A stretch of 64,000 nucleotides of DNA, from assembly GCA_038248915.1 (NCBI GenBank), contig JBBRXB010000003.1, forward strand, positions 177,416-241,415. The letters are read 5' to 3'. Within the stretch, counting starts at the first letter, position 1. Every line of letters starts with the position of its first letter. Origin of the DNA: Candidatus Limnocylindrales bacterium (lineage in GTDB: Bacteria > Chloroflexota > Limnocylindria > Limnocylindrales > CSP1-4). Of the stretch, positions 1 to 64,000 are shown in pieces. Made by a program: the position numbers and the translations under genes. Below the pieces are notes generated by a model that saw only the letters and a list, made by a program, of their open reading frames with translations, was not told where the DNA came from and ran no database searches.

Positions 1-174
1 ATCGCCGCGCGGATGACCGGGGCGGGCTTTGGTGGCTGCACGGTCAATCTCGTGCGGCCCACCGCGATCGAGACTCTGGAGGCCGCGGTCTGGGCCCAGT
101 ACCCGGGACGGACAGGATTGACGCCGCGGATCCTGCCGGTCCAGGCCGTGGACGGGGCGGGCCGGCTCGGTTGA
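1..174 (+). CDS. galK: Galactokinase (GHMP kinase), 3' end only
   Basis: Frame 1 reads IAARMTGAGFGGCTVNLV...VDGAGRLG*; ARMTGAGFGGC matches the GalK C-terminal motif. Confidence 0.8.
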   Translation: MAARMTGAGFGGCTVNLVRPTAIETLEAAVWAQYPGRTGLTPRILPVQAVDGAGRLG

Positions 175-223
175 CCGGAGGCCGCAGTGCCGCCCCGCCC
201 CGGGCCAGGCAGGCTCCGAAGTC

Positions 224-383
224 GCCATACTCCCGTCCCGCGAACGTTAGCCAGCCCGATCCGCCCTGAACCTGCCATACATGCGCCGGGCGATCGTGTG
301 GGACCAGAACTGGGCCGAATCGGCCCAGACCGGAACGGATCGTCGGGATCCGCGAGCTGACGTTCGTCGCACGCACGTATGGC
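224..383. repeat. Intergenic element with 28-bp imperfect inverted ends and a central hairpin
   Basis: GCCATACtccCGTcccgCGAACGTtAGC (224-251) versus the reverse complement of 356-383, GCCATACgtgCGTgcgaCGAACGTcAGC; hairpin CTGGGCCGAATCGGCCCAG at 310-328. Confidence 0.55.
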
Positions 384-567
384 CGGTTGCGGCCCGCCCT
401 CTACGTAACGACACACCCACCGAGGCCCACCCGTCTCCACCCTGGTTGCACGACATCCGTAACCTCGCGCCCCGCGTCGTTCCTCGCGTTTCGCGCAGGT
501 ACGGCATGCTTAGCCGATCCGGCCCCGGCCGATCGCACCTCATCCGTTCTCGGAGCCGTCCCCCTTC

Positions 568-3369
568 ATGTCCTCCGCACGAACCGCCGCCAGTCCCCGC
601 GCCCAGCGCCGCACGACCCCGACGACGGTCGGCTGGCTCGGCATCATCCTCTTCGTGTTCCTTGCCGGGCTCGGCGCCATCGCGGCCGTCGCCTCGATCG
701 GGATGTACCTGTCGCTCACGGCCGACCTCAAGCCCGCCAGCGACCTGACGAAGTACACCCTGCCCCAGGAAACGATCATCTACGACCGAACCGGAAAGAT
801 CGAGCTCGCTCGCTTCGGGGACGCCAAGCGCGAGGTCGTGCAGTTCGATGAGATCCCGAAGGTCCTCCTCGATGCGACCACGGCGGTCGAGGACAAGACA
901 TTCTGGGACAACGCCGGCTTCGATCCCGTCGCCATCGCCTCCGCGGCGCTCGATTCGCTCCGCGGCAGCAGCCGCGGAGCCTCGACGATCACGCAGCAGC
1001 TCGTCCGCCAGCGCCTGCTCGATCCGACGCTCGTGCAGGACCCGCATCGGACCGCCGAGCGCAAGCTCAAGGAGATCATCCAGTCGATCCGGGTGACCCA
1101 GCATTTCAGTGGCGAGGACGGCAAGAAGCAGATCATCACGGCCTACCTCAACCAGAATTACTACGGCAACCAGAGCTACGGTGTGAAGGCAGCGGTCCGG
1201 ACGTACTTCGGCATCGACCTCGCGATGATCGACCCGGCCCAGGCCGCGATCATCGCCGGGCTGCCCAAGTCGCCGTCCAACTACGACCTGGTCCGCAACG
1301 CGATCGAGCAGTGCACCACGGTCGTGGCCGACGGCGAGGACTGTCCGAAGTCCCAGCTCGTGGTGCCGCCGGACACCACCGTCGTCCAGCGTCGCGACCA
1401 GATCCTCGAGCTCCTCGCTGCCGGGCGGACACCTGAGTCGGGCTCGCAGTACACCTCGGCCCAGTTCAAGGCAGCCGAGCAGGAGCCGGTCGTCCTCGGC
1501 AGCCAGGCGACGCCTCGCTGGATCGCCCCGCATTTCGTGTGGGCGGTCCGCGACGAGCTCGCGACCAAGCTGTGCGGCCCGGACATCCCCAGCTGTGACG
1601 CTCTGGACCTCGGCGGATTCCGCGTGACGACGACGCTCGACGTCGGGCTCCAGAAGGTCGCCGAGAAGTGGGTCCGCGCCGCAGCCATCGTACCCAACAG
1701 GAAGGACATGACCGCGGCCGCCAAGGCGCTCGGGTTCAAGAAGGTGGAGCCGTGGATGGTTAACCTCAGGAGCAAGGACCTCCACAACGGCGCCCTCGTC
1801 GCCGTCGACTACCAGACCGGCGAGATCATCGCGTACGTCGGGAGCGCGGACTATTACGCCACGTCCACGAAGCCGAACTTCCAGCCACAGTACGACGTGG
1901 CCGGCATGGGCTTCCGCCAGCCGGGCTCAGCTTTCAAGCCGTTCAACTACGTCACCGGCATCAACGACAAGACGATCACGGCCGGCACGATGTTCATGGA
2001 CGTCGTCACGGACTTCGGCGGCGGTTACACCCCGACTGACGCCGACCGGCTGGAGCGCGGCCCAGTCCGGGTACGGAATGCCCTCCAGTTCTCGCTCAAC
2101 ATCCCGGCCGTCAAGGCGATGGCCATCAACAAGCCGGACCACGTCTTCGCCAAGGCGGAGGAATTCGGGATGCAGTTCCAGGGCAAGCGGACAGCGGAGC
2201 TGGCGCTCGCGCTGGGTGTCCAGGAAGTCCGGCCGGTCGATCTCGCGACGGCCTACGGGACGTTGGCCAACGGTGGCAAGGAGATCCCCCATACCGCGAT
2301 CCTCACGATCAAGGACGCCAACGGCACGGACGTCAAGCCGCCGTACGTGCCACCGGCCGGCACCCAGGTCGTCAGCCCGCAGGCCGCGTTCATCGTGACC
2401 GACATCCTCGCCGGCAACACCAACAAGAACATCAACCCCTTCTGGGGCAAGTTCTCCATCAACGGCCCGACCGGTCGGCGCCCGGCCACCCTCAAGACCG
2501 GCACCAACAACGATGCCAAGGACCTCAACGCCTACGGCTACATCGCCCCGCCGACGGAGCAGGGTCGCTCGACCGGCGCGTATGCCCTCGCCGTCGGGGT
2601 CTGGAACGGCAACTCGGACAACAGCCTCGTCTCGACCGCGCGAGCACCGCTGTTCTCGATCGACGTGTCCACGTACGTCTGGCAGGGGTTCCTGAACGAG
2701 GCGACCGCGAAGTGGCCGGTGACGAATTTCAAGCAGCCGGCCGACGGTCTCGTCCAGGTCAAGATCGACCCGTTCACCGGGTTCGCCGCGACCTCGAGCA
2801 AGAATGCCGTCAACGAGTGGTTCATCGCCGGCACGGAGCCGCACGATAAGCTTGCCTCGGACACGTGCGGCATCGACGTCGTCGTTCGGGTCCATGTCGA
2901 GACCGGGTTCGATGCCTGGCTGAAGGCCGATCGCGACTGGCTCCGCCGGGCCGATCGAGGGCCGGGCGTCGCCGGCGGCCCCCAACGGACGCGCACGGCC
3001 TACTTCTACGCGGGTGGCTTCCATCCGTACGGCGCGAGCTGGGGCGCGCTCGTCGGTGGCAGTTGCAAGCCGGCGCCGACCCCGACCTGCTTCGCGATCC
3101 CGACACCGGATCCCAGCGGCGTGATCCCCTCGTTCGCGATCCCGGCCCCGACCGGTTCGGAAGTGGCCGCCCTCCCCTGCCCGCCCACGATCCCGAGCGC
3201 GTCACCGAGTGAAGCGCCCTCGATCGAGCCATCCCTGCCGCCCAGCGAGCCGCCACCCACGCCCGAACCCACCCCCGTACCGACGCCGACGCCGACCCCC
3301 GCGCCGACACCGACGCCGACCCCCGCGCCGACACCGACCCCGACGCCCGTGGTGCCAGCGCCTTCGTGA
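568..3369 (+). CDS. Class A penicillin-binding protein (transglycosylase/transpeptidase) with a Pro/Thr-rich tail
   Basis: N-terminal TM; GT51 motifs EDKTF, GASTITQQL, RKLKE, YLNQNYYG; transpeptidase motifs SAFK, SLN, KTG; C-terminal (PT)n repeats. Confidence 0.93.
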   Translation: MSSARTAASPRAQRRTTPTTVGWLGIILFVFLAGLGAIAAVASIGMYLSLTADLKPASDLTKYTLPQETIIYDRTGKIELARFGDAKREVVQFDEIPKVLLDATTAVEDKTFWDNAGFDPVAIASAALDSLRGSSRGASTITQQLVRQRLLDPTLVQDPHRTAERKLKEIIQSIRVTQHFSGEDGKKQIITAYLNQNYYGNQSYGVKAAVRTYFGIDLAMIDPAQAAIIAGLPKSPSNYDLVRNAIEQCTTVVADGEDCPKSQLVVPPDTTVVQRRDQILELLAAGRTPESGSQYTSAQFKAAEQEPVVLGSQATPRWIAPHFVWAVRDELATKLCGPDIPSCDALDLGGFRVTTTLDVGLQKVAEKWVRAAAIVPNRKDMTAAAKALGFKKVEPWMVNLRSKDLHNGALVAVDYQTGEIIAYVGSADYYATSTKPNFQPQYDVAGMGFRQPGSAFKPFNYVTGINDKTITAGTMFMDVVTDFGGGYTPTDADRLERGPVRVRNALQFSLNIPAVKAMAINKPDHVFAKAEEFGMQFQGKRTAELALALGVQEVRPVDLATAYGTLANGGKEIPHTAILTIKDANGTDVKPPYVPPAGTQVVSPQAAFIVTDILAGNTNKNINPFWGKFSINGPTGRRPATLKTGTNNDAKDLNAYGYIAPPTEQGRSTGAYALAVGVWNGNSDNSLVSTARAPLFSIDVSTYVWQGFLNEATAKWPVTNFKQPADGLVQVKIDPFTGFAATSSKNAVNEWFIAGTEPHDKLASDTCGIDVVVRVHVETGFDAWLKADRDWLRRADRGPGVAGGPQRTRTAYFYAGGFHPYGASWGALVGGSCKPAPTPTCFAIPTPDPSGVIPSFAIPAPTGSEVAALPCPPTIPSASPSEAPSIEPSLPPSEPPPTPEPTPVPTPTPTPAPTPTPTPAPTPTPTPVVPAPS

Positions 3370-4208
3370 CCGACGCGGTCGCTGGGTCGGTCGGCGACGG
3401 CGAACCCTCGACCGTCGTCGAGGTTCGAGACCTCATGGTCCGGCGCGCCGGACGAACCATCCTCGGTCCACTCGACTGGCACATCCGCGACGGCGAGCGC
3501 TGGGTCGTCATCGGTCCGAACGGCTCGGGCAAGACCACCCTGTTGTCCGTCATCGCCCTGGACCTGTGGCCGACCGCGGGAACGGTCGACGTCCTCGGCT
3601 CGCGCTACGGCCAGGTCGATTCCCGCGAGGTCCGGCGTCGCATCGGCGTGTCGGGCAGTGCCGTCGAGGGCACCCTCCGAGGCGATCTGACCCCGATCAC
3701 GCTGGTCATGACCGCGCGCCACGCCGCCACCGAACCGTGGTGGCACGTGTACACGGACGAGGACCGCGACCGGGCGATGGATCTGCTGGTGGGTCTCGGC
3801 CTGGCGAGCGTCGCCGACCACCCATACGGGACGCTGTCCGAAGGCGAACGACGGAGAACCTCCATCGCGCGGGCGCTGATGCCCGACCCCGATCTGCTCC
3901 TCCTCGATGAGCCCGCTGCCAGCCTCGACCTGGGCGCCCGCGAGGTCCTCATCGGCGATGTCGCCCATCTGGCCGACCAGGAGCGCCCGAAAGCCATCGT
4001 GCTTGTCACCCACCACGTCGAGGAGATCCCGTCCGGGTTCACCCATGCGCTCATCCTGTCCGACGGCAAGCTCATCGCGGCCGGTCCGCTCGATTCGATG
4101 GTGACCAACAAGAATCTCAGCCTGGCGTACGAACTCCCGATCAGGGTCGAGCACCGCGACGGTCGGGTGTGGGCCCGGATGCGGATCGACCACCGCCAGC
4201 GCCGGTAG
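3366..4208 (+). CDS. ABC transporter ATP-binding protein (ModF-like)
   Basis: Walker A GPNGSGKT, signature LSEGERRR, Walker B LLLLDEP, VTHH; GTGA overlap with the PBP gene. Confidence 0.88.
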   Translation: MTDAVAGSVGDGEPSTVVEVRDLMVRRAGRTILGPLDWHIRDGERWVVIGPNGSGKTTLLSVIALDLWPTAGTVDVLGSRYGQVDSREVRRRIGVSGSAVEGTLRGDLTPITLVMTARHAATEPWWHVYTDEDRDRAMDLLVGLGLASVADHPYGTLSEGERRRTSIARALMPDPDLLLLDEPAASLDLGAREVLIGDVAHLADQERPKAIVLVTHHVEEIPSGFTHALILSDGKLIAAGPLDSMVTNKNLSLAYELPIRVEHRDGRVWARMRIDHRQRR

Positions 4209-4251
4209 CGCCCGACACGCGAATGTCACACCGAACCGCGAAGATGGCCGA

Positions 4252-5946
4252 GTGAGCACGTCAGCCAGATCGAACCGCGTCACACCGAGCCCCAGGATCG
4301 CCACTACCGGTTGGTGGCGCGACGGGCCGGCCGCTGTCGCGGGCGTCGTCGCGACGCTGACGGCCCTAGGTGTCTCCGAGCTGCTGGCCGGCCTCCTGCC
4401 GGGTGCCTCGTCGCTCGTCGCGGCCATCGGCCAGATCATCGTCGACCACCAGCCGCCCGGCGCCAAGGACCTCGTCGTGGGGCTCTTCGGGACGAACGAC
4501 AAGCTCGCGCTCGAGGTCGGTATCGCCCTCATCGCGCTGCTCATCGGTGCGGGCCTTGGTCTCATGGCGCGGCATCGGTACGAGTTCGCGGTCGCCGCCT
4601 ATGTCGGCTTCGGTGTCATCGGCTTCCTGGCCACGCTCACCGATCCGCTCGGCAGCCCGGCCATCGCCGCGGTCGCGACGGCGATCGCCGTGGGCGCGGG
4701 GCTGTGGGTGCTCGGCTGGCTGCTCGATCGTTCGCGGCCGGCCGCACTGGTCGCTGAGACCGCGGGCGGCACGCTCGTACCCCTCGGGGCTCGCGAGACC
4801 GGGGGCTCTGCACGGCCGATGCCGGTCGACCCGAGCGCGGTCCGCCGAACGATGGGGCGTCCGGTCACCTCGATGCCCGATTGGTCCCGTCGCGCGTTCA
4901 TCATCCGGGCCGGTGCCGTCGGTGTCGGGGCCGTGGCGGCCGGCGTGATCGGGCGCAACCTGCTCGAGCGCCAGCAGACGCCGCCCGTCGGCGCGGGAGC
5001 GGCCATCCCGCCAGCCTCCGTGACCGTCCAACCCCTGACCCCGGACGAAGACCTGTCGACCTCGATCGCCGGCTTGACGCCCATCGTCATGCCCAACGAT
5101 CGGTTCTACCGGATCGACACCTCGCTGCTGACCCCGAGCGTCAGCACGACCGGCTGGACCCTGCGCATCCACGGCATGGTCGATCGCGAGACGGTCCTGA
5201 CCTGGGACCAGCTGGTCGCGCTGCCGATGTTCGAGCAGTACGTGACCATCGCCTGCGTCAGCAACGAGGTCGGCGACAAGCTCGTCGGCAACGCCAAGTG
5301 GACCGGCGTCCGGTTGCGCGACGTGCTCGACATCGCGGGCGTCCAGAACGGCGCCACGCAGATGGTCGGGCGGTCGGTCGATGGCTGGACCGCCGGCACG
5401 CCGACGGCCTGGGTCATGGACCCTTCACGCGAGCCGATGATCGCCGTCAAGATGAACGACGAGCCGCTGCCGCCGATCCATGGCTATCCGGCACGGCTGA
5501 TCGTGCCCGGGTTGTATGGCTACGTGTCGGCGACGAAATGGCTCAAGGAGATCGAGCTGACGACCCTCGAGGCATTCGACGCGTACTGGGTGCCCCTCGG
5601 CTGGGCCAAGGAGGCGCCGATCCTGACGCAGTCGCGGATCGACACGCCGCGTGGCGGCGCCGCGGCGGGCCAGGTCGCCATCGCGGGTATCGCCTGGGCG
5701 CCGGATCGTGGCATCTCGAAGGTCGAGGTCGGCATCGACGGCGTGTGGGGTGACGCCCGACTGTCCCGCCCGATCTCGGACGCGACCTGGGTCCAGTGGG
5801 TCGCGAACTGGGCGGCCACGCCCGGCAGTCACGAGATCCAGGTCCGGGCCACAGACGGCAAGGGCGTCCTCCAGGAGCAGACTCCGTCACCGCCCGCCCC
5901 GGACGGCGCTCGCGGCTGGCACACGGTCTCGGTCAACGTCACCTGA
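4252..5946 (+). CDS. Membrane-bound molybdopterin oxidoreductase (sulfite oxidase family)
   Basis: Several N-terminal TMs, internal SRRAFI motif, FYRID, CVSN, W-T-G-V, HGYPARLIVPGLYG, TKWL, C-terminal dimerisation domain. Confidence 0.9.
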   Translation: MSTSARSNRVTPSPRIATTGWWRDGPAAVAGVVATLTALGVSELLAGLLPGASSLVAAIGQIIVDHQPPGAKDLVVGLFGTNDKLALEVGIALIALLIGAGLGLMARHRYEFAVAAYVGFGVIGFLATLTDPLGSPAIAAVATAIAVGAGLWVLGWLLDRSRPAALVAETAGGTLVPLGARETGGSARPMPVDPSAVRRTMGRPVTSMPDWSRRAFIIRAGAVGVGAVAAGVIGRNLLERQQTPPVGAGAAIPPASVTVQPLTPDEDLSTSIAGLTPIVMPNDRFYRIDTSLLTPSVSTTGWTLRIHGMVDRETVLTWDQLVALPMFEQYVTIACVSNEVGDKLVGNAKWTGVRLRDVLDIAGVQNGATQMVGRSVDGWTAGTPTAWVMDPSREPMIAVKMNDEPLPPIHGYPARLIVPGLYGYVSATKWLKEIELTTLEAFDAYWVPLGWAKEAPILTQSRIDTPRGGAAAGQVAIAGIAWAPDRGISKVEVGIDGVWGDARLSRPISDATWVQWVANWAATPGSHEIQVRATDGKGVLQEQTPSPPAPDGARGWHTVSVNVT

Positions 5947-6007
5947 CCGCCGACCCGACGTTCATGCCGATCCCGTAGCCGTGCAGGCCGTCGATCGTCG
6001 AGGCCCC

Positions 6008-7147
6008 ATGGCGCGCAGGCTCCGACGCCTGATCAGTGGTGACGTGGTGGTCGCCGCCGACGGTCGTCGATGGCATTCTGGCAACGTCATCAAGGCGATC
6101 CTGGCCGCGATCCTCGTCGTGGCGGTGGTCCGTGAGATTCGTCGCCTGGTTTGGCGCTACCCCAAGGGGGTGGACCTGGAGATCCCCCTCCGGGCCGCAG
6201 AGCGGTGGCTGACCGGTGGCGACCCATACCCAGCAGCTGCGTTCCACGGGGCGCACGGCGTGAACCTGCCATTCCTGTATCCGCCGTTCGTGCTGCCGAT
6301 CCTGGCGCCGTTCACCTTCGTGCCGCGACCTGTCGTCATCATCCCGTGGCTGCTCTTGCTCGTCGCGGTCGCCTACCTGTCGGCCCGTCGCCTTGGCTTC
6401 GGGCCGGTCCTGGCCGGCCTCGTCCTGCTATGGCCGCCCTACCTGGAGGCTCTGATGGGGGGCAACATCCAGATCCTGCTGTTCGGCGCGTTCGCAGCCC
6501 TGCTGTACCGCGACGGAGGGCAGCTGGACCCCCGAGACCGGGAGCGTCCAGCGGTCGTGGAGGGGGTCCTCGGGGCCTTCGTGGCGGCCGTCAAGGTGTC
6601 CCAGGTCCAGGCCTGGATCTACGTCCTGCGTCGTCGTCCACCGGCGGCCATGATCGGACTCGCGGTGTTCGCGCTGGTCGCGCTGGTGATGCTCCCCCTC
6701 GTCGGGATCCACCTGTGGTTCGATTGGCTGGCGCAGGCGGGCCGGGCGGGCGACCCGAAGTGGCCAGCCATCGGGTTCCCGCTGTCGAGGTACCTCGGTC
6801 AACCCGTTGGCCTGGCATTGACCGTCATGTCAGTCGTCGCGGTCTTCTTCGTGCCGCCACGGCAGGCAGGCGCCTGGATCGGGATCCTGATGGTGCTCGG
6901 AGCCCCATCTCTGCACATCTTCGGCTTGTTGTTCCTGCTCCCGGCCATGCGCCTCGTCCGTCGGGAGATCGGGCTCCTGGCCGCGATCCTCGTCGCCACC
7001 TATGCGCACGTCTTCATCTGGGCCGCCGTGGCGATGCTCGCGCTGTCGCTGTTGGCCCCGAGGCTCGGCATCAGGTTCACGCTCGAGCCACTTCCTGCGG
7101 GCTCGTTGCCGGACGCAACCGATCAGCACGCAGAGGCATTCGGGTAG
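6008..7147 (+). CDS. Polytopic GT-C glycosyltransferase (GT87/DUF2029-like)
   Basis: DL..PL.AA.RWL.G.DPY, FLYPP and GGNIQ motifs with many TM helices; start codon uncertain. Confidence 0.75.
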   Translation: MARRLRRLISGDVVVAADGRRWHSGNVIKAILAAILVVAVVREIRRLVWRYPKGVDLEIPLRAAERWLTGGDPYPAAAFHGAHGVNLPFLYPPFVLPILAPFTFVPRPVVIIPWLLLLVAVAYLSARRLGFGPVLAGLVLLWPPYLEALMGGNIQILLFGAFAALLYRDGGQLDPRDRERPAVVEGVLGAFVAAVKVSQVQAWIYVLRRRPPAAMIGLAVFALVALVMLPLVGIHLWFDWLAQAGRAGDPKWPAIGFPLSRYLGQPVGLALTVMSVVAVFFVPPRQAGAWIGILMVLGAPSLHIFGLLFLLPAMRLVRREIGLLAAILVATYAHVFIWAAVAMLALSLLAPRLGIRFTLEPLPAGSLPDATDQHAEAFG

Positions 7148-7196
7148 CACCACGGTCTGGCGCCGGCATCGGACTGTTTCGGTATAGAGTCCGGTC

Positions 7197-7760
7197 ATGT
7201 CTCGACGCCGCTACCTGTTCGATCCTCCTGAGCGCTTCGTGGCGGGTACCGTCGGCCAACCCGGCGACCGCACGTTCTTCCTGCAGGCCCGCGACGGGCC
7301 GCGAGTGGTGTCGATCGTGCTGGAGAAGGTCCAGGTCGCCGTCCTCGCCGACCGGCTGGGCGACCTCCTGTCCGAGCTCGAGCGGCGCGGGGTCGAGGCC
7401 GCTACGGCCGAGGTCCCACCCCCGATCGTGGACCTGGCGCCGCTCGATGAGCCGCTCAACGAGGCGTTCCGGGCCGGCTCCCTGACACTTGGCTGGGACG
7501 TCGACGACGAGATGGTGCTGGTCGAGGCGCGCGCCCAGTCCGAGGACGGGGAGCCGATCGATCCGGACGAGGACGACGACGAGGACGAGGACGGCCCGGA
7601 CCTGCTGCGCGTCCGGATCAGCGCGGACGCGGCCCGGTCGTTCGTCGCTCGGGCCGCGCGGATCGTCGGCGCGGGCCGGCCGCCATGTCCGCTGTGCGGC
7701 GCGCCGCTCGATCCGCAGGGCCATATCTGCCCGCGGCGCAACGGTCACTACGTCAACTAG
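7197..7760 (+). CDS. DUF3090 family protein
   Basis: RFVAGTVGQPGDRTFFLQA and C-terminal GRPPCPLCGAPLDPQGHICPRRNGH; leaderless start (TAGAGT 6 nt upstream). Confidence 0.9.
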   Translation: MSRRRYLFDPPERFVAGTVGQPGDRTFFLQARDGPRVVSIVLEKVQVAVLADRLGDLLSELERRGVEAATAEVPPPIVDLAPLDEPLNEAFRAGSLTLGWDVDDEMVLVEARAQSEDGEPIDPDEDDDEDEDGPDLLRVRISADAARSFVARAARIVGAGRPPCPLCGAPLDPQGHICPRRNGHYVN

Positions 7761-7772
7761 CCGAGCCCTGCC

Positions 7773-8507
7773 GTGATCGATCGGGGTACGACGCTCGATG
7801 CCCTGCGCGAGGGTGAGCTGGAGATCGTCGGCCGGATCGTCGAGTCGTCGAACAACGCGATGCTCGTGACCGTCACACGGGTCTGCCCGGATCCGGAGCC
7901 GGAGCTGGTCATCGACGCGATCTACAAGCCCGTGCTCGGCGAGCGTCCGCTCGACGACTTCCCGGACGGGACGCTTGCGCGCCGCGAGGTCGCCGCCTGG
8001 CACCTGTCCGAGGTGACCGGCTGGGGCATCGTCCCGCCGACGATCCTGCGCGACGGTCCGTTCGGCGAGGGAATGGTCCAGGCGTTCATCGAGAGCGATC
8101 CCGAGGTGGATGTCGTGGCGATGGTCGTCGGCGACGACCCGCGGCTGCGCCGGATGGCCGTGCTGGACGCTGTCATGAACAACACCGACCGGAAGGGCGG
8201 TCACATCCTGCCCGTCGATGGTGGGCGGCACATCTACGGCGTGGACCATGGGGTGACGTTCTCACCCGTGCCGAAGCTGCGGACCGTGCTGTGGGGCTGG
8301 CGCGGCAAGCCCTTGGGCGCCGACGAGATCGCCGGGCTCGAGTGCATCCGGGAGGCGATCGATGGGGAGCTCGGCACAACGCTGGGCGGGCTGTTGTCGC
8401 GGCTGGAGGTCCGGGCGACGGTGCGACGAACCGAAGCGCTGTTGACGGCCGGACGGTTCCCCTACCCCTCGCCTGATTGGCCGGCCATCCCATGGCCAGC
8501 GTTCTGA
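7773..8507 (+). CDS. SCO1664 family protein (PI3/PI4-kinase-like fold)
   Basis: YKP..GERPL.DFPDGTLA.RE.AA, NNTDRKGGH, GVDHG, LRTVLWGW, C-terminal WPAIPWP. Confidence 0.9.
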   Translation: MIDRGTTLDALREGELEIVGRIVESSNNAMLVTVTRVCPDPEPELVIDAIYKPVLGERPLDDFPDGTLARREVAAWHLSEVTGWGIVPPTILRDGPFGEGMVQAFIESDPEVDVVAMVVGDDPRLRRMAVLDAVMNNTDRKGGHILPVDGGRHIYGVDHGVTFSPVPKLRTVLWGWRGKPLGADEIAGLECIREAIDGELGTTLGGLLSRLEVRATVRRTEALLTAGRFPYPSPDWPAIPWPAF

Positions 8508-8765
8508 TCTGCCTGCGGTAGGCGGGCGGATAGCCCGCCGATAAAACCCGAGCCGCGGAGAGCCTGGTGCCGCTTCGTGCCCTTCCAGGAGCACCAAACC
8601 GAGCGTCGATGCTCGCGCTCGAGCCATGTTCGCGCGGCGAGACCCGATTCGGAGCCTGTGATCGACCGTTTGCACGAACGTTGCGCTGTGAAGAACACAG
8701 CCTCAGGCGACAATGGAGGCCAACATCTGCCGCACGCCCGAACCGTCGGGACAGGAGGACAAGCG

Positions 8766-9137
8766 ATGAATCTCAACAGCATCCTGATCGGGTCGGAGGA
8801 CCCTGCACGTCTCGCCGACTACTACACAAAGCTCCTCGGAGCGCCCGTCATGAACGAGGGCGGCTACACCACGTGGGTGATCGGGTCGGGCGCCATCACG
8901 GTCGGCGCGCATGACCAGGTCAAGGGTCGCAACACCGAGCCTGGCCGGCTCATCTGGAACATCGAGACGCCCGATGTCAAGGGCGACTTCGCGCGGATGC
9001 AGGCCGCCGGGGCGACCGTCGTCGCGGAGCCGTACACCATGGACATGGACGGGCTGCCGAGCGAAGCGTGGATCGCGACGCTGTCCGACCCCGATGGCAA
9101 CTACTTCCAGCTCACGAGCCCGTTCGACATGGGCTGA
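8766..9137 (+). CDS. VOC/glyoxalase family protein
   Basis: AGGAGG SD; YYTKLLG and DPDGNYFQL VOC motifs. Confidence 0.85.
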   Translation: MNLNSILIGSEDPARLADYYTKLLGAPVMNEGGYTTWVIGSGAITVGAHDQVKGRNTEPGRLIWNIETPDVKGDFARMQAAGATVVAEPYTMDMDGLPSEAWIATLSDPDGNYFQLTSPFDMG

Positions 9138-9224
9138 GGCTGGACGGCGGCCAGGGCGAAACCCACGTGGCGAGGTCCGCGCATCGGACCCCGCCACGAA
9201 CCCGGGATGAACGAACTGGGCTCG

Positions 9225-9728
9225 TCAGGGTCGACCGAAGACCGCCCGGATCCCAGGCTGGTTGAGGTAGTAGATGATCCCGCCATCGATCGCGATCGAG
9301 ATGATCTGGCTGACGATCGACGATCCGCCGATGATGTTCAGGACCGCCAGGACGATGCCGAAGGCGGCTCCCGCGACGCCAAGCGGCCAGGCCCACGGCT
9401 TCAGCGTCCAGGCGCCGTAGGCGAACGCGATGATCAGGCCGGCATACGCGAGGAATGCGAGGCCCAGGATCGCGCCCAGGCCACCGAAGATCGCGGTGCC
9501 GCCGATGAAGATGATGAAGCCACCGAAGAGCGCGAAGACGCCGCCGATGGCAGCGAGGACGGCCAAGATGGTGATGCCGGTCGGGCGGGCGCCTGTGGCC
9601 GTCGCGGCCGGCGGCGTCCAGGTGGTCGACGCGGCCGGTGACGCGGCCGGAGCCGGTGCGGGTGCGGGTGGCTGAGGTGCTGGCGCCGCCGGCGCCGGAG
9701 TCTGATCTGCGGGTGTCGGATCGGTCAT
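9225..9728 (-). CDS. Hypothetical 4-TM membrane protein with a Pro/Ala-rich N-terminus
   Basis: GGAGG SD; RPTGITILAVL...LKPWAW...IIYYLNQP.IRA.F pattern. Confidence 0.75.
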   Translation of the reverse strand: MTDPTPADQTPAPAAPAPQPPAPAPAPAASPAASTTWTPPAATATGARPTGITILAVLAAIGGVFALFGGFIIFIGGTAIFGGLGAILGLAFLAYAGLIIAFAYGAWTLKPWAWPLGVAGAAFGIVLAVLNIIGGSSIVSQIISIAIDGGIIYYLNQPGIRAVFGRP

Positions 9729-9846
9729 GTGACCTGTGCCTCCCTCGCTGGATTCCGGGTCGGTAGCGTCCCGCCGCCCTCGGGCCGAACCCCATCCTAG
9801 CGACCGGATCGAGCCTGACAAGCCTCCCCGCGCAGATCGGGCGGCG

Positions 9847-10356
9847 TCAGCGCACCAATTCGGCGGCGAGGAGATCCATCAGCAGGGCGTCGATCCAGGT
9901 GCCATCGGGCATCCGCTCGTACGCTCGCATGACCCCGACCGGGCGGAATCCGACCCGAGCGTAAGCGGCGATCGCATGCGTGTTGGCCACGGCGGGATCG
10001 ATGGTGATCCGGTGATGGCCGCGGTCGTCGATCAGGTGGGCGGCGATCGTCCGGAGCGCGTCCGGCCCGAGACCGCGGCCCTGGGCCGCGGTGCGCAGGA
10101 ACAGATCGACGCTCGCATGCCGGAAATCGGGCTCGTTCTCCTCGGCTGCATGGAGGTAGCCGACCACGACGCCGTCGTGCTCGATCGCGAAGCGCGCCTC
10201 TGCCGGGTCGGGGGCGATCAGGTCGCGCTCCACGCGGGCCAGGTCCCAGGCGCCCCACCAGCGCGCCACGGCGGGTTCGGCCAGGATCTCGGCGAGGGTG
10301 GCGCCGTCGCCGGCACCGAGCGGGCGAAGCGTGATCTGGCGTCCGCGGAGGTCCAT
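9847..10356 (-). CDS. GNAT N-acetyltransferase (AAC(6')-Ib/RimJ-like)
   Basis: VARWW, QGRGLG, IDP...N..AI.AY.RVGF motifs; leaderless TACGCT -10. Confidence 0.85.
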   Translation of the reverse strand: MDLRGRQITLRPLGAGDGATLAEILAEPAVARWWGAWDLARVERDLIAPDPAEARFAIEHDGVVVGYLHAAEENEPDFRHASVDLFLRTAAQGRGLGPDALRTIAAHLIDDRGHHRITIDPAVANTHAIAAYARVGFRPVGVMRAYERMPDGTWIDALLMDLLAAELVR

Positions 10357-10464
10357 GGTACGGAGCGTAATCAAACGCACGAAGCGGTTTCCGACCGAAC
10401 CGATGCCCCTCATCGTTCGTCGTCGGGTGATCGGTCGTGCAGCCCTCGCGGCTACGATGGCTCA

Positions 10465-12507
10465 GTGCCGACACGCGACCCCGACGACCTCCTCGCCGAC
10501 CTCGATCCCGCCCAGCGCAAGGCCGTCACGATCACGTCGGGACCGTTGTGCATCCTGGCGGGTGCGGGGAGCGGCAAGACGCGGGTGATCTCGCGGCGGG
10601 TCGCCTACGCGCTCGCCACGGAGGTCATCCGGCCGCGCGACGTGCTCGTCGTGACGTTCACGGACAAGGCCGCCACGGAGATGGCAAACCGGCTGGCGGC
10701 GCTCGGTCACCGGGGCGTGGCGGCGTCCACGTTCCATGCCGCGGCGCTGCGTCAGCTCCGGCACTTCTGGCCCCGCCTGCACGGCTCGGATCCGCCGTCG
10801 ATCCTCGACTCAAAGGCGCCGATCCTCGCGCCGCTGGCGGCCGGGTTGCCCGGCGGCTATCGATACCTGGCGGTGCGCGACCTGGCCGGCGAGATCGAGT
10901 GGGCCAAGGCCCGACGGATCGGCGCGGCCGAATACGAGGCGCGCGCTGTGGCCGAAGATCGCGACGCGCCGCTGCCACCGGACCTGATGGCCGGACTCTA
11001 TCGGCGCTACGAGACGGCCAAGGCACGGGCTGGCCGGATCGATTTCGAGGACATGCTGGAGCTGACCATCGGGCTGATCGAGCGTGACCAGACGATCGCG
11101 GCCGAGGTGCGAGACCGCTACCGCTGGTTCTCGGTCGATGAATTCCAGGACACGAACCCGCTCCAGGCCGCACTCCTCGACACGTGGCTGGGCGGGCGCG
11201 AGGACCTGGCGGTCGTGGGCGACGAGGACCAGACGATCTACACGTTCACCGGCGCCACGAGTGACTATCTGACGCGGTTCGAGGCCCGGTATCCGGGGGC
11301 GCGCGTCGTCAGCCTGGAGACCAACTACCGCTCGACGCCGGAGGTGCTGGGCCTGGCCAACCGGGTCCTGGCGGCCGGCCGGGTCGCGACCGATGAGCGC
11401 GAGCCAGGGACCGCGCCGCGACCACAGAAACGGCTCGTACGCAGCCTGGCCTCAGGTCCTGCGCCGGAGATCGGCGGGTTCGTCTCGGATGAAGCCGAGC
11501 TGGCCGCGATCACGAGCGCGATCCGCCGGCTGGCTGGGGCCGGGACCGCCCACGGGTCGATGGCGGTCCTGGTTCGGACGAACGCGGTGCTGCCCGCCAT
11601 CGAGAGCGCGCTGGGCGCGGCCGGCATCCCGTTCCATGTCCGCGGCGAACGTTTCTTCGCTCGGCCAGAGGTGCGGCGGGCGGTCAGGGTGGCTGCGTCA
11701 CTCGGCCGAGTCGAGAGCGACGAGCCGCTGGCCCTCCGGTTGGTCGCGGCCTTCGAACGCGAGCTGGGCGTCCGGCGCGACGTGGTTCCCGAGGGCGGCG
11801 TGGCCGGCGAACGGCATGGGGCCGTGGTGACCCTGCTCGAGCTGGCCGACGACCTGGTCCGTGCCGATCCAGCCGCGGGCGTTCCGGCGTTCCTCTCCGA
11901 GGTGGCCCGCCGGACCGCGATCGAGGTCGGTGGCGAGGCGGCCGGCGTCGAGCTGCTCACCTATCACCGCGCCAAGGGCCTCGAGTGGGACGCAGTCTTC
12001 CTGCCGGCGCTCGAGGAAGGCACCCTGCCCATCCGCCAGGCGACCGAGCCGCAGGAGCTCGCCGAGGAACGACGCCTCCTCTACGTCGGGATCACACGGG
12101 CGCGCCGCTATCTGTGGCTGTCCTGGGCGACGTCGCGGGTGGCCGCCTCGGGCCGGGAGGGACGCCGGAGTCGCTCGCGGTTTCTCGATGGGCTCGTGCC
12201 GGCGCCGGCCGGACGAGTCCGGGTGGTGGCGGCCGGCTCGGGATCGGACGCCGGGCGAACCGCAGCGCCGAAGGTCGACCCGGCCGATCGCTCGCCGCTC
12301 TCGAACGCCCTTCGTGCCTGGCGCACGGCCCGTGCCAAGGCCGACGCCGTCGCGCCGTTCATCGTCTTTCATGACACGACCATCGAGGCGATCGCGGCCC
12401 GCCGGCCACGCTCCATGGCAGAGCTCCGCCGGGTCCCGGGCGTCGGCCCGACCAAGCTCGATCGTTACGGCGAGGAGATCGTCGGCGTCGTCGTCCGCGA
12501 GGGTTAG
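10465..12507 (+). CDS. uvrD2: ATP-dependent DNA helicase UvrD2 (SF1A plus HRDC domain)
   Basis: AGAGSGKT, VTFT.KAA, VDEFQDTN, VGDEDQTIY, NYRS, H.AKGLEW, EERRLLYVGITRA; C-terminal HRDC (VPGVGPTKLDRYG). Confidence 0.9.
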   Translation: MPTRDPDDLLADLDPAQRKAVTITSGPLCILAGAGSGKTRVISRRVAYALATEVIRPRDVLVVTFTDKAATEMANRLAALGHRGVAASTFHAAALRQLRHFWPRLHGSDPPSILDSKAPILAPLAAGLPGGYRYLAVRDLAGEIEWAKARRIGAAEYEARAVAEDRDAPLPPDLMAGLYRRYETAKARAGRIDFEDMLELTIGLIERDQTIAAEVRDRYRWFSVDEFQDTNPLQAALLDTWLGGREDLAVVGDEDQTIYTFTGATSDYLTRFEARYPGARVVSLETNYRSTPEVLGLANRVLAAGRVATDEREPGTAPRPQKRLVRSLASGPAPEIGGFVSDEAELAAITSAIRRLAGAGTAHGSMAVLVRTNAVLPAIESALGAAGIPFHVRGERFFARPEVRRAVRVAASLGRVESDEPLALRLVAAFERELGVRRDVVPEGGVAGERHGAVVTLLELADDLVRADPAAGVPAFLSEVARRTAIEVGGEAAGVELLTYHRAKGLEWDAVFLPALEEGTLPIRQATEPQELAEERRLLYVGITRARRYLWLSWATSRVAASGREGRRSRSRFLDGLVPAPAGRVRVVAAGSGSDAGRTAAPKVDPADRSPLSNALRAWRTARAKADAVAPFIVFHDTTIEAIAARRPRSMAELRRVPGVGPTKLDRYGEEIVGVVVREG

Positions 12508-13514
12508 GCTCGGACCTCCTGGCGCATGAACGCCACGTAGGCCAACGCGAAGCAGACGACGGTGAGGGCCACGAGCACGACGACCTGCGGCATGACCAGC
12601 AGCAGACTCTGATCGAAGGTCAGGATGGTCGACGGGATCTGCTGGGCTGCCTGCTGGGCCTGGCCGAGGGAACCCGGCAAGTCCGCCTGCGGATTGCTGC
12701 TCGGGTTGAGCAGCACCTTGGTCACCTCGGCATAGAGCTGCCCGGGCAGCAACCGGGTGATGAATTGTTGGGTCTGCGCCTGGCCGATGATCTGATCCGT
12801 GGTCGTGCCGGTCAACGGCGAGACCGCCTTCGCGATGATCGTGACGATGAGCCCGCCGAAGATCGTCAACACGAACCAGACGCCGAACCCGATCAGGGCC
12901 GACGTCGCGGCTCGACGGACGAGCACCGACAGCAGGAGGCCGAACGCCAGCCAGAGGCCGACGTAGATGAACGTCACGACGATCCAGCCGATGAGCCGGA
13001 CGATCTCGTCGGACGCCGGGACGATCCCGAGCCGCAAGATGCCGAACCCGGAGATGATCCCGACCACGGCCAGCAAGGCGACCGCAATGACCGCCAGGCC
13101 GGCCACGAATTTGCCGTTGATGACATCGTCGCGGTAGATCGGCTGGGCGAGGAGGCGCGGCAGTGTCCCTTCGGAGCGCTCGCCATTGATGGCATCGAAG
13201 GCGAACGCGAGACCCAGCAGCGGCGCGACGATCGTCACGAATGAGTCGACCCTGAGGAACGTGTAGTCCGGCGAGCCGATGGTGAACAACGCCAGGAAGA
13301 CGGCCGGCGTCCCGCTCGCGGCGGGCGCCTGGGTCTTGATGAAGTCAGCCGTGAAATAGAGCGGGATGGAGGCGGCCAGCCCGAGCACGACGAGCAACAC
13401 GATGAACCGAAGGCTCAACAGATGGTCGCCGAGCTCCTTGGCGGCGATGACCCGCCAACCTCCATGGGGGACTCGGAGCGCTGGCCTGGCGGCCGGGACG
13501 GGCGTCGCGCTCAT
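12504..13514 (-). CDS. ABC-2/NosY-type transporter permease
   Basis: FDAINGERSEGTL.RLLAQPIYRDDVINGK; six TMs. Confidence 0.88.
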   Translation of the reverse strand: MSATPVPAARPALRVPHGGWRVIAAKELGDHLLSLRFIVLLVVLGLAASIPLYFTADFIKTQAPAASGTPAVFLALFTIGSPDYTFLRVDSFVTIVAPLLGLAFAFDAINGERSEGTLPRLLAQPIYRDDVINGKFVAGLAVIAVALLAVVGIISGFGILRLGIVPASDEIVRLIGWIVVTFIYVGLWLAFGLLLSVLVRRAATSALIGFGVWFVLTIFGGLIVTIIAKAVSPLTGTTTDQIIGQAQTQQFITRLLPGQLYAEVTKVLLNPSSNPQADLPGSLGQAQQAAQQIPSTILTFDQSLLLVMPQVVVLVALTVVCFALAYVAFMRQEVRA

Positions 13515-14719
13515 GGCTGTCCCTCGTCGGTCTCGGCTGGGCTGTCGGGACGTGACTCCGGAGCCAGCGCAGCGGGTCGGTCCGTCCCGCGAGGTCCGTT
13601 CGTACCGCTCGACCGGTTCGCGCTGGCGCGTCGCTCGCCATCGGGTCGCTTGCTGCCCCGGCGCTTGACCCCCTTGGGTTTGGGCAGTGGCCGCTCGACG
13701 GCGACCCGGTAGATATCGTCGAGGGACGGGACGATCGGCCGGATGGCCGTCAGCCGGAGTCGCTCCCGGACGGCCGCCTCCAGGATGTCCTGGAGGACCT
13801 GGTCCTCCCGGTCGGCTGGACGGACACGGACGCGCCACGACCCGTTGCCGACGCCGGCGGGCTCGACCGACTCGACCGAAGCGATGGCGCGCAGGGTCAC
13901 GGCGGCCCGATCGACGACGGCCTGCGTCGGAAGGTCCAGCCCGACCTCGATGGTGGCGCTCCCGTCGCCGAACGTCCGAGCGAGCTCGTCGATCGTCCCG
14001 ACCCCGATGAGGCGCCCTGCGGCGAAGATCCCGATCCGGTCGCACACCGTCTGGACCTGGCTCAACAGGTGGCTCGACAACATGATCGCGAGCCCGGTCT
14101 CATCGACCAGTCGTCGCAGCAGGTCGAGGATCTCGACAACGCCGATCGGATCGATCGAGGTCGTCGGCTCGTCGAGGATCAGCAGGTCCGGCGATTTGAC
14201 CAGAGCGTCCGCGATGCCGAGCCGCTGTCGCATGCCGCGTGAGTACGCGCTGACCGGGTCATCGGCACGGCTGGTCAACCCGACCTGCTCGAGCACCTGG
14301 TCGATCGACCGGGTGGCCTCCATGCGATCAAGGCCGTTGAGCCGTGCCGTGTAGCGCAGGTTCTCGCGGCCGGTCATCCCCTCATAGAACCCGACGGCAT
14401 CGGGCAGATAGCCGACGCGTCGCTTGACCTCTCGTGGTTCCCAGGCCGGGTCGAGGCCCATGACCGAGGCCTCGCCCTCGGTCGGCTCGGACAGACCCAG
14501 GAGCATCAGGATCGTGGTCGTCTTGCCGGCACCGTTCTGGCCGAGCAATCCGAAGATCTCGCCCGGATACACCTCGAGGTCGAGGCGATCCACGGCGGTC
14601 AGCGAGTCGTAGCGCTTGGTCAGGCGGCGGGTCCGGATGACGGGTTCGGGCCGGTCGCGCTCGGCCGGTCGCTCGGACGGGGCGGTCGCCTCGTGAGGTG
14701 CCGCCTCGACCCCGCTCAT
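13511..14719 (-). CDS. ABC transporter ATP-binding protein
   Basis: GQNGAGKTT, YSRGMRQR, LILDEPT, SSH; ATGA overlaps on both sides. Confidence 0.9.
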   Translation of the reverse strand: MSGVEAAPHEATAPSERPAERDRPEPVIRTRRLTKRYDSLTAVDRLDLEVYPGEIFGLLGQNGAGKTTTILMLLGLSEPTEGEASVMGLDPAWEPREVKRRVGYLPDAVGFYEGMTGRENLRYTARLNGLDRMEATRSIDQVLEQVGLTSRADDPVSAYSRGMRQRLGIADALVKSPDLLILDEPTTSIDPIGVVEILDLLRRLVDETGLAIMLSSHLLSQVQTVCDRIGIFAAGRLIGVGTIDELARTFGDGSATIEVGLDLPTQAVVDRAAVTLRAIASVESVEPAGVGNGSWRVRVRPADREDQVLQDILEAAVRERLRLTAIRPIVPSLDDIYRVAVERPLPKPKGVKRRGSKRPDGERRASANRSSGTNGPRGTDRPAALAPESRPDSPAETDEGQP

Positions 14720-15891
14720 CGGCGGCCGAACCGGCGGAAGGTCAACCACAATCCGACCAGCACGATGACGATCAGCGCGATCCCGATGAAGCCCCAGAAC
14801 GCGGAGGTCTCGACGGTCACCCGGACGTCAGCCGAGGCGCTGGCGACCGGCGCCGAGGCCTTGAACGTCGTCAGGTAGTCGCCCGCGATCGCGTCAGCGG
14901 AGGGCGTCACGTGGGCAACGACCTGGACCTGCTGACCGGCCGGGACGTCCACCGTCGCCGGATCGAACTTGATCGTCCAGCCGGTCGGCGCGGTGGCCGT
15001 GAGCGCTGCCCCGGGGATATCGGCCGTGCCGGTGTTGGATACCGTCAGGGTCAGGTCGCTGGTCGTGCCCGCGGTGCCCTTGAGGTTGAGCGGATGGTCT
15101 CCGGTCGACAGGGTGAGGCTGTAGCTGCCGGTGATCTCGACGCCGAGGTCGGCGTGCGCGGATCGGCTGCCGCTCGTGGCATCGACGCTGATCGGGTACT
15201 GTCCGGCCGGCGTACTGTCGGCGGGCTTGGCGGTAACCGACACGGTGCTGGTGCTGCCGGCCTTGACCACGACGCTGGCGGCCTGTGCGGTGGTCCCGAC
15301 CTGGGCCGTGACGGTCCAGCCGTCCGGGCCGGTCGCGGCGACGCTGAACGGCAGGTCGTCGGGCGTGTCGTTGGTCAGGGTCAGGCTGAAGCTGAAGCTC
15401 GTGTTCGAGGCGCCCTTGAGCTGTGGCGTGTCGGTCGTCAGCGTGACGTCACCGGCGGCGGTCGGCTCGACCCGCATGTCGACGCCCAGGGTCGTCGAAC
15501 CGCCAGACGTCGTCGCCCGGACCTCGATCCGTTGGGTGGTTGCGGTCGCGTCGGCCGGGATGGTCACGTTGAGCGTGACCTTGGTCTCGGCCGAGCCGCC
15601 GGGTGACTGGACGCCGTCGATGGTGAACCCGCCGCCGCGCAGGACCGCGGTCCAGCCGGTGGGTACCTTGCCGACCGCCAGGTCGACCCGGCCGGCCGAA
15701 GCAGTGGACACGGAGATGTCGAAGCTCGGGCTCGAGCCGGGCGCGACGGCCACCGCCGGGAACGGCGTCGTCAGCGTGACCGCGCCGGCAGCGCCGACGG
15801 GGGTGGCGCCGGCGAGGGACGCCAGTCCCAGCAGGGATGCCGCGAGGCCGAGCCTCAGCGTGCGCGATCGAACGGACCTGGCCACGGCCAC
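14716..15891 (-). CDS. Secreted, C-terminally anchored NEW3 (Ig-like) repeat protein, COG1470-like
   Basis: Signal peptide, three beta-rich repeats with P.GW motifs, AIAGDY, C-terminal TM plus RRFGRR; GAGGAGG SD. Confidence 0.82.
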   Translation of the reverse strand: MAVARSVRSRTLRLGLAASLLGLASLAGATPVGAAGAVTLTTPFPAVAVAPGSSPSFDISVSTASAGRVDLAVGKVPTGWTAVLRGGGFTIDGVQSPGGSAETKVTLNVTIPADATATTQRIEVRATTSGGSTTLGVDMRVEPTAAGDVTLTTDTPQLKGASNTSFSFSLTLTNDTPDDLPFSVAATGPDGWTVTAQVGTTAQAASVVVKAGSTSTVSVTAKPADSTPAGQYPISVDATSGSRSAHADLGVEITGSYSLTLSTGDHPLNLKGTAGTTSDLTLTVSNTGTADIPGAALTATAPTGWTIKFDPATVDVPAGQQVQVVAHVTPSADAIAGDYLTTFKASAPVASASADVRVTVETSAFWGFIGIALIVIVLVGLWLTFRRFGRR

Positions 15892-16113
15892 AGAGCCACC
15901 TCCTCATATCGTTCACGGCGGCGTCTGGGGAACGCCGCGGGCGCGGGGCACGCGAGACGCGCGCACCCGGACGGCCGCGAGTTTGACGCCCGGAGGGTGG
16001 AAGAATCAACCAACCTTTGATGAAGAGACCGCAACCTTGGGGTTCCGTGTGCGACGGCGCGGGCCGACGGTCCGCCGCACGGGGCCGAGGGTCGGGGCCG
16101 AGGGTCCGCCGAT

Positions 16114-16370
16114 GGCCAGACATGCGCCCAGTGCCAGGTGGCCACACCGCGCCGGAATCACGGCCAGATATGTGCCCCGAGACTCGTAGGCCAGGAACGT
16201 GGCCCTCCGCGACCCTCCGGGGCGGCGCCGCGCCCCGATCCACGCTCGGATCGATACCGCCATGGCCTGGCAACGGCAGACATCCAGGGCCTACCAGTCA
16301 CCCCATGACTGTCTGGCCAGAAACCGGGCCCCCTGCCGCCGGATATGCGGCGCATGACTAGGTGGCTACG
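16114..16370 (+). repeat. Dispersed intergenic element, copy A (homologous to 24905-25121 on the opposite strand)
   Basis: GGCCAGA[C/T]ATG[C/T]GCC at 16114 and 16162; palindrome CAGTCACCCCATGACTG at 16295; GGATAT-N14-GGTGGCTAC at 16341. Confidence 0.6.
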
Positions 16371-16437
16371 GTCGACCCGGCCAGCGCCATGGGCAAGGTC
16401 CCACGCTGCCGTGAGGTCGGCCCGGACCTTCGGCCGT

Positions 16438-16466
16438 TTGACGAAAGGGCCCCGAGCGGCGATACT
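16438..16466 (+). promoter_or_regulatory. Sigma70-type promoter
   Basis: TTGACG-17 nt-GATACT, about 180 nt upstream of the small Cys-rich ORF. Confidence 0.6.
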
Positions 16467-16645
16467 GCCCAGGTAACCGTCCGACGCGACGAACCGGTTC
16501 GAGCGCCCAAACCCCGCTCCCGGCCCTGCGCGCAGACGCCAGACACAACGTTCCCGGGCGAATGCGCCCGACGACGACACCCCGGCCGCGCAGCCGATCG
16601 CTCATCTCGCGATCACGGCGCGCCAGAAAGCACAAGCACACAACC

Positions 16646-16843
16646 ATGATGTCCCGTTCCGCCACATCGTCCGTCACCGGGCGAGCTTCCGCCATGCGGC
16701 GCATGCGCCGCCGAACCAATGCGGTGAGCGCCAACAGCCGCCTCTTCTGCGGCACCAACGGCTGCCCCAGCTTCCTCGATCTCGACCCCGAGACCGGGGC
16801 GGCGACCTGCCACATCTGCGGGTTCGTTCGCCACATCCACTGA
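16646..16843 (+). CDS. Small basic zinc-ribbon protein (65 aa)
   Basis: Arg-rich N-terminus; CGTNGC...CHIC motifs; high-GC3 codon usage. Confidence 0.65.
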   Translation: MMSRSATSSVTGRASAMRRMRRRTNAVSANSRLFCGTNGCPSFLDLDPETGAATCHICGFVRHIH

Positions 16844-16897
16844 CCCCCATCGCGGGATGACCGTGCGGGCGCTCGTCCGGCCCGGCATCCTGCACAG

Positions 16898-18262
16898 GTG
16901 ACGACGCTCGCGCGACTCGATCGCGACCGCCTCGCCGGGCTGATGGCCATCGAGATGGTCGCCTTCGCCGACGCCCATCCGCGCTCTGCCGCACTCCATC
17001 AGCGCGCGAGCGGCTCGCTCCTCGAGGGCGTGCCGATGCCGTGGATGGTCAAGTGGGCCAGTCCCTTCCCGCCCTATGTCGAGACCGCCTCCGGCGCCCA
17101 CTTCCGGTGCGTCGACGGTCACGACTACGTCGACTTCTGTCTCGGGGACACGGGCGCCATGGCCGGTCACGGGCCCGCGCCGACGATCTCCGCCGTAGAG
17201 CGCCAGATGCGCCGTGGCATCACCCACATGCTCCCGACCGAGGATGCCGCCTGGGTCGGCGAGGAGCTGACCCGACGGTTCGGCGTCGGCGCGTGGCAGT
17301 TCGCCCTGTCGGCGAGCGACGCCAACCGCTGGGTCCTCCGTCTCGCCCGCCTGATCACCGGCCGCTCGAAGATCGCCGTCCACGACCACTGCTACCACGG
17401 CTCGGTCGATGAGGCGATCGCGATGCTCGGCCCGGACGGCGCCGTGGTTCCCGTGCGTGGCTCCGTCGGTCCCCAGGTCGACGTCGCCGAGACGACCCGA
17501 GTCGTCGAGTTCAACGACGTTGCCGGTCTCGAGGCCGCCCTCGCCGACGGCGATGTCGCCGCCGTGCTGTTCGAGCCGGCGTTGACCAATGTCGGCATCG
17601 TCCTGCCCGAGCCCGGCTATCACGAGGCCGTCCGCGAGATCACCCGCCGGACCGGTACCCTGCTCGTCATCGACGAGACCCACACGATCTGCGCCGGGCC
17701 GGGTGGCGCCATCGGCCTCTGGGGCCTGGAGCCGGACATCGTCGTCATCGGCAAGACGATCGGTGGCGGGATCCCGTCGGCGGCCTACGGCTTCAGCCCG
17801 GAGGTCGCGGCGCGTGTCGCCGGTTCGATCGCAGTCGAAGATTCGGATGTCGGCGGGATCGGCGGCACGCTGGCGGGCTATGCGCTGTCACTCGCTGCCA
17901 CGCGCGCGACCCTCGGCGAGGTCCTCACCGCAGACGCCTTCGAGCGGATGATCCCGCTCGCCGAGCACTGGGCGACCGGCGTCAACGGCGTCCTGCGCGA
18001 TGCCACCGTGCCGTGGCACGTCACCAGGCTCGGAGCACGAGCCGAGTACCACTTCGTCCCCGAGCCGCCACGGACCGGCGCAGAGCAGTGGGCCTGCTCG
18101 GATCCGGATCTCGAGCGCTTCCTCCACCTTTGGGCGATGAACCGGCAGGTGCTGATGACGCCGTTCCACAACATGGCGCTCATGTCGCCGGTCACGACCG
18201 AGGCGGATGTCGACCGACACACCGCCGCCTTCGCCGAGGCCATCGAGGCGCTGTTCCCATGA
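16898..18262 (+). CDS. Class III PLP aminotransferase (GSA-aminomutase-like)
   Basis: DGHDYVDF, CYHG, VIDETHT, PLP lysine in GKTIGGG. Confidence 0.88.
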   Translation: MTTLARLDRDRLAGLMAIEMVAFADAHPRSAALHQRASGSLLEGVPMPWMVKWASPFPPYVETASGAHFRCVDGHDYVDFCLGDTGAMAGHGPAPTISAVERQMRRGITHMLPTEDAAWVGEELTRRFGVGAWQFALSASDANRWVLRLARLITGRSKIAVHDHCYHGSVDEAIAMLGPDGAVVPVRGSVGPQVDVAETTRVVEFNDVAGLEAALADGDVAAVLFEPALTNVGIVLPEPGYHEAVREITRRTGTLLVIDETHTICAGPGGAIGLWGLEPDIVVIGKTIGGGIPSAAYGFSPEVAARVAGSIAVEDSDVGGIGGTLAGYALSLAATRATLGEVLTADAFERMIPLAEHWATGVNGVLRDATVPWHVTRLGARAEYHFVPEPPRTGAEQWACSDPDLERFLHLWAMNRQVLMTPFHNMALMSPVTTEADVDRHTAAFAEAIEALFP

Positions 18263-18804
18263 CCGAGCCGACCGATCCGCCGCGCATCCGCCTGCGCGAT
18301 GTGACCCTGGCCGACGCCGACATGATCGACGCCTGGTCGTCGGACCCGGCGCTCGGCGGCGAGTTCAACGATTTCGGGTTGCCGCCCAAGCCCATCGCGC
18401 GGGAGGCGCTCGAACGCGGACCGCTCCGCGACGAGCGCAACGGACAGCTCATCGTCGAGCGGATCGCGGACGATGAGCCACTGGGGACGGTCGGCTGGCA
18501 CATGGTCCGTCACGGACCCAACGACGAGTCCAGCGCCTGGAACTTCGGTATCGAGCTGCTGCCGACCGCCCGGGGCCACGGCTATGGCGTGGAGGCGCAG
18601 GCCCAACTGGCGGTCTTCCTGTTCGCCGAGACATCAGTCAACCGGATCGAGGCGCAGACTGACATCGAGAACATGGCCGAACAGCGAGCCCTCGAAAAAG
18701 CGGGCTTCCGCCGCGAGGGCATCGCGCGTGGCTCGCAGTTTCGCGCCGGCGCGTACCACGACCTCGTGACCTATTCGCGGCTCCGAGACGACGAACCTGG
18801 CTGA
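18259..18804 (+). CDS. GNAT acetyltransferase, RimJ/RimL family
   Basis: ARGHGYG, NRIEA.TD.EN.AEQRALEKAGFRREG; ATGA overlap with the aminotransferase. Confidence 0.88.
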   Translation: MTEPTDPPRIRLRDVTLADADMIDAWSSDPALGGEFNDFGLPPKPIAREALERGPLRDERNGQLIVERIADDEPLGTVGWHMVRHGPNDESSAWNFGIELLPTARGHGYGVEAQAQLAVFLFAETSVNRIEAQTDIENMAEQRALEKAGFRREGIARGSQFRAGAYHDLVTYSRLRDDEPG

Positions 18805-18808
18805 GGGG

Positions 18809-19273
18809 TCAGCCCTCGGGGCCCGCCAGGGCTCGCTCCAGACGCGCGGCTTCGACGGCCGGATCCAGCGATCGACGATGCTGCCGATCCGTCGGTGCCT
18901 CAGCGTTGACCCGCTCGATCGCCCGATTGGCCGCCGCGACGATGGTCCGGAGATCCGCACGAGCGCGCCGATGCGAAAGCGGCGACGTCCGAGGCGCCCG
19001 CTCCAGCAGCGCCTCGAGCGCCGCCAGCTGCCGGCGCGCTTCTTTGTCGGATTCGATCCATGGCGGCACGGCACCCACACTGTGGAGCATGTGGTGGGCC
19101 ATCGCCAACTCGCCCGCCGCCGATTCGTCATCGATCGGGATCCGCTCGCCCTGGTATGGCAGGTCGTCGAAAGCACCGGCGTCCATCGCCTCGCGGATCT
19201 GCCGTTCGACGAGACTCTCCCACGAATGCGCGGTCTGCGGCCGGCCCTCGGCATCGCGTCGGTGCGGACTCAT
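18809..19273 (-). CDS. DUF1992 (DnaJ-related) domain protein
   Basis: VERQIREAMDAGAFDDLPYQG and VPPWIE motifs. Confidence 0.82.
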   Translation of the reverse strand: MSPHRRDAEGRPQTAHSWESLVERQIREAMDAGAFDDLPYQGERIPIDDESAAGELAMAHHMLHSVGAVPPWIESDKEARRQLAALEALLERAPRTSPLSHRRARADLRTIVAAANRAIERVNAEAPTDRQHRRSLDPAVEAARLERALAGPEG

Positions 19274-19334
19274 GGCCGCATGCTACCCCGACCGTGACAG
19301 GCGAGCTGACACGCTTCGCTGCTACGGTTCGCAC

Positions 19335-22300
19335 GTGCAGCTCGCCCACGACGGAACGCTCATCGTCAGCGCTACTGACCTCGTCGGCTACCTGGCGTGC
19401 GACCACCTCGCGACCCTGGAGCTCGGTCGCGTCGAGGGCCTGTGGGAGAAGCCGATCCGCCAGGACGACCCCACCATCGCCCTCATCCAGGAGAAGGGCG
19501 ACCTCCACGAGGCGACCTACCTCGCCGCGTTGCGGGCCGAGGGCCTCCGCGTGGTCGAGATCGAAACAGGCGACCTCCGCACGCCCGACCAGCTACGCGA
19601 CGCGCAGGCCCTGACGCTCGAAGCGATGAGCGACGGTGTGGACGTCATCTTCCAGGCGACCTTCTTCGACGGTCGATGGCGTGGCCACGCCGACTTCCTG
19701 TTCAAGCGCCCGGATCGGCCGAGCCCGGTGTTGGGGTCGTGGAGCTACGACATCGGCGACACGAAGCTCGCCCGCTCGGTCAAGGCCGGCGCGATCCTTC
19801 AGATGTGCGTCTACGCGGATCTACTGGCCGGCCTCCAGGGCATCCCGCCAGAGTGGCTCTATGTCATCACCGGCGACGGCGTACGCCACGCGTACCGGCA
19901 TGACGACTTCTCCGCCTACTTCAGATATGTCCGAACCCGGTTCGACGCGCGCATCGTGGATGGGCTGGCGAACGGCCCGGCGGCCACGTACCCGAACCCG
20001 GTCGATCACTGCCGGGTCTGCAGCTGGTTCCCGATGTGCATGGATCGTCGTCGCGCAGATGACCACCTGTCGATCGTGGCGGGGATGCGTCGGATCGACA
20101 CCGAGCGTCTGAACGATTCCGGCATCCCGACGCTGGCCGGTCTCGCGGTCCTCGAACCGGATCGGGCGATCCAGGGTATCGGCGCCCCACAGCTCACGCG
20201 CATCCGTGAGCAGGCCCGGCTCCAGCTCCAGAAGCGCGTCACTGGCGAGCTCGCCTTCGAGCTCATCACACCCGACGCGGTGGACACCGGCCGGGGCCTG
20301 CGCGCCCTCCCCGAGCCGTCGGTCTGGGACCTGTTCTTCGACATCGAAGCCGATCCGTGGGCCACCGAGGTCGGCCTGGAGTATCTCCTCGGCGTGGTCG
20401 AGGAGGTCGACGGGGAACCGCGCTACCTCGATATCTGGGCGACCTCGCAGGAAGCGGAAAAGGCTGCGTTCGAGCGGTTCATCCGACTGGTCATCGACCG
20501 TCTGGACGCCCATCCGGCGATGCACGTCTACCACTACGGCGGGTATGAGGCCGGCGCGATCAAGCGCCTGATGCAGCGTCACGCGACCTGCGTCGATGAG
20601 GTCGACCGTCTGCTCCGCGGCGACGTCCTGGTCGACCTCCTCAACGTCGTCCGCCAAGGAATCCGTGCGTCAGTCGAGCGCTACTCGCTGAAGGACATCG
20701 AGAAGTTCTACATGCCAGCGCGCGAGGGCCCGGTCACCGACGCTGGCTTCAGCGTCGTCGCGTTCGAGACGTGGCTCAAGGAGGGCGATCAGGCGATCCT
20801 CGATGGCATCGCCCTCTACAACCGCGACGACTGCGTGTCGACCTGGATGCTCCGCGCCTGGCTGGAGGAGCGCCGCACGGAGGCCATCGAACGCTGGCCG
20901 GACCTCGACTGGGATCGACCGTTCGCCGTGGCACCGGAGCCATCGGCCGCCCTCACCGACTGGCTGCAAAAGGTCGAGGATCGCGTCCGTGCACTGACCG
21001 CCGAGCTCGCGACCGCCGACCATTCGCCCGAAGCGGATGGCCGTCGACTCCTGGCTGACCTGCTCGACTGGCACCGGCGCGAGGAGAAGTCGCAGTGGTG
21101 GCGTTGGTTCGAGCTCAAGGACGACCTGACGATCGAGCAACTCGTGACCGACCGCGAGGCGCTGGCTGGACTGTCGTTCCTCGAGGAGTTCGAGGGCCAC
21201 GGCGTGATGCGCCATCGACGGTACCGATTCGAACCGCAGGACCATGGCTTCCATGTCGGCGATGGAGCGACGGACAAGGGCACGGGCAAGGGCGCCGGGA
21301 CGATCGTCAGTCTCGACGACGCCGCAGGCATCGTCGTCCTCAAGCGATCTCGGAATGCCGAGTGGCCGCATCCTTCCGCACTCATCCCCAACGCGCCGAT
21401 CGAAAGCCTCGCGCAGCGGGGCGCCCTCCTACGGGTAGCCGATGCGGTCATCGCGGACGGCATCGACGTGGCCGGCGCCTATCGAGCCATCCGCGATCTG
21501 CTGCTTCGCATCCCTCCACGTCGCTCGGTGGGTTGGGGCGAGACGCTGGTCGAACCGGGCGAAGACGTCCTTGCCGCCGCGCGGCGTCTCGCCCTCGAAC
21601 TGGACGATGGCGTGCTCCCGATCCAGGGTCCGCCCGGTACCGGCAAGACCTATGCGGGCGCCCGCATGATCCTGGACCTGGTGGGTCGCGGCCGCCGGAC
21701 GGTCGCCATCACGGCCCAATCGCACAAGACGATCAGCAACCTCCTGGAAGCCATCATGGAGGCCGCCCGCGAGGAGGGTGTCTCGATCCGCGCGATCCAG
21801 AAGGCCGACGAGGACGATGAGCACGTCGGCCATCTCGACGGGGTGACGAGGGTCAGCGACAACGCCGGGGTGGCGGCTGCCCTGGCGGCGCGAACGGTGG
21901 ATGTCGTCGCTGGAACGCCCTGGCTGCTCGCTCGGCCGGAGTTCGATGCGACGTTCGACGTCCTGTTCGTTGACGAGGCCAGTCAGATGTCGCTCGCCAA
22001 TGCCGTCTCGATCGGTACATGTGCCCGGTCGATCGTCCTCATCGGGGACCCGAATCAGCTGCCGATGGTGAGCCTGGGCGTCCATCCGGAAGGTGCCGGC
22101 GCGACCTCCCTCGGCCAGCTGATCGGCGATTCCGTGACGGTGGAACCGGAGCGGGGGCTCTTCCTCGAGACGTCGCGGCGGATGCATCCGGATGTCAACG
22201 CCTTCATCTCACCGGCGTTCTACGACGATCGACTGACGACGCACCCCGACACGGCCATGCGCGTCGTGGACGGCCACGCCCCGGTCCTGTCCGGAACGGG

Positions 22301-22805
22301 CGTCCGATGGCTCCCGACCACGCACAAGGGCAACGGACCGCGCTCCTCCGAGGAGGCCGAGGTCGTCGCTGAGGTCGTCGCGAGGCTCATCACGATGACG
22401 AGACAGGACAAGGACGGCAGCCACACAGCCATCACCGTGGATGACGTCATCGTCATCGTCCCGTACAACGCGCAGGTCGCGGAGATCCAGGCCGCGCTGC
22501 AACGTCGGATCGGCCAGCGCGGCAACGTGGGGACCGTCGACAAGTTCCAGGGACGCGAAGGCGTCGTCGCGATCTATTCGATGGCGAGCTCGAGTCGCGA
22601 GGATGCGCCGCGCGACATGGGCTTCTTGTACTCGCGGCACCGGCTCAATGTCGCGATCTCGCGAGCGGAGTCGGTCGCCATCCTCGTCTGCTCGCCGACC
22701 CTCCTCGAAGCGGGCTGTCGCACCCCCGAGCAGATGCGCCTGGTGGACGCGCTGTGCCGGTTCGTCGAAACCGCGGCCGCACAGGACGCCGTCACGAGTC
22801 TATAA
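19335..22805 (+). CDS. TM0106-family RecB-like nuclease fused to an RNase H-like domain and a Upf1/DNA2-type SF1B helicase
   Basis: SATDL...LAC, G.ADFL, DTKLA, Q..VY, HCRVC..W...C, FFDIE, YSLK, YNRDDC, QGPPGTGKT, VDEASQ, GDPNQL, TVDKFQG.E, RLNVAISRA. Confidence 0.92.
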   Translation: MQLAHDGTLIVSATDLVGYLACDHLATLELGRVEGLWEKPIRQDDPTIALIQEKGDLHEATYLAALRAEGLRVVEIETGDLRTPDQLRDAQALTLEAMSDGVDVIFQATFFDGRWRGHADFLFKRPDRPSPVLGSWSYDIGDTKLARSVKAGAILQMCVYADLLAGLQGIPPEWLYVITGDGVRHAYRHDDFSAYFRYVRTRFDARIVDGLANGPAATYPNPVDHCRVCSWFPMCMDRRRADDHLSIVAGMRRIDTERLNDSGIPTLAGLAVLEPDRAIQGIGAPQLTRIREQARLQLQKRVTGELAFELITPDAVDTGRGLRALPEPSVWDLFFDIEADPWATEVGLEYLLGVVEEVDGEPRYLDIWATSQEAEKAAFERFIRLVIDRLDAHPAMHVYHYGGYEAGAIKRLMQRHATCVDEVDRLLRGDVLVDLLNVVRQGIRASVERYSLKDIEKFYMPAREGPVTDAGFSVVAFETWLKEGDQAILDGIALYNRDDCVSTWMLRAWLEERRTEAIERWPDLDWDRPFAVAPEPSAALTDWLQKVEDRVRALTAELATADHSPEADGRRLLADLLDWHRREEKSQWWRWFELKDDLTIEQLVTDREALAGLSFLEEFEGHGVMRHRRYRFEPQDHGFHVGDGATDKGTGKGAGTIVSLDDAAGIVVLKRSRNAEWPHPSALIPNAPIESLAQRGALLRVADAVIADGIDVAGAYRAIRDLLLRIPPRRSVGWGETLVEPGEDVLAAARRLALELDDGVLPIQGPPGTGKTYAGARMILDLVGRGRRTVAITAQSHKTISNLLEAIMEAAREEGVSIRAIQKADEDDEHVGHLDGVTRVSDNAGVAAALAARTVDVVAGTPWLLARPEFDATFDVLFVDEASQMSLANAVSIGTCARSIVLIGDPNQLPMVSLGVHPEGAGATSLGQLIGDSVTVEPERGLFLETSRRMHPDVNAFISPAFYDDRLTTHPDTAMRVVDGHAPVLSGTGVRWLPTTHKGNGPRSSEEAEVVAEVVARLITMTRQDKDGSHTAITVDDVIVIVPYNAQVAEIQAALQRRIGQRGNVGTVDKFQGREGVVAIYSMASSSREDAPRDMGFLYSRHRLNVAISRAESVAILVCSPTLLEAGCRTPEQMRLVDALCRFVETAAAQDAVTSL

Positions 22806-22861
22806 CGGATCGACGGCCCCTCGGTCGCGCAGGGTAGCCGCCGGGCTGCGCCGGGAATCGT

Positions 22862-22888
22862 GAAGCGCCCCGACCAACGGGGCGCTTC
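22862..22888. terminator. Hairpin between convergent genes
   Basis: GAAGCGCCCCG-ACCAA-CGGGGCGCTTC, perfect 11-bp stem. Confidence 0.65.
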
Positions 22889-22906
22889 GAGCGATGCGAA
22901 TGAAGG

Positions 22907-23452
22907 TCAGGCGGCGACGGCGACCTTGGCCGTCTCCACGATGGCGACCTCGACCTCGAGCTTGATCGTGTCGCCGACGAGCCAGCCACCGGTCTCGAGC
23001 GCGACGTTCCAGTTGAGGTTCCAGTCCTTGCGGTTGACCTTCGCCGTCGCGGTGAAACCCGCGTGGCGTGCGCCGTCCATGCCCGGGAAGAAGCCGAGGA
23101 ACTCGACATCAAAATCGACCGGCCTGGTGACGTCGCGGACGGTGACGTCGGCGGTCACGACATAGTCGTTGCCGCCCTTCGGCCGGATCGTCGTCGACTC
23201 GATGTGGATCTCCGGGTACGTCTCGACGCCGAAGAAGTCCTCGGATCGAAGGTGGCTGTCGCGGGCGCCGAAACCGGTGTCGAGGCTGGCGGCCTTGACC
23301 GTGACGTGGGCCTTCGACGCGCTGGGGTCGGCCTCGTCGAGCTCGATCGTGCCGGCCACGTCGGTGAATGTACCGCGGACGGTGGTGACCATCATGTGCT
23401 TGGTCGAGAAGAGGACGTCGGTGTGGGCCGGATCGATCGTGAATGTCGCCAT
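22907..23452 (-). CDS. yceI: YceI family lipid/polyisoprenoid-binding protein
   Basis: IDPAHT.V.F..KHMM, RD.HLRS.DFF, NRKDWNLNWN..LETGG. Confidence 0.92.
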   Translation of the reverse strand: MATFTIDPAHTDVLFSTKHMMVTTVRGTFTDVAGTIELDEADPSASKAHVTVKAASLDTGFGARDSHLRSEDFFGVETYPEIHIESTTIRPKGGNDYVVTADVTVRDVTRPVDFDVEFLGFFPGMDGARHAGFTATAKVNRKDWNLNWNVALETGGWLVGDTIKLEVEVAIVETAKVAVAA

Positions 23453-23502
23453 GGTTGGGCTTGTGCCTCCGAGTGCTCCAGCATCGCCGGCGCGTACGTG
23501 TT

Positions 23503-23544
23503 GTTGACGAAGCAACCATACTGCGATATCGTTGCGGTGTCAAC
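23503..23544. promoter_or_regulatory. yceI promoter overlapped by two palindromic operators (probable MarR sites)
   Basis: GTTG-N6-CAAC at 23503-23516 and 23531-23544; minus-strand TTGACA-17-TATGGT. Confidence 0.75.
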
Positions 23545-23586
23545 CAACCAGTCCCTGTCCATCCGACCAGGTGGTAGCATCCCGTC

Positions 23587-24126
23587 ATGACAGTCTCCGA
23601 GCCGATCGCTCGACCGCTCACCGCCAAGGACCCACGGCTCGCGCCGTGGCGCGCCTTCCTGCTGGCTCACGCACGTGTGTCGCGCCGGCTCGATGAGGAG
23701 CTGCGCGCCGAGCACGACGTGTCGTTCGCCGAGTACGACGCGCTGCTGACCATCGCCCAGGCGCCCGACCGCCGCATCCGGATGGGCTTGCTGGCCGAGC
23801 AGGTGCTGCTCAGCAAGAGCGGCGTCACCCGGCTGATCGATCGTCTCGTCGGCGATGGCCTGGTCGAGCGAAGCACCTGCCTGTCCGACGCGCGCGGCGC
23901 CGAAGCGGTCCTGACCGAGCGCGGTCTGGCCCGGCTCCGCGCGGCCTCGCGAACGCACCTGCGCGGGATCAGCGAGCATTTCCTCGCGATCGTGGACGCG
24001 ACCGACGTCGAGGTCCTGGAGCGGACGATGACCGCCGTGGCCCGCCGGGCCGGACCTGGCGACAGCGACCCTGGGATCTGCGTCACGGACGTGATCGACC
24101 CACAGCTCCCGACCGGCGGTCGCTGA
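23587..24126 (+). CDS. MarR family transcriptional regulator
   Basis: LA.QVLLSKSGVTRLIDRL...GLVER....D.RG...LT..G winged helix; divergent from yceI. Confidence 0.92.
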   Translation: MTVSEPIARPLTAKDPRLAPWRAFLLAHARVSRRLDEELRAEHDVSFAEYDALLTIAQAPDRRIRMGLLAEQVLLSKSGVTRLIDRLVGDGLVERSTCLSDARGAEAVLTERGLARLRAASRTHLRGISEHFLAIVDATDVEVLERTMTAVARRAGPGDSDPGICVTDVIDPQLPTGGR

Positions 24127-24132
24127 CCGGTC

Positions 24133-24852
24133 GTGCCCGGGTGCCTGTTCGCCGGCACGAGCGGCTTCTCCTACGCGGGCTGGGTCCCGCGCTTCTACCC
24201 GGCCGGGCTGCCGGCCGGCAGGTTCCTGTCGCACTACGCCGGGCGCTTGTCGGCGGTCGAGTTGAACAACACCTACTACGCCTCGCCGTCCGCTTCGAAG
24301 GTCGAGGGCTGGGTCGCGGCGACGCCGCCCGACTTCCGGTTCTCGGTCAAGGCCCAGCGCGGCGGTTCGTTCCGGGCGATGCAGACGGACCCAGTCGAGA
24401 GCGTGCCGTGGCTGACCGGCCCGTACCGGGCGTTCGGGGAGCGGCTGGGGACCGTGCTGTTCCGTGTCCCGGACGCGATGAAGCGAGATGACGCCAAGCT
24501 GGCCGCGATGCTGGCCGAGTGGCCGGCGGACCTGCCGCTGACGATGGAGTTCCAGGATCCGTCGTGGCACGTCGACGAGACCTTCGCGGCGCTGACGGCG
24601 GCCGGTGCGGCCCTGTGCGCGACCGAGCTGCCAGAGGATGAGGCGCCGCCGATCCTGCGTCGGACTGGCTCCTTCCTGTATGTGCGCCTGCGCCGGCTCG
24701 ACTACGCGGATGCCGAGCTGGCAGCGTGGGCGGCGCGGCTCGAACCGTTCCTTGGCGCGGGCGATGACGTGTACGCGTTCTTCCGCCATGACGAGGTGGG
24801 ACGTGGCGCGGAGCTGGCGCTGGGATTGCGCAGGCTCCTGGAGCTCCGATGA
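24133..24852 (+). CDS. DUF72 domain protein
   Basis: GTSGFSY..W...FYP, VELNNTYY, FRFSVKA, YVRLR. Confidence 0.9.
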   Translation: MPGCLFAGTSGFSYAGWVPRFYPAGLPAGRFLSHYAGRLSAVELNNTYYASPSASKVEGWVAATPPDFRFSVKAQRGGSFRAMQTDPVESVPWLTGPYRAFGERLGTVLFRVPDAMKRDDAKLAAMLAEWPADLPLTMEFQDPSWHVDETFAALTAAGAALCATELPEDEAPPILRRTGSFLYVRLRRLDYADAELAAWAARLEPFLGAGDDVYAFFRHDEVGRGAELALGLRRLLELR

Positions 24853-24904
24853 GACCACGCTGGGATCTCGATCGAGCGGGGCCTCGATCCGCGACCATTG
24901 CCGC

Positions 24905-25121
24905 GGTGGCCATCCATGCTCCCGGCGAATATCCGTCCTCGCCCGCGTCGGTTCCGTGAGAGGTAGTCATGGGGTGACTGTTGGGCAAGCCCACCGAGCT
25001 TCCTGGGTCGGTCGCGGTCCGGATCCACGCTCAGGGTCGCGGCGCAACGAGTCTCGGACCTCGCGAATCGGGCCCGAACGTGGCCCAAGCGTCACCCGGC
25101 GCATATTTGGCCACATTTGGC
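24905..25121 (-). repeat. Dispersed intergenic element, copy B (homologous to 16114-16370)
   Basis: Minus strand: GGCCAAATATGCGCC (25112-25098), CAGTCACCCCATGACT (24980-24965), GGATAT-N14-GATGGCCAC (from 24934); spacing nearly identical to copy A. Confidence 0.6.
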
Positions 25122-25166
25122 AGCGCGGCCGCGGCCCGAACGCCCCATGCCCGCCCGAACGACCGG

Positions 25167-25493
25167 TCAGCTGCGATCGCCCTCGGCGGGGCCGAACATC
25201 ACGAGCAGCTCGAGACGCTCGGCGATGTCGTGGAAGCGATGCAGGACGGTCGCCGGCACGAAGATGACCGTGCCGGGCACGATCGGGCGCGTCTCGGCGC
25301 CAACCGTGACCATGCCGCGGCCCGAGACCACGTAGTACAGCTCGTCCTCGGTGTGGGGCTGTTGCGGGTCGGTAGCGCCGGCATCGAGCGTGTAGATCCC
25401 GCCCGACAGGTCCGGGACCCGGATGAACTCGTGATAGAGACGGCCGGCCGTGGCGCGCGTGGCCTCGATATCGCTGAACTCCCAGGCGTCCAT
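25167..25493 (-). CDS. Cupin domain protein
   Basis: QQPHTEDELYYVVSGRG and GTVIFVPA...HRF cupin motifs; AAGGAG SD. Confidence 0.88.
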   Translation of the reverse strand: MDAWEFSDIEATRATAGRLYHEFIRVPDLSGGIYTLDAGATDPQQPHTEDELYYVVSGRGMVTVGAETRPIVPGTVIFVPATVLHRFHDIAERLELLVMFGPAEGDRS

Positions 25494-25502
25494 GTCGCTC
25501 CT

Positions 25503-27005
25503 TCAGGGTGTCGGGACGGTCTTGCCATCGGGCCCGAGCCCGGTCTCGTCGAGGAGCTCCGAGACCGCGCGGTCGCGCTCCGCTTCGGTGTCGAATGAGA
25601 GGACCAGCGGGCCGGTCCCGGCAACGACGCGGAGCGCAGGCCGGGGACCCCGGAAGGCCATGACCCGACCGGCCGACACGCGGCGGAGCTCGCCGAGCCC
25701 GAGCGCGACGCCCTGCGGATGGCCGAAGCGCTCGACCAGGAGGGTCGTCGTGACTGGCTCATCGACCAGCGGTGCCGCCGACGCCCCGGGTTCGGCCGCG
25801 CCCGCGGGCTGGGCCGGCGCCGGCACGGTCGACACTGGCCTCCCGAACGCGAACCGCACGAGCTCCCCCGGCGCCTCGCGGACGCGCTCGCGTCCGGTCG
25901 GCGTCCGGACGATGCCGGTGATCCGCAATGGCAGCCGCTCGCCGGCGCAGAGCGTCGTGACCGGGTCCGGCAGTCGCCCCTCGGACCGTCGATAGATGAG
26001 GTAGCCACCGGCCAGCCCGACGAGGATCGTTCCAGCGGCGGCGACGCAGAGGAGCGCCAGCACGTAGGCCAGTGGCGCACTGCCGGGCGGCACGGCCTCG
26101 TCGAGCAGGTAACGGTCCGACACGTGCAGGTCATAGTCCGCGATGTCGAACCCCTGGCTGTCTGTCGCGTCATCGATCGCCCGCTCCTCGCGCCGGAGGA
26201 GTCCCGTGACGGTCGCCTGGCTGAACTCGGGCGGCTCATCGACCAGCACCCGGATCCCGTGCTTGGTCAGCTGGTCGAAGACGACCATCTCGTAGCCGTG
26301 CGCCTCGCCCGGGTCGCACACGCCGTCGTGGTCGTCATCCCTGCTGCAAACGGCGACATACGCCCCCGTGCGTGAGCCGGTCAGCTCGACGGCTGTCCCC
26401 GACGCCGGCAGCGGCCCCGCCAGGTCGAGCGCCCGGGTCGTCCCCGTGGCGCGCGTCGTATCGAGGATGGTGTCGGCGTCGACGTGGATCCCGGCCCGGG
26501 CGATCTCCTCCTGGAACGGGGCGTATGCCTCGGTTCGATCGTTCGGGTCGGCGATGAGGATGCCGCGCGCCAGGTACGTGAAGATGTGCGCCGGTGAACG
26601 AGTCGATCGGACCGTCACGCCGCGCCGGTCGACCGGGTCGACCAGCCAGTAATACCAGGCGTCGCCCGTCTCGCCGCCGTCCTCGATGCCGTTACCGTTG
26701 CCGTCCTGGAAGGTCTCGAGCCACGTCGTGGAGAGCGAGCCCGTCAGCGTCGAATACGTCCGATCGCCGAGATCGCGGGCGGTCGACACCACCGATGGGT
26801 CGAGCGCGACCGGTGCCGACGGGTCGGTCACCTCCAGCCCGGCCGCGACGAGGATCCCCGCCAGGACCAGCAGGAGCGTCGCCACGACGACCGAACCGGG
26901 GCGCGTCGCAGCCAGCCCGCCGCGCAGCCCGCCGGCGAGCAGCCGAACGAGACGATCGGCGGCATCGGTGACGGCGCCGGCCCCGGAGATGAGACGATCG
27001 AGCAT
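25503..27005 (-). CDS. Hypothetical two-TM membrane protein with a duplicated extracytoplasmic module and DxDxDG-like loops
   Basis: AAGGAG SD; TMs near aa 40-57 and 312-337; DGNGNGIEDGGE and DDDHDGVCDPGE loops. Confidence 0.7.
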   Translation of the reverse strand: MLDRLISGAGAVTDAADRLVRLLAGGLRGGLAATRPGSVVVATLLLVLAGILVAAGLEVTDPSAPVALDPSVVSTARDLGDRTYSTLTGSLSTTWLETFQDGNGNGIEDGGETGDAWYYWLVDPVDRRGVTVRSTRSPAHIFTYLARGILIADPNDRTEAYAPFQEEIARAGIHVDADTILDTTRATGTTRALDLAGPLPASGTAVELTGSRTGAYVAVCSRDDDHDGVCDPGEAHGYEMVVFDQLTKHGIRVLVDEPPEFSQATVTGLLRREERAIDDATDSQGFDIADYDLHVSDRYLLDEAVPPGSAPLAYVLALLCVAAAGTILVGLAGGYLIYRRSEGRLPDPVTTLCAGERLPLRITGIVRTPTGRERVREAPGELVRFAFGRPVSTVPAPAQPAGAAEPGASAAPLVDEPVTTTLLVERFGHPQGVALGLGELRRVSAGRVMAFRGPRPALRVVAGTGPLVLSFDTEAERDRAVSELLDETGLGPDGKTVPTP

Positions 27006-27084
27006 GGAGACTCCTTCGCGCCGCAGGGTAGCAGCGCCGGACTCGCCGCGAGCCGAAGGCGCCGAAACGTCCTAGCATCGCCCG

Positions 27085-28392
27085 ATGCATCCGTTCCGTT
27101 CGCGTCTGCCCACCGGTGTCGCGTTCGTGACGGTGGCCATCCTCGTCGTGGCGTGCGGCACGACGGCAGCGTCCGCGCCGGTCGTCACGCCAGACCCCAG
27201 CGCGAGCGCCAGCGCGGCGGGCAGCAGCGCACCGACGACGATCGCCTCCAGCGCCTCCGGGCCGTCGGCAACGGCATCGGGCGCGACGACGGCCCCGTTC
27301 GACCCGACCGGCCAAACGGTCGAAGCGGAGGTCATCCTCAAGGGCTTCGATTCGCCGCTCGATATCGCCGATCCGGGTGACGGCAGCGGCCGGCTGTTCG
27401 TCGTCGAACAGGGCGGCCGGATCCGTGTCGTCAAGGCCGGCACGATCCTGCCGCAGCCGTTCCTCGATATCTCGAACCGGATCACGAGCGGCGGCGAGCG
27501 CGGGCTCCTTGGCCTTGCCTTCCACCCAGGCTTCCCGACCGATCCGCGGTTCTTTGTCGACTCCACCGACCCCGACGGGAACACGGTCGTGTCCTCGTGG
27601 CAGATCAGCGCCACGAACCCGGACATGGCCGACCCGGCCAGCGAAATGGTCCTCCTTCACATCACGCAGCCATTCGCCAACCACAACGGAGGAGCGGTCC
27701 AATTCGGGCCGGACGGGATGCTCTACGTGGCGCTGGGCGACGGCGGTTCCGGCGGCGACCCGCAGGGCAACGGCCAGCGGCTGGACACGTTGCTGGCCAA
27801 GATCCTCCGGATCGATGTCGACGTGCCGAGCGGGACCACGTCCCCGTACGTGGTGCCGCCCGACAACCCGTTCGTATCGAACCCGCAGGCGCGCCCGGAG
27901 ATCTGGCTGACCGGCCTCCGCAACCCTTGGCGGATCCGTTTCGACCCTCCGACCGGCGACCTGTGGATCGGCGACGTCGGGCAGAACAAGTGGGAGGAGA
28001 TCGACGTCGCACGGGCGGGCGTCGGCGGCCTCGACTACGGCTGGAACCTGATGGAGGGCTTCCACTGCTACCAGCCGGCCGATGGCTGCGATCAGACCGG
28101 CCTGACTCTGCCGCTCGCCGAATACGACCACAGCGAGGGCTGTGCGGTCATCGGCGGCGTGATCGTCCGGGACGCGCGGCAGGGCCTGCTGAACGGCGGC
28201 TACCTGTTCGGCGACGCCTGTTCGGACAACCTGTGGCTGATGGACCCGAACGGTGACGGCCGGCGCGAACCGATCATCGCCGCGCACCTGGGCCGGACGC
28301 TGAGCTCGATCGGTCAGGCTGCGGACGGGACCGTCTACGCAACGAGTCTGTCGACCGGGGAGCTGCTCCGGCTGCACGCCCCGGGGCGCTGA
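27085..28392 (+). CDS. PQQ-dependent sugar dehydrogenase (GSDH beta-propeller) lipoprotein
   Basis: Lipobox VVAC; LFVVEQGG, ERGLLGLAFHP, NHNGG..FGPDG.LY...GDGG, GLRNPWR..FD, DVGQ. Confidence 0.92.
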   Translation: MHPFRSRLPTGVAFVTVAILVVACGTTAASAPVVTPDPSASASAAGSSAPTTIASSASGPSATASGATTAPFDPTGQTVEAEVILKGFDSPLDIADPGDGSGRLFVVEQGGRIRVVKAGTILPQPFLDISNRITSGGERGLLGLAFHPGFPTDPRFFVDSTDPDGNTVVSSWQISATNPDMADPASEMVLLHITQPFANHNGGAVQFGPDGMLYVALGDGGSGGDPQGNGQRLDTLLAKILRIDVDVPSGTTSPYVVPPDNPFVSNPQARPEIWLTGLRNPWRIRFDPPTGDLWIGDVGQNKWEEIDVARAGVGGLDYGWNLMEGFHCYQPADGCDQTGLTLPLAEYDHSEGCAVIGGVIVRDARQGLLNGGYLFGDACSDNLWLMDPNGDGRREPIIAAHLGRTLSSIGQAADGTVYATSLSTGELLRLHAPGR

Positions 28393-28412
28393 GCGAGCGG
28401 CGGCGCCGGGCC

Positions 28413-28454
28413 GGATCGGCGCCGGGCCGTCACGGATCGGCGCCGGGCCGTCAC
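28413..28454. repeat. Short tandem duplication (21-bp unit x2) between convergent genes
   Basis: GGATCGGCGCCGGGCCGTCAC repeated twice, with partial flanking copies. Confidence 0.7.
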
Positions 28455-28470
28455 GGCGCCGCGCCGCCCG

Positions 28471-29112
28471 TCATGCGATCCGGAACGTCACCGTGACGGT
28501 CACTGCGATCTCGGTGACCCCGGCCTCGACTGGCGTCGAGGACTCCGTGGCCATCGTCAGGCGGGCGACCTTGGCGATCGGCCAGGCCGGTGGCGGGCCA
28601 CCTTCGACGATGTCCGAGACGCCGGCGATCGCGACCCCGGCGGCGGCCGCCAGCACCTCCGCCCGGGCACGGGCCTGGGCGACCGCTGAGGTCCGGGCCG
28701 CCCGCTCCGCCTCGGTCGGGTCCTCCACCCGAAAGGCCAGCCCGTCGAGACTGGTCGCCCCGGCCTCGAGGGCGCCGTCGACCACGCCACCGAGCGCCGC
28801 CAGATCGCGGACCGTGACCTCGACCACGTTTGACAGGTCGTAGCCGGCCAGCGTCGGCGCCTGCCCATCGCGGTAGTCGTATCGCGGCTGGACGGACAGG
28901 AGCGTCGTCCGCGTGTCGCGGCCGGCCACGCCTGCCGCTTCGACGGCAGCCAGGATCGCGGTCATCGCCCCCGCCGCCGCGGAGCGTGCCTCGGCCACCG
29001 TCGCGCGTGAGATGGCGACGCCCAGGCGCAGATCGGCGACGTCCGGGTCGACCGCCACCCGTCCCGTGCCACCGACCACGATCGTGCCCCCCAGCTCAGC
29101 AGGTCCAGGCAT
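28471..29112 (-). CDS. SIMPL domain (DUF541) protein
   Basis: G.G.V...PD.A.L.LGV, L.VQPRYDY, GAT..DGL.F, AV.QARARAE.LA, V.VTF. Confidence 0.9.
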   Translation of the reverse strand: MPGPAELGGTIVVGGTGRVAVDPDVADLRLGVAISRATVAEARSAAAGAMTAILAAVEAAGVAGRDTRTTLLSVQPRYDYRDGQAPTLAGYDLSNVVEVTVRDLAALGGVVDGALEAGATSLDGLAFRVEDPTEAERAARTSAVAQARARAEVLAAAAGVAIAGVSDIVEGGPPPAWPIAKVARLTMATESSTPVEAGVTEIAVTVTVTFRIA

Positions 29113-29128
29113 CGGTCTCCTCCTTCGT

Positions 29129-31345
29129 TCAGGCGTGGATGATGACGTCGATCGAGCCGCGCCGGCCGAGCAGCTCCGCGCTGGTCGAACCGCGCCAGCG
29201 ATGGACCAGCAGGTCGACCGAGTCGTCCCCGACCGGCAGCCCTGTGATGGTCAGCTTCGTGAGCCAGGGCGGGAGCGTCGGGCGGATGAGCTCGAGACGT
29301 CGGGCGCTGGCATCGGCCCGCAGCCCGAGCATCGTGTGAAGCAGGTAGAACGGCGCCGCGGCCGACCAGGCCTGGGGCGAGCAGGCGACCGGGTACGCGA
29401 CGGGCGCGCCGACCTCGCTGCGGTCGAACCCGCAGAAGAGCTCGGGGAGCCGCAGGTCCCCGAACCACTGGGCGGCCTCGATGAGCCGGCCGGCGATGAG
29501 GTTCGCACCATCGGCCGCGCCATTGGCCTTGAGACCGGCGGCGATGATCGCATTGTCGTGCGGCCAGATCGAGCCGGTGTGGTAGCCGACCGGGTTGTAG
29601 CCGGGCTGACCGGCCGCGAACGTGCGGACGCCCCAGCCGCTGAACATGTCCGGCTCGAGCAGCCGCTCCGTGACCCGGGCGGCTCGTTCGGTCGGGACGA
29701 TGCCCGTCCAGAGCGCCTGGCCGGCGTTCGACGCGATGCTGCCCACCTGTCGCTTCTGTCCGTCGAGCGCGATCGCGTAGAACCGGGCATCCGGCATCCA
29801 GAACGCGTCGTCGAATCGGGTCGTGAGTGTCTCGGCATCCGCCTCGAGGCGCGCCGCCAGCTCGTTCTCGCCGCGATGCCGAGCCAAGCGCGCCATCGAA
29901 CGCCGCGCGGCATAGGCATAGCCCTGCACCTCGGCCAGGGCGATCGGTCCCTCCGCCGGCCGGCCGTCCCGGTGGCGGATGGCGTCACCCGAATCCTTCC
30001 AGCCCTGGTTGAGGAGACCGAGCCGCGAGCGGCGCCGGTACTCGACGAACCCGTCGCCATCGAGATCGCCGAAATGCTCGATCCAGCCGAGGGCGGCCAG
30101 CGCGTTCGGCCACAGCCGGTCGAGCAGGGCGTCGTCGCCGGTCCAGGCGTGGGTCTCGCCGAGCAGGATGAGCCACAGCGGCGTCGAATCGACGCTGCCG
30201 TAGTAGGCGTCGTGAGGCGTCTCACCGGCCCGGGCCATCTCGCCGTCGCGCAGTTCGTGCAGGATCTTGCCCGGTTCCGCATCGTGCCACGGGTCGTCCG
30301 TGGTGGCCTGGAGCCGGGCCAGGACGCTCAGGGTGGCGACGGCCAGCGACGGGATGAAGGCGACGGTCTCGAGGGCGGCGATGATGCTGTCACGTCCGAA
30401 CAGGGTGGCGAACCACGGGATCCCGGCGGCGAGGTACTGCTCACCCTTGTGCGGACCGTCGTTATGGAGCGCCCCGAGGTCGGTGACGCTGCGGACCAGG
30501 GTCCGGTCCAGCAGCTCGTGATCGGAGCGCACCGTGGGCACCTCGAACCGCGGCTCTGGCTCGGGCGGTGGGGCCGGGCGCTTCGATGCCGCGCTCGTGA
30601 CCCTGGCCGGCCTGGCCGCCAGGTCCGCCGCCTCGTCGGTCACCGTCCACTCGATGGTCAGTCGCTTGCCCGGGTCCAGCCGGGCCGCCCATCGCGCGAC
30701 GACACTCGCGCCCGGCCAGGCCTCGCGATCATCGGCCGCTTCGAGCGTCGCACCGGCGAGCGCGATGGTCGTCGTCCGACGCCGGCCGTCGAGCCCGTCG
30801 TATGGGCACACGATCCGGTCGTCGTACAACTCGATCGGGCAGAGCGTGCCGCGCTTCGTCCTCGGATAGCCGCGAACCTCGAAGATGTCGGCCATGTCCA
30901 CGCCGAGCCCGAGCGCGATGTCGAGCGCCTCGGTCGTGCCTGAGTAGCTCTCGATGAGCACCTGTTCGCGCAGGCCGTCGAGGACCCGGCGCGTCCGGGT
31001 GATGCTCAGCTCACGCCGGGCGAGGCTCGGCGCCGCGGCGTGCTTGTCGGCCGGGTTGCGTCGCATCTCCGGATTGGTCAGCTGGATCGTGTCCGCGCCA
31101 TCCTCTCGGTACGGCCCGCGCAGCAGGGTCAGCTGTGCGCCGTTCAGCCGCAGGATCGAGGCCGACAGGATGCGCGTGTCGAGGTGGTACAGGCCGAGGC
31201 CGCGACCGTCGGGCCGGATGTCGCCACGCGGATCGGTCAGGAGGTAGTGGTTGCCCTCCTTGGCGACCTCGACGTTGCCGAGATCCGTCGCGGGGATGAT
31301 CGGCTCGGACCGGGCCGCGATCGTACGTGGCGCGCTGTCGGGCAT
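29129..31345 (-). CDS. Amylo-alpha-1,6-glucosidase / glycogen-debranching-like glycoside hydrolase
   Basis: GLY..DTR.LS, ADIFEVRG, AAGIPWFATLFGRDS, EPGKILHELR, YYGSVDSTP, NQGWKDS, YHTGSIWPHDN, LPELFCG, ACSPQAW. Confidence 0.92.
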   Translation of the reverse strand: MPDSAPRTIAARSEPIIPATDLGNVEVAKEGNHYLLTDPRGDIRPDGRGLGLYHLDTRILSASILRLNGAQLTLLRGPYREDGADTIQLTNPEMRRNPADKHAAAPSLARRELSITRTRRVLDGLREQVLIESYSGTTEALDIALGLGVDMADIFEVRGYPRTKRGTLCPIELYDDRIVCPYDGLDGRRRTTTIALAGATLEAADDREAWPGASVVARWAARLDPGKRLTIEWTVTDEAADLAARPARVTSAASKRPAPPPEPEPRFEVPTVRSDHELLDRTLVRSVTDLGALHNDGPHKGEQYLAAGIPWFATLFGRDSIIAALETVAFIPSLAVATLSVLARLQATTDDPWHDAEPGKILHELRDGEMARAGETPHDAYYGSVDSTPLWLILLGETHAWTGDDALLDRLWPNALAALGWIEHFGDLDGDGFVEYRRRSRLGLLNQGWKDSGDAIRHRDGRPAEGPIALAEVQGYAYAARRSMARLARHRGENELAARLEADAETLTTRFDDAFWMPDARFYAIALDGQKRQVGSIASNAGQALWTGIVPTERAARVTERLLEPDMFSGWGVRTFAAGQPGYNPVGYHTGSIWPHDNAIIAAGLKANGAADGANLIAGRLIEAAQWFGDLRLPELFCGFDRSEVGAPVAYPVACSPQAWSAAAPFYLLHTMLGLRADASARRLELIRPTLPPWLTKLTITGLPVGDDSVDLLVHRWRGSTSAELLGRRGSIDVIIHA

Positions 31346-31445
31346 GCACTGACCTCCGATGGGTGGACCACCATGGTCGCCCGCCGGCGGCGACCTTGTC
31401 GACACCGGCGCTGCGGGCATCCTTGCACAGGGTGTGCCGGACCGA

Positions 31446-31467
31446 TGTCACGCGGCTGCAACGCGGG
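31446..31467 (+). promoter_or_regulatory. 11-bp-period direct repeat (candidate OmpR/PhoB-type box)
   Basis: TGTCACGCGGC TGCAACGCGGG in the divergent spacer between the hydrolase and the AI-2E gene. Confidence 0.5.
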
Positions 31468-31564
31468 CGCCCGGCCGACCAGCCGGCGCGTGATGACGTT
31501 CCATCCATCGTCCGTCCATGCCGCTGCCGCCGCCCGTATCGTCGCGTCCGGAGAGCGTGCCCTG

Positions 31565-32698
31565 ATGCGAAGCGACATCTCTCCGTGGACGATCCGGGGC
31601 GCCGGGTTCGCGCTCGGCGTCGCGATCGTCGTCGGACTGCTGGCACTCGGTTTCGCGGCCGGCAACGTCCTGCTGTTGTTGTTCATCGCGATCCTGCTGG
31701 GATCCGCGCTCGAGCCGATCGTCGGCCTGATCCGAGATCGACTGCCGCTGGGGCGTGGGGCGACGATCCTCATCGTCTACCTCGGGTTCTTCGCGACCGT
31801 GGTCGGGCTGGCCTTCATCGTGGTTCCGGCGGCGATCCCCCAGGGCGCCACGATCGTGGCCAGCCTGCCGGCCTTCTTCGACAAGGCCAGGGCCTGGGCA
31901 GACACCCTGCGCCCGGCCATCCTGGGCGAGTCCGTCAACGCGCTGATCGACTCCGTCGCGGCCGTCGCGAAGCCGCCGGCGGCCGCCCCGGACTCGAACG
32001 AGGTCGTTCAGGTCGGTACCGCTGCCGCGGAGGTCGCCGTCACGCTGGCGACGTTGCTGACACTGGTCTTCTTCTGGCTCGTGGAGCACGCCCGCCTGCA
32101 GCGCTATCTGCTGGCCTACCTGCCCGCGGACCGGCGTGGCAGCGCCCGCGACGCGTGGAACGGGATCGAGACCCGCCTGGGTCTGTGGGTCCGCGGCCAG
32201 CTGATCCTGATGGGCGCGATGGGGCTCGCGACGGGAATCGCCTATACCCTGCTCGGCCTGCCCGGCGCGCTGCTGCTCGGTCTCATCGCAGCCCTGACCG
32301 AGGCCATCCCGATCGTCGGCCCATTGCTCGGGGCGATCCCGGCCGTGCTCGTGGCAGCCACCGTGTCACCCGAGCTCGCGCTGACCGTGGCCGGCGTGTA
32401 CGTGATCCTCCAGCTCGTCGAAGGGAGCGTGCTCGTCCCGATGGTCATGCGCAACACGATCGGGATCTCGCCGCTGCTGGTCCTGCTCAGCCTGTTGATC
32501 GGCGGGGCGGTGGCAGGGCTGGTCGGAGCGTTCCTGGCGGTGCCGGTGGCCGCCTCCGTGGAGATCGTCCTGTCGCGACTCCAGGCCCGTGCGGCCCCGG
32601 TCGCCCAGGATCCGACAGCGATCGAGACGCCCGACGACGAGACCCGTGAGGGCTACGAACGCTCCCTGCCGGACGCTGGCGGGGCTGCCGCCGGCTGA
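31565..32698 (+). CDS. AI-2E family transporter
   Basis: LEP.V, W.RGQL, EAIPIVGP, QLVEG..L.P, GAFLAVPVAA motifs. Confidence 0.9.
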   Translation: MRSDISPWTIRGAGFALGVAIVVGLLALGFAAGNVLLLLFIAILLGSALEPIVGLIRDRLPLGRGATILIVYLGFFATVVGLAFIVVPAAIPQGATIVASLPAFFDKARAWADTLRPAILGESVNALIDSVAAVAKPPAAAPDSNEVVQVGTAAAEVAVTLATLLTLVFFWLVEHARLQRYLLAYLPADRRGSARDAWNGIETRLGLWVRGQLILMGAMGLATGIAYTLLGLPGALLLGLIAALTEAIPIVGPLLGAIPAVLVAATVSPELALTVAGVYVILQLVEGSVLVPMVMRNTIGISPLLVLLSLLIGGAVAGLVGAFLAVPVAASVEIVLSRLQARAAPVAQDPTAIETPDDETREGYERSLPDAGGAAAG

Positions 32699-32711
32699 GG
32701 TCCGGAGCGGC

Positions 32712-33491
32712 CTAGCCCAGCGCGGCGACGGCGATCCCGCGCGAGCGGGTCCGCGGGCCGATCTCGGCGGCTCGACGCCAGTCGGCCAGCCGGCTGCTCG
32801 AGCTGAGGTCGGCGATCGGGGTCAAGTCGATGATCGTGGCCGGGTCGGCCGCCTCAAGACGATGGCCTGGCGGCCCGGCCGGGCAGTGGAAGATCTCGCC
32901 CTTCGAGAGGATCTCGACGTCGTCCTCCCATTCGATGGCCAGCCGCCCCTCGGTCACCAGGCCCCAATGCGGGGCATCGCACCAGCCCGACGTGTAGCCA
33001 CTGCGTTCGCCCATCCGGATGCGGGTCATGACGTAGGCCGACATCGGCCAGGATTCGGTTCGGATCTGCCCGGCGGCCACCCGCTGCGACGGGATCGCCG
33101 GGACGACGCTCGCGGACGTCGAAACCGAGACCAGCTCGAAGCCCTGGGCGATCAGCGACTCGTCGCTGACCTCCGCCTCGGATTCCACCGGCTGGAACCC
33201 GGCCACGAGGGCGGATCCGGCAGTCTCGAAATGGTGCTCCGGTCGACCGGCGGGGACATGGAACGCGCGACCGGCCGGAATGGCTAGACGGCGACGGGCG
33301 GTGACGAACGTCAGCTCGCCCTCGATCACGAAGCCCCAGTGCGATCGGGTGCAGGGCTGCTCGAGCGAGGTGTCGGCCGAGCCACGGTCGGGGATCTCCG
33401 CCAGCACATAGGCCATCGAGCCGAGCATGGCGAACCGGATGGCGAGGCCATCCTGCCTGATGGCCCGAAGGTCGACGGGCGCGACATGCAT
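32712..33491 (-). CDS. Bicupin of unknown function
   Basis: Two repeats: CTRSHWGFVIEG...FHVPAG.PEH and CDAPHWGLVTEG...FHCPAG.PGH; GGGAG SD. Confidence 0.75.
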   Translation of the reverse strand: MHVAPVDLRAIRQDGLAIRFAMLGSMAYVLAEIPDRGSADTSLEQPCTRSHWGFVIEGELTFVTARRRLAIPAGRAFHVPAGRPEHHFETAGSALVAGFQPVESEAEVSDESLIAQGFELVSVSTSASVVPAIPSQRVAAGQIRTESWPMSAYVMTRIRMGERSGYTSGWCDAPHWGLVTEGRLAIEWEDDVEILSKGEIFHCPAGPPGHRLEAADPATIIDLTPIADLSSSSRLADWRRAAEIGPRTRSRGIAVAALG

Positions 33492-33579
33492 GCCTGGACT
33501 CCCTCGGGTCGTTGATGCCTGTCGTGAGTCTGGGGGTCCCGCAGTATATCCCCGTTCCTGCGACGACCCTCGCGCGTGT

Positions 33580-33600
33580 TGCGATGGAGGTGCAACCTCT
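33580..33600 (+). promoter_or_regulatory. 11-bp-period direct repeat (candidate OmpR/PhoB-type box)
   Basis: TGCGATGGAGG TGCAACCTCT between the divergent bicupin and kinase genes. Confidence 0.4.
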
Positions 33601-33745
33601 CCCGGATGCCCGCCACGCTGGCCGAAACCGCCTCCGTGGTCCAGTACTGGAGTGGTGGACGGCCTCCGGGCAGCCGACCGCGTCCGGTACCTATGATCGA
33701 GGCCGTGCCATCTTGCAGCCTGAACGCCGCACCGCTACCCCGGCC

Positions 33746-35212
33746 ATGAACGCGCCGCCCACGCGGACCGAGCCGGGCGCTCCACCCGACCGGCTGCTGG
33801 CGGACGTGATCCTCGATGCCGTCGTCGAAGCCATCCTCGTGTTCGACCCCGTGACGCGCCTGATCGGCGAGACCAATCGTGGAGCGTGTGAGCTGACCGG
33901 TCGCGACCGCGACGACCTGATCGGGCGAGCGGTCGACGATCTGTTCCAGCCGGTCGAGGCGGCTCGGCTCGCCAGCGTCGTCGAGTCGCTCGTGGCCGGG
34001 CGGCGCGATGTCGCCACCGTCATGACTGAGGTCCGGCCGCCGACTGGCACGTCCATCTCTGTAGAGCTCGTGATCCAGCGGGTCGAGCTGCCCGGCGGCG
34101 CGAGCGCGATGGTCGCCATCGCGCGCGACATCCGTGAACGGATCGAGGCCCAGGTCCGCCTCCAGCGGCTGGCCCAGGCCGAGCATTCCCGGGCAGCCGA
34201 GCTCAACGCGGTCATCCGGGCGATGGGCGAGGCGGTCGTCGTTTGCGCGGCCGACGGGACCGTGAGCCTGGCCAACCCCGCGGCCGATCGCCTCTTCCCG
34301 GACATCGCGGGCCAGACCTACACCGCCATCATCGCCCGCCTGCAGGACCGCGACGGGACCGCGCCGCGCCTGGGTACGCCCGGCGGCCCGGTCGAGCTCC
34401 AGATGCGCACCGACCCGGTTCGCTGGGTCGAGATCGCCACGTACTCGGTCAACGTCGGGATCGGCCTGGCGACGACGGGCGAGGAGACCATCGTGGTCAT
34501 GCGCGACGTCACTGAAACGCGCCGCCGGGAGGCCGTCCGCGAGACGTTCATCGGGGTCCTGTCGCACGAGCTGCGGACCCCGGTCACGACCATCTTCGGT
34601 GGCGCGAAGCTGCTGGCTCGTGAGCGCACGACCCTCGACGAGGACACCCGGCGCGGCATCTTCCAGGATATCTACGAGGAGGCAGAGCGGCTGCAGCGGC
34701 TGGTCGAGGACGTCGTCGCGCTCAACCGCTTCGCCGAGGAAGGCGGCGAGATCGGCTGGGAGCCGGTCCTGCTGCAACGGCTCGTGCCCCGCGTCGTCCA
34801 GTCCGAGAAGGACCGTTGGCCGGGCGTGACATTCGTCCTGGATATCGCCAGCGCGATGCCGACCGTGACCGCCGATCCGACCTATGTCGAGCAGGTCGTG
34901 CGCAACCTGCTGTCCAATGCGGCCAAGTACGGTGGGTCCGGATCGACCGTGACGCTGGTCGCGTCGCCGGGCGACGGCGAGGTCCTGGTCCGCGTCCTCG
35001 ATGACGGGCCGGGCTTTCCGGCCGAGGAGACCAACCGCTTGTTCGAGCTGTTCTACCGATCGCCGGGCACCGCGGGATCCGCCACCGGCGCCGGCATCGG
35101 CCTGTTCGTGTGCGCCCGCCTGATCGACGCGATGGGCGGACGGATCTGGGCCAGGCCGCGGACCGAGGGCGGTGCCGAGTTCGGGTTCGCCCTCAACGAG
35201 CTCGACGAGTAG
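33746..35212 (+). CDS. Cytoplasmic PAS-PAS sensor histidine kinase
   Basis: Two PAS domains (ending ARDI and MRDVT), H-box SHELRTP, N-box NLLSNAAKY, DDGPG, FELF, GAGIGL; no TM. Confidence 0.92.
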   Translation: MNAPPTRTEPGAPPDRLLADVILDAVVEAILVFDPVTRLIGETNRGACELTGRDRDDLIGRAVDDLFQPVEAARLASVVESLVAGRRDVATVMTEVRPPTGTSISVELVIQRVELPGGASAMVAIARDIRERIEAQVRLQRLAQAEHSRAAELNAVIRAMGEAVVVCAADGTVSLANPAADRLFPDIAGQTYTAIIARLQDRDGTAPRLGTPGGPVELQMRTDPVRWVEIATYSVNVGIGLATTGEETIVVMRDVTETRRREAVRETFIGVLSHELRTPVTTIFGGAKLLARERTTLDEDTRRGIFQDIYEEAERLQRLVEDVVALNRFAEEGGEIGWEPVLLQRLVPRVVQSEKDRWPGVTFVLDIASAMPTVTADPTYVEQVVRNLLSNAAKYGGSGSTVTLVASPGDGEVLVRVLDDGPGFPAEETNRLFELFYRSPGTAGSATGAGIGLFVCARLIDAMGGRIWARPRTEGGAEFGFALNELDE

Positions 35213-35297
35213 CCCGCCCCGAGCTGGAACACACCCGCAAGGTCGTGCCCCGGCCTTGGTCGTCCGCCCGCCGCTCGGCCGGGGCCACACTGCGGTC

Positions 35298-35779
35298 ATG
35301 GCAACGCCCGACAGCTCCGCCAGCCAGCCGAAGATCGCCCGAGACCCGCCCGTCGTGGTGGCGGTGACGACCGATGACGACCGCTACGCGCGCAGCCGGC
35401 AGATCGCGATGGAGCTGGCACGGTCCTCGGCGAGGCCCGGCCGACCGAGTGGTCCGCTGATGGGTCCGATCGCGTGGCACCGGCCGAGCTCGACGAGGAC
35501 GCACTCGAGGCCGCCGGTCGGGATGCGATCGCGGGCCAGATCGCCCAGGCGCGTGAGCTAGGCGTCGACGCCGCCGCGTGGCTGCCATCCGAGCCCGGCG
35601 CCGAAGCGCTCGGGGACTTCGCCGCCCGCCACGGTGCCGCGACCGTCGTCCTGCCCGAAGGCCTCGAGACCGAGGGCCGGGGGGAGCGTCTGCGCGCAGG
35701 TGCGACGGATCCGGGCGCCGCGGTTCGGGCCCGGTCGAACGCGCGAGTCGTGATCGTCCCCCGTCCCGTCGCGGAGTGA
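35298..35779 (+). pseudogene. Universal-stress-protein-like gene split across two frames
   Basis: One frame gives MATPDSS...VVVAVTTDDDRYARSRQIAMELA; another continues VLGEARPTEWSADG...ARELGVDA.AW...ALGDFAARHGAATVVLP...ARVVIV; shift near 35420. Confidence 0.55.
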
Positions 35780-35780
35780 C

Positions 35781-36776
35781 CTAGAGCCAGTGCCGGGCTC
35801 GGGCCACCAGCAGGATGGTCACGGCGAACACGGCCATCGCCGCGATGACGAACCAGAAATTCTCCGGGTCGCTGAAGAACGGTGGCTGGAAGTTCATCCC
35901 CATCACCCCGGCCAGGACGACCGCCGGGAGGAAGACCGCGGACACGAGCGTCAGGCGTTTCATGACGTCGTTGGCGTCCTGGGCCGCCCTGCCCATGTGG
36001 ATGTCGAACGTGCCCAGGAGCAGCTCGCGCAGGTTCGTGACCGCGTCGAGCGCACGATCCAGCCGATCGGTCAAACCCGGCCACGGACGCCCGAGCTCCT
36101 CGTGGAGCTCCATATCGGGACGGGCCAGGGCCGCAAAGGCGACGCGATGTGGGGCCAACGTCCGTCGAACAGCGCCGATCCTTCGTCGCAACGCGACGAT
36201 CCTGACCAGGACATCACCATCCGGCCGCTGGCGGAGAGCTCGCTCGTCCAGTCGGTCGATCTCGCGCTCGATCCCCTCGACCACCTCGAAGTAGCCGGCC
36301 AGCACCTCATCGGCGATCGCAGCGATGAAGCCGGCGGCATCGAGCGCGCCAAGCCGGGTCTCGCCCTCGGTCTCGGCATCGAACCGCGCCAGCGCCTCGA
36401 GCGGACCGTCGTGCACGGTCACGACCCAGTCCTTGCCACCGACCACGTCCAGCGGCGTGACCACGGGTTCACTCGCCACGTCGCCATCAGCCGGTTCGAC
36501 GGCGAGCAGGACCAGGTGGATGCGGTCCTCGTACTGGGTGAGGTCGGCGCGCTTGGCCGTGGCGGCCAGCCGGCGGACGAGCCCGTCATCCAGGCCGATC
36601 GCCCGAGCGGCTGCCTCGAGGTCGGTCGGCGCGCGCGAATCGAGATCGATCCACAGGAGGCGCCGGCTGTCGAGCCGGCCGAGCATGCCATCGGCCAGCT
36701 CGACCTCACGATCGACCCCGTCTGCGTCGTAGAGGCGCGCCCGCGGTCCGCCCGTGGCCTCGGTCGTCGGGATCAA
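35781..36776 (-). CDS. corA: CorA family divalent cation (Mg2+) transporter
   Basis: LLWIDL, VVTVH, NDVMKRLT, FLP, GMN signature, two C-terminal TMs; probable TTG start overlapping the upstream TGA. Confidence 0.88.
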   Translation of the reverse strand: MIPTTEATGGPRARLYDADGVDREVELADGMLGRLDSRRLLWIDLDSRAPTDLEAAARAIGLDDGLVRRLAATAKRADLTQYEDRIHLVLLAVEPADGDVASEPVVTPLDVVGGKDWVVTVHDGPLEALARFDAETEGETRLGALDAAGFIAAIADEVLAGYFEVVEGIEREIDRLDERALRQRPDGDVLVRIVALRRRIGAVRRTLAPHRVAFAALARPDMELHEELGRPWPGLTDRLDRALDAVTNLRELLLGTFDIHMGRAAQDANDVMKRLTLVSAVFLPAVVLAGVMGMNFQPPFFSDPENFWFVIAAMAVFAVTILLVARARHWL

Positions 36777-36916
36777 CGGAATGCCGTCAGCAGGATCGCC
36801 ACGGCGATGGCCAGGACGGCGATCCCATACTGGAGGTTCTCCATCGCATGGTCGGCGCGGCGCCGTGTGGGCGCAAGCGGGATCGGACCTGGCAGTCGGC
36901 TCGGCTCGCGAAGCAT
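36773..36916 (-). CDS. Small single-TM protein (47 aa; 23 aa if it starts at 36844) coupled to corA
   Basis: AGGAG SD 10 nt before the ATG; C-terminal helix LQYGIAVLAIAVAILLTAFR; TTGA overlap with the corA start. Confidence 0.6.
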   Translation of the reverse strand: MLREPSRLPGPIPLAPTRRRADHAMENLQYGIAVLAIAVAILLTAFR

Positions 36917-37206
36917 CGATCGTGCACTCCTGGACGTGGGCCACGAGGGGTTGACCCTCGGAGCATCGCGTGCGCGCCGTCGCGCCGATATGCGCCGCAC
37001 GGAACGCGGCATCGCAGATGGCTTGCAGGCCGCGGTCACCGCCGGATCCTGCCCGCGGCGCTGACATTCCGTTGTTACGTCCGGAGCGATGGACGTTGTC
37101 CCGCCACGTGTTCGCACGTATGACATTTGAGGCCGGTCCCGACCCCGGGACCCATATGACCCCAGCAGGCGGGTGAGATGCCCGCAGTGGGGACGGAGGT
37201 AACCAG

Positions 37207-37485
37207 ATGAGCATCATCGCGTGGATCGTCGTCGGCGCCATCGCCGGCTATCTCGCCGGCTTCCTAGTCACGGGTGACGAGGGGCTTGGCGTCATCGGAC
37301 ACATCGTCCTCGGCATCGTGGGCGCCATCGTCGGCGGGTTCCTGGCTGGCGTCCTGACGGGCAACGACTACACGACCGGCATCAACATCCCGACCATCGT
37401 GGTCGCCGTCATCGGCGCCGTGATCACGGTCGTCGTGGTCGGCATGGTCACCGGTCGCAGCCGAGCGGGTCGCGGGTCGGTCTGA
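37207..37485 (+). CDS. GlsB/YeaQ/YmgE family stress-response membrane protein
   Basis: MSIIAWIVVGAIAGYLA...IVLGIVGAIVGG...VAVIGA; GGAGG SD. Confidence 0.92.
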   Translation: MSIIAWIVVGAIAGYLAGFLVTGDEGLGVIGHIVLGIVGAIVGGFLAGVLTGNDYTTGINIPTIVVAVIGAVITVVVVGMVTGRSRAGRGSV

Positions 37486-37495
37486 CCTGCGGATC

Positions 37496-37554
37496 CCCGA
37501 TGGCCCTGGGCCATCGGGACCACCCTCGAACGCCCACCGACAGGTGGGCGTTCG
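37496..37554 (+). terminator. Twin hairpins downstream of the GlsB-family gene
   Basis: CCCGATGGCCC-T-GGGCCATCGGG and CGAACGCCCACC-GACA-GGTGGGCGTTCG. Confidence 0.6.
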
Positions 37555-37604
37555 GCATGTCCGGGCCGATCGCGGCGTCGGATCGGCACCTGGCGGGGCG
37601 CGGC

Positions 37605-37778
37605 ACCGCCATGACGCTGCAACGCCCCGGGGCGCCCCAGCCGGTCTGCCCGCGACGTCGTGGGCGGCACGCTAACCCGAGTCGGCTCCCGTGCCACTGG
37701 GGGTCCGGGGGCCGACGATCTCCCACCGGCGGGCCGAGGGAACCGCGCGGGGCGACCGCAATGTCGCTGCAATGCGGA
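37605..37778 (+). promoter_or_regulatory. Two copies of an 11-bp-period direct-repeat box, 150 bp apart
   Basis: ACCGCCATGACGCTGCAACGC (37605) and ACCGCAATGTCGCTGCAATGC (37755), 18/21 identical. Confidence 0.55.
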
Positions 37779-37967
37779 AGCCATCCGGACTATCGGGTCT
37801 GCACCGGGGGCGCGGCGACCATGACCCACACATCCTTCGTATCGCCAGCCTGGACCGTCAGAGACGGGGCGGCCACAGGCTCATCGGACGACCCGGTCCC
37901 CTCCCCGGGTCGTCCGTCGCCTTTTCCGGCCCACGTTGTTCCGTCAGCTCGACACAAGGAGCAGGTC

Positions 37968-38360
37968 ATGACGATCAGGACATCCACCACGACCGAGACC
38001 GGACCCACCGACGCGACCGATGCGACCAGCCGGCGGGCGGTGATCGGCGACACGGTCGCTGACGTCGCATCCAAGGTCGGCAGCGCGGCCAACGAGGCGG
38101 CCACGAGGCTGCCCGATGTCGCCATGTCGACCCGGTCGGCCATCGAGAGCGCCGACCGCAGCGTCCAGGCGGCGAGCGACGACACCCTCGCGGCGTGGAG
38201 CGCGCTGTCGTTCGGGCTGGCCGGCGGGCTCCTGCTCGGGGGCGCCAATCGCCTCCTCGTGATCATCGCCATGTTCCCCGCGGCGATCCTGACCATGGTG
38301 CTGTTCGACAGGACCAGCCGGGTGCGCGTCCGTGGGACGCGGCGGATGCAAGGCGACTGA
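37968..38360 (+). CDS. Hypothetical tail-anchored membrane protein (ElaB/YqjD-like architecture)
   Basis: AAGGAG SD; Ala/Thr-rich helical N-terminus; C-terminal hydrophobic hairpin. Confidence 0.65.
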   Translation: MTIRTSTTTETGPTDATDATSRRAVIGDTVADVASKVGSAANEAATRLPDVAMSTRSAIESADRSVQAASDDTLAAWSALSFGLAGGLLLGGANRLLVIIAMFPAAILTMVLFDRTSRVRVRGTRRMQGD

Positions 38361-38460
38361 TAGCGCGGACCCAGGTGTCGCGTGACTCGCCGCGACATCC
38401 GCGCTCGTACCTTGGCGACACGGTCGCTCATCGCAGCGACGACCAGCGGAGGTTCGAACC

Positions 38461-38715
38461 ATGGGCGACGTGAAGGACACCTATCGCGAAGGCGAGCAGA
38501 CGGCCAAGGAGGCCGCGCGCAGGGCTGACGGCGAAAGCCTGAGCGACGACGTCGGCAACGCCGGCGACGAGATCCGCAAGCAGCTCGGCAACGCCGGCGA
38601 CGACGTGGACGACGCGGCCGGCGACACCGGCGCCAAGGAAGCCATGCGCCGCAGCGACGGCGACGACAGCCTGGCCGACAAGATCGGCAACGCCGGCGAC
38701 GACCTTCGCCGCTGA
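38461..38715 (+). CDS. Small hydrophilic repeat protein (LEA/CsbD-like)
   Basis: GGAGG SD; three GNAGD motifs and two KEA.RR.DG..SL.D..GNAGD units. Confidence 0.75.
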   Translation: MGDVKDTYREGEQTAKEAARRADGESLSDDVGNAGDEIRKQLGNAGDDVDDAAGDTGAKEAMRRSDGDDSLADKIGNAGDDLRR

Positions 38716-38748
38716 TCCCCGGGGCGACTCCGTCGCCCTCCCATCCAA

Positions 38749-38785
38749 GCGATGCAGCCCCCGGGAGCCCCGGGGGCTGCATCGC
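38749..38785. terminator. 17-bp perfect stem-loop
   Basis: GCGATGCAGCCCCCGGG-AGC-CCCGGGGGCTGCATCGC. Confidence 0.7.
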
Positions 38786-39064
38786 GTTCAGCGGAAGTCC
38801 CATGCGAATGTCATGCGGCGGCGAGACGGTCCGCCGACCGCACCACGGACAGCGCTCGATGCCGCAAGACGCCTGGTCCGACAAGCCCGACCCGCTGCCA
38901 CCGGTCTACCTGACGCGCCGGTCGCGGGCAGCCGCTCGAAGGCCGATGGTGTCGCCGACGTCGGGGCCGAAGCACAGACCCGTGCTTCCGGGGGCGCCGG
39001 GCCTGTCCCGTGGAGCGAGCCGTCGAGGTACGCGTCGAGGAGGCGTCCAACGAACGACCGGGCC

Positions 39065-40252
39065 TCAGCGGGTCCCGCCGGCGACCTCATCGGTGAGCAT
39101 CTGGTCGTCCGCGCCGATCGGTGGAACCGCCTGCAGCGTTCGCGAGCCCGACCGTTCATCCGTGTCCGCACCGGCGTCCGGCTCGGCGTAGCCGGTCGAT
39201 CCAGTGCCATTCGCCAGCATCCGGCGGTAGATGGCCTCGTAACCATCGGTCATCCTGCCCGCCGAGAACCGCTCCAGCACGGATCGCCGGATCGCCAGCC
39301 GGTCGAGCTCGGCGATCCGCGGGACATGGAACGCGAGCTGGGTCGTGTCGTCACCGAAGAAGCCGTCGACGCCGTCCCGGATGATCTCCGGCAGGCCACC
39401 GACTCGCCGCGCGATGACCGGGGTCCCGCACGCCAACGACTCGATGGCGACCAGGCCGAACGGTTCCGGCCAGGAACCCGGCATGAGCGAGGCGTACGAC
39501 TCGGCGAACAGCTGGTCGCGATCGGCCTGACCGAGCTCGCCCAGGAACTCGACCGACGAGCCCGCCGCCCCGAGCGCAGGCGTGAAGACGGAGTCGAAGT
39601 ACGACCGCTCCGGACCGTTCGGGTGGACCTTCGCGGCGATCCTGAGCGGTCGGTCGCTCAGCTGTGCGATCTCGATCGCCTCGACGATCCCCTTCTCCGG
39701 CGCGACCCGGCCGACGAAGCACAGGCCGTCACCGCGACGGCGCTCGAACGGTGAGCCGCCAAGGGTCAGCCCGTTGTGGACGATCCCCGCCCAATCGAAC
39801 GCGGGGTGCGACGATGCCTGGTTCTGGCTGATGGCGACCAGACCGGGCGTCGAGACCGCGAACGTCTCGTGGGCCCACGGCAAGTCCAGCCGGCCGTGCA
39901 TCGTCGACACCACCGGGATCGGTGAAACGCGGGCCAGCAGGAACGAGGCCCACTCGAGATGGCTGTGGATGATGTCGAACTCATAGGCCCGGTCGAGGAC
40001 CGCCCGGATCGTCATGTAGAAATAGGGGGCCGCGTCGCCGGTGTAGCCCGCTGGCCGTAGCGCCTCCGGCACGGTCGCGATGAGCCGTCCCGGGACGTCC
40101 GAGTCACCGCTGGCGAACGTCGTCAGCTCATGGCCGCGCCGGTCGAGCTCGCCGACGAGCTCGACGATGACCCGTTCCGTGCCGCCATAGGCCCTGGGCG
40201 GCACGCGTTCCATGGGCGGCGCCACCTGGGCGATCCGCAGTGGCTGCCTCAT
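39065..40252 (-). CDS. Glycosyltransferase family 4 (GT-B)
   Basis: RIAQVAPP...VPP..YGGTER, GRVAPEKG, W.EPFGLVAIESLACGTPVIA; GAGGAGG SD. Confidence 0.93.
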   Translation of the reverse strand: MRQPLRIAQVAPPMERVPPRAYGGTERVIVELVGELDRRGHELTTFASGDSDVPGRLIATVPEALRPAGYTGDAAPYFYMTIRAVLDRAYEFDIIHSHLEWASFLLARVSPIPVVSTMHGRLDLPWAHETFAVSTPGLVAISQNQASSHPAFDWAGIVHNGLTLGGSPFERRRGDGLCFVGRVAPEKGIVEAIEIAQLSDRPLRIAAKVHPNGPERSYFDSVFTPALGAAGSSVEFLGELGQADRDQLFAESYASLMPGSWPEPFGLVAIESLACGTPVIARRVGGLPEIIRDGVDGFFGDDTTQLAFHVPRIAELDRLAIRRSVLERFSAGRMTDGYEAIYRRMLANGTGSTGYAEPDAGADTDERSGSRTLQAVPPIGADDQMLTDEVAGGTR

Positions 40253-40345
40253 CGATGTCCTCCTCCGGACGCGAAGACCGTGGGTCCGCCGAAACGGGCC
40301 CACGGTCGGTTCGCGACGTGCCGGCCCGCTGGCCGGCGGTCAACC

Positions 40346-40840
40346 TCAGCGCTGGTGGTCCGTCGTGTGGCCGTCCGACTCCTCGATCTCTTCCTCCGAC
40401 TGGTCGCCCACTCCGGCGCCACCACCGGCCCCGACCGCGGCGCCGACCACGGCGCCCGGAGGGCCAGCGATCGCCCCGCCGACGACGGCGCCGACGGCAC
40501 CGCCACCGAGGGCGCCCGCGCCGGAGCCGGCCTCGTCGTCACCTTCGGTCGCCTCGCCCGCGACGGCACCGGCGACGGCCCCGATGCCACCTCCGACCAC
40601 CGCCCCGACCGGGCCACCGACGGCCATCCCGACCGCAGCGCCGCCGAGCGCGCCGGCACCGGCGCCGACGGCTTCATGACCGTGCTCCTGGTTCTCGGGT
40701 GCCGTTCCGGAGCCATCGCCCGGGAGCGTGGCGTCGAGCGGATCGTCATGCTGGAGGTCGCGCCCGTCGACGGGCCGCTGCTCGACGTATGGGTCAGCGG
40801 TGAGCGGCTTGTTGGTATCGGTCGGGTCGTTGCGGTCCAT
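40346..40840 (-). CDS. Acidic protein with two glycine-zipper TM hairpins
   Basis: Duplicated GAGALGG..VG..VGG/AG.P.GAVVG..G..G motif; AGGAGG SD. Confidence 0.75.
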   Translation of the reverse strand: MDRNDPTDTNKPLTADPYVEQRPVDGRDLQHDDPLDATLPGDGSGTAPENQEHGHEAVGAGAGALGGAAVGMAVGGPVGAVVGGGIGAVAGAVAGEATEGDDEAGSGAGALGGGAVGAVVGGAIAGPPGAVVGAAVGAGGGAGVGDQSEEEIEESDGHTTDHQR

Positions 40841-40996
40841 ATGGGCCTCCTGAACGTCTGGGAGCCGGCGGGTCCACCGGGCTGGCGACGTCGAGTGACG
40901 CCGATGGCCCAACCGTAGGTAGGCGACATCACCGCCCGCCCCACAGGCGCTCGATAGGACGTATCAGCCGCGTGACGAGCGCCCATGACCCGGGCG

Positions 40997-43684
40997 TCAG
41001 AGGGCCAGGGGGTCCGTCTTGTCCGGGTCGATGCCGAGGTCGCGCACGGCCTTGGCCGCCTTCGACGCGGGCAGGGCGCCGCATCGTGCCAGCGACACCA
41101 TGGTCGCGGCCGCGATGTGCGGCGGGTCGATTTCGAACAAGGTCCGCAGGTTCTCGCGCGTGTCGCTCCGACCGAAGCCGTCCGTGCCGAGGGCCAGGTA
41201 GTGCGGCGGCAGCCAGCGCGAGACCATGTCCGGCAGGGCCTTCATCCAGTCGGTGGCCGCGACGATCGGCCCGCCGTCGAACGGCAGGACCGTCGTGACA
41301 TGCGGGACCCGTGGCGTCTTGGCGTCCGGGTGGAGCCGGTTCCAGCGCTCGGTCTCCAGGGCGTCGCGGCGGAGCAGCGGGAACGACGGCGCGCTGTACA
41401 CCTCGGCGGCGACCCCGAACCGCTCGGCCAGCAGGTCACGGGCGGCCAGGACCTGCTGGAGGATCGCCCCGGAGCCGATGAGCCGGGCCGGATGCGCCTC
41501 GCGCCCGAGATCGGGGGCGGCCGCGAAGCGATACACGCCGCGCAGGATGGCCGCTTCTGTCAGGCCCTCCGGGCGGACCGGCTGGGCGTAGTTCTCGTTG
41601 TAGATCGTGACGTAGTAGAACACGTCCTCGGGCTTCGGCCCGTACATCCGCTCGATCCCATCGCGGACGACCGCCGCCAGCTCGTAGGCAAAGGCCGGGT
41701 CGTAGGCGCGCAGATTGGGGACCGTGGAGGCGAGGATCTGAGTCTGGCCGTCGTCGTGCTGGAGGCCCTCGCCGGTCAGCGTCGTGCGGCCGGCCGTGGC
41801 GCCCATCAGGAAGCCGCGCCCGCGCGCGTCCCCGAATGCCCACATCTGGTCGCCGGTCCGCTGGAAGCCGAACATCGAGTAGAAGATGTAGAACGGGATG
41901 ACCGGCACACCGTGGCTGGCGTATGACGTCCCCGCCGCCTGGAAGCTGGCCATCGAGCCCGCCTCGGTGATGCCCTCCTCGAGGACCTGGCCGTCGGTCG
42001 ACTCGCGGTACGACAGCACGAGCTCCGAATCGACCGGCGAGTAGCGCTGGCCGAGGGCCGCGTAGATGCCGACCTCCTTGAACAGGGGGTCCATGCCGAA
42101 GGTGCGCGCCTCGTCGGGGATGATCGGCACGATCCGGGGGCCGAGCTCCGGGTCACGGATGAGGTTGCGCAGGATGCGCGCGAAGACCATCGTCGTCGAC
42201 ACCGGCGTCGGGCTGCCGGCCGCGAACTCTTCATCGACCGCCGGCGCGGGGGCGGGCAGGGGCTCCGCCCGGACGGAGCGATGGGGCAGCGGTCCGCCGA
42301 GGCTGAGGCGGCGCTCGAGCAGGTACTGGATCTCCTCGGAGTCAGCACCCGGGTGGTAGTAGGGCGCCTCCTTGAGGGTGGAGTCCGGGATCGGCAGCTC
42401 GAGCCGGTCGCGGAAGATCCTGAGCTCAGCCTCGTTGAGCTTCTTGGCCTGGTGGGTGATGTTGCGGGCCTCGACGCCCGGACCCAGCGTCCAGCCCTTG
42501 ACCGTGTGGGCGAGGATGACCGTCGGCGCGCCGGTGTGCTCCGTGGCAGCCTTGTAGGCGGCGTACACCTTGCGGTAATCGTGGCCGCCACGGCGGAGCT
42601 TCGACAGGTCGTCGTCGGTCAGGTGCTCGACCAGCTTGCCCAGCCGCGGGTCCGGCCCGAAGAAGTGCTCGCGGATGTACGCGCCGCCCGCCACCGAGAA
42701 CTTCTGGAACTCGCCGTCGAGCGTGTCGTTCATCTTCTCGACCAGCAGGCCGTCGACGTCGCGAGCCAGGAGATCGTCCCATTCCCGACCCCAGATGACC
42801 TTGATGACGTTCCAGCCCGCGCCGCGGAACGCGGATTCGAGCTCCTGGATGATCTTGCCGTTGCCGCGGACCGGGCCGTCCAGCCGTTGCAGGTTGCAGT
42901 TGACGACGAAGGTCAGGTTGTCGAGCCCTTCGCGGGCGGCGACATGGAGCGCGCCGAGCGACTCGGGCTCGTCCGATTCACCATCGCCCATGAACGCCCA
43001 GACCCTGGACCCCGACGTGTCCAACAGGCCGCGATTGTGGAGGTACCGGTTGTAGCGCGCCTGGTAGATGGCGCTGATCGGCCCGAGGCCCATCGAGACC
43101 GTCGGGAACTCCCAGAACTCCGGCATCAGCCGTGGGTGCGGGTAGGAGCTCAGGCCGTTGCCGCCCGTCTCGCGCCGGAAGTGGTCGAGCTGGTCGACGC
43201 TCAGGCGCCCCTCGAGGAACGCCCGCGCGTAGATGCCCGGCGCAGCGTGGCCCTGGTAGAAGATCTGGTCGCCGCTCCCGCCCGCGTCCTTGCCGCGGAA
43301 GAAGTGGTTGAAGCCGACCTCGTAGAGTGTCGCCGCCGAGGCGTACGTGGCGAGGTGGCCGCCGATCCCGGAGAACTGGTTGTTGGCCCGCAGGACCATC
43401 GCCACGGCATTCCAGCGGATCAGCCGGCGGATGCGTCGCTCCATCGCCTCGTCGCCCGGGAAGGCGGGCTCCTGTTCCGGGCTGATCGTGTTGATGTAGC
43501 GGGTCTGGGTCAGCGGCGGGAGACCGACCTGGAGCTGGCGAGCCCGCTTGAGGAGCTTGTAGATGATGAATCGGGCGCGGGCCTGGCCCTCCTCGGCGAC
43601 GACCTGGTCGAGCGATGCCAGCCAGTCCTCGGTCTCCTCGGGGTCGATGTCCGGCAGCTGGTGCTTGAACTCGTCGAAATACAT
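40997..43684 (-). CDS. aceE: Pyruvate dehydrogenase E1 component, homodimeric type
   Basis: DIDPEETEDWL.SL, GGH.ATYAS, GLSSYPHP, TVSMGLGP, GDGESDE, NCNLQRLDG, PDEARTFG, YSMFGFQR, EGLQH, GTDGFGRSD. Confidence 0.96.
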   Translation of the reverse strand: MYFDEFKHQLPDIDPEETEDWLASLDQVVAEEGQARARFIIYKLLKRARQLQVGLPPLTQTRYINTISPEQEPAFPGDEAMERRIRRLIRWNAVAMVLRANNQFSGIGGHLATYASAATLYEVGFNHFFRGKDAGGSGDQIFYQGHAAPGIYARAFLEGRLSVDQLDHFRRETGGNGLSSYPHPRLMPEFWEFPTVSMGLGPISAIYQARYNRYLHNRGLLDTSGSRVWAFMGDGESDEPESLGALHVAAREGLDNLTFVVNCNLQRLDGPVRGNGKIIQELESAFRGAGWNVIKVIWGREWDDLLARDVDGLLVEKMNDTLDGEFQKFSVAGGAYIREHFFGPDPRLGKLVEHLTDDDLSKLRRGGHDYRKVYAAYKAATEHTGAPTVILAHTVKGWTLGPGVEARNITHQAKKLNEAELRIFRDRLELPIPDSTLKEAPYYHPGADSEEIQYLLERRLSLGGPLPHRSVRAEPLPAPAPAVDEEFAAGSPTPVSTTMVFARILRNLIRDPELGPRIVPIIPDEARTFGMDPLFKEVGIYAALGQRYSPVDSELVLSYRESTDGQVLEEGITEAGSMASFQAAGTSYASHGVPVIPFYIFYSMFGFQRTGDQMWAFGDARGRGFLMGATAGRTTLTGEGLQHDDGQTQILASTVPNLRAYDPAFAYELAAVVRDGIERMYGPKPEDVFYYVTIYNENYAQPVRPEGLTEAAILRGVYRFAAAPDLGREAHPARLIGSGAILQQVLAARDLLAERFGVAAEVYSAPSFPLLRRDALETERWNRLHPDAKTPRVPHVTTVLPFDGGPIVAATDWMKALPDMVSRWLPPHYLALGTDGFGRSDTRENLRTLFEIDPPHIAAATMVSLARCGALPASKAAKAVRDLGIDPDKTDPLAL

Positions 43685-43761
43685 GTCGTTGCCAGCGTAG
43701 CCCATCTCGTTGCGGACCGAGGTTTGCGGGTCGGTATCGGCGCAAGCCTTCGCGGTCCCGT

Positions 43762-43795
43762 TGCAATGCGGATGCAATGAGTATTACAACGCGGG
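43762..43795 (+). promoter_or_regulatory. Triple direct repeat upstream of the OmpR-family regulator (candidate autoregulatory box)
   Basis: TGCAATG at 43762 and 43773, TACAACG at 43785 (11- and 12-bp spacing). Confidence 0.6.
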
Positions 43796-43880
43796 GCGCA
43801 GCGGACGACAGGCAGCAAGCCCGATGCTGTGTCGAGTCCACCGGAGTCCGTCACCATGTCATCCCATCACGGAGGCGAAC

Positions 43881-44633
43881 GTGAGTACCCAGCCGCTCGT
43901 ACTCGTCGCGGACGACGAGCCCCGGATCACGAAGCTCGTGTCGATCGCCCTCGGGGAGGAGGGATTCCGCGTCGTCACCGCGGCGAGCGGTGAGGAGGCC
44001 CTGGCCAAGGCCGAGGAAGTCCGCCCCGACATCGTCCTGCTCGACATCGTCATGCCCGACCTGGACGGGATCGAGGTCATGCGCCAGCTCCGCGAACGAC
44101 GCCCGGTCGCGGTCATCCTGTTGACGGCCAAGGGCTCCACCGCGGACAAGGCCAAGGGCCTCGACCTCGGCGCCGACGACTACATCGCCAAGCCGTTCCA
44201 CCCCGACGAGCTGGCCGCCCGCGTGCGAGCGGTGTTGCGTCGGTCATCGGGCGCGCAGCCCGGATCGGGTGTCCTCAAGTTCGACGACGTCGAGATCGAT
44301 CTCGAGCGTCGGATGGTGACGCGCAACGGGGAGCTGGTGCAGCTCTCGCGCACCGAATGGCTGCTCCTCCAGCATCTCGCCGCGAACGCCGGCAAGGTCG
44401 TCCTCCACACGGAGCTCCTGACCAAGGTCTGGGGCCCGGAATACCGCGACGACCTCCAGTACCTGCGGGTCTGGGTCTCGCGCGTCAGGCGCAAGCTCGG
44501 CGCGGAACCGGGTGAGCCCGGCCGGATCAAGACCTTCCAGGGCATCGGCTACCTGCTCGATGTCGAGCCGCCGAGCCCCCCTGAAACGGTCGCTCCGGTC
44601 GTCCCCGACGAGCGGTCGGCGCTCATCGGGTGA
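43881..44633 (+). CDS. OmpR/KdpE family response regulator
   Basis: LVADDE, LLDIVMP.LDG, GADDYIAKPF, winged helix LL.KVWG...YLRV.VSR.RRKL, GIGY; GGAGG SD. Confidence 0.94.
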   Translation: MSTQPLVLVADDEPRITKLVSIALGEEGFRVVTAASGEEALAKAEEVRPDIVLLDIVMPDLDGIEVMRQLRERRPVAVILLTAKGSTADKAKGLDLGADDYIAKPFHPDELAARVRAVLRRSSGAQPGSGVLKFDDVEIDLERRMVTRNGELVQLSRTEWLLLQHLAANAGKVVLHTELLTKVWGPEYRDDLQYLRVWVSRVRRKLGAEPGEPGRIKTFQGIGYLLDVEPPSPPETVAPVVPDERSALIG

Positions 44634-44662
44634 GTCATCCGGGAGTGCGTTACGCTCCCGGC

Positions 44663-45268
44663 ATGCAACGCTACGGCCCGGGGACGGCCCTGCTCGTGGT
44701 CGACGTCCAGAACGATTTTGCGGACCCGTCCGGCAGCCTGAGCGTGGCCGGCGGCGACCGGATCGTGCCGACCATCGACCGTGAGATCGAGATGGCGACC
44801 GCGAACGGGGCGATCGTCGTGGCCACCCAGGACTGGCACCCGCCGAGCACGCCCCATTTCACCAAGGATGGTGGGCCATGGCCGGTCCATTGCGTGGCGG
44901 GCACGTGGGGCGCGGAGCTGCACCCAGACCTGGCACTCCCCGATGACGCGCCACGGATCCGCAAGGGCGCCAACGGCGAAGACGGCTATTCGGGTTTCAC
45001 CATGCGTGACCCGGTCAGGGGCGAGACGATCGCGACGGCGCTCGAGGCTGTGCTGCGCGACGCCGGCATCGAGCGGGTCGTGGTCACGGGCCTGGCCACG
45101 GACTACTGCGTCAAGGCCACCGCGCTCGATGCGGTCCGCCTCGGGTTCGAGACGGCCGTGCTGACCGACGCGATCGGTGCGGTCGACCTGGAGCCGGGCG
45201 ACGGCGACCGGGCGCTCGAGGCGATGCAGGCCGCTGGCGTGGCCATCTGGCGGACGGTGATGCGGTGA
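44663..45268 (+). CDS. pncA: Nicotinamidase/pyrazinamidase
   Basis: VDVQNDF, QDWHP, WPVHCV, KG....YSGF, GLATDYCV. Confidence 0.92.
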   Translation: MQRYGPGTALLVVDVQNDFADPSGSLSVAGGDRIVPTIDREIEMATANGAIVVATQDWHPPSTPHFTKDGGPWPVHCVAGTWGAELHPDLALPDDAPRIRKGANGEDGYSGFTMRDPVRGETIATALEAVLRDAGIERVVVTGLATDYCVKATALDAVRLGFETAVLTDAIGAVDLEPGDGDRALEAMQAAGVAIWRTVMR

Positions 45269-45834
45269 TCCGCGGCGCGGTCCGGCTGGCGCTCGTCGGG
45301 GCGGGTATCGGCTATGCGCTCGATCGCGTGCTCGCTGGGCAGGCCAAGGGCGACGAGCCCGAGCCGATCAGCTCGCTCATCGTCATCGACGCCCCGATCG
45401 AGCGGGTCTGGGCGGTCATCGCCGATATCGAGGACCAGCCCCGCTGGATGCACGAGATGAAGGCGCTGCGCGTGCTGACCGACGGCCCGATCGGGGTCGG
45501 CACAGTGGCCGAGGCCGACGTTCGCATGTACGGCATCACGGTCACCGACCCGGTGACCATCACCGAGTTCGAGCCGCCGCATCGCTACGCGATCAGCCAC
45601 GACGGCACGATCCACGGGCGTGGGGTGATCACCCTCGAGTCCGGCGCCGATGGGACGACCACGATCGTCCGCTGGGACGAGGTGCTCATCCCACCGGTCC
45701 TGTCCCATCTCGGGGCGCTGGTCATGGCTCCGGCGCTCGGGGCGATCTTCCAGGCTGACCTCGAACGGCTCAAGTCGATCGTCGAGACCGGCGCGACGGG
45801 TTCGGCGCTGGCGCCCGCGCGCTTGCCGGCCTGA
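45265..45834 (+). CDS. SRPBCC family protein
   Basis: IDAPIERVWAVIAD...P.W, EFEPP, DLERLKSIVE. Confidence 0.88.
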   Translation: MIRGAVRLALVGAGIGYALDRVLAGQAKGDEPEPISSLIVIDAPIERVWAVIADIEDQPRWMHEMKALRVLTDGPIGVGTVAEADVRMYGITVTDPVTITEFEPPHRYAISHDGTIHGRGVITLESGADGTTTIVRWDEVLIPPVLSHLGALVMAPALGAIFQADLERLKSIVETGATGSALAPARLPA

Positions 45835-45846
45835 GCGGCGACCGGG

Positions 45847-46749
45847 TTGCAGCTTCACCTCGTCGACGCGACCTACGAGCTGTTTCGGGCGCATTTCGCC
45901 CCTCGCCCGCCGGTCCTCGGACGCGACGGGATCCCGTTGTCGGGCGTTTCGGGCCTGTGCGACCAGCTGCTGTATCTCCTGCGGGAGGAAGGTGCCACGC
46001 ACGTCGGCTGCGCCACCGACCGGGTCATCGAATCGTTCCGCAACGACCTGTACCCGGGCTACAAATCGTCGGTCGGGATGCCGCCCGAGCTGCTCGCCCA
46101 GTTCCCGATCGCGGAGGCGGCCGTGGAGGCGCTCGGCATCGTGCTCTGGCCGATGGTCGACTTCGAGGCCGATGACGCGATCGCCGCGGCCGCGACGCGG
46201 TTCGGCGAGGACGAGCGCGTGGAGCGGATCGTCGTCTGCACGCCCGACAAGGACATGGCCCAGCTGGTCCGCGACGGGCGGGTGGTGCTGTGGGATCGGC
46301 GCCGCAACCTGACCTATGACGACGCCGGCGTCAGGGCCAAGTGGGGCGTGCCACCGACATCGATCCCGGACTGGCTCGGACTCGTCGGGGACGCGTCGGA
46401 CGGGTTTCCGGGGTTGCCCGGCTGGGGCGCCAAGTCGGCCGCCGCCGTGTTGGACCGCTACGGCCACTACGAGGCGATCCCACCGAAGGCGTCGGCGTGG
46501 GAGGTCCCGGGCATCGGCGGCTCTCGCGCGATGGGTCTGGCCGCGACCCTGCGCGATCACTGGGACGAGGCGCTGCTGTATCGGGACCTGGCCCGGCTGC
46601 GGACGGTCGGCGACGGCGTGCCGATCCGTCAGCAGGATGCCGACGAGCTGCGCTGGGATGGCGCCCCCCGAGACGCCTGGGAGGGCTTCTGCGAGGAATG
46701 GGGCCTCGACCGGCTGCGAACGAGACCCCACCGGTGGCTCGAGGGCTGA
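45847..46749 (+). CDS. Stand-alone 5'-3' exonuclease / flap endonuclease
   Basis: HLVD, FRNDLYPGYK, FEADD, TPDKDMAQ, H3TH motif LVGD.SDG.PG.PG.G.KSA. Confidence 0.9.
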   Translation: MQLHLVDATYELFRAHFAPRPPVLGRDGIPLSGVSGLCDQLLYLLREEGATHVGCATDRVIESFRNDLYPGYKSSVGMPPELLAQFPIAEAAVEALGIVLWPMVDFEADDAIAAAATRFGEDERVERIVVCTPDKDMAQLVRDGRVVLWDRRRNLTYDDAGVRAKWGVPPTSIPDWLGLVGDASDGFPGLPGWGAKSAAAVLDRYGHYEAIPPKASAWEVPGIGGSRAMGLAATLRDHWDEALLYRDLARLRTVGDGVPIRQQDADELRWDGAPRDAWEGFCEEWGLDRLRTRPHRWLEG

Positions 46750-46859
46750 TCGCCCGGTGGGTCGACCTGGCGGTCCGTTGCCAGGCGTAGCCGTCGTGGC
46801 GCCCGGTTGGTTCCCGATTCGTCGGTGGGTGCTGCGGGCCGCGCTCTCGACACCTGGCG

Positions 46860-47240
46860 CGATCGTCCGAAAGGTGGTCGTATCTGATATGCCACTCGAG
46901 AGCATCAGGCGTTTGGAGGCGCGGGCTCCGCACCGTGCCCGATCGCCCGAAAGGTGGTCGCATCTGATATGCCACTCGAGAGCATCAGGCGTTTGGTGGC
47001 GCGGGCTTGGCGAGCGCGCGGGCTCGTAGGGTGCAGTCGGCTTCGCCGGCCACGTCGGCCCACACCCGTCCGTCCACCGATCGGCCCACCCGTCCGTCCC
47101 ATCGGCCCATCGGCCCATCGGCCCATCGGCCCATCGGCCCCGGTGATGCTCTCGAATGACATCAACCTATGTAGGTCACGTTCGATGAACGGGGCCGCCC
47201 CGACTCGTGATGCTCTCGAGTGGCATATGCGGGCAAGGGG
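46860..47240. repeat. REP/REPIN-like repeat cluster between convergent genes
   Basis: 68-bp direct repeats at 46860 and 46940 (3 mismatches) carrying ATGCCACTCGAGAGCATCA; inverted copies at 47144 and 47208; about five CCCATCGG units near 47098. Confidence 0.85.
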
Positions 47241-47273
47241 GTCGTTCGGCGCGGCCGGCGCCACGCGCCCTCC

Positions 47274-48113
47274 CTACCGAACGAGCGCCAGTAATGCCCC
47301 GTGATGCGCGGCCGGCACCGCCACGATGCCGATCGACTTCGGGCCGTGCGCCAGGTCGAACCATGGTCCACCGCTCATCGAGGTGACGGTCGCCCCTGCC
47401 CGTTCTGCGATGAGCCCGGCGGCGGCCACATCCCACGCCGACAACCCGCCCTGCTGGATGAACGCGTCGAAGCGCCCGTTGGCGACGTACGCGAGCGCGA
47501 GCGCCGCCGAGCCCATCGAGCGCGAGATCCGGATCGCCTTGCGCACGTTGCGGGCCCGCGTCGTCGCCGTTCGCCCGTTGAGCCCCATCGAGATCACGAA
47601 ATCGGACAGCTTGTCCTTGTCCGAGGCGTGGACGGGTCGCCCGGTGAGGGTCGCCGGACCGTCGGCGGTCGCGGCGAACGCCTCATCTCGCGTCGGGTCG
47701 AGGATGACCCCGACAGCTGGCGCCCCATCGACCACCAGCCCGATCGAGACGCAGAACACGGGGATGCCGTTGGCATAATTGACCGTGCCGTCCAGCGGGT
47801 CGACGATCCATACCCGGCCGCGCCCCGAAGTCGGCGCCTCGCCCGCAACGGCCCGATGCTCGCCAGTTTCCTCGGCCAGGATCGCGTCAGCCGGGTACCG
47901 CGCCCGGATCGCGTCGAGGATGAGCGCCTCGCTCAGGTGATCAGCCTCGGTCACCACGTCGCGCGCGCTCTTGTAGTCGATCCGCTCGAGCCGCTCGTAA
48001 TGGTCCATCAGGACGACCCCGGCGCGCTCGGCGACTTCGAGCGAGAACGACAGCTCGCCCTCGTACGCCGAGACCGGCCCGGCCCCGTTCGCCGGTGCGG
48101 CGAGGTCCGTCAC
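47274..48113 (-). CDS. Inositol monophosphatase family protein (SuhB-like)
   Basis: DVVTEAD, LAEE, WIVDPLDGTVNY, GSAAL, WDVAAA.LI. Confidence 0.92.
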   Translation of the reverse strand: MTDLAAPANGAGPVSAYEGELSFSLEVAERAGVVLMDHYERLERIDYKSARDVVTEADHLSEALILDAIRARYPADAILAEETGEHRAVAGEAPTSGRGRVWIVDPLDGTVNYANGIPVFCVSIGLVVDGAPAVGVILDPTRDEAFAATADGPATLTGRPVHASDKDKLSDFVISMGLNGRTATTRARNVRKAIRISRSMGSAALALAYVANGRFDAFIQQGGLSAWDVAAAGLIAERAGATVTSMSGGPWFDLAHGPKSIGIVAVPAAHHGALLALVR

Positions 48114-48601
48114 GGCGACGAGCAGTCGACCTCGAGCGGCCGCACCGTCGACCCGAGAACCGTCACCTGCCGGCTGAACGTGACCGTCTGGCCCGGATCG
48201 ATCTTCGGGGTCAGGATGAACGCGCCCGGATTGCCCGTGCGATCGGCCAGATCGATCACCTGGCAGGTCGACTGGCCGGTGCTGGCCCCGTGGTTCGTGA
48301 CGGTCAGCGTCACCACCAACGCCCCGCCTTCACCCGCCGCGGACGCGACCGTCGCTTCGAATGGCCCGATGCCCGCGACGGCGAATTTGGCGGCGATGGC
48401 GAGGATCACGATGAACGCGATGACCCCGGCGATCGCGATGCCATGGACCTGCGAGCTCGAGACGTCGCGCAGCCCGAGTGGATTGCAGCGCTCACACAGC
48501 CCGACATCGAGCGGCACGGGCGCACCACATCGCGCGCACGCATGGGTCAGCTCGGGCTTGACGCCCGGCGCCTTTGGTGCCGCAGTCTGCGGGGTGGTCA
48601 C
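48110..48601 (-). CDS. Hypothetical membrane protein: zinc ribbon, TM, Ig-like domain
   Basis: CARC...CERC, one TM, LTVTN.G and IDPGQT motifs; GTGA overlap with the IMPase gene. Confidence 0.7.
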   Translation of the reverse strand: MTTPQTAAPKAPGVKPELTHACARCGAPVPLDVGLCERCNPLGLRDVSSSQVHGIAIAGVIAFIVILAIAAKFAVAGIGPFEATVASAAGEGGALVVTLTVTNHGASTGQSTCQVIDLADRTGNPGAFILTPKIDPGQTVTFSRQVTVLGSTVRPLEVDCSSP

Positions 48602-48977
48602 GAGGTTGATGGTGCCACGAACGGCCTGGTGTGGCGTCCGCGGCGTGCATCTGCCCGAATTGCACCCCCCCCCCCCCCCGGGTGTGAGTCGTGCCACATC
48701 GATAGGGCGGCCAGGGCGGCGTCCGGGTCACGCAGCCATCGGCGGATCGCAGCCGATCGAGATCGCCGGCCCGCCACCGAGCCACGACTTCCACGCGCAC
48801 ATCGAGGACAGCGGCGACCCGACGGATGACCCCGAGCGAGAGTGTGAGCGTGTGGCCGAGCTCCATCCGCGAGATCGTCGACGCGGAGACGTGGGCCATC
48901 GCGGCAAGATCGGCCTGTCGCCACCCGCGCTTGATGCGCATCGCCCGAACGACAGATCCGAACCGTTGGTCATCCAT
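48598..48977 (-). pseudogene. XRE-family HTH gene with an apparent internal deletion/frameshift
   Basis: MDDQRFG..VR..R...GWRQADLA..A.VS.STISRME.G HTH ending at GDLDRL near 48750; another frame then reads AIRRWLRDPDAALAALSMW into a G15 run. Confidence 0.65.
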
Positions 48978-49144
48978 GCGTGCCAGTCTCTTGCACCCAC
49001 GGACCGTTGCGGCCGGTCAACGGGCGGATTCGAGTCGATCGAAAGCCGCGCCGACCATCTGCACGCTGTCGACGGGGCGCAAGCCCAGGAGTCAACGATC
49101 GATCTTCGGCCGCAAGAGTCCCCGGGCGCAAAGGACTGGCAGAT
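48649..49144. mobile_element. Putative element bounded by imperfect inverted repeats, enclosing the HTH remnant
   Basis: ATCTGCCCGAATTGCACCC (48649-48667); reverse complement of 49124-49144 = ATCTGCCAGTCCTTTGCGCCC; internal TGCCAGTCTCTTGCACCC (48981-48998) next to the ATG. Confidence 0.45.
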
Positions 49145-49175
49145 AGTTGGGCCAAGTGTGGCCGCCACGAACCCC

Positions 49176-50099
49176 TTACCAGCGTCCGGTCGCCTCCACC
49201 AGCGCGTCGACGTCCGGCGTCGTCCGGGCGAGGACGATGGCGCCGTCCGCGCCGGCCGCCTGCCAGTGCGCCCAGGTCTCGCGCGGCTCGCGGACCCACG
49301 GCGTGTCGGCGATCGGGTCCTCGCCCAGCCAGTCGCCCTGGAACCCCACCAGCACCTGCTGGTCCTCGCGCCGCCGGCCGCTGGCGGCCAGCGATTCGAG
49401 ATAGATCGGCAGGTTGGTCTCGAAGTTGTCGTCGAACGCCGACCAGCCGTCCCCGATCCGCCCGGCCAGCCGCGACCCGGCCGGTGTCTCGCCGCCGATG
49501 ACGATCGGTGGCGGCGGATCGGGCACCGGATGGGCATACGCCTCGTGAAGCGGGTAGAACGGCGAGTCGCGGGTGACCGGGCCACCCGTCCACAGCGCCC
49601 GGATCACGGCGACGGCCTCCTCGAGACGGGCGACGCGCTCGGGCGGCGGCGGGAAATCGATGCCGTAGGCCGCGTGCTCCTTCGGGGCGCCGCCGATGCC
49701 CATCCCCAGGATCAGGCGGCCACCGCTCGCCACCTGGAGGGTCGAGGCCATCCGCGCCACGACGGTCGGGTGCCGGTTCATGACGTTCATCACGAACGGC
49801 GCGACGGTGACGCGCTCGGTCGCGGCAGCCGCCATCGCCAGGATCGTCCAGCTCTCGGTGACCGGGACCGTGAGATCGCCCCGACCCATGAAGTGGTCCC
49901 AGGCCCAGACCCCGGCATAACCCGCCGCATCCAGCCGTCGCGCGCTCTCGAGCCACCAGCGCGGCTCGCCCCGGATGGTCCGCAGACAGACCCCGATCGG
50001 CAGTCCGCCCGAGGCGTCCGCGGCCAGTCCGCCCGAGGCGCCCGCGGCCGCATCGCCCGCGGCCGCATCGCCCGTCGCCGCATCGCCCGCGGCCGTCAC
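49176..50099 (-). CDS. LLM class flavin/F420-dependent oxidoreductase
   Basis: GY.GVW.WDH, RHP..VARMASTL...SGGRL.LG.G.G, RLEEA, PIVIGG; low-complexity repeated N-terminus. Confidence 0.88.
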   Translation of the reverse strand: MTAAGDAATGDAAAGDAAAGASGGLAADASGGLPIGVCLRTIRGEPRWWLESARRLDAAGYAGVWAWDHFMGRGDLTVPVTESWTILAMAAAATERVTVAPFVMNVMNRHPTVVARMASTLQVASGGRLILGMGIGGAPKEHAAYGIDFPPPPERVARLEEAVAVIRALWTGGPVTRDSPFYPLHEAYAHPVPDPPPPIVIGGETPAGSRLAGRIGDGWSAFDDNFETNLPIYLESLAASGRRREDQQVLVGFQGDWLGEDPIADTPWVREPRETWAHWQAAGADGAIVLARTTPDVDALVEATGRW

Positions 50100-50953
50100 A
50101 GCCCGGTCTCGAACAGCCGGATGTCCTGGTCGGCCATGACGTGGCCATCACCCCGGGTCGGCCCGAGCGCCGCGCGCGCCCCCAGCGCGTCGAGATCGGC
50201 CGGGAACCGCCCGATGAGATCGAGCACGACCGCCTGGATGCGAGCCGCGTTGTGCTCGAAGACCTCGAGGACGCTCATGGCGTCGACGGCCTCGGTCCCG
50301 TCGATGACACCCGCGTCGTAATCGGTGATGAGGGCGATATTGACGACCGCGATGCCGAGCTCGCGACACAGCCACGCCTCCGGATACTGGGTCATGTTGA
50401 TGACCTCCCAGCCAGCGTCGCTGAACCACTTCGACTCGGCCTTGGTCGAGAACCGTGGGCCACCGATGACGACGACCGTCCCGGTCTCGTGGACGGGGAT
50501 GTCGTGGTCGCGGATGGTGGCGATGGCAAGTTCGCGCAGGACCGGGTCGTAGATCTCGGCCGACGACAGGTGGGTCACGATCGGGCCGTCGTAGAACGTA
50601 TCGATCCGGCCGGTCGTCCGGTCGACGAACTGATCGCACACGACGAAGTCACCGGGCTTGACCGCCAGCTGGAGCGAGCCGGCCGCGCAGGGCGAGATCG
50701 CCGCCTTGACCCCGAGCGAGCGCATCGCCCACACGTTGGCTCGGTAGTTGATCTTGTGCGGCGGGATCGTATGGCGGCGGCCGTGGCGTGGCAGGAAGGC
50801 GACGCGTCGGCCGCCGACGTCGGCGAGGAAGATCGAATCGGATGGCGGGCCATACGGCGTGTCGACCTTGACCTCGCGCACGTCCTCGAGCAACGAGTAG
50901 AACCCCGAGCCGCCGAAGACCCCGATCTCCGCCGTGTCCGAACCGTGCGCCAC
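50096..50953 (-). CDS. mtnP: S-methyl-5'-thioadenosine phosphorylase
   Basis: GVFGGSG, TPYG.PS, FLPRHG..H..PPH.INYRAN, GPRFSTKAES, NMT..PE, TDYD; GGAGG SD before GTG 50953 (alternative ATG at 50965). Confidence 0.92.
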   Translation of the reverse strand: MAHGSDTAEIGVFGGSGFYSLLEDVREVKVDTPYGPPSDSIFLADVGGRRVAFLPRHGRRHTIPPHKINYRANVWAMRSLGVKAAISPCAAGSLQLAVKPGDFVVCDQFVDRTTGRIDTFYDGPIVTHLSSAEIYDPVLRELAIATIRDHDIPVHETGTVVVIGGPRFSTKAESKWFSDAGWEVINMTQYPEAWLCRELGIAVVNIALITDYDAGVIDGTEAVDAMSVLEVFEHNAARIQAVVLDLIGRFPADLDALGARAALGPTRGDGHVMADQDIRLFETGL

Positions 50954-51045
50954 GATCGCCTCCATCGCTTGGCCGACGCGAGGGCCGGATCGTGACCGAT
51001 TCTAGCGCGGTCGCGCGGACGGTCACGTTCTACGATGGGCGCGCC

Positions 51046-51387
51046 ATGACACTGCCCGATCCGACCGAACGAACCACGACCGAACCGCCGCCACTGGATC
51101 CGACGCCACCGAGTCCCCCGCCGAGCGCGACCCCGCCGAGCGCGACCCCGCCGAGTCCGCCACCCACGACACCGCCGGTACCGGCCTGGGCGCCGCCCCC
51201 GGCGGACCACGGTCGTGGCCTCTCGCTCATCGTCGGCGTGATCATCCTGATCGTCGGCGCCTGGTTCTTCGCCACGCGGACGCTGGGGCTCGACCTGCCC
51301 GACCTCGACTGGGACCAGCTCTGGCCGGTCATCCTCATCCTCATCGGATCGTGGATCGTCTATGCCTCGGTCCGCCGTGCCCGCTGA
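51046..51387 (+). CDS. Small membrane protein (LiaF-TM/DUF5668-like) with a Pro-rich N-terminus
   Basis: GVIILIVGAWFF...LWPVILILIG motif. Confidence 0.75.
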   Translation: MTLPDPTERTTTEPPPLDPTPPSPPPSATPPSATPPSPPPTTPPVPAWAPPPADHGRGLSLIVGVIILIVGAWFFATRTLGLDLPDLDWDQLWPVILILIGSWIVYASVRRAR

Positions 51388-52045
51388 CTGGGTCCAGGGC
51401 GATGGATCCGCGACGGACCGTGCCTGGTTGGCCGACTGGCGTCGTCGTGTGGCGGCGCTCTACGCGGAGGTCCGCGGCATGGCGGTCAACGACCCGGACG
51501 TGGCCTTGGCGCACTGGCGAGCCGTCCGCGAAAGCCTCTTCCGTGAGCACCCGCAGTCACCGGTGCCGGTCGATCGCCGAGCGAGCTTCCGGGCCCAGCA
51601 CTTCGTCCACGACCCGAGCCTGCGTTTCGAGGTGACCGTCGAACCGGGCCCAGCGCCGGCGCCAGGGGCCTTCGCGATCGAGCTCCCCGACAGCGGCGCG
51701 GACGCGTTGTCGTTCAGCTGCATCGGGCGGGTCAGCCTGCCGTTCGCCCAGGGGCCGCGCTCGCTGTCCGTGTTCTGGATGGCCGGCTATGCGGGCGGCC
51801 TGTTCATCCCGTTCCGGGACGCGACCAACGGCACCGAGACGTACGGCGCGGGTCGCTATCTCGTCGATGCCGCCAAGAGCGCCGATCTCGGCGGCGACCC
51901 GTCGGCCGGGACGCTCATCCTCGACTTCAACTTCGCGATCCAGCCGTCGTGCGCGTTCGATCCCCGCTGGGCGTGCCCGCTGGCACCACCGGAAAACCGG
52001 CTGGACCTCCCGATCCGTGCGGGCGAGCGGCTGCCACCCGTCTGA
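51377..52045 (+). CDS. DUF1684 domain protein
   Basis: HPQSP, F.PFRDATNG.ETYGAGRYL, LDFNFA.QPSCAFD..W.CPL.PPENRL. Confidence 0.92.
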   Translation: MPADWVQGDGSATDRAWLADWRRRVAALYAEVRGMAVNDPDVALAHWRAVRESLFREHPQSPVPVDRRASFRAQHFVHDPSLRFEVTVEPGPAPAPGAFAIELPDSGADALSFSCIGRVSLPFAQGPRSLSVFWMAGYAGGLFIPFRDATNGTETYGAGRYLVDAAKSADLGGDPSAGTLILDFNFAIQPSCAFDPRWACPLAPPENRLDLPIRAGERLPPV

Positions 52046-52111
52046 CCGCTCGCCATCCGACCGTACCAAGGGGCCATCGACGCTCATCCGGCGGGCTCCC
52101 AAGATGGACCG

Positions 52112-53323
52112 ATGCGGTTCCTCTCGCCGTCCCGGCGATCGGGCAACGAGCGCCTGCTGTGGTCACGCGACATCCGCTTCGTGCGGCGTCTTGCGGCGCG
52201 CCTCGAGGACGGGCACGTCCTGGACCTGGAGACGGGGAGCGTGCTCGTCGGACCGGCCGACGCGCTGACGGAGGCCCTGGCCAGCGAGGTCGCCCATGCC
52301 GCCAACTGGCCCGAATACGGTCTGGTCGCGGTGGATGACACGCTGCCGGAGCGCGACCGCTACCTCGTCGCGATGTCGTCGGCCGTCCAGCTGTCCGGGC
52401 TCGCCGATCGGATCGGGATGGCCCAGTCGACGCAGGTCGTCCAGACCAAGATGCTCGACTACTTCTTCAGCCTCCGGAAGCTCCATCGCGTCGCCTACCA
52501 GCCGATCACCCACCTGGCGACCGGGCAGCTGTACGAGTACGAGTGCGTCTTCCGACCGGACATGCCGATGCTTCCGCAGTCGATCACCTCGGTCGTCCAG
52601 GCGGCGATCAGCACGGACCGCGGGGTCGAGCTCGACGTGTACATCGTGGCGACGATCCTCGAAGAGGTCGGCCGCCTCGAGGCCGCCCAGCGGGAAGCCG
52701 GCGGCGAGCCCCGCCGCTACGCCATCAACCTGACCCCGTACAGCATCCTCGACCCGGCGTTCGAGGCGCAGGCGCTGGCCGCCCAGGTCCGCGCGGCCGG
52801 GCTCGATCCGCGCCAGATCACGATCGAATGCACCGAGCAGCAGTCCGTGCCCGACATCGGGGTCCTCTACCGCCAGGTCCGGGCGTTGCGCAAGGCCGGC
52901 TTCGGGTTCGCGGTCGATGACGCGGGCGCCGGGTTCGCCAGCTTCTCGCTCATCGCCGCCCTGCGCCCGTCGGTCATCAAGATCGACCGCGAGATCATCC
53001 ACGGCATCGGCCACGACGACGCCAAGCAGGCCCTCGTCGAGGCGTTCGTGTCGTTCGGCCGCCGGATCGGCGCGCATCTGCTGGCCGAGGGCATCGAGCG
53101 GCGCGCGGACGTGACGGCCCTGACGACGCTCAACGTCGAGTTCGGCCAGGGCTATCTGCTCGGCCGGCCGGCACCGACGCCGATGCCGCCGAGACACCTC
53201 GATCGGGTCGTTCGCGCGGCCGGGGCCAAGGTCGGGGCACGGACCTCCGTCGCGCGGATGGGCCGGTCCACGAGCGCCGGTGATGCCGCCACGGCCCGGG
53301 CTCGGCTACCATCGAGGGCATGA
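52112..53323 (+). CDS. EAL-domain c-di-GMP phosphodiesterase with an unknown N-terminal region
   Basis: YQPI, ECVFR (EAL position), AINL, IECTE, AVDDAGAG, IKIDR, AEGIE, GQGYLLGRP. Confidence 0.88.
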   Translation: MRFLSPSRRSGNERLLWSRDIRFVRRLAARLEDGHVLDLETGSVLVGPADALTEALASEVAHAANWPEYGLVAVDDTLPERDRYLVAMSSAVQLSGLADRIGMAQSTQVVQTKMLDYFFSLRKLHRVAYQPITHLATGQLYEYECVFRPDMPMLPQSITSVVQAAISTDRGVELDVYIVATILEEVGRLEAAQREAGGEPRRYAINLTPYSILDPAFEAQALAAQVRAAGLDPRQITIECTEQQSVPDIGVLYRQVRALRKAGFGFAVDDAGAGFASFSLIAALRPSVIKIDREIIHGIGHDDAKQALVEAFVSFGRRIGAHLLAEGIERRADVTALTTLNVEFGQGYLLGRPAPTPMPPRHLDRVVRAAGAKVGARTSVARMGRSTSAGDAATARARLPSRA

Positions 53324-53760
53324 CCGAACCACCAACCGTCGCCTTCCCGGACCACATCCGCACCTTCCTCGACGACGAGCGATACGCCACGATCTCGACC
53401 CTCGACCCCGATGGCGGCCCACGCCAGGCCGTCGTCTGGTACACGGTCGATGGCGACGAGATCGTCATCAACAGCCGGGCCGGGCGGCGCTGGCCGACCA
53501 ACCTCCTGCGCGATGCTCGTGTCGCGCTGGCGGTCATCGATTGCGGCCGCGGCGAGCGCTGGGTCGGCGTGACGGGCACGGTCCGTCCGATCACGGACTG
53601 GGCGACGGCCCAGGGCGACATCGCCGCGATGGCCCGTCGGTATCCGGCCGAGAGCCCCGAGGAGGCCGAGCGCACGATCACCGAGCAGTTCGAGCGCCAG
53701 GAGCGGATCAGCTTCCGGATCCGGCCGGCCGCCTTTCACGACCACCTGGACGACGAATGA
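53320..53760 (+). CDS. PPOX-class (split-barrel) F420-dependent oxidoreductase
   Basis: ATISTL.PDG.P....VWY, NL.RD.RVAL; own TACCAT -10 upstream. Confidence 0.85.
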   Translation: MTEPPTVAFPDHIRTFLDDERYATISTLDPDGGPRQAVVWYTVDGDEIVINSRAGRRWPTNLLRDARVALAVIDCGRGERWVGVTGTVRPITDWATAQGDIAAMARRYPAESPEEAERTITEQFERQERISFRIRPAAFHDHLDDE

Positions 53761-54683
53761 CGCGCTTCGGGCTCCAGCTCTGGTCGCAGCAGACCGATTG
53801 GCCGGGCTTCCGGGACGCGGCGCTCGCCGCCGAGGCCGCCGACTGGGATTCGGTCTGGACGTGGGATCACCTGATGGCCATCTTCGGGCCGTGGGAGCAG
53901 CCGATCTTCGAGGGCTGGAGCGTCCTGGCCGGCGTCGCCGCCCTGACGTCTCGGGTGCGGCTCGGGCTGATGGTCGGGGCCAACACGTTCCGCAACCCGG
54001 GTCACACGGCCAAGCTGGCCACGACCCTCGACCACCTGTCGGGCGGCCGGGCCGTGCTCGGCATCGGTGGCGCCTGGTTCGAGCGCGAGCACGATGCCTA
54101 CGGGATCGACTTCTTCTCGGGCCACGGCGAGCGGCTCGACCGGCTCGACGAGGCGGTCATGCTCATGCGCCGACTGCTCGATGGTGAGCGGTTCAGCCAC
54201 GAGGGCCGCTTCTATACGTTCCACGACGCGCTGTGCTCGCCGCGCCCGATCCAGAGCCACCTGCCGATCCTCGTCGGCGGGTCGGGGCCGCGCAAGACGC
54301 TCCGGACCGTCGCGCTGCGGGCCGACGGCTGGAACACGAGCGGCTCGCTCGAGGAGGTCCGAACCAGGCTGGACCTGCTGGCCGAGCACTGCTCGGATGT
54401 GGGCCGCGACCTCGGCCATATCGAGAAGACCGTCAGCTTCCCGATCGTCCTGCGCGACGACCGAGCCGCCGCGGCGGCTGTTTACGACACGCTCCTGGCC
54501 GCGAACGGGATCGAACAGATGGAGAGCAGTACGGCACTGCTCGGGAGCCCGACCGAGGTGGCCGACGCGCTCCGGCCGTACGCCGAGCTCGGCTTCCGGA
54601 CCGTCATCGTGCGGATGCCGGCCCCCTACGACCACGAGACCATCGACCGAATGGCGCGGGTCGCCGAGCTCCTCGAGGCGTGA
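53757..54683 (+). CDS. LLM class F420-dependent oxidoreductase
   Basis: WTWDH, EGW..LA, FRNPG..AK..TTLDHLSGGR..LGIGG.W.EREH, PILVGG.G.RKT. Confidence 0.9.
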   Translation: MTRFGLQLWSQQTDWPGFRDAALAAEAADWDSVWTWDHLMAIFGPWEQPIFEGWSVLAGVAALTSRVRLGLMVGANTFRNPGHTAKLATTLDHLSGGRAVLGIGGAWFEREHDAYGIDFFSGHGERLDRLDEAVMLMRRLLDGERFSHEGRFYTFHDALCSPRPIQSHLPILVGGSGPRKTLRTVALRADGWNTSGSLEEVRTRLDLLAEHCSDVGRDLGHIEKTVSFPIVLRDDRAAAAAVYDTLLAANGIEQMESSTALLGSPTEVADALRPYAELGFRTVIVRMPAPYDHETIDRMARVAELLEA

Positions 54684-54687
54684 TCGC

Positions 54688-55623
54688 GTGAAGGTCGTGG
54701 CGCTCGCGGGTGGGACCGGCGGCGCGAAGCTGGCCCACGGCCTGCAGGCCATCCTGCCACCGGGTGACCTGACCGTCATCGCCAACACCGGCGACGATAC
54801 GGAACGCCACGGCCTGCTGGTCATGCCCGACCACGACGCGGTCATGTACATGCTGGCCGGGCGGTTCGACGACGAACGCGGCTGGGGTCTCGCCGGCGAG
54901 ACCTGGACCGTGATGGACGGCCTGACCGAATACGGCGAAGCCGGCTGGTTCCGGCTCGGTGACCGGGACTTCGCCACGCACATCGCGCGGACTGCCCGGC
55001 TGGCCGATGGCACCGGGCTGACCGCCGTCGTGCGCTCGCTCCAGGCGGCGCTCGGCATCCCGACCGCGATCCTGCCGATGGCCGACCAGCCGGTGCGAAC
55101 CCAGGTCCGGACCGACGAGAGCTGGCTCGACTTCCAGGAGTACTTCGTCCATCGCCACCAGGCGCCCGAGGTGCGAGAGATCCGATACGCCGGGATCGAG
55201 GCCGCGCGACCGACGGCCGACGTGGCTGCCGCGCTCGCGGCGACCGAGGTCGTGGTCATCGGTCCGTCGAACCCACTCGTGTCGATCGGGCCGATCCTGG
55301 CCGTGCCGGGCATGACCGATCGGATGGAGGCCGCCCGAGCCCGGGGCGTGCCGGTCGTCGCGGTCAGCGGCATCGTCGGTGGCGTCGCACTCAAGGGCCC
55401 GGCCGATCGGATGCTGACCTCGCTCGGTCACGAATCGAGCGCCCGGGGAGTGGCGGCGCAGTACGCCGATCACCTCGATGCATTCGTGCTCGACACGGTC
55501 GACGCGGCGCTCGAACCGGCCATCGCGGCGCTCGGGCTGCGCACGCTCGTGACCGACACGATCATGGCCGATCATGCGGGTCGAGCCCGTCTCGCGCGGA
55601 CCATCCTGGGCTTCATCCGGTGA
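54688..55623 (+). CDS. cofD: 2-phospho-L-lactate / PEP transferase (F420 synthesis)
   Basis: LAGGTGGAK, NTGDD, WF.LGDRD.ATH..RT, FQEYFV, GPSNP.VSI.PIL, KGPA. Confidence 0.94.
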   Translation: MKVVALAGGTGGAKLAHGLQAILPPGDLTVIANTGDDTERHGLLVMPDHDAVMYMLAGRFDDERGWGLAGETWTVMDGLTEYGEAGWFRLGDRDFATHIARTARLADGTGLTAVVRSLQAALGIPTAILPMADQPVRTQVRTDESWLDFQEYFVHRHQAPEVREIRYAGIEAARPTADVAAALAATEVVVIGPSNPLVSIGPILAVPGMTDRMEAARARGVPVVAVSGIVGGVALKGPADRMLTSLGHESSARGVAAQYADHLDAFVLDTVDAALEPAIAALGLRTLVTDTIMADHAGRARLARTILGFIR

Positions 55624-56243
55624 CGCGGGTCGCGGCGATCGTCCCGGTCGGCACGCTCGATGGGGCCAAGACGAGGCTGGGTGATGCGCTCGATGCGGAG
55701 GAGCGGCAGGATCTCGTCGATGGCCTCCTGGTACGGACCGTGGTGGCCGCTCTGGCCGTCGATCGGATCGATGATGTGCTGGTCGTCAGCCCCGACCGCG
55801 AGGTCCTGCGCCGCTCCGCGGATCTTGGCGCGCGCACCCTCCACCAGCGCTCCCGCGGGCTCAACCGTGGTCTCGCCGAAGCCCGCGTGGACGTCGTCGC
55901 GGGCGGTGCCGATACGATCCTGGTGTTCCCGATCGACCTCCCATTCGTCGATGCCGAGGCCGTGACCGCGGTCGTGGCGGCGCTCGAGGCCGGAGCCCCG
56001 GCACGGACCGTCGTCCTCGTCACGGACCGACACGGCACCGGCACGAATGCGCTGGGGCTGCGCCCGCCGGATGTGATCGAGTTCGCGTTCGGGCCAGGCA
56101 GCCGCCGCGCCCATCGGGCCGCAGCCTCGGGCGCCGGGGCGATCTACACCGAGGTCGACGGGCCGCTCATGGTCGATCTCGATACGCCCGACGATCTGGT
56201 GTACGTCGAATCCAGCCAGGAGGAGGGCCTCGGTGTCGGCTGA
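55620..56243 (+). CDS. cofC: 2-phospho-L-lactate / PEP guanylyltransferase
   Basis: AKTRL, GLN, DLP, DRHGTGTNAL, FG.GS...H, DLDTPDDL. Confidence 0.93.
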   Translation: MTRVAAIVPVGTLDGAKTRLGDALDAEERQDLVDGLLVRTVVAALAVDRIDDVLVVSPDREVLRRSADLGARTLHQRSRGLNRGLAEARVDVVAGGADTILVFPIDLPFVDAEAVTAVVAALEAGAPARTVVLVTDRHGTGTNALGLRPPDVIEFAFGPGSRRAHRAAASGAGAIYTEVDGPLMVDLDTPDDLVYVESSQEEGLGVG

Positions 56244-57006
56244 TCGGACGATCCGCATCCTCGCCCTCGACGGCATCCCGGAGGTCCGTGCCGGCGACGA
56301 CCTCGGCGCGTTCATCGGCAACGCCCTGGGCCGGACGTCGGGCGCGCTGCCGCTAACGCTCGATGACGTCCTCGTCGTCACCCAGAAGATCGTGTCGAAG
56401 GCCGAGGGCGCGGTGGTCGACCTGACGACGGTCGTGCCCCGCCGGGCGGCTGTGAAGTTCGCCAAGCGGTTCGATCGCGACGCTCGCCAGGTGGAGGTCG
56501 TCCTGCGCGAGGCGCGCCGCATCGTTCGGATGCAGGACGGCGTGCTCATCACGGAGACGGCCCACGGGTTCGTCTGCGCGAACGGCGGGATCGATGCCTC
56601 GAACGTAGGATCCGATTCGGGCTCGGTCGTGACCCTCCTGCCGGTCGACCCCGATCGTTCCGCCGCCGTCATCCGGGCGTCGGTGCGCGCGCGGTTCGGC
56701 ATCGACGTGCCAGTCGTGATGTCCGACTCGTTCGGCCGGCCCTGGCGCTGGGGCATCGTCGATGTCGCGATCGGCGTGTCGGGTCTGCTGCCGTTGGAGG
56801 ATCTGCGCGGCTCGCCCGACGCGGATGGCCGGATCATGCGGTCCACCGTGCGTGCCGTCGCGGACGAGCTCGCCTCCGCAGCCGAGCTGAGCCTTGGCAA
56901 GACCGACGGCCATCCCGTGGCGCTGGTGCGCGGCGCCACGTTCACCCGCGGTGAGGCCACGATCCGCGAGGCTCTCATCCCCCGCGAGAACGACCTCTTT
57001 CCCTGA
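56233..57006 (+). CDS. cofE: Coenzyme F420-0:L-glutamate ligase (ligase domain only)
   Basis: GIPEV..GDDL, QKIVSKAEG, CANGGIDASN, LP.DPD.SA, DSFGRPWR.G, ADELASAA.L..GK. Confidence 0.94.
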   Translation: MSADRTIRILALDGIPEVRAGDDLGAFIGNALGRTSGALPLTLDDVLVVTQKIVSKAEGAVVDLTTVVPRRAAVKFAKRFDRDARQVEVVLREARRIVRMQDGVLITETAHGFVCANGGIDASNVGSDSGSVVTLLPVDPDRSAAVIRASVRARFGIDVPVVMSDSFGRPWRWGIVDVAIGVSGLLPLEDLRGSPDADGRIMRSTVRAVADELASAAELSLGKTDGHPVALVRGATFTRGEATIREALIPRENDLFP

Positions 57007-57039
57007 CGGCACCCTCAGCATCGTCGGAGCACGACACGG

Positions 57040-57317
57040 CCCCCACCCTCGCGTATGCCACTCGAGAGCATCAACTGGCGAGCTGCGGCTGATGCCGCTC
57101 CGAGAGGCCATCGTCGCGGGTGCCGCCCCGCCTCGCCGGGACACCTGCAGCCGCCGCCCGCCGACCAGAACATGGTTGATGCCAGTCGAGAGCATCTTGA
57201 TGCCAGTCGAGGGCATCACGTCGCGGGGGGTCGACGGCATCGGGCGCGAAAGCTGACGTGTGGACGCTCCGGCTCCCCGATCGCGATGCTCTAGAGTGGC
57301 ATACGAGGGTGAGGGGG
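57040..57317. repeat. MITE/REPIN-like element with roughly 30-bp imperfect terminal inverted repeats
   Basis: CCCCACCCTCGCGTATGCCACTCGAGAGCATC (left) versus GATGCTCTAGAGTGGCATACGAGGGTGAGGGGG (right); internal 21-bp tandem TTGATGCCAGTCGAG[A/G]GCATC at 57176 and 57197. Confidence 0.85.
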
Positions 57318-57356
57318 TTGTTCGAGATGGACGGGCCGCGTGGCAGGCCCACCGGA

Positions 57357-58202
57357 CTACCCGTGCAAGAACCGCTCCAGGAACGTTCGGGTCCGCTCGT
57401 CGCGTGGGTTCGAGATGACCTGTTCGGGTGGGCCGATCTCCACGAACTGGCCTTCGTCCATGAAGTAGACCCGGTCGGCAGCCTCACGCGCGAACGCCAT
57501 CTCATGGGTCACGACGATCATCGTCCGACCCTCGTGGGCGAGGCTCTCCATGACCTTGAGGACCTCGCCGACGAGCGACGGATCCAGGGCACTGGTCGGC
57601 TCGTCGAACAGCAACACCTCGGGCTCCATCGTCAGCGCCCGCGCGATCGCCACGCGCTGACGCTGACCGCCAGACAGCCTTGACGGATACTCGTCGCGTT
57701 TGTCGCTGAGTCCGACCTTGGCGAGGTAGGTCTCGCCGAGCTCGGTGGCCTCCTTCTTGTTCATCCCCTTCACGTGGATCGGGGCCTCGACGAGGTTGCC
57801 GATGACACTGAGATGCGGGAACAGATTGAACTCCTGGAACAGCATTCCGGCGCGCAGCCGCAGTTGCCGGATCTTGGCCTCGTCAGCTCGGTCGCGTCGA
57901 TGGAGCGGCGATGCCGCGACGACGACCCCACCGATCTCGACGACCCCGGCGGTGGGTTCCTCCAGGAAGTTGAGGCACCGGAGGAACGTGCTCTTGCCCG
58001 ACCCGGACCGCCCGAGGATCGTCACGGTTTCGCCGGGGAAGACCGTCATCGAACATCCGCGCAGCACGTGGTTGTCGTCGAAGTGCTTCTCGATGGCGCT
58101 CGCCTTGACGATCGGTTCGGCGCCGGGTTTGACCATGTGCCCCGGAACCTCGGCCGGATCGATCACGTGTTCGAGCCGCACGACATCCTCGATCTTGTTC
58201 AT
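57357..58202 (-). CDS. Polar amino-acid ABC transporter ATP-binding protein (GlnQ family)
   Basis: GRSGSGKST.LRC.N.LE, FNLFPH, LSGGQRQRVAIARAL, FDEPTSALDP, VTHEM.FA. Confidence 0.93.
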   Translation of the reverse strand: MNKIEDVVRLEHVIDPAEVPGHMVKPGAEPIVKASAIEKHFDDNHVLRGCSMTVFPGETVTILGRSGSGKSTFLRCLNFLEEPTAGVVEIGGVVVAASPLHRRDRADEAKIRQLRLRAGMLFQEFNLFPHLSVIGNLVEAPIHVKGMNKKEATELGETYLAKVGLSDKRDEYPSRLSGGQRQRVAIARALTMEPEVLLFDEPTSALDPSLVGEVLKVMESLAHEGRTMIVVTHEMAFAREAADRVYFMDEGQFVEIGPPEQVISNPRDERTRTFLERFLHG

Positions 58203-59038
58203 TGCGCCCGCCTCTGCACTCGGTCGCCGGTCGCCATGCGCTTCTCCAGGCGGTTCTGGAAGAGGGAGAAAAGGATCGTCAGCACCCAGTAGATGAACGC
58301 CGCTACAAGCAAGGTCTGCATCGATTGGAAGGTGGGTCGCCCGGCCACCTGGGCTCGCCACAGAACCTCCTGGACGCCGACCACCGACGCGAGCGACGAG
58401 TCCTTGATCATGGAGATGAAGTCGTTCCCGACGGCCGGTGTGACGATCCGGAAGGCCTGCGGCGCGATGATCCGCCGGAAGGTGGTCCGGGAGTTCATGC
58501 CCAGGGACTGGGCCGCCTCGGCTTGGCCGTGGGGGACCGCCTCGATCCCGGACCGGAAGACCTCGGTCATGTACGAGCCGTAGTTGAGGCTCAGCGCGAC
58601 GATCGCGGTCGGGATCTCGGGCAGCACGATGCCCGCCTGCGGCAGAGCCAGGAAGATGAACAGGATCTGGAGGAGCAGCGGCGTGCCGCGGAAGAAGGAC
58701 ACATAGAAGCTCGCGATCCCGTTGAGGTAGGGATTCCGCGACAGCCGACCGAGCGCGCCCAAGGCGGCAAGGATCGTGGCGAAGAAGATCGACGTGACCG
58801 CGAGGAACAGCGTGATCGGGACGCCAGCGAGGATGAACGGGATGACGTCCTTGAGGAAGGAAGAGTCGACGTTGACCGTGACCAGGATGAACGCGACGAG
58901 GCCGACGATGATCAAGACCCAGGTCGCGAGGAACTTCAGTCGCCACCGTCGACTTCGTTGCTCTTGCGCGCGTGCGATGTCGGTGACGAGTTGCTGGTTC
59001 TCGGACATCCCGGCGGGTCCGCCGCCGCCGGCCATCAT
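58199..59038 (-). CDS. Polar amino-acid ABC transporter permease
   Basis: FFRGTPLLLQI, EVFRSGI.AV..GQ.EAA.SLG, PQA, KDSSL. Confidence 0.93.
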   Translation of the reverse strand: MMAGGGGPAGMSENQQLVTDIARAQEQRSRRWRLKFLATWVLIIVGLVAFILVTVNVDSSFLKDVIPFILAGVPITLFLAVTSIFFATILAALGALGRLSRNPYLNGIASFYVSFFRGTPLLLQILFIFLALPQAGIVLPEIPTAIVALSLNYGSYMTEVFRSGIEAVPHGQAEAAQSLGMNSRTTFRRIIAPQAFRIVTPAVGNDFISMIKDSSLASVVGVQEVLWRAQVAGRPTFQSMQTLLVAAFIYWVLTILFSLFQNRLEKRMATGDRVQRRAQ

Positions 59039-59098
59039 GGCCGGGCCACCCCGAGGGTCATCGCCATGTCAGGTCCTCCGTTCGTCGCGGATACGAGA

Positions 59099-59126
59099 GC
59101 GCCCGGATGCAACGACATCCGGGCGC
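59099..59126 (-). terminator. Intercistronic stem-loop after the binding-protein gene
   Basis: GCGCCCGGATG-CAACGA-CATCCGGGCGC. Confidence 0.6.
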
Positions 59127-59150
59127 GCGCTTGGACAACCTGCGGTTGGA

Positions 59151-60113
59151 TCAGGTCGGCCTGGTGGTCACGTCCTTCCCGTCGAACCACTTCGTCGAGA
59201 ACCCCTTGAGCGTGCCGTCCGCGTGCATCTCGGTCACCACCTGATCGAGGATGGCCTTCAGCGAACCGTCGTCGGCACCGCTCTTGTCGAGCGCGAAGGC
59301 GACGGACACGGTGAAGATCGGCGGTCCGGCAAGGATGCGGATCTTCTGGCCGCTCTTGACCGCGTCGGCGAGGCCGTTGCCGTTCGCGACGATGGCATCG
59401 TAGGTGCGTCCGGCCGCGATGGCCTGGATGCACTCGTTGTCGGTCGGGAGCGACTTCACGACGGGTGTCGTCGGGGCCGCCACGATGTTCGGGTCGACGA
59501 TCTCGAGCGTGCCATTCAGCCACTGCTCGTACGTGGTCGCCGCGCCGACGCAGAAGGTCTTGCCGCCGTTCAGTTCGGACAACGACTGGACGGTGGATGT
59601 CGCGGGAACAGCGACCGCGCCGGAGTCGAAGTAGTACGGCTCGACGAAATCGACGACCTTGGCGCGACCGACAGTGACACTCATCGACCCGATCGAGATG
59701 TCCCAGCGACCACCCCAGCTACCGGCGGTGATCGTGTCCCAGCCCGGCGTCTCCCACTTGATCTTGATGTCCTTGCCGACCTTCGCGCTGAGGCGCTTGA
59801 CGGCCTCCTCGGCGGACGACGTGTCGAAGCCCTCGTACGTCTGGGTGGCGACGTTGAGGTACGAGAATGGCTTGTAGTTCGGGTCGGTCGCGATCCTGAT
59901 CTCGCCGGCCGCGATGATCTTGCCGAGCAGCGAATTCGGGTCGATCGAAGCTGCCGCGCTGGACGGCTCGGACGACGGCGCGGACGACGCGGCGGTCGAC
60001 GGCAGCGTGGACGCCGCGGATGACGGTGCCGTCGAAGCTCCGCTTCCGCTGCACGCCGCCGCCACCACTACAGCCCCGGCGATCAGCGCCAGCAATCTTG
60101 CCTTCTGGTTCAT
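59151..60113 (-). CDS. Polar amino-acid ABC substrate-binding lipoprotein (family 3)
   Basis: Lipobox AAAC; Y.PFS, GFD, GRWD.SIGSMS.T..R, DF.EPYY, DGTL...S.KWF. Confidence 0.92.
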   Translation of the reverse strand: MNQKARLLALIAGAVVVAAACSGSGASTAPSSAASTLPSTAASSAPSSEPSSAAASIDPNSLLGKIIAAGEIRIATDPNYKPFSYLNVATQTYEGFDTSSAEEAVKRLSAKVGKDIKIKWETPGWDTITAGSWGGRWDISIGSMSVTVGRAKVVDFVEPYYFDSGAVAVPATSTVQSLSELNGGKTFCVGAATTYEQWLNGTLEIVDPNIVAAPTTPVVKSLPTDNECIQAIAAGRTYDAIVANGNGLADAVKSGQKIRILAGPPIFTVSVAFALDKSGADDGSLKAILDQVVTEMHADGTLKGFSTKWFDGKDVTTRPT

Positions 60114-60222
60114 CGGTTCCTCCAACACTACGGCCGGACGCGCTCCCGGATCCGGCGATCGAGCGAGTACACCTTGTCGATCATCGCTCGACGGTCGGTA
60201 CTATCGCACACGTGCGACCGGT

Positions 60223-61530
60223 TTAACGAGGACGGAAACCGATCGTGTGCGACGGGTTGGACGGCGTGTCCGGCGGCAGGTCGGCCACGATGAGCTCGCC
60301 GACCTCGGTCGGCTGGATCGTCCCATCGGCCAGCGCCCGGGTCGCCATGTTGGCGTAGGCCTGCTCGAACACCGAGCGGGCGTAGCGCGCGTTCCCGAAA
60401 TTGCCGACGTCGCTGGCGGTCAGGAACAGGTGGCCGAGCTGGTCCGCGACGCCGGCCCCGAGGCTCACCTTGGCGGCGGCAGCGAAGCCTTCGAAGACCT
60501 GGACGAGCTCCGCCGGGCTGTAGTCCGGGAAGTCGATGTAGTGGGTGAACCGGCTGCGCAGGCCGGGATTCGAATCGATGAACTGGCGCATCTCGTCGGG
60601 GTAGCCCGCGACGATGACCGCCAGGTCGTCGCGGTCGTCCTCCATGAGTTTGACCAGCATCGCGATGGCTTCGGCCCCGAACTCGCCGGCGCCCTCCTGG
60701 GCGAGCGAATAGGCCTCGTCGATGAACAACACGCCACCGACCGCGCGGTCGACCACGGCCTGGACCTTGAGTGCGGTCTGGCCCACGTAGCCCGCCACCA
60801 GGTCGGCCCGCGACACCTCGACCAGCTGGCCGCGGCTGACCAGGCCGATGCTGCCGTACAGCCGGGCGATGATCCGGGCGACGGTCGTCTTGCCCGTCCC
60901 AGGGTTGCCGGTGAACACGACGTGCAGGCTCGCGCTCACCTCTGGAAGACCCTCGGCCCGCCGCTCGGCGTTGAGCAGGTGGACGGCCAGCAGGCGTCTG
61001 ACCGCGGCCTTGACCGCGGTCAGCCCGATCAGCGCGTCCAATTCGGCCAGGATCTCGTCGGTCGTCTGCTTGGGGTCGGACGTCGAGACCGGCGTCGAGT
61101 GCGCCGCCTCGGTCGCGGTCTCGGTCGTGGCCGAGGCGGACCCGGCACCGGCAGTGCCGTCGGTCGTGGTCGCCGGCGTGACCGCGGTCGCGGGTGATCC
61201 GGGACCCCCGGGCGCGTCGGCGCCCGCCCCGGGCGCGTCGGCGCCACCCGGCGCCAGCCGCTTGGCCAGGTCGAGGACCGCGGCCCTGGCGGCATCCTCG
61301 GACACGATCGTAGCCAGCTCGGCCTCGGCCGCCGCGCTGACGGTCGGGGTCGCGTAGGCCTCACCGGCCGGCTCGAGGAAGGCCTTGCAGGTCGCGAGCG
61401 GAACCTCGGTCGGCGCCGCGGTGCCCAGGACCTTGACCAGCCCCCAGAGCACATGCCGGAGCTCCACCTGCGGGTGCGAGTACGCCTTGGCGATGGCGAT
61501 CGCCTCGTCCCGCACCCGGTCTGCGATCAC
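60223..61530 (-). CDS. AAA+ ATPase of the CbbX/SpoVK/EccA clade with an N-terminal Clp-repeat-like domain
   Basis: A..IAK...H..V...HVL.GL N-terminus; LD.LIGL..VK, H.VFTGNPGTGKTTVAR, LVAGYVGQTA.K, GGVLFIDEAYSL, AGY, SNPGL.SRF, FPDY, FGNAR. Confidence 0.88.
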   Translation of the reverse strand: MIADRVRDEAIAIAKAYSHPQVELRHVLWGLVKVLGTAAPTEVPLATCKAFLEPAGEAYATPTVSAAAEAELATIVSEDAARAAVLDLAKRLAPGGADAPGAGADAPGGPGSPATAVTPATTTDGTAGAGSASATTETATEAAHSTPVSTSDPKQTTDEILAELDALIGLTAVKAAVRRLLAVHLLNAERRAEGLPEVSASLHVVFTGNPGTGKTTVARIIARLYGSIGLVSRGQLVEVSRADLVAGYVGQTALKVQAVVDRAVGGVLFIDEAYSLAQEGAGEFGAEAIAMLVKLMEDDRDDLAVIVAGYPDEMRQFIDSNPGLRSRFTHYIDFPDYSPAELVQVFEGFAAAAKVSLGAGVADQLGHLFLTASDVGNFGNARYARSVFEQAYANMATRALADGTIQPTEVGELIVADLPPDTPSNPSHTIGFRPR

Positions 61531-61979
61531 TCGGAGGGGTCCGTGTAGCGCTTGCCGCCGAACCGGTCGTGGACGATCTCGTCGAGGTCGTCTGCGGTGT
61601 ACAGCACCGCCCCGACCGCGGTCAGCAGCTCGGCCGGATCGAGAAAGTCACCCATGATCGTGTGGTCGAACTGGATGAAGCAGGTGCCCTTGTCCTTCTC
61701 GTCGATGACGGTGACCGTCCCAAGCCGGAACTGCTGGCCATCGACCGCAGCCCAGTGGTACAGGTCCTCGGACGGCTTGACCTCCCGCCCGAGCGGCGCC
61801 CAGATGTAGACCAGCGAGCGGGGATCGCCGTCCTTGTCGGGCGTCCACTCCTGGATCTCGACGAACGCGGCCGTGCTGCCGGCCGGCAGCAGGAACCCGT
61901 TCTTGCGCAGCCGGACGTCGTTGAACCCGTCCGCCAGGATCCGCTGCACCTTCTGGGTCGTGGCTTCGACCGTAGCCAT
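61527..61979 (-). CDS. YbjN / T3SS CesT-like peptide-binding chaperone-fold protein
   Basis: 150 aa, acidic; GSTAAFV, H.I.GD.LDP.EL..AV..V...AD.LD.....RFGG pattern; GGGAG SD. Confidence 0.75.
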   Translation of the reverse strand: MATVEATTQKVQRILADGFNDVRLRKNGFLLPAGSTAAFVEIQEWTPDKDGDPRSLVYIWAPLGREVKPSEDLYHWAAVDGQQFRLGTVTVIDEKDKGTCFIQFDHTIMGDFLDPAELLTAVGAVLYTADDLDEIVHDRFGGKRYTDPSE

Positions 61980-62036
61980 GGGCTCCCTCCCTCCTTCCGA
62001 CGGCGGTCCGTCGGCAGACGGAACGGTAGCAGGGCC

Positions 62037-63215
62037 TCAGGCGTGCAGGTAGATGTTCCCGGTCGCGGCATCGACCACGATCGGCAGCGACGCCAGCGGC
62101 GTGTTGGTCGGGCCCTGGAGGACGGCCGCGTGATCGGCCGCATCGAACGCGGCGCCATGGCAGGGACACAGGAGCACACCATCCGCGGCATCCCACTCCA
62201 CCGTGCAACCCTCGTGCGTGCACACCGCGTCGTAGGCCACGAACGTCCCGTCCTTCAGCCGGACGATGACCGCCGGGTCGCCGGCCGGAAGCGGGGCGGG
62301 GGCGCTGGCCGGGACCGCGAACGCGACCGATCCGCGACGCGAGACGTCCGCCACGGTCGCGACCTTGATCGCGCCGGCGGGGACCGACGCGGCCGGTCCG
62401 CGCGTCGCCGTGGCCGTCGAGCCCGGCGACGAACTGGCCCCGGCGGTGCCCCCGCTGCCCGTACCGCCCGAGGCGGTCGGCGTTCCACTGGATCGCCCTA
62501 ACAACCGGACCGGCAGCGCGAACGACGCCACGACGAGCGAGATCCCGGCCAGGATCCCGGACTGGAGCAGGACCCGGCGTTCGGGCGATGGCGGGCCACC
62601 TCGCTCGACAGGCCGGCCGGCGCGATCGCGGCGGGTCACCGGCGGCGCCGCCCCGATCGCCAGGATCCGCCGGGACACGAGCAGCCCGCCATGCCCGGCC
62701 AGCGCGAGGGTGATCCAGCCAGCCGCGTACGGCAGGTCCGGACCGTAGTAGTAGGGGTGCGTGGCCCACGATGCGGTCAGCCAGAACAGGATCGACAGTG
62801 CAGCGCCGCCGACCGCTGCCACGCGGAACGCCAGACCGGTCAGCGCGCCCAGCCCGATGCCGATCTCCGCGATCGCGATGGGGAGCCCGATCAGCAGGGC
62901 GTATGGTTCGGCGACCTTGATGAGGGGCGACAGCGGCGAGTCACGCGCGAACGCCGCGACCTGGGCGACGATCGAGGTCGGAGCGCTGGCATCGAAGAAC
63001 GCCGGGTCCAGGAGCTTGTCGAGCCCGGCATACAGGAACGTGACGCCGAGGAAGATCCGCAACGGCAGCAGGGCGAGGGCGGGGATCGTGGCGGCCGACA
63101 GGGGCGGCCGGAAAGCCGGCGGCACCCTGGACGCCGGTGGCGCCTCGATGTCCGCCGGCTCGATCGGGACGCGCCGGCCCGGATTCCCGCGTCGGCGCTG
63201 CTCGCGTCTGCTCAT
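62037..63215 (-). CDS. DoxD/DoxX (TQO small subunit-like) and Rieske 2Fe-2S fusion
   Basis: LR.FLG.TFLYAGLDK...F, EI.IGLG.L.G, W...PYYYG.DL; Rieske CTHEGC and CPCHGA. Confidence 0.88.
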   Translation of the reverse strand: MSRREQRRRGNPGRRVPIEPADIEAPPASRVPPAFRPPLSAATIPALALLPLRIFLGVTFLYAGLDKLLDPAFFDASAPTSIVAQVAAFARDSPLSPLIKVAEPYALLIGLPIAIAEIGIGLGALTGLAFRVAAVGGAALSILFWLTASWATHPYYYGPDLPYAAGWITLALAGHGGLLVSRRILAIGAAPPVTRRDRAGRPVERGGPPSPERRVLLQSGILAGISLVVASFALPVRLLGRSSGTPTASGGTGSGGTAGASSSPGSTATATRGPAASVPAGAIKVATVADVSRRGSVAFAVPASAPAPLPAGDPAVIVRLKDGTFVAYDAVCTHEGCTVEWDAADGVLLCPCHGAAFDAADHAAVLQGPTNTPLASLPIVVDAATGNIYLHA

Positions 63216-63273
63216 GCCGTCCCTATCTTGCGCCAGGCTCCGTTCGAACGCCCAGCGCCGAGGGTCACGAGTC

Positions 63274-64000
63274 TCAGGTCCCGGCGGTCTCATCGGGCAG
63301 CAGCGGGCGGACGTACAGCGTGTACGACTTGCCACCGGAGGAGATCGGCTGCAACACGTTGGTCGTGGCGACGAACCGAACGAGGGCATCGGCATCGGTA
63401 CCACTCACGATCCCGCTCCGCAGGCCGGCGATGCCGCGATCGGGCACGGCCGGGATCCCGAACGAGTCCAGTGGCATTGACAACGGCCATGCGACCGTGC
63501 TCTGGCTGGCGGACGGATCCGGGACGGGGCCGCCGGGCGCCACGAAGATCCGGTACGCGCCGGGAACGTATTGATCGAACGGTCCTTCGGCTGCGCCCCA
63601 CCAGTCGGTGCTGTCCTCGAGCCGATCGAGCAGCGCCCGCGCCGCCTGTGCGGCCGGGTCCGCGCTCGGGCCAGGACGACCGGGGGCGCCACCGAACCCG
63701 GCGAAGTGAGTGATCTGTGTTTCGCCGCCGAGCTCGACCGTGACCACCGTCGTGCCAGTGTCGGCGATGATGCCCGGGGCGTTCGGAGTGGGCTTGTCGA
63801 GGCCGGCCGCCCTGATGGCGTCGGCGATGGCGGCCGCCCCGGCGGCTCCCACGCTCCGGACGGCGATACGCTGCACCAGGAACCCCGGGTAGATCGCCGG
63901 TATCGGGGCCGGGGTGAAGATGCGACCGTCCGTATAGACCACGACCTCGGGCAGGGCCGAAAGGCCGGCGCTCGGGGCGATGAACCCACCCTCGCTGGTC
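63274..64000 (-). CDS. Hypothetical (probably exported) protein, 5' end outside the window
   Basis: Frame open to the window edge: TSEGGFIAP...VYTDGR..TP.P.PAIYPG...IADTGTT...RPLLPDE. Confidence 0.7.
   Translation of the reverse strand, partial: TSEGGFIAPSAGLSALPEVVVYTDGRIFTPAPIPAIYPGFLVQRIAVRSVGAAGAAAIADAIRAAGLDKPTPNAPGIIADTGTTVVTVELGGETQITHFAGFGGAPGRPGPSADPAAQAARALLDRLEDSTDWWGAAEGPFDQYVPGAYRIFVAPGGPVPDPSASQSTVAWPLSMPLDSFGIPAVPDRGIAGLRSGIVSGTDADALVRFVATTNVLQPISSGGKSYTLYVRPLLPDETAGT

What the first reader, a model, noticed from the sequence alone, without database searches (positions are those of the whole stretch)
48598..49144. Candidate new system: XRE-HTH(-nuclease) cassette bracketed by the same box that builds the gene-less repeat elements
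Seen: an HTH gene cut short at GDLDRL and fused out of frame to a tail (AIRRWLRDPD...LSMW), enclosed by imperfect inverted ends ATCTGCC...TTGC[A/G]CCC (48649 and 49144), with a third copy 3 nt upstream of the ATG. Two of these boxes (TGCCAGTC-TCTT-GCA, TGCCAGTC-CTTT-GCG) match the repeat core at 46.9 and 57.1 kb (TGCCA[C/G]TC-GAGA-GCA) as TGCCASTC-N4-GC. From recollection only, full-length proteins starting MDD.R.G...R...GWRQ.DLA carry a central PD-(D/E)XK/DUF559-like domain, which would be the deleted part. Inference: a non-transposase selfish element or REP-maintaining system, analogous to RAYT-REPIN, seen here decaying into a MITE-like form.
Basis: partly seen in the sequence, partly recalled or inferred. 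Interest (0 to 1): 0.8.

Follow-up and report, generated by a model that had tools for sequence, protein, structure and literature searches.

The report
Decaying nuclease gene with foldback repeats
This is a broken copy of a small DNA-binding nuclease gene that, in soil Chloroflexota, travels as a cassette bracketed by its own 160-base foldback repeats, a layout like known repeat-plus-enzyme partnerships but built on a different enzyme type.

Summary
The gene at 48492-48977 (-) is a real pseudogene. An intact 247-aa ortholog lies at the same locus in a related genome. It shows that the window copy lost residues ~77-196 and shifted frame. The family is an XRE-type DNA-binding domain joined to a restriction-endonuclease-fold (PD-(D/E)xK) nuclease with an invariant D..ExK motif. 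It was found in 53 of 61 genomes searched in the genus, at 0-9 matches each.

Unit-gene-unit cassettes recur at two loci, one per subfamily, each subfamily with its own unit sequence. They are absent as a whole from most relatives. At the second locus they sit in either orientation, with a unit tip at the same boundary. That locus's unit type also occurs as ~22 gene-less copies in this genome.

The claimed link to the ATGCCACTCGAGAGCAT repeats at 46.9 and 57.1 kb is not supported. The shared pattern occurs at chance level, and none of those repeats lies beside a family gene.

That the nuclease acts on its own units is inferred, not shown. Two earlier notes of this scan describe the same kind of cassette in other Chloroflexota genomes.

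The parts
48750..48977 (-). 5' fragment of the pseudogene: codons 1-76 (MDD...GDLDRL), XRE-type HTH domain
   Evidence: Pfam HTH_3 and HTH_31. 74% identical over 76 aa to the intact syntenic ortholog in G010.
48748..48749 (-). Deletion junction: two bases (CG) between the two gene fragments. About 120 codons (residues ~77-196 of the ortholog, the nuclease core) are missing and the frame is shifted.
   Evidence: Sequence and alignment to L003.
48694..48747 (-). 3' fragment of the pseudogene in another frame: IRRWLRDPDAALAALSMW, the conserved tail motif of the family
   Evidence: Aligns to VVKRWLRNPDNPVSALSMW of the G010 ortholog and to the WLR.P....LS.W block of alignment A1.
48649..48696 (.).
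   Evidence: Compared with the intact downstream unit of G010 (L003 906-941 and 1038-1067). In another sample the C run is 4 shorter and 48679 reads G.
48981..49141 (.). Intact upstream foldback unit of 161 nt. Arms 48981-49015 and 49107-49141. It ends 3 nt before the ATG.
   Evidence: the repeat finder I1: 35-nt arms, 80% complementary. Fold -95.4 kcal/mol, z -6.35. Single copy in this genome. Homologous units lie at the same locus in G010, G049, G070 and G002.
48608..48622 (-). Motif GTTCGTGGCACCATC just before the GTG start (48599-48601) of the next gene (zinc-ribbon membrane protein). It marks the downstream edge of the insertion site.
   Evidence: Present by eye, with small variants, in all 30 loci. 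In the 21 empty sites it follows the stop of the luciferase-like gene after a spacer of 25-123 nt in all (stop codon to the next gene's start).
49164..49172 (-). Second copy of GTTCGTGGC, directly after the stop (49176-49178) of the luciferase-like gene. Possibly a 9-nt direct duplication of the target.
   Evidence: Sequence. I saw no clear equivalent in G010 or G049, so this is weak.

Best explanation
The locus is a decaying copy of a unit-gene-unit cassette. The gene encodes a ~245-aa protein made of an XRE-type helix-turn-helix domain and a PD-(D/E)xK (restriction-endonuclease-fold) nuclease domain. It is bracketed by two direct copies of a ~160-nt foldback unit. The downstream unit starts inside the last ~30 codons of the gene. 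Shown here: the pseudogene, the fold and catalytic motif, the bracketing units, and presence or absence of the cassette as a whole. Also shown are two orientations at one site with a unit tip at the boundary, and gene-less copies of one unit type. Inferred: the protein docks on its own units through the HTH domain and cuts there, perhaps when the unit extrudes as a hairpin or cruciform. The break would then be repaired by recombination. That would excise, invert or copy the cassette and occasionally seed solo units. This would be a repeat-plus-enzyme partnership like RAYT-REPIN or IS-MITE, run by a different enzyme class. In this window the system is dead: the nuclease core and most of the downstream unit are deleted.
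For: Gene and fold.
- Intact syntenic ortholog and paralogs.
- D117, E132 and K134 are invariant in 26 of 26 aligned members; E104 is nearly invariant.
- AlphaFold model, mean pLDDT 87.5. Residues ~80-222 match NucS 2vld (Z 9.9), Upx 9wuf (Z 9.8), 2okf (Z 9.8) and AF1548 1y88 (Z 9.3).

Units tied to the gene.
- Complementarity between the coding tail and the DNA after the stop is higher for cognate than for non-cognate pairs. 17 of 38 loci reach the 95th percentile of non-cognate pairs; Mann-Whitney p 1e-8, with related loci not independent.
- Similarity between the upstream region and the 3' region is the row maximum in 10 of 39 loci.

Window subfamily.
- Homologous units flank the gene in G000, G010, G049 and G070, and one stands alone at the same site in G002.
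- Among 30 loci anchored on the neighbouring gene: 4 carry the gene, 21 are empty with 25-123-nt spacers, 1 has a solo unit, 1 a toxin-antitoxin-like pair, 1 other repeats, and 2 are rearranged.
- Empty sites within the gene-bearing clade look like outgroup empty sites.

Second subfamily (contig C16).
- A different ~160-nt unit with sharp ends, GTTCTTGCCA...TGGCAAGAAC.
- 41 model matches, about 22 loci, in G000. Model R1 matched in 14 of 61 genomes.
- Beside the E2 acyltransferase gene, 6 of 30 loci carry the gene. All 20 model matches fall in those 6 loci and none in the 24 gene-less loci.
- Three cassettes are divergent to E2 and three are co-oriented. In G070 and G010, which have opposite orientations, the outer unit tip lies 8-9 nt before the same promoter-region motif.

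Decay. A contig from another study skips 52 nt of the gene remnant and replaces 202 nt with 19 letters.
Against: - No direct evidence that the protein binds or cuts the units.
- 29 of 39 loci show no upstream-versus-3' similarity above background. 21 of 38 show no tail hairpin above the 95th percentile.
- The window-type unit is not dispersed. It has no other copy in G000, and in a search of G000, G010, G049, G070 and G002 only the query's own place matched.
- Most dispersed copies of the second unit are only 60-75% identical to the C16 reference unit, so nothing shows recent activity.
- No target-site duplication is visible at 12 solo units.
- Copies within one genome are divergent paralogs (31-42% in G000).
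- Each subfamily sits at one syntenic locus. The gene-bearing genomes fall in one clade. One ancient gain followed by losses therefore fits as well as mobility.
- No compensatory changes in the unit alignment, 0 of 19 predicted pairs, so there is no support for an RNA structure. This says nothing about DNA hairpins.
Confidence: 0.45

Rival explanations
1. An ordinary accessory gene (a regulator, or a one-protein defence or addiction module) sits in a variable intergenic hotspot. The foldback units belong to its transcript or operator: an autoregulatory site upstream and a 3' hairpin that stabilises the mRNA. They move with the gene only because they are part of it. The dispersed solo units were spread by something else.
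For: - The HTH domain is most like restriction-modification controller proteins and HipB antitoxins (C.BclI E 6.4e-10; C.AhdI Z 11.4). Such proteins bind operators in their own promoters (background knowledge, not a call).
- The same intergenic site holds a toxin-antitoxin-like pair in G023: DUF5615/PIN-like plus a weak ribbon-helix-helix match.
- The subfamilies are syntenic and the paralogs divergent.
- The nuclease domain resembles that of the anti-phage protein Upx (Z 9.8; weak hits).
- The window unit folds strongly as RNA.
Against: - Solo units have sharp ends and unrelated flanks at ~22 loci. A private operator or UTR does not predict this.
- The cassette boundary coincides with the outer unit tip in both orientations.
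- No compensatory changes support an RNA structure.
- No PADLOC or NCBIfam model is matched at a meaningful score.
Confidence: 0.3
2. The units are MITE-like remnants of an unrelated transposon with terminal inverted repeats. Either they tend to insert next to or into the 3' end of these genes, or two of them made the gene a passenger of a composite element. The nuclease plays no part.
For: - The units have terminal inverted repeats and a fixed length.
- One type is dispersed, with very uneven counts between genomes: 41 matches in G000, 21 in G072, none in 47 of 61.
- The whole cassette has inverted termini.
Against: - Two subfamilies each have their own unit sequence at the same relative positions.
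- The left arm encodes the family's conserved protein tail.
- No target-site duplication.
- BLAST and model matches in G000 are unit-sized or shorter, with no longer element carrying these ends. The genome is only 72% complete.
Confidence: 0.15
3. One reading: the boxes around the gene are the same element as the ATGCCACTCGAGAGCAT repeats at 46.9 and 57.1 kb, and the nuclease maintains those repeats.
For: Both share the words TGCCA[CG]TC and GC four bases later. Both are palindromic intergenic repeats in one genome.
Against: - The pattern occurs at chance level outside the true repeats: 24 observed against ~21 extrapolated.
- None of the 59 boxes in 9 genomes lies within 1 kb of a family gene listed.
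- Contigs C16 and C12, which carry the other two paralogs of G000, hold no true repeat box.
- In those repeats TGCCAC lies inside a ~35-nt inverted repeat, not at its tip.
Confidence: 0.03
4. The truncation, frameshift and C run are assembly artefacts, and the real gene is intact.
For: The genome is a metagenome bin of 29 contigs, 72% complete. A 15-base homopolymer is error-prone.
Against: - A second assembly of the probable source run gives the same 1201 bases at word depth 17.
- A contig from another study reproduces 48468-48744, including the tail fragment and a shorter C run. Another contig from that study shows an even more deleted form.
Confidence: 0.03

Closest known systems
REPIN-RAYT systems (REP doublets plus a REP-associated tyrosine transposase)
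   Same: - An enzyme gene is flanked by its own palindromic repeats.
- Each gene subfamily has its own repeat sequence.
- There is usually one copy per subfamily, at a fixed locus inherited vertically.
- Gene-less copies of one unit type are dispersed, with very uneven numbers between genomes.
The RAYT properties are recalled. From the listing I saw only titles and abstracts: PMC5581495, PMC8049555, PMC8266576.
   Different: - The enzyme is HTH plus PD-(D/E)xK, not an HUH/Y1 transposase (PF01797 not found in G000).
- Units are ~160 nt with 35-45-nt arms, not 20-40-nt REPs with a GTAG or CGTC head.
- The downstream unit overlaps the coding tail.
- The two units are direct copies.
- The window-type unit is not dispersed at all.
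Insertion sequences and their MITE derivatives
   Same: The cassette has inverted termini. It occurs as a whole or not at all, in either orientation at one site. Short gene-less derivatives keep both ends.
   Different: No recognised transposase family, no target-site duplication, no identical multiple copies of the gene-bearing form, and two complete foldback units rather than two simple ends.
Restriction-modification controller (C) proteins with their C-box operators, and type II restriction endonucleases
   Same: The HTH domain is closest to C.AhdI and C.BclI. The C-terminal domain has the restriction-endonuclease fold. Palindromic DNA motifs sit in front of the gene.
   Different: The two are fused in one protein. 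The four neighbouring genes scanned here hold no methyltransferase domain; they are inositol monophosphatase, a zinc-ribbon protein, a luciferase-like oxidoreductase and, by my reading of the translation, a methylthioadenosine phosphorylase. The repeats are 160-nt foldbacks on both sides of the gene.
Small PD-(D/E)xK nucleases: NucS/EndoMS, the 2okf protein (fdxN element excision controlling factor), AF1548, and the nuclease domains of Upx, Can2/Card1 and Shedu SduA
   Same: Fold of residues ~80-222 (Z 9.3-9.9, 104-115 residues aligned; SduA and PfoI by Foldseek). Conserved E..D..ExK motif.
   Different: Identity is 10-20% and no Pfam model is reached. None of these is described with an XRE domain and cognate flanking foldback repeats, as far as my searches showed (listings only).

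Membership tests
XRE-family helix-turn-helix proteins (Pfam HTH_3 / HTH_31) | Sequence match to the HTH models above the curated cut-off | tested here: met
   Window ORF: HTH_3 42.9 bits (cut-off 23), HTH_31 43.1 bits (cut-off 27). All 26 of 26 aligned family members match both models.
PD-(D/E)xK nuclease superfamily | Alpha/beta core fold of restriction endonucleases | tested here: met
   Model with pLDDT 87.5. Residues 80-222 align to NucS, 2okf, AF1548, Upx and Can2 at Z 9.3-9.9. The model is of the G010 ortholog; the window copy lacks this domain.
PD-(D/E)xK nuclease superfamily | Catalytic motif D...(D/E)xK with an upstream acidic residue | tested here: met
   D117, E132 and K134 invariant in 26 of 26; E104 nearly invariant.
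PD-(D/E)xK nuclease superfamily | Metal-dependent nuclease activity | not testable with these tools
   Needs the purified protein.
   No DUF559 hit among 26 members at E <= 0.1. Only sub-threshold hits to other PD-(D/E)xK families: MmcB-like in 3 of 26, MTES_1575 in 2, YhcG_C in 2.
RAYT-REPIN | HUH/Y1 (IS200-like) transposase | tested here: not met
   The protein is HTH plus PD-(D/E)xK. PF01797 has no match in G000, which is 72% complete.
RAYT-REPIN | Gene flanked by its cognate palindromic repeats | tested here: met
   Window subfamily in G000, G010, G049 and G070. C16 subfamily in G000, G070 and G067, with one unit in G010, G061 and G065.
RAYT-REPIN | Dispersed population of the repeat in the genome | tested here: inconclusive
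   Met for the C16-type unit (about 22 loci in G000). Not met for the window-type unit.
IS / MITE | Terminal inverted repeats | tested here: met
   Arms of 35 nt. Ends GTTCTTGCCA / TGGCAAGAAC.
IS / MITE | Target-site duplication | tested here: inconclusive
   None seen at 12 solo units. A possible 9-nt repeat GTTCGTGGC occurs in G000 only.
IS / MITE | Recognised transposase and several near-identical autonomous copies | tested here: not met
   No transposase domain. Paralogs within G000 are 31-42% identical.
Restriction-modification system with C protein | Adjacent methyltransferase | tested here: not met
   The four neighbours scanned with Pfam hold no methyltransferase domain. Only the immediate neighbours were checked.
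Known anti-phage defence systems (PADLOC) | Match to a defence-system model | tested here: inconclusive
   Only weak hits: HTH_VI E 0.0016, PDC-S02 E 0.011, Upx E 0.024.

The most novel reading that the evidence does not exclude
The HTH-PD-(D/E)xK protein is the working enzyme of its own foldback units. It would be a repeat-plus-enzyme system (IS-MITE-like or RAYT-REPIN-like) run by a restriction-endonuclease-fold nuclease rather than a DDE, HUH, serine or tyrosine enzyme. It would cut the units and let host recombination excise, invert and copy the cassette bounded by inverted termini and seed solo units. If so, a family with at least 3,695 related proteins, now annotated only as XRE-family regulators, would be a new class of mobile or domesticated element.
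Probability: 0.3. Interest if true: 0.85.

Novelty: new variant of a known kind. Interest (0 to 1): 0.6.

Why it matters
Repeat-plus-enzyme partnerships such as REPIN-RAYT and IS-MITE shape bacterial genomes. To my knowledge (recalled, not from a call) they have been described only with DDE, HUH, serine or tyrosine enzymes.

Here a small nuclease of the restriction-endonuclease fold, joined to a repressor-like DNA-binding domain, keeps cognate 160-nt foldback units on both sides of its gene. This holds in two subfamilies at two loci. The whole cassette is gained, lost and flipped as one piece.

If the nuclease acts on these units, the family would be a new way of moving or maintaining DNA repeats. 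It holds at least 3,695 related proteins in public data, named only as XRE-family regulators. It would also be a source of sequence- or structure-specific nucleases.

If the nuclease does not act on the units, the family is still an unannotated HTH-nuclease fusion with an unusual gene-end hairpin.

For this window the practical result is plain. The locus is a dead copy, and its supposed link to the neighbouring repeats is coincidence.

Tried and rejected
- Rfam: no match in window 45000-59000. In L001 and L003 only a sub-threshold radC hit, 24 bits against a gathering score of 40.
- RNA structure of the dispersed unit: RNAalifold found 0 of 19 pairs with compensatory change, so I built a sequence-only model.
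- Model R1 found nothing in the window at E <= 0.1. The window-type and C16-type units cannot be joined into one family by sequence.
- A shared tip, TGCCAG: it occurs in the window unit and the C16-type unit. The G010 unit has GGCAAG instead, and in the 46.9-kb repeats TGCCAC is internal. I dropped it as a common signal.
- A 1.45-kb interval between two ATGCCACTCGAGAGCAT boxes in G059 was checked as a possible autonomous element. By my reading of its ORFs it holds an ordinary hydrolase-like gene and no obvious transposase; no family search was run.
- PDB profile search matched the HTH domain only.
- NCBIfam and PADLOC gave only weak hits.
- Counting pseudogenes from the 'stops inside' column was abandoned, because several of those stops are the natural stop of shorter members.
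- A match on contig C18 to residues 174-234 of the C16 protein turned out to be a solo unit behind a tandem repeat, not a gene remnant.
- Sequencing runs: X3 and X4 cover only 48200-48380 and say nothing about the cassette. No contig from outside the probable source sample bridges 48748-48750.
- Paper searches (titles and abstracts of the listings, plus one passage of PMC2701414, which was only a reference-list entry) showed no description of this family or layout. This covers only the held library and those terms.
Full report
**What is in the window.** All genes around the finding lie on the minus strand. In order they are:
- a methylthioadenosine-phosphorylase-like gene, 50096-50965 (my reading of its translation; not scanned against a family library);
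- a luciferase-like oxidoreductase, 49176-50099 (Bac_luciferase, E 9e-48);
- the HTH ORF, 48492-48977;
- a zinc-ribbon membrane protein that most likely starts at the GTG at 48599-48601;
- an inositol monophosphatase, 47274-48113 (E 2.2e-58).

The HTH ORF matches HTH_3 and HTH_31 over residues 5-68. After ...GDLDRL (last base 48750) it runs into unrelated sequence. Two bases later, in another frame, it reads IRRWLRDPDAALAALSMW (48747-48694).

**The two fragments come from one gene.**
- tblastn against the window's own genome (2.78 Mb, 29 contigs, 72% complete) places both fragments, in order and on one strand, on an intact 250-aa gene on contig C16. A second intact paralog lies on C12.
- Genome G010 of the same genus has an intact 247-aa gene between the same neighbours. 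It is 74% identical over the first 76 residues, and its tail VVKRWLRNPDNPVSALSMW aligns with the window's second fragment.
- The window copy therefore lacks residues ~77-196 and is frameshifted.
- Logan's assembly of the probable source run reproduces the 1201 bases exactly. Contigs from another study reproduce 48468-48744 and show an allele with two further deletions: 52 nt, and 202 nt replaced by 19 letters. No contig from outside the probable source sample bridges the junction itself.

**What the protein is.**
- An alignment of 26 genus members (A1) has an invariant D117, E132 and K134 (GERGxID...(V/I)E(L/I)K), a nearly invariant E104, and a conserved tail WLR.P....LS.W...RRVR.
- The AlphaFold model of the G010 protein has mean pLDDT 87.5: an HTH domain (1-63), a linker, an alpha/beta domain (80-222) and a disordered basic tail.
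- The HTH domain is closest to C.AhdI, C.BclI and HipB.
- Residues 80-222 match PD-(D/E)xK nucleases: NucS 2vld (Z 9.9), Upx 9wuf (Z 9.8), 2okf (Z 9.8), AF1548 (Z 9.3), Can2 and Card1 (about Z 9), and the R2 endonuclease domain (Z 8.4). Foldseek adds SduA and PfoI.
- No Pfam model covers the nuclease domain. There are only sub-threshold hits to MmcB-like, MTES_1575 and YhcG_C.
DUF559 itself does not.
- The family is large: at least 3,695 proteins at E <= 1e-5 among 8,000 scored. They are named only as XRE-family regulators, from Chloroflexota and Candidatus Limnocylindrales bins (record titles).
- In the genus it was found in 53 of 61 genomes at E <= 1e-20, with 0-9 matches each. With the 76-aa fragment it was found in 0 of 16 genomes of the neighbouring family.

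**The boxes.**
- Boxes B and C are the tips of one inverted repeat: arms 48981-49015 and 49107-49141, 35 nt, 80% complementary. It forms a 161-nt foldback (-95.4 kcal/mol, z -6.35, matched by 0 of 200 shuffles) that ends 3 nt before the ATG. It is single-copy in this genome.
- In G010 the same ~36-nt arm motif occurs four times, as two inverted pairs. One pair lies upstream of the gene. The other has its left arm inside the last codons (...WQDVRPQTVKAG) and its right arm after the stop.
- G049 and G070 have homologous units around their syntenic genes. G002 has a single unit at the same site and no gene.
- In that light, box A with the run of 15 C (48665-48679) is the collapsed remnant of the window's downstream unit.

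**No link to the 46.9 and 57.1 kb repeats.**
- Those repeats are a separate family with core ATGCCASTC[GT]AG[AG]GCAT inside ~35-nt inverted repeats. There are 36 boxes in G000 and 1-7 in 8 of 60 other genomes.
After removing the 36 true boxes, 24 remain, against ~21 extrapolated from the rate.
- No box lies within 1 kb of any family gene listed. Contigs C16 and C12 of G000 hold no true repeat box.
- No Y1/RAYT transposase was found in G000.

**The cassette is a unit of gain and loss at the window locus.** Thirty loci anchored on the zinc-ribbon gene divide as follows:

| Number of loci | Content of the spacer |
|---|---|
| 21 | empty, 25-123 nt between the oxidoreductase stop and the next gene's start, with a GTTCGTGGCACCATC motif (small variants) just before that start |
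| 4 | the gene with its units (G000 broken, G010 intact, G049 with an in-frame TAG, G070 intact) |
| 1 | solo unit (G002) |
| 1 | toxin-antitoxin-like pair (G023; DUF5615, E 4.5e-12) |
| 1 | other repeats |
| 2 | rearranged |

- Further filled sites appear in two more bins.
- On a tree of the two flanking proteins, the four gene-bearing genomes lie in one 14-row clade (support 93/88). That clade also holds 8 empty and 2 rearranged sites, and the rearranged ones are sisters of G010 and G070.
- The inner empty sites look like the outgroup empty sites. That means either precise loss or repeated insertion at one spot. One gain followed by about four losses is equally parsimonious.

**A second subfamily shows the same design with a different unit.**
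- The C16 gene's last 37 codons lie in a ~160-nt unit with sharp ends (GTTCTTGCCA...TGGCAAGAAC), a directly repeated core ACGAATGTGG in both arms, and a conserved centre CACGCTCGAT. Another copy lies 160 nt upstream, and a tandem copy lies downstream.
- Twelve full copies with unrelated flanks were aligned (A2). They show no target-site duplication and no compensatory changes.
- A sequence model (R1) finds 41 matches, about 22 loci, in G000. It finds 21 in G072, 10 each in G065 and G070, 9 in G067, and none in 47 of 61 genomes.
- Beside the E2 acyltransferase gene, 6 of 30 loci carry a C16-like gene. All 20 model matches fall in those six loci and none in the 24 others.
- Three cassettes face away from E2 and three face towards it. 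In G070 and G010, which have opposite orientations, the outer unit tip lies 8-9 nt before the same GGCTCGACC promoter-region motif.
- The cassette therefore behaves as one piece with inverted termini.

**How general the association is.**
- Across 38 loci, complementarity between the coding tail and the DNA after the stop exceeds the 95th percentile of non-cognate pairs in 17. It is the row maximum in 9. Mann-Whitney p is 1e-8, with related loci not independent.
- Similarity between the upstream region and the 3' region is the row maximum in 10 of 39 loci. One of the four strongest, L044, is a GC-rich low-complexity match that I do not trust.
- So about half the members carry the 3' foldback and about a quarter have a recognisable second copy upstream. 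The rest show neither above background.

**Reading.**
- Shown: the pseudogene, the protein architecture, the cognate bracketing units, whole-cassette presence or absence, the two orientations, the solo units, and ongoing decay.
- Inferred: the nuclease docks on and cuts its own units, and recombination does the rest.
- Against activity: paralogs within a genome are divergent. Each subfamily keeps one home locus. Most dispersed units are 60-75% identical to the reference unit. The window-type unit is not dispersed. No biochemical data exist.
- The closest analogue in behaviour is RAYT-REPIN. The system fails that family's defining enzyme and repeat features, so it is an analogue and not a member.

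**Earlier notes of this scan.** Notes e1-5093296 and e1-2850234 describe the same kind of cassette in two other Chloroflexota genomes. They agree with this reading but are not independent evidence. Notes on other parts of this genome call it a soil Chloroflexota, which fits the record titles of relatives.

Noticed in passing
window 46860-47230 and 57040-57318: A separate repeat family with core ATGCCASTC[GT]AG[AG]GCAT inside ~35-nt inverted repeats. It usually occurs as one or two forward boxes followed by a reverse box, 80-500 nt apart, between convergent genes. There are 36 boxes in this genome and few or none in relatives (52 of 61 genomes have none). No associated gene was found.
   Followed up: partly
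window 48665-48679: A run of 15 C at the centre of the collapsed downstream unit. A contig from another study has it 4 bases shorter, with C>G at 48679. This looks like a slippage-prone tract.
   Followed up: partly
window 48608-48622, and the same place in L014-L043: The motif GTTCGTGGCACCATC, 6 nt before the GTG start of the zinc-ribbon gene, is kept with small variants in all 30 genus loci examined by eye. It may be a promoter or leader element. It loosely resembles the tip of the C16-type unit (GTTCTTGCCACCTAC).
   Followed up: no
L033 (G023) 2032-2843: At the same intergenic site another genome carries a two-gene toxin-antitoxin-like insert: a weak ribbon-helix-helix match (E 0.0014) followed by DUF5615/PIN_10 (E 4.5e-12). 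The site is therefore a hotspot for small accessory modules.
   Followed up: partly
L131, L133, L134, L145, L152, L158 (upstream of the E2 acyltransferase gene): The C16-type cassette lies directly upstream of the E2 gene in six genomes, in two orientations (three and three). In G067 the unit tip next to E2 is tandemly triplicated (ATCTGGCGGAAACCTG, three copies).
   Followed up: partly
L024 (G070), between the gene and the zinc-ribbon gene: About seven tandem copies of GGGGAGCGGCCACACAAC, which contains part of the unit's right-arm sequence (GGCCACAACGG). Arm fragments seem to multiply locally.
   Followed up: no
window 47098-47140: A perfect 8-nt tandem repeat, CCCATCGG, 5.4 copies, inside the 46.9-kb repeat cluster.
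   Followed up: no
L015 (G059) and L022 (G067): In the sister genomes of two cassette carriers (G010 and G070), the oxidoreductase and phosphorylase genes are replaced by other genes exactly at the insertion point, right before the conserved motif. This suggests rearrangements at the cassette site.
   Followed up: no
L099: One close homolog (64% identical) lies on a 3-kb contig of a bin labelled Candidatus Methylomirabilota. This could be a binning error or a transfer outside Chloroflexota.
   Followed up: no
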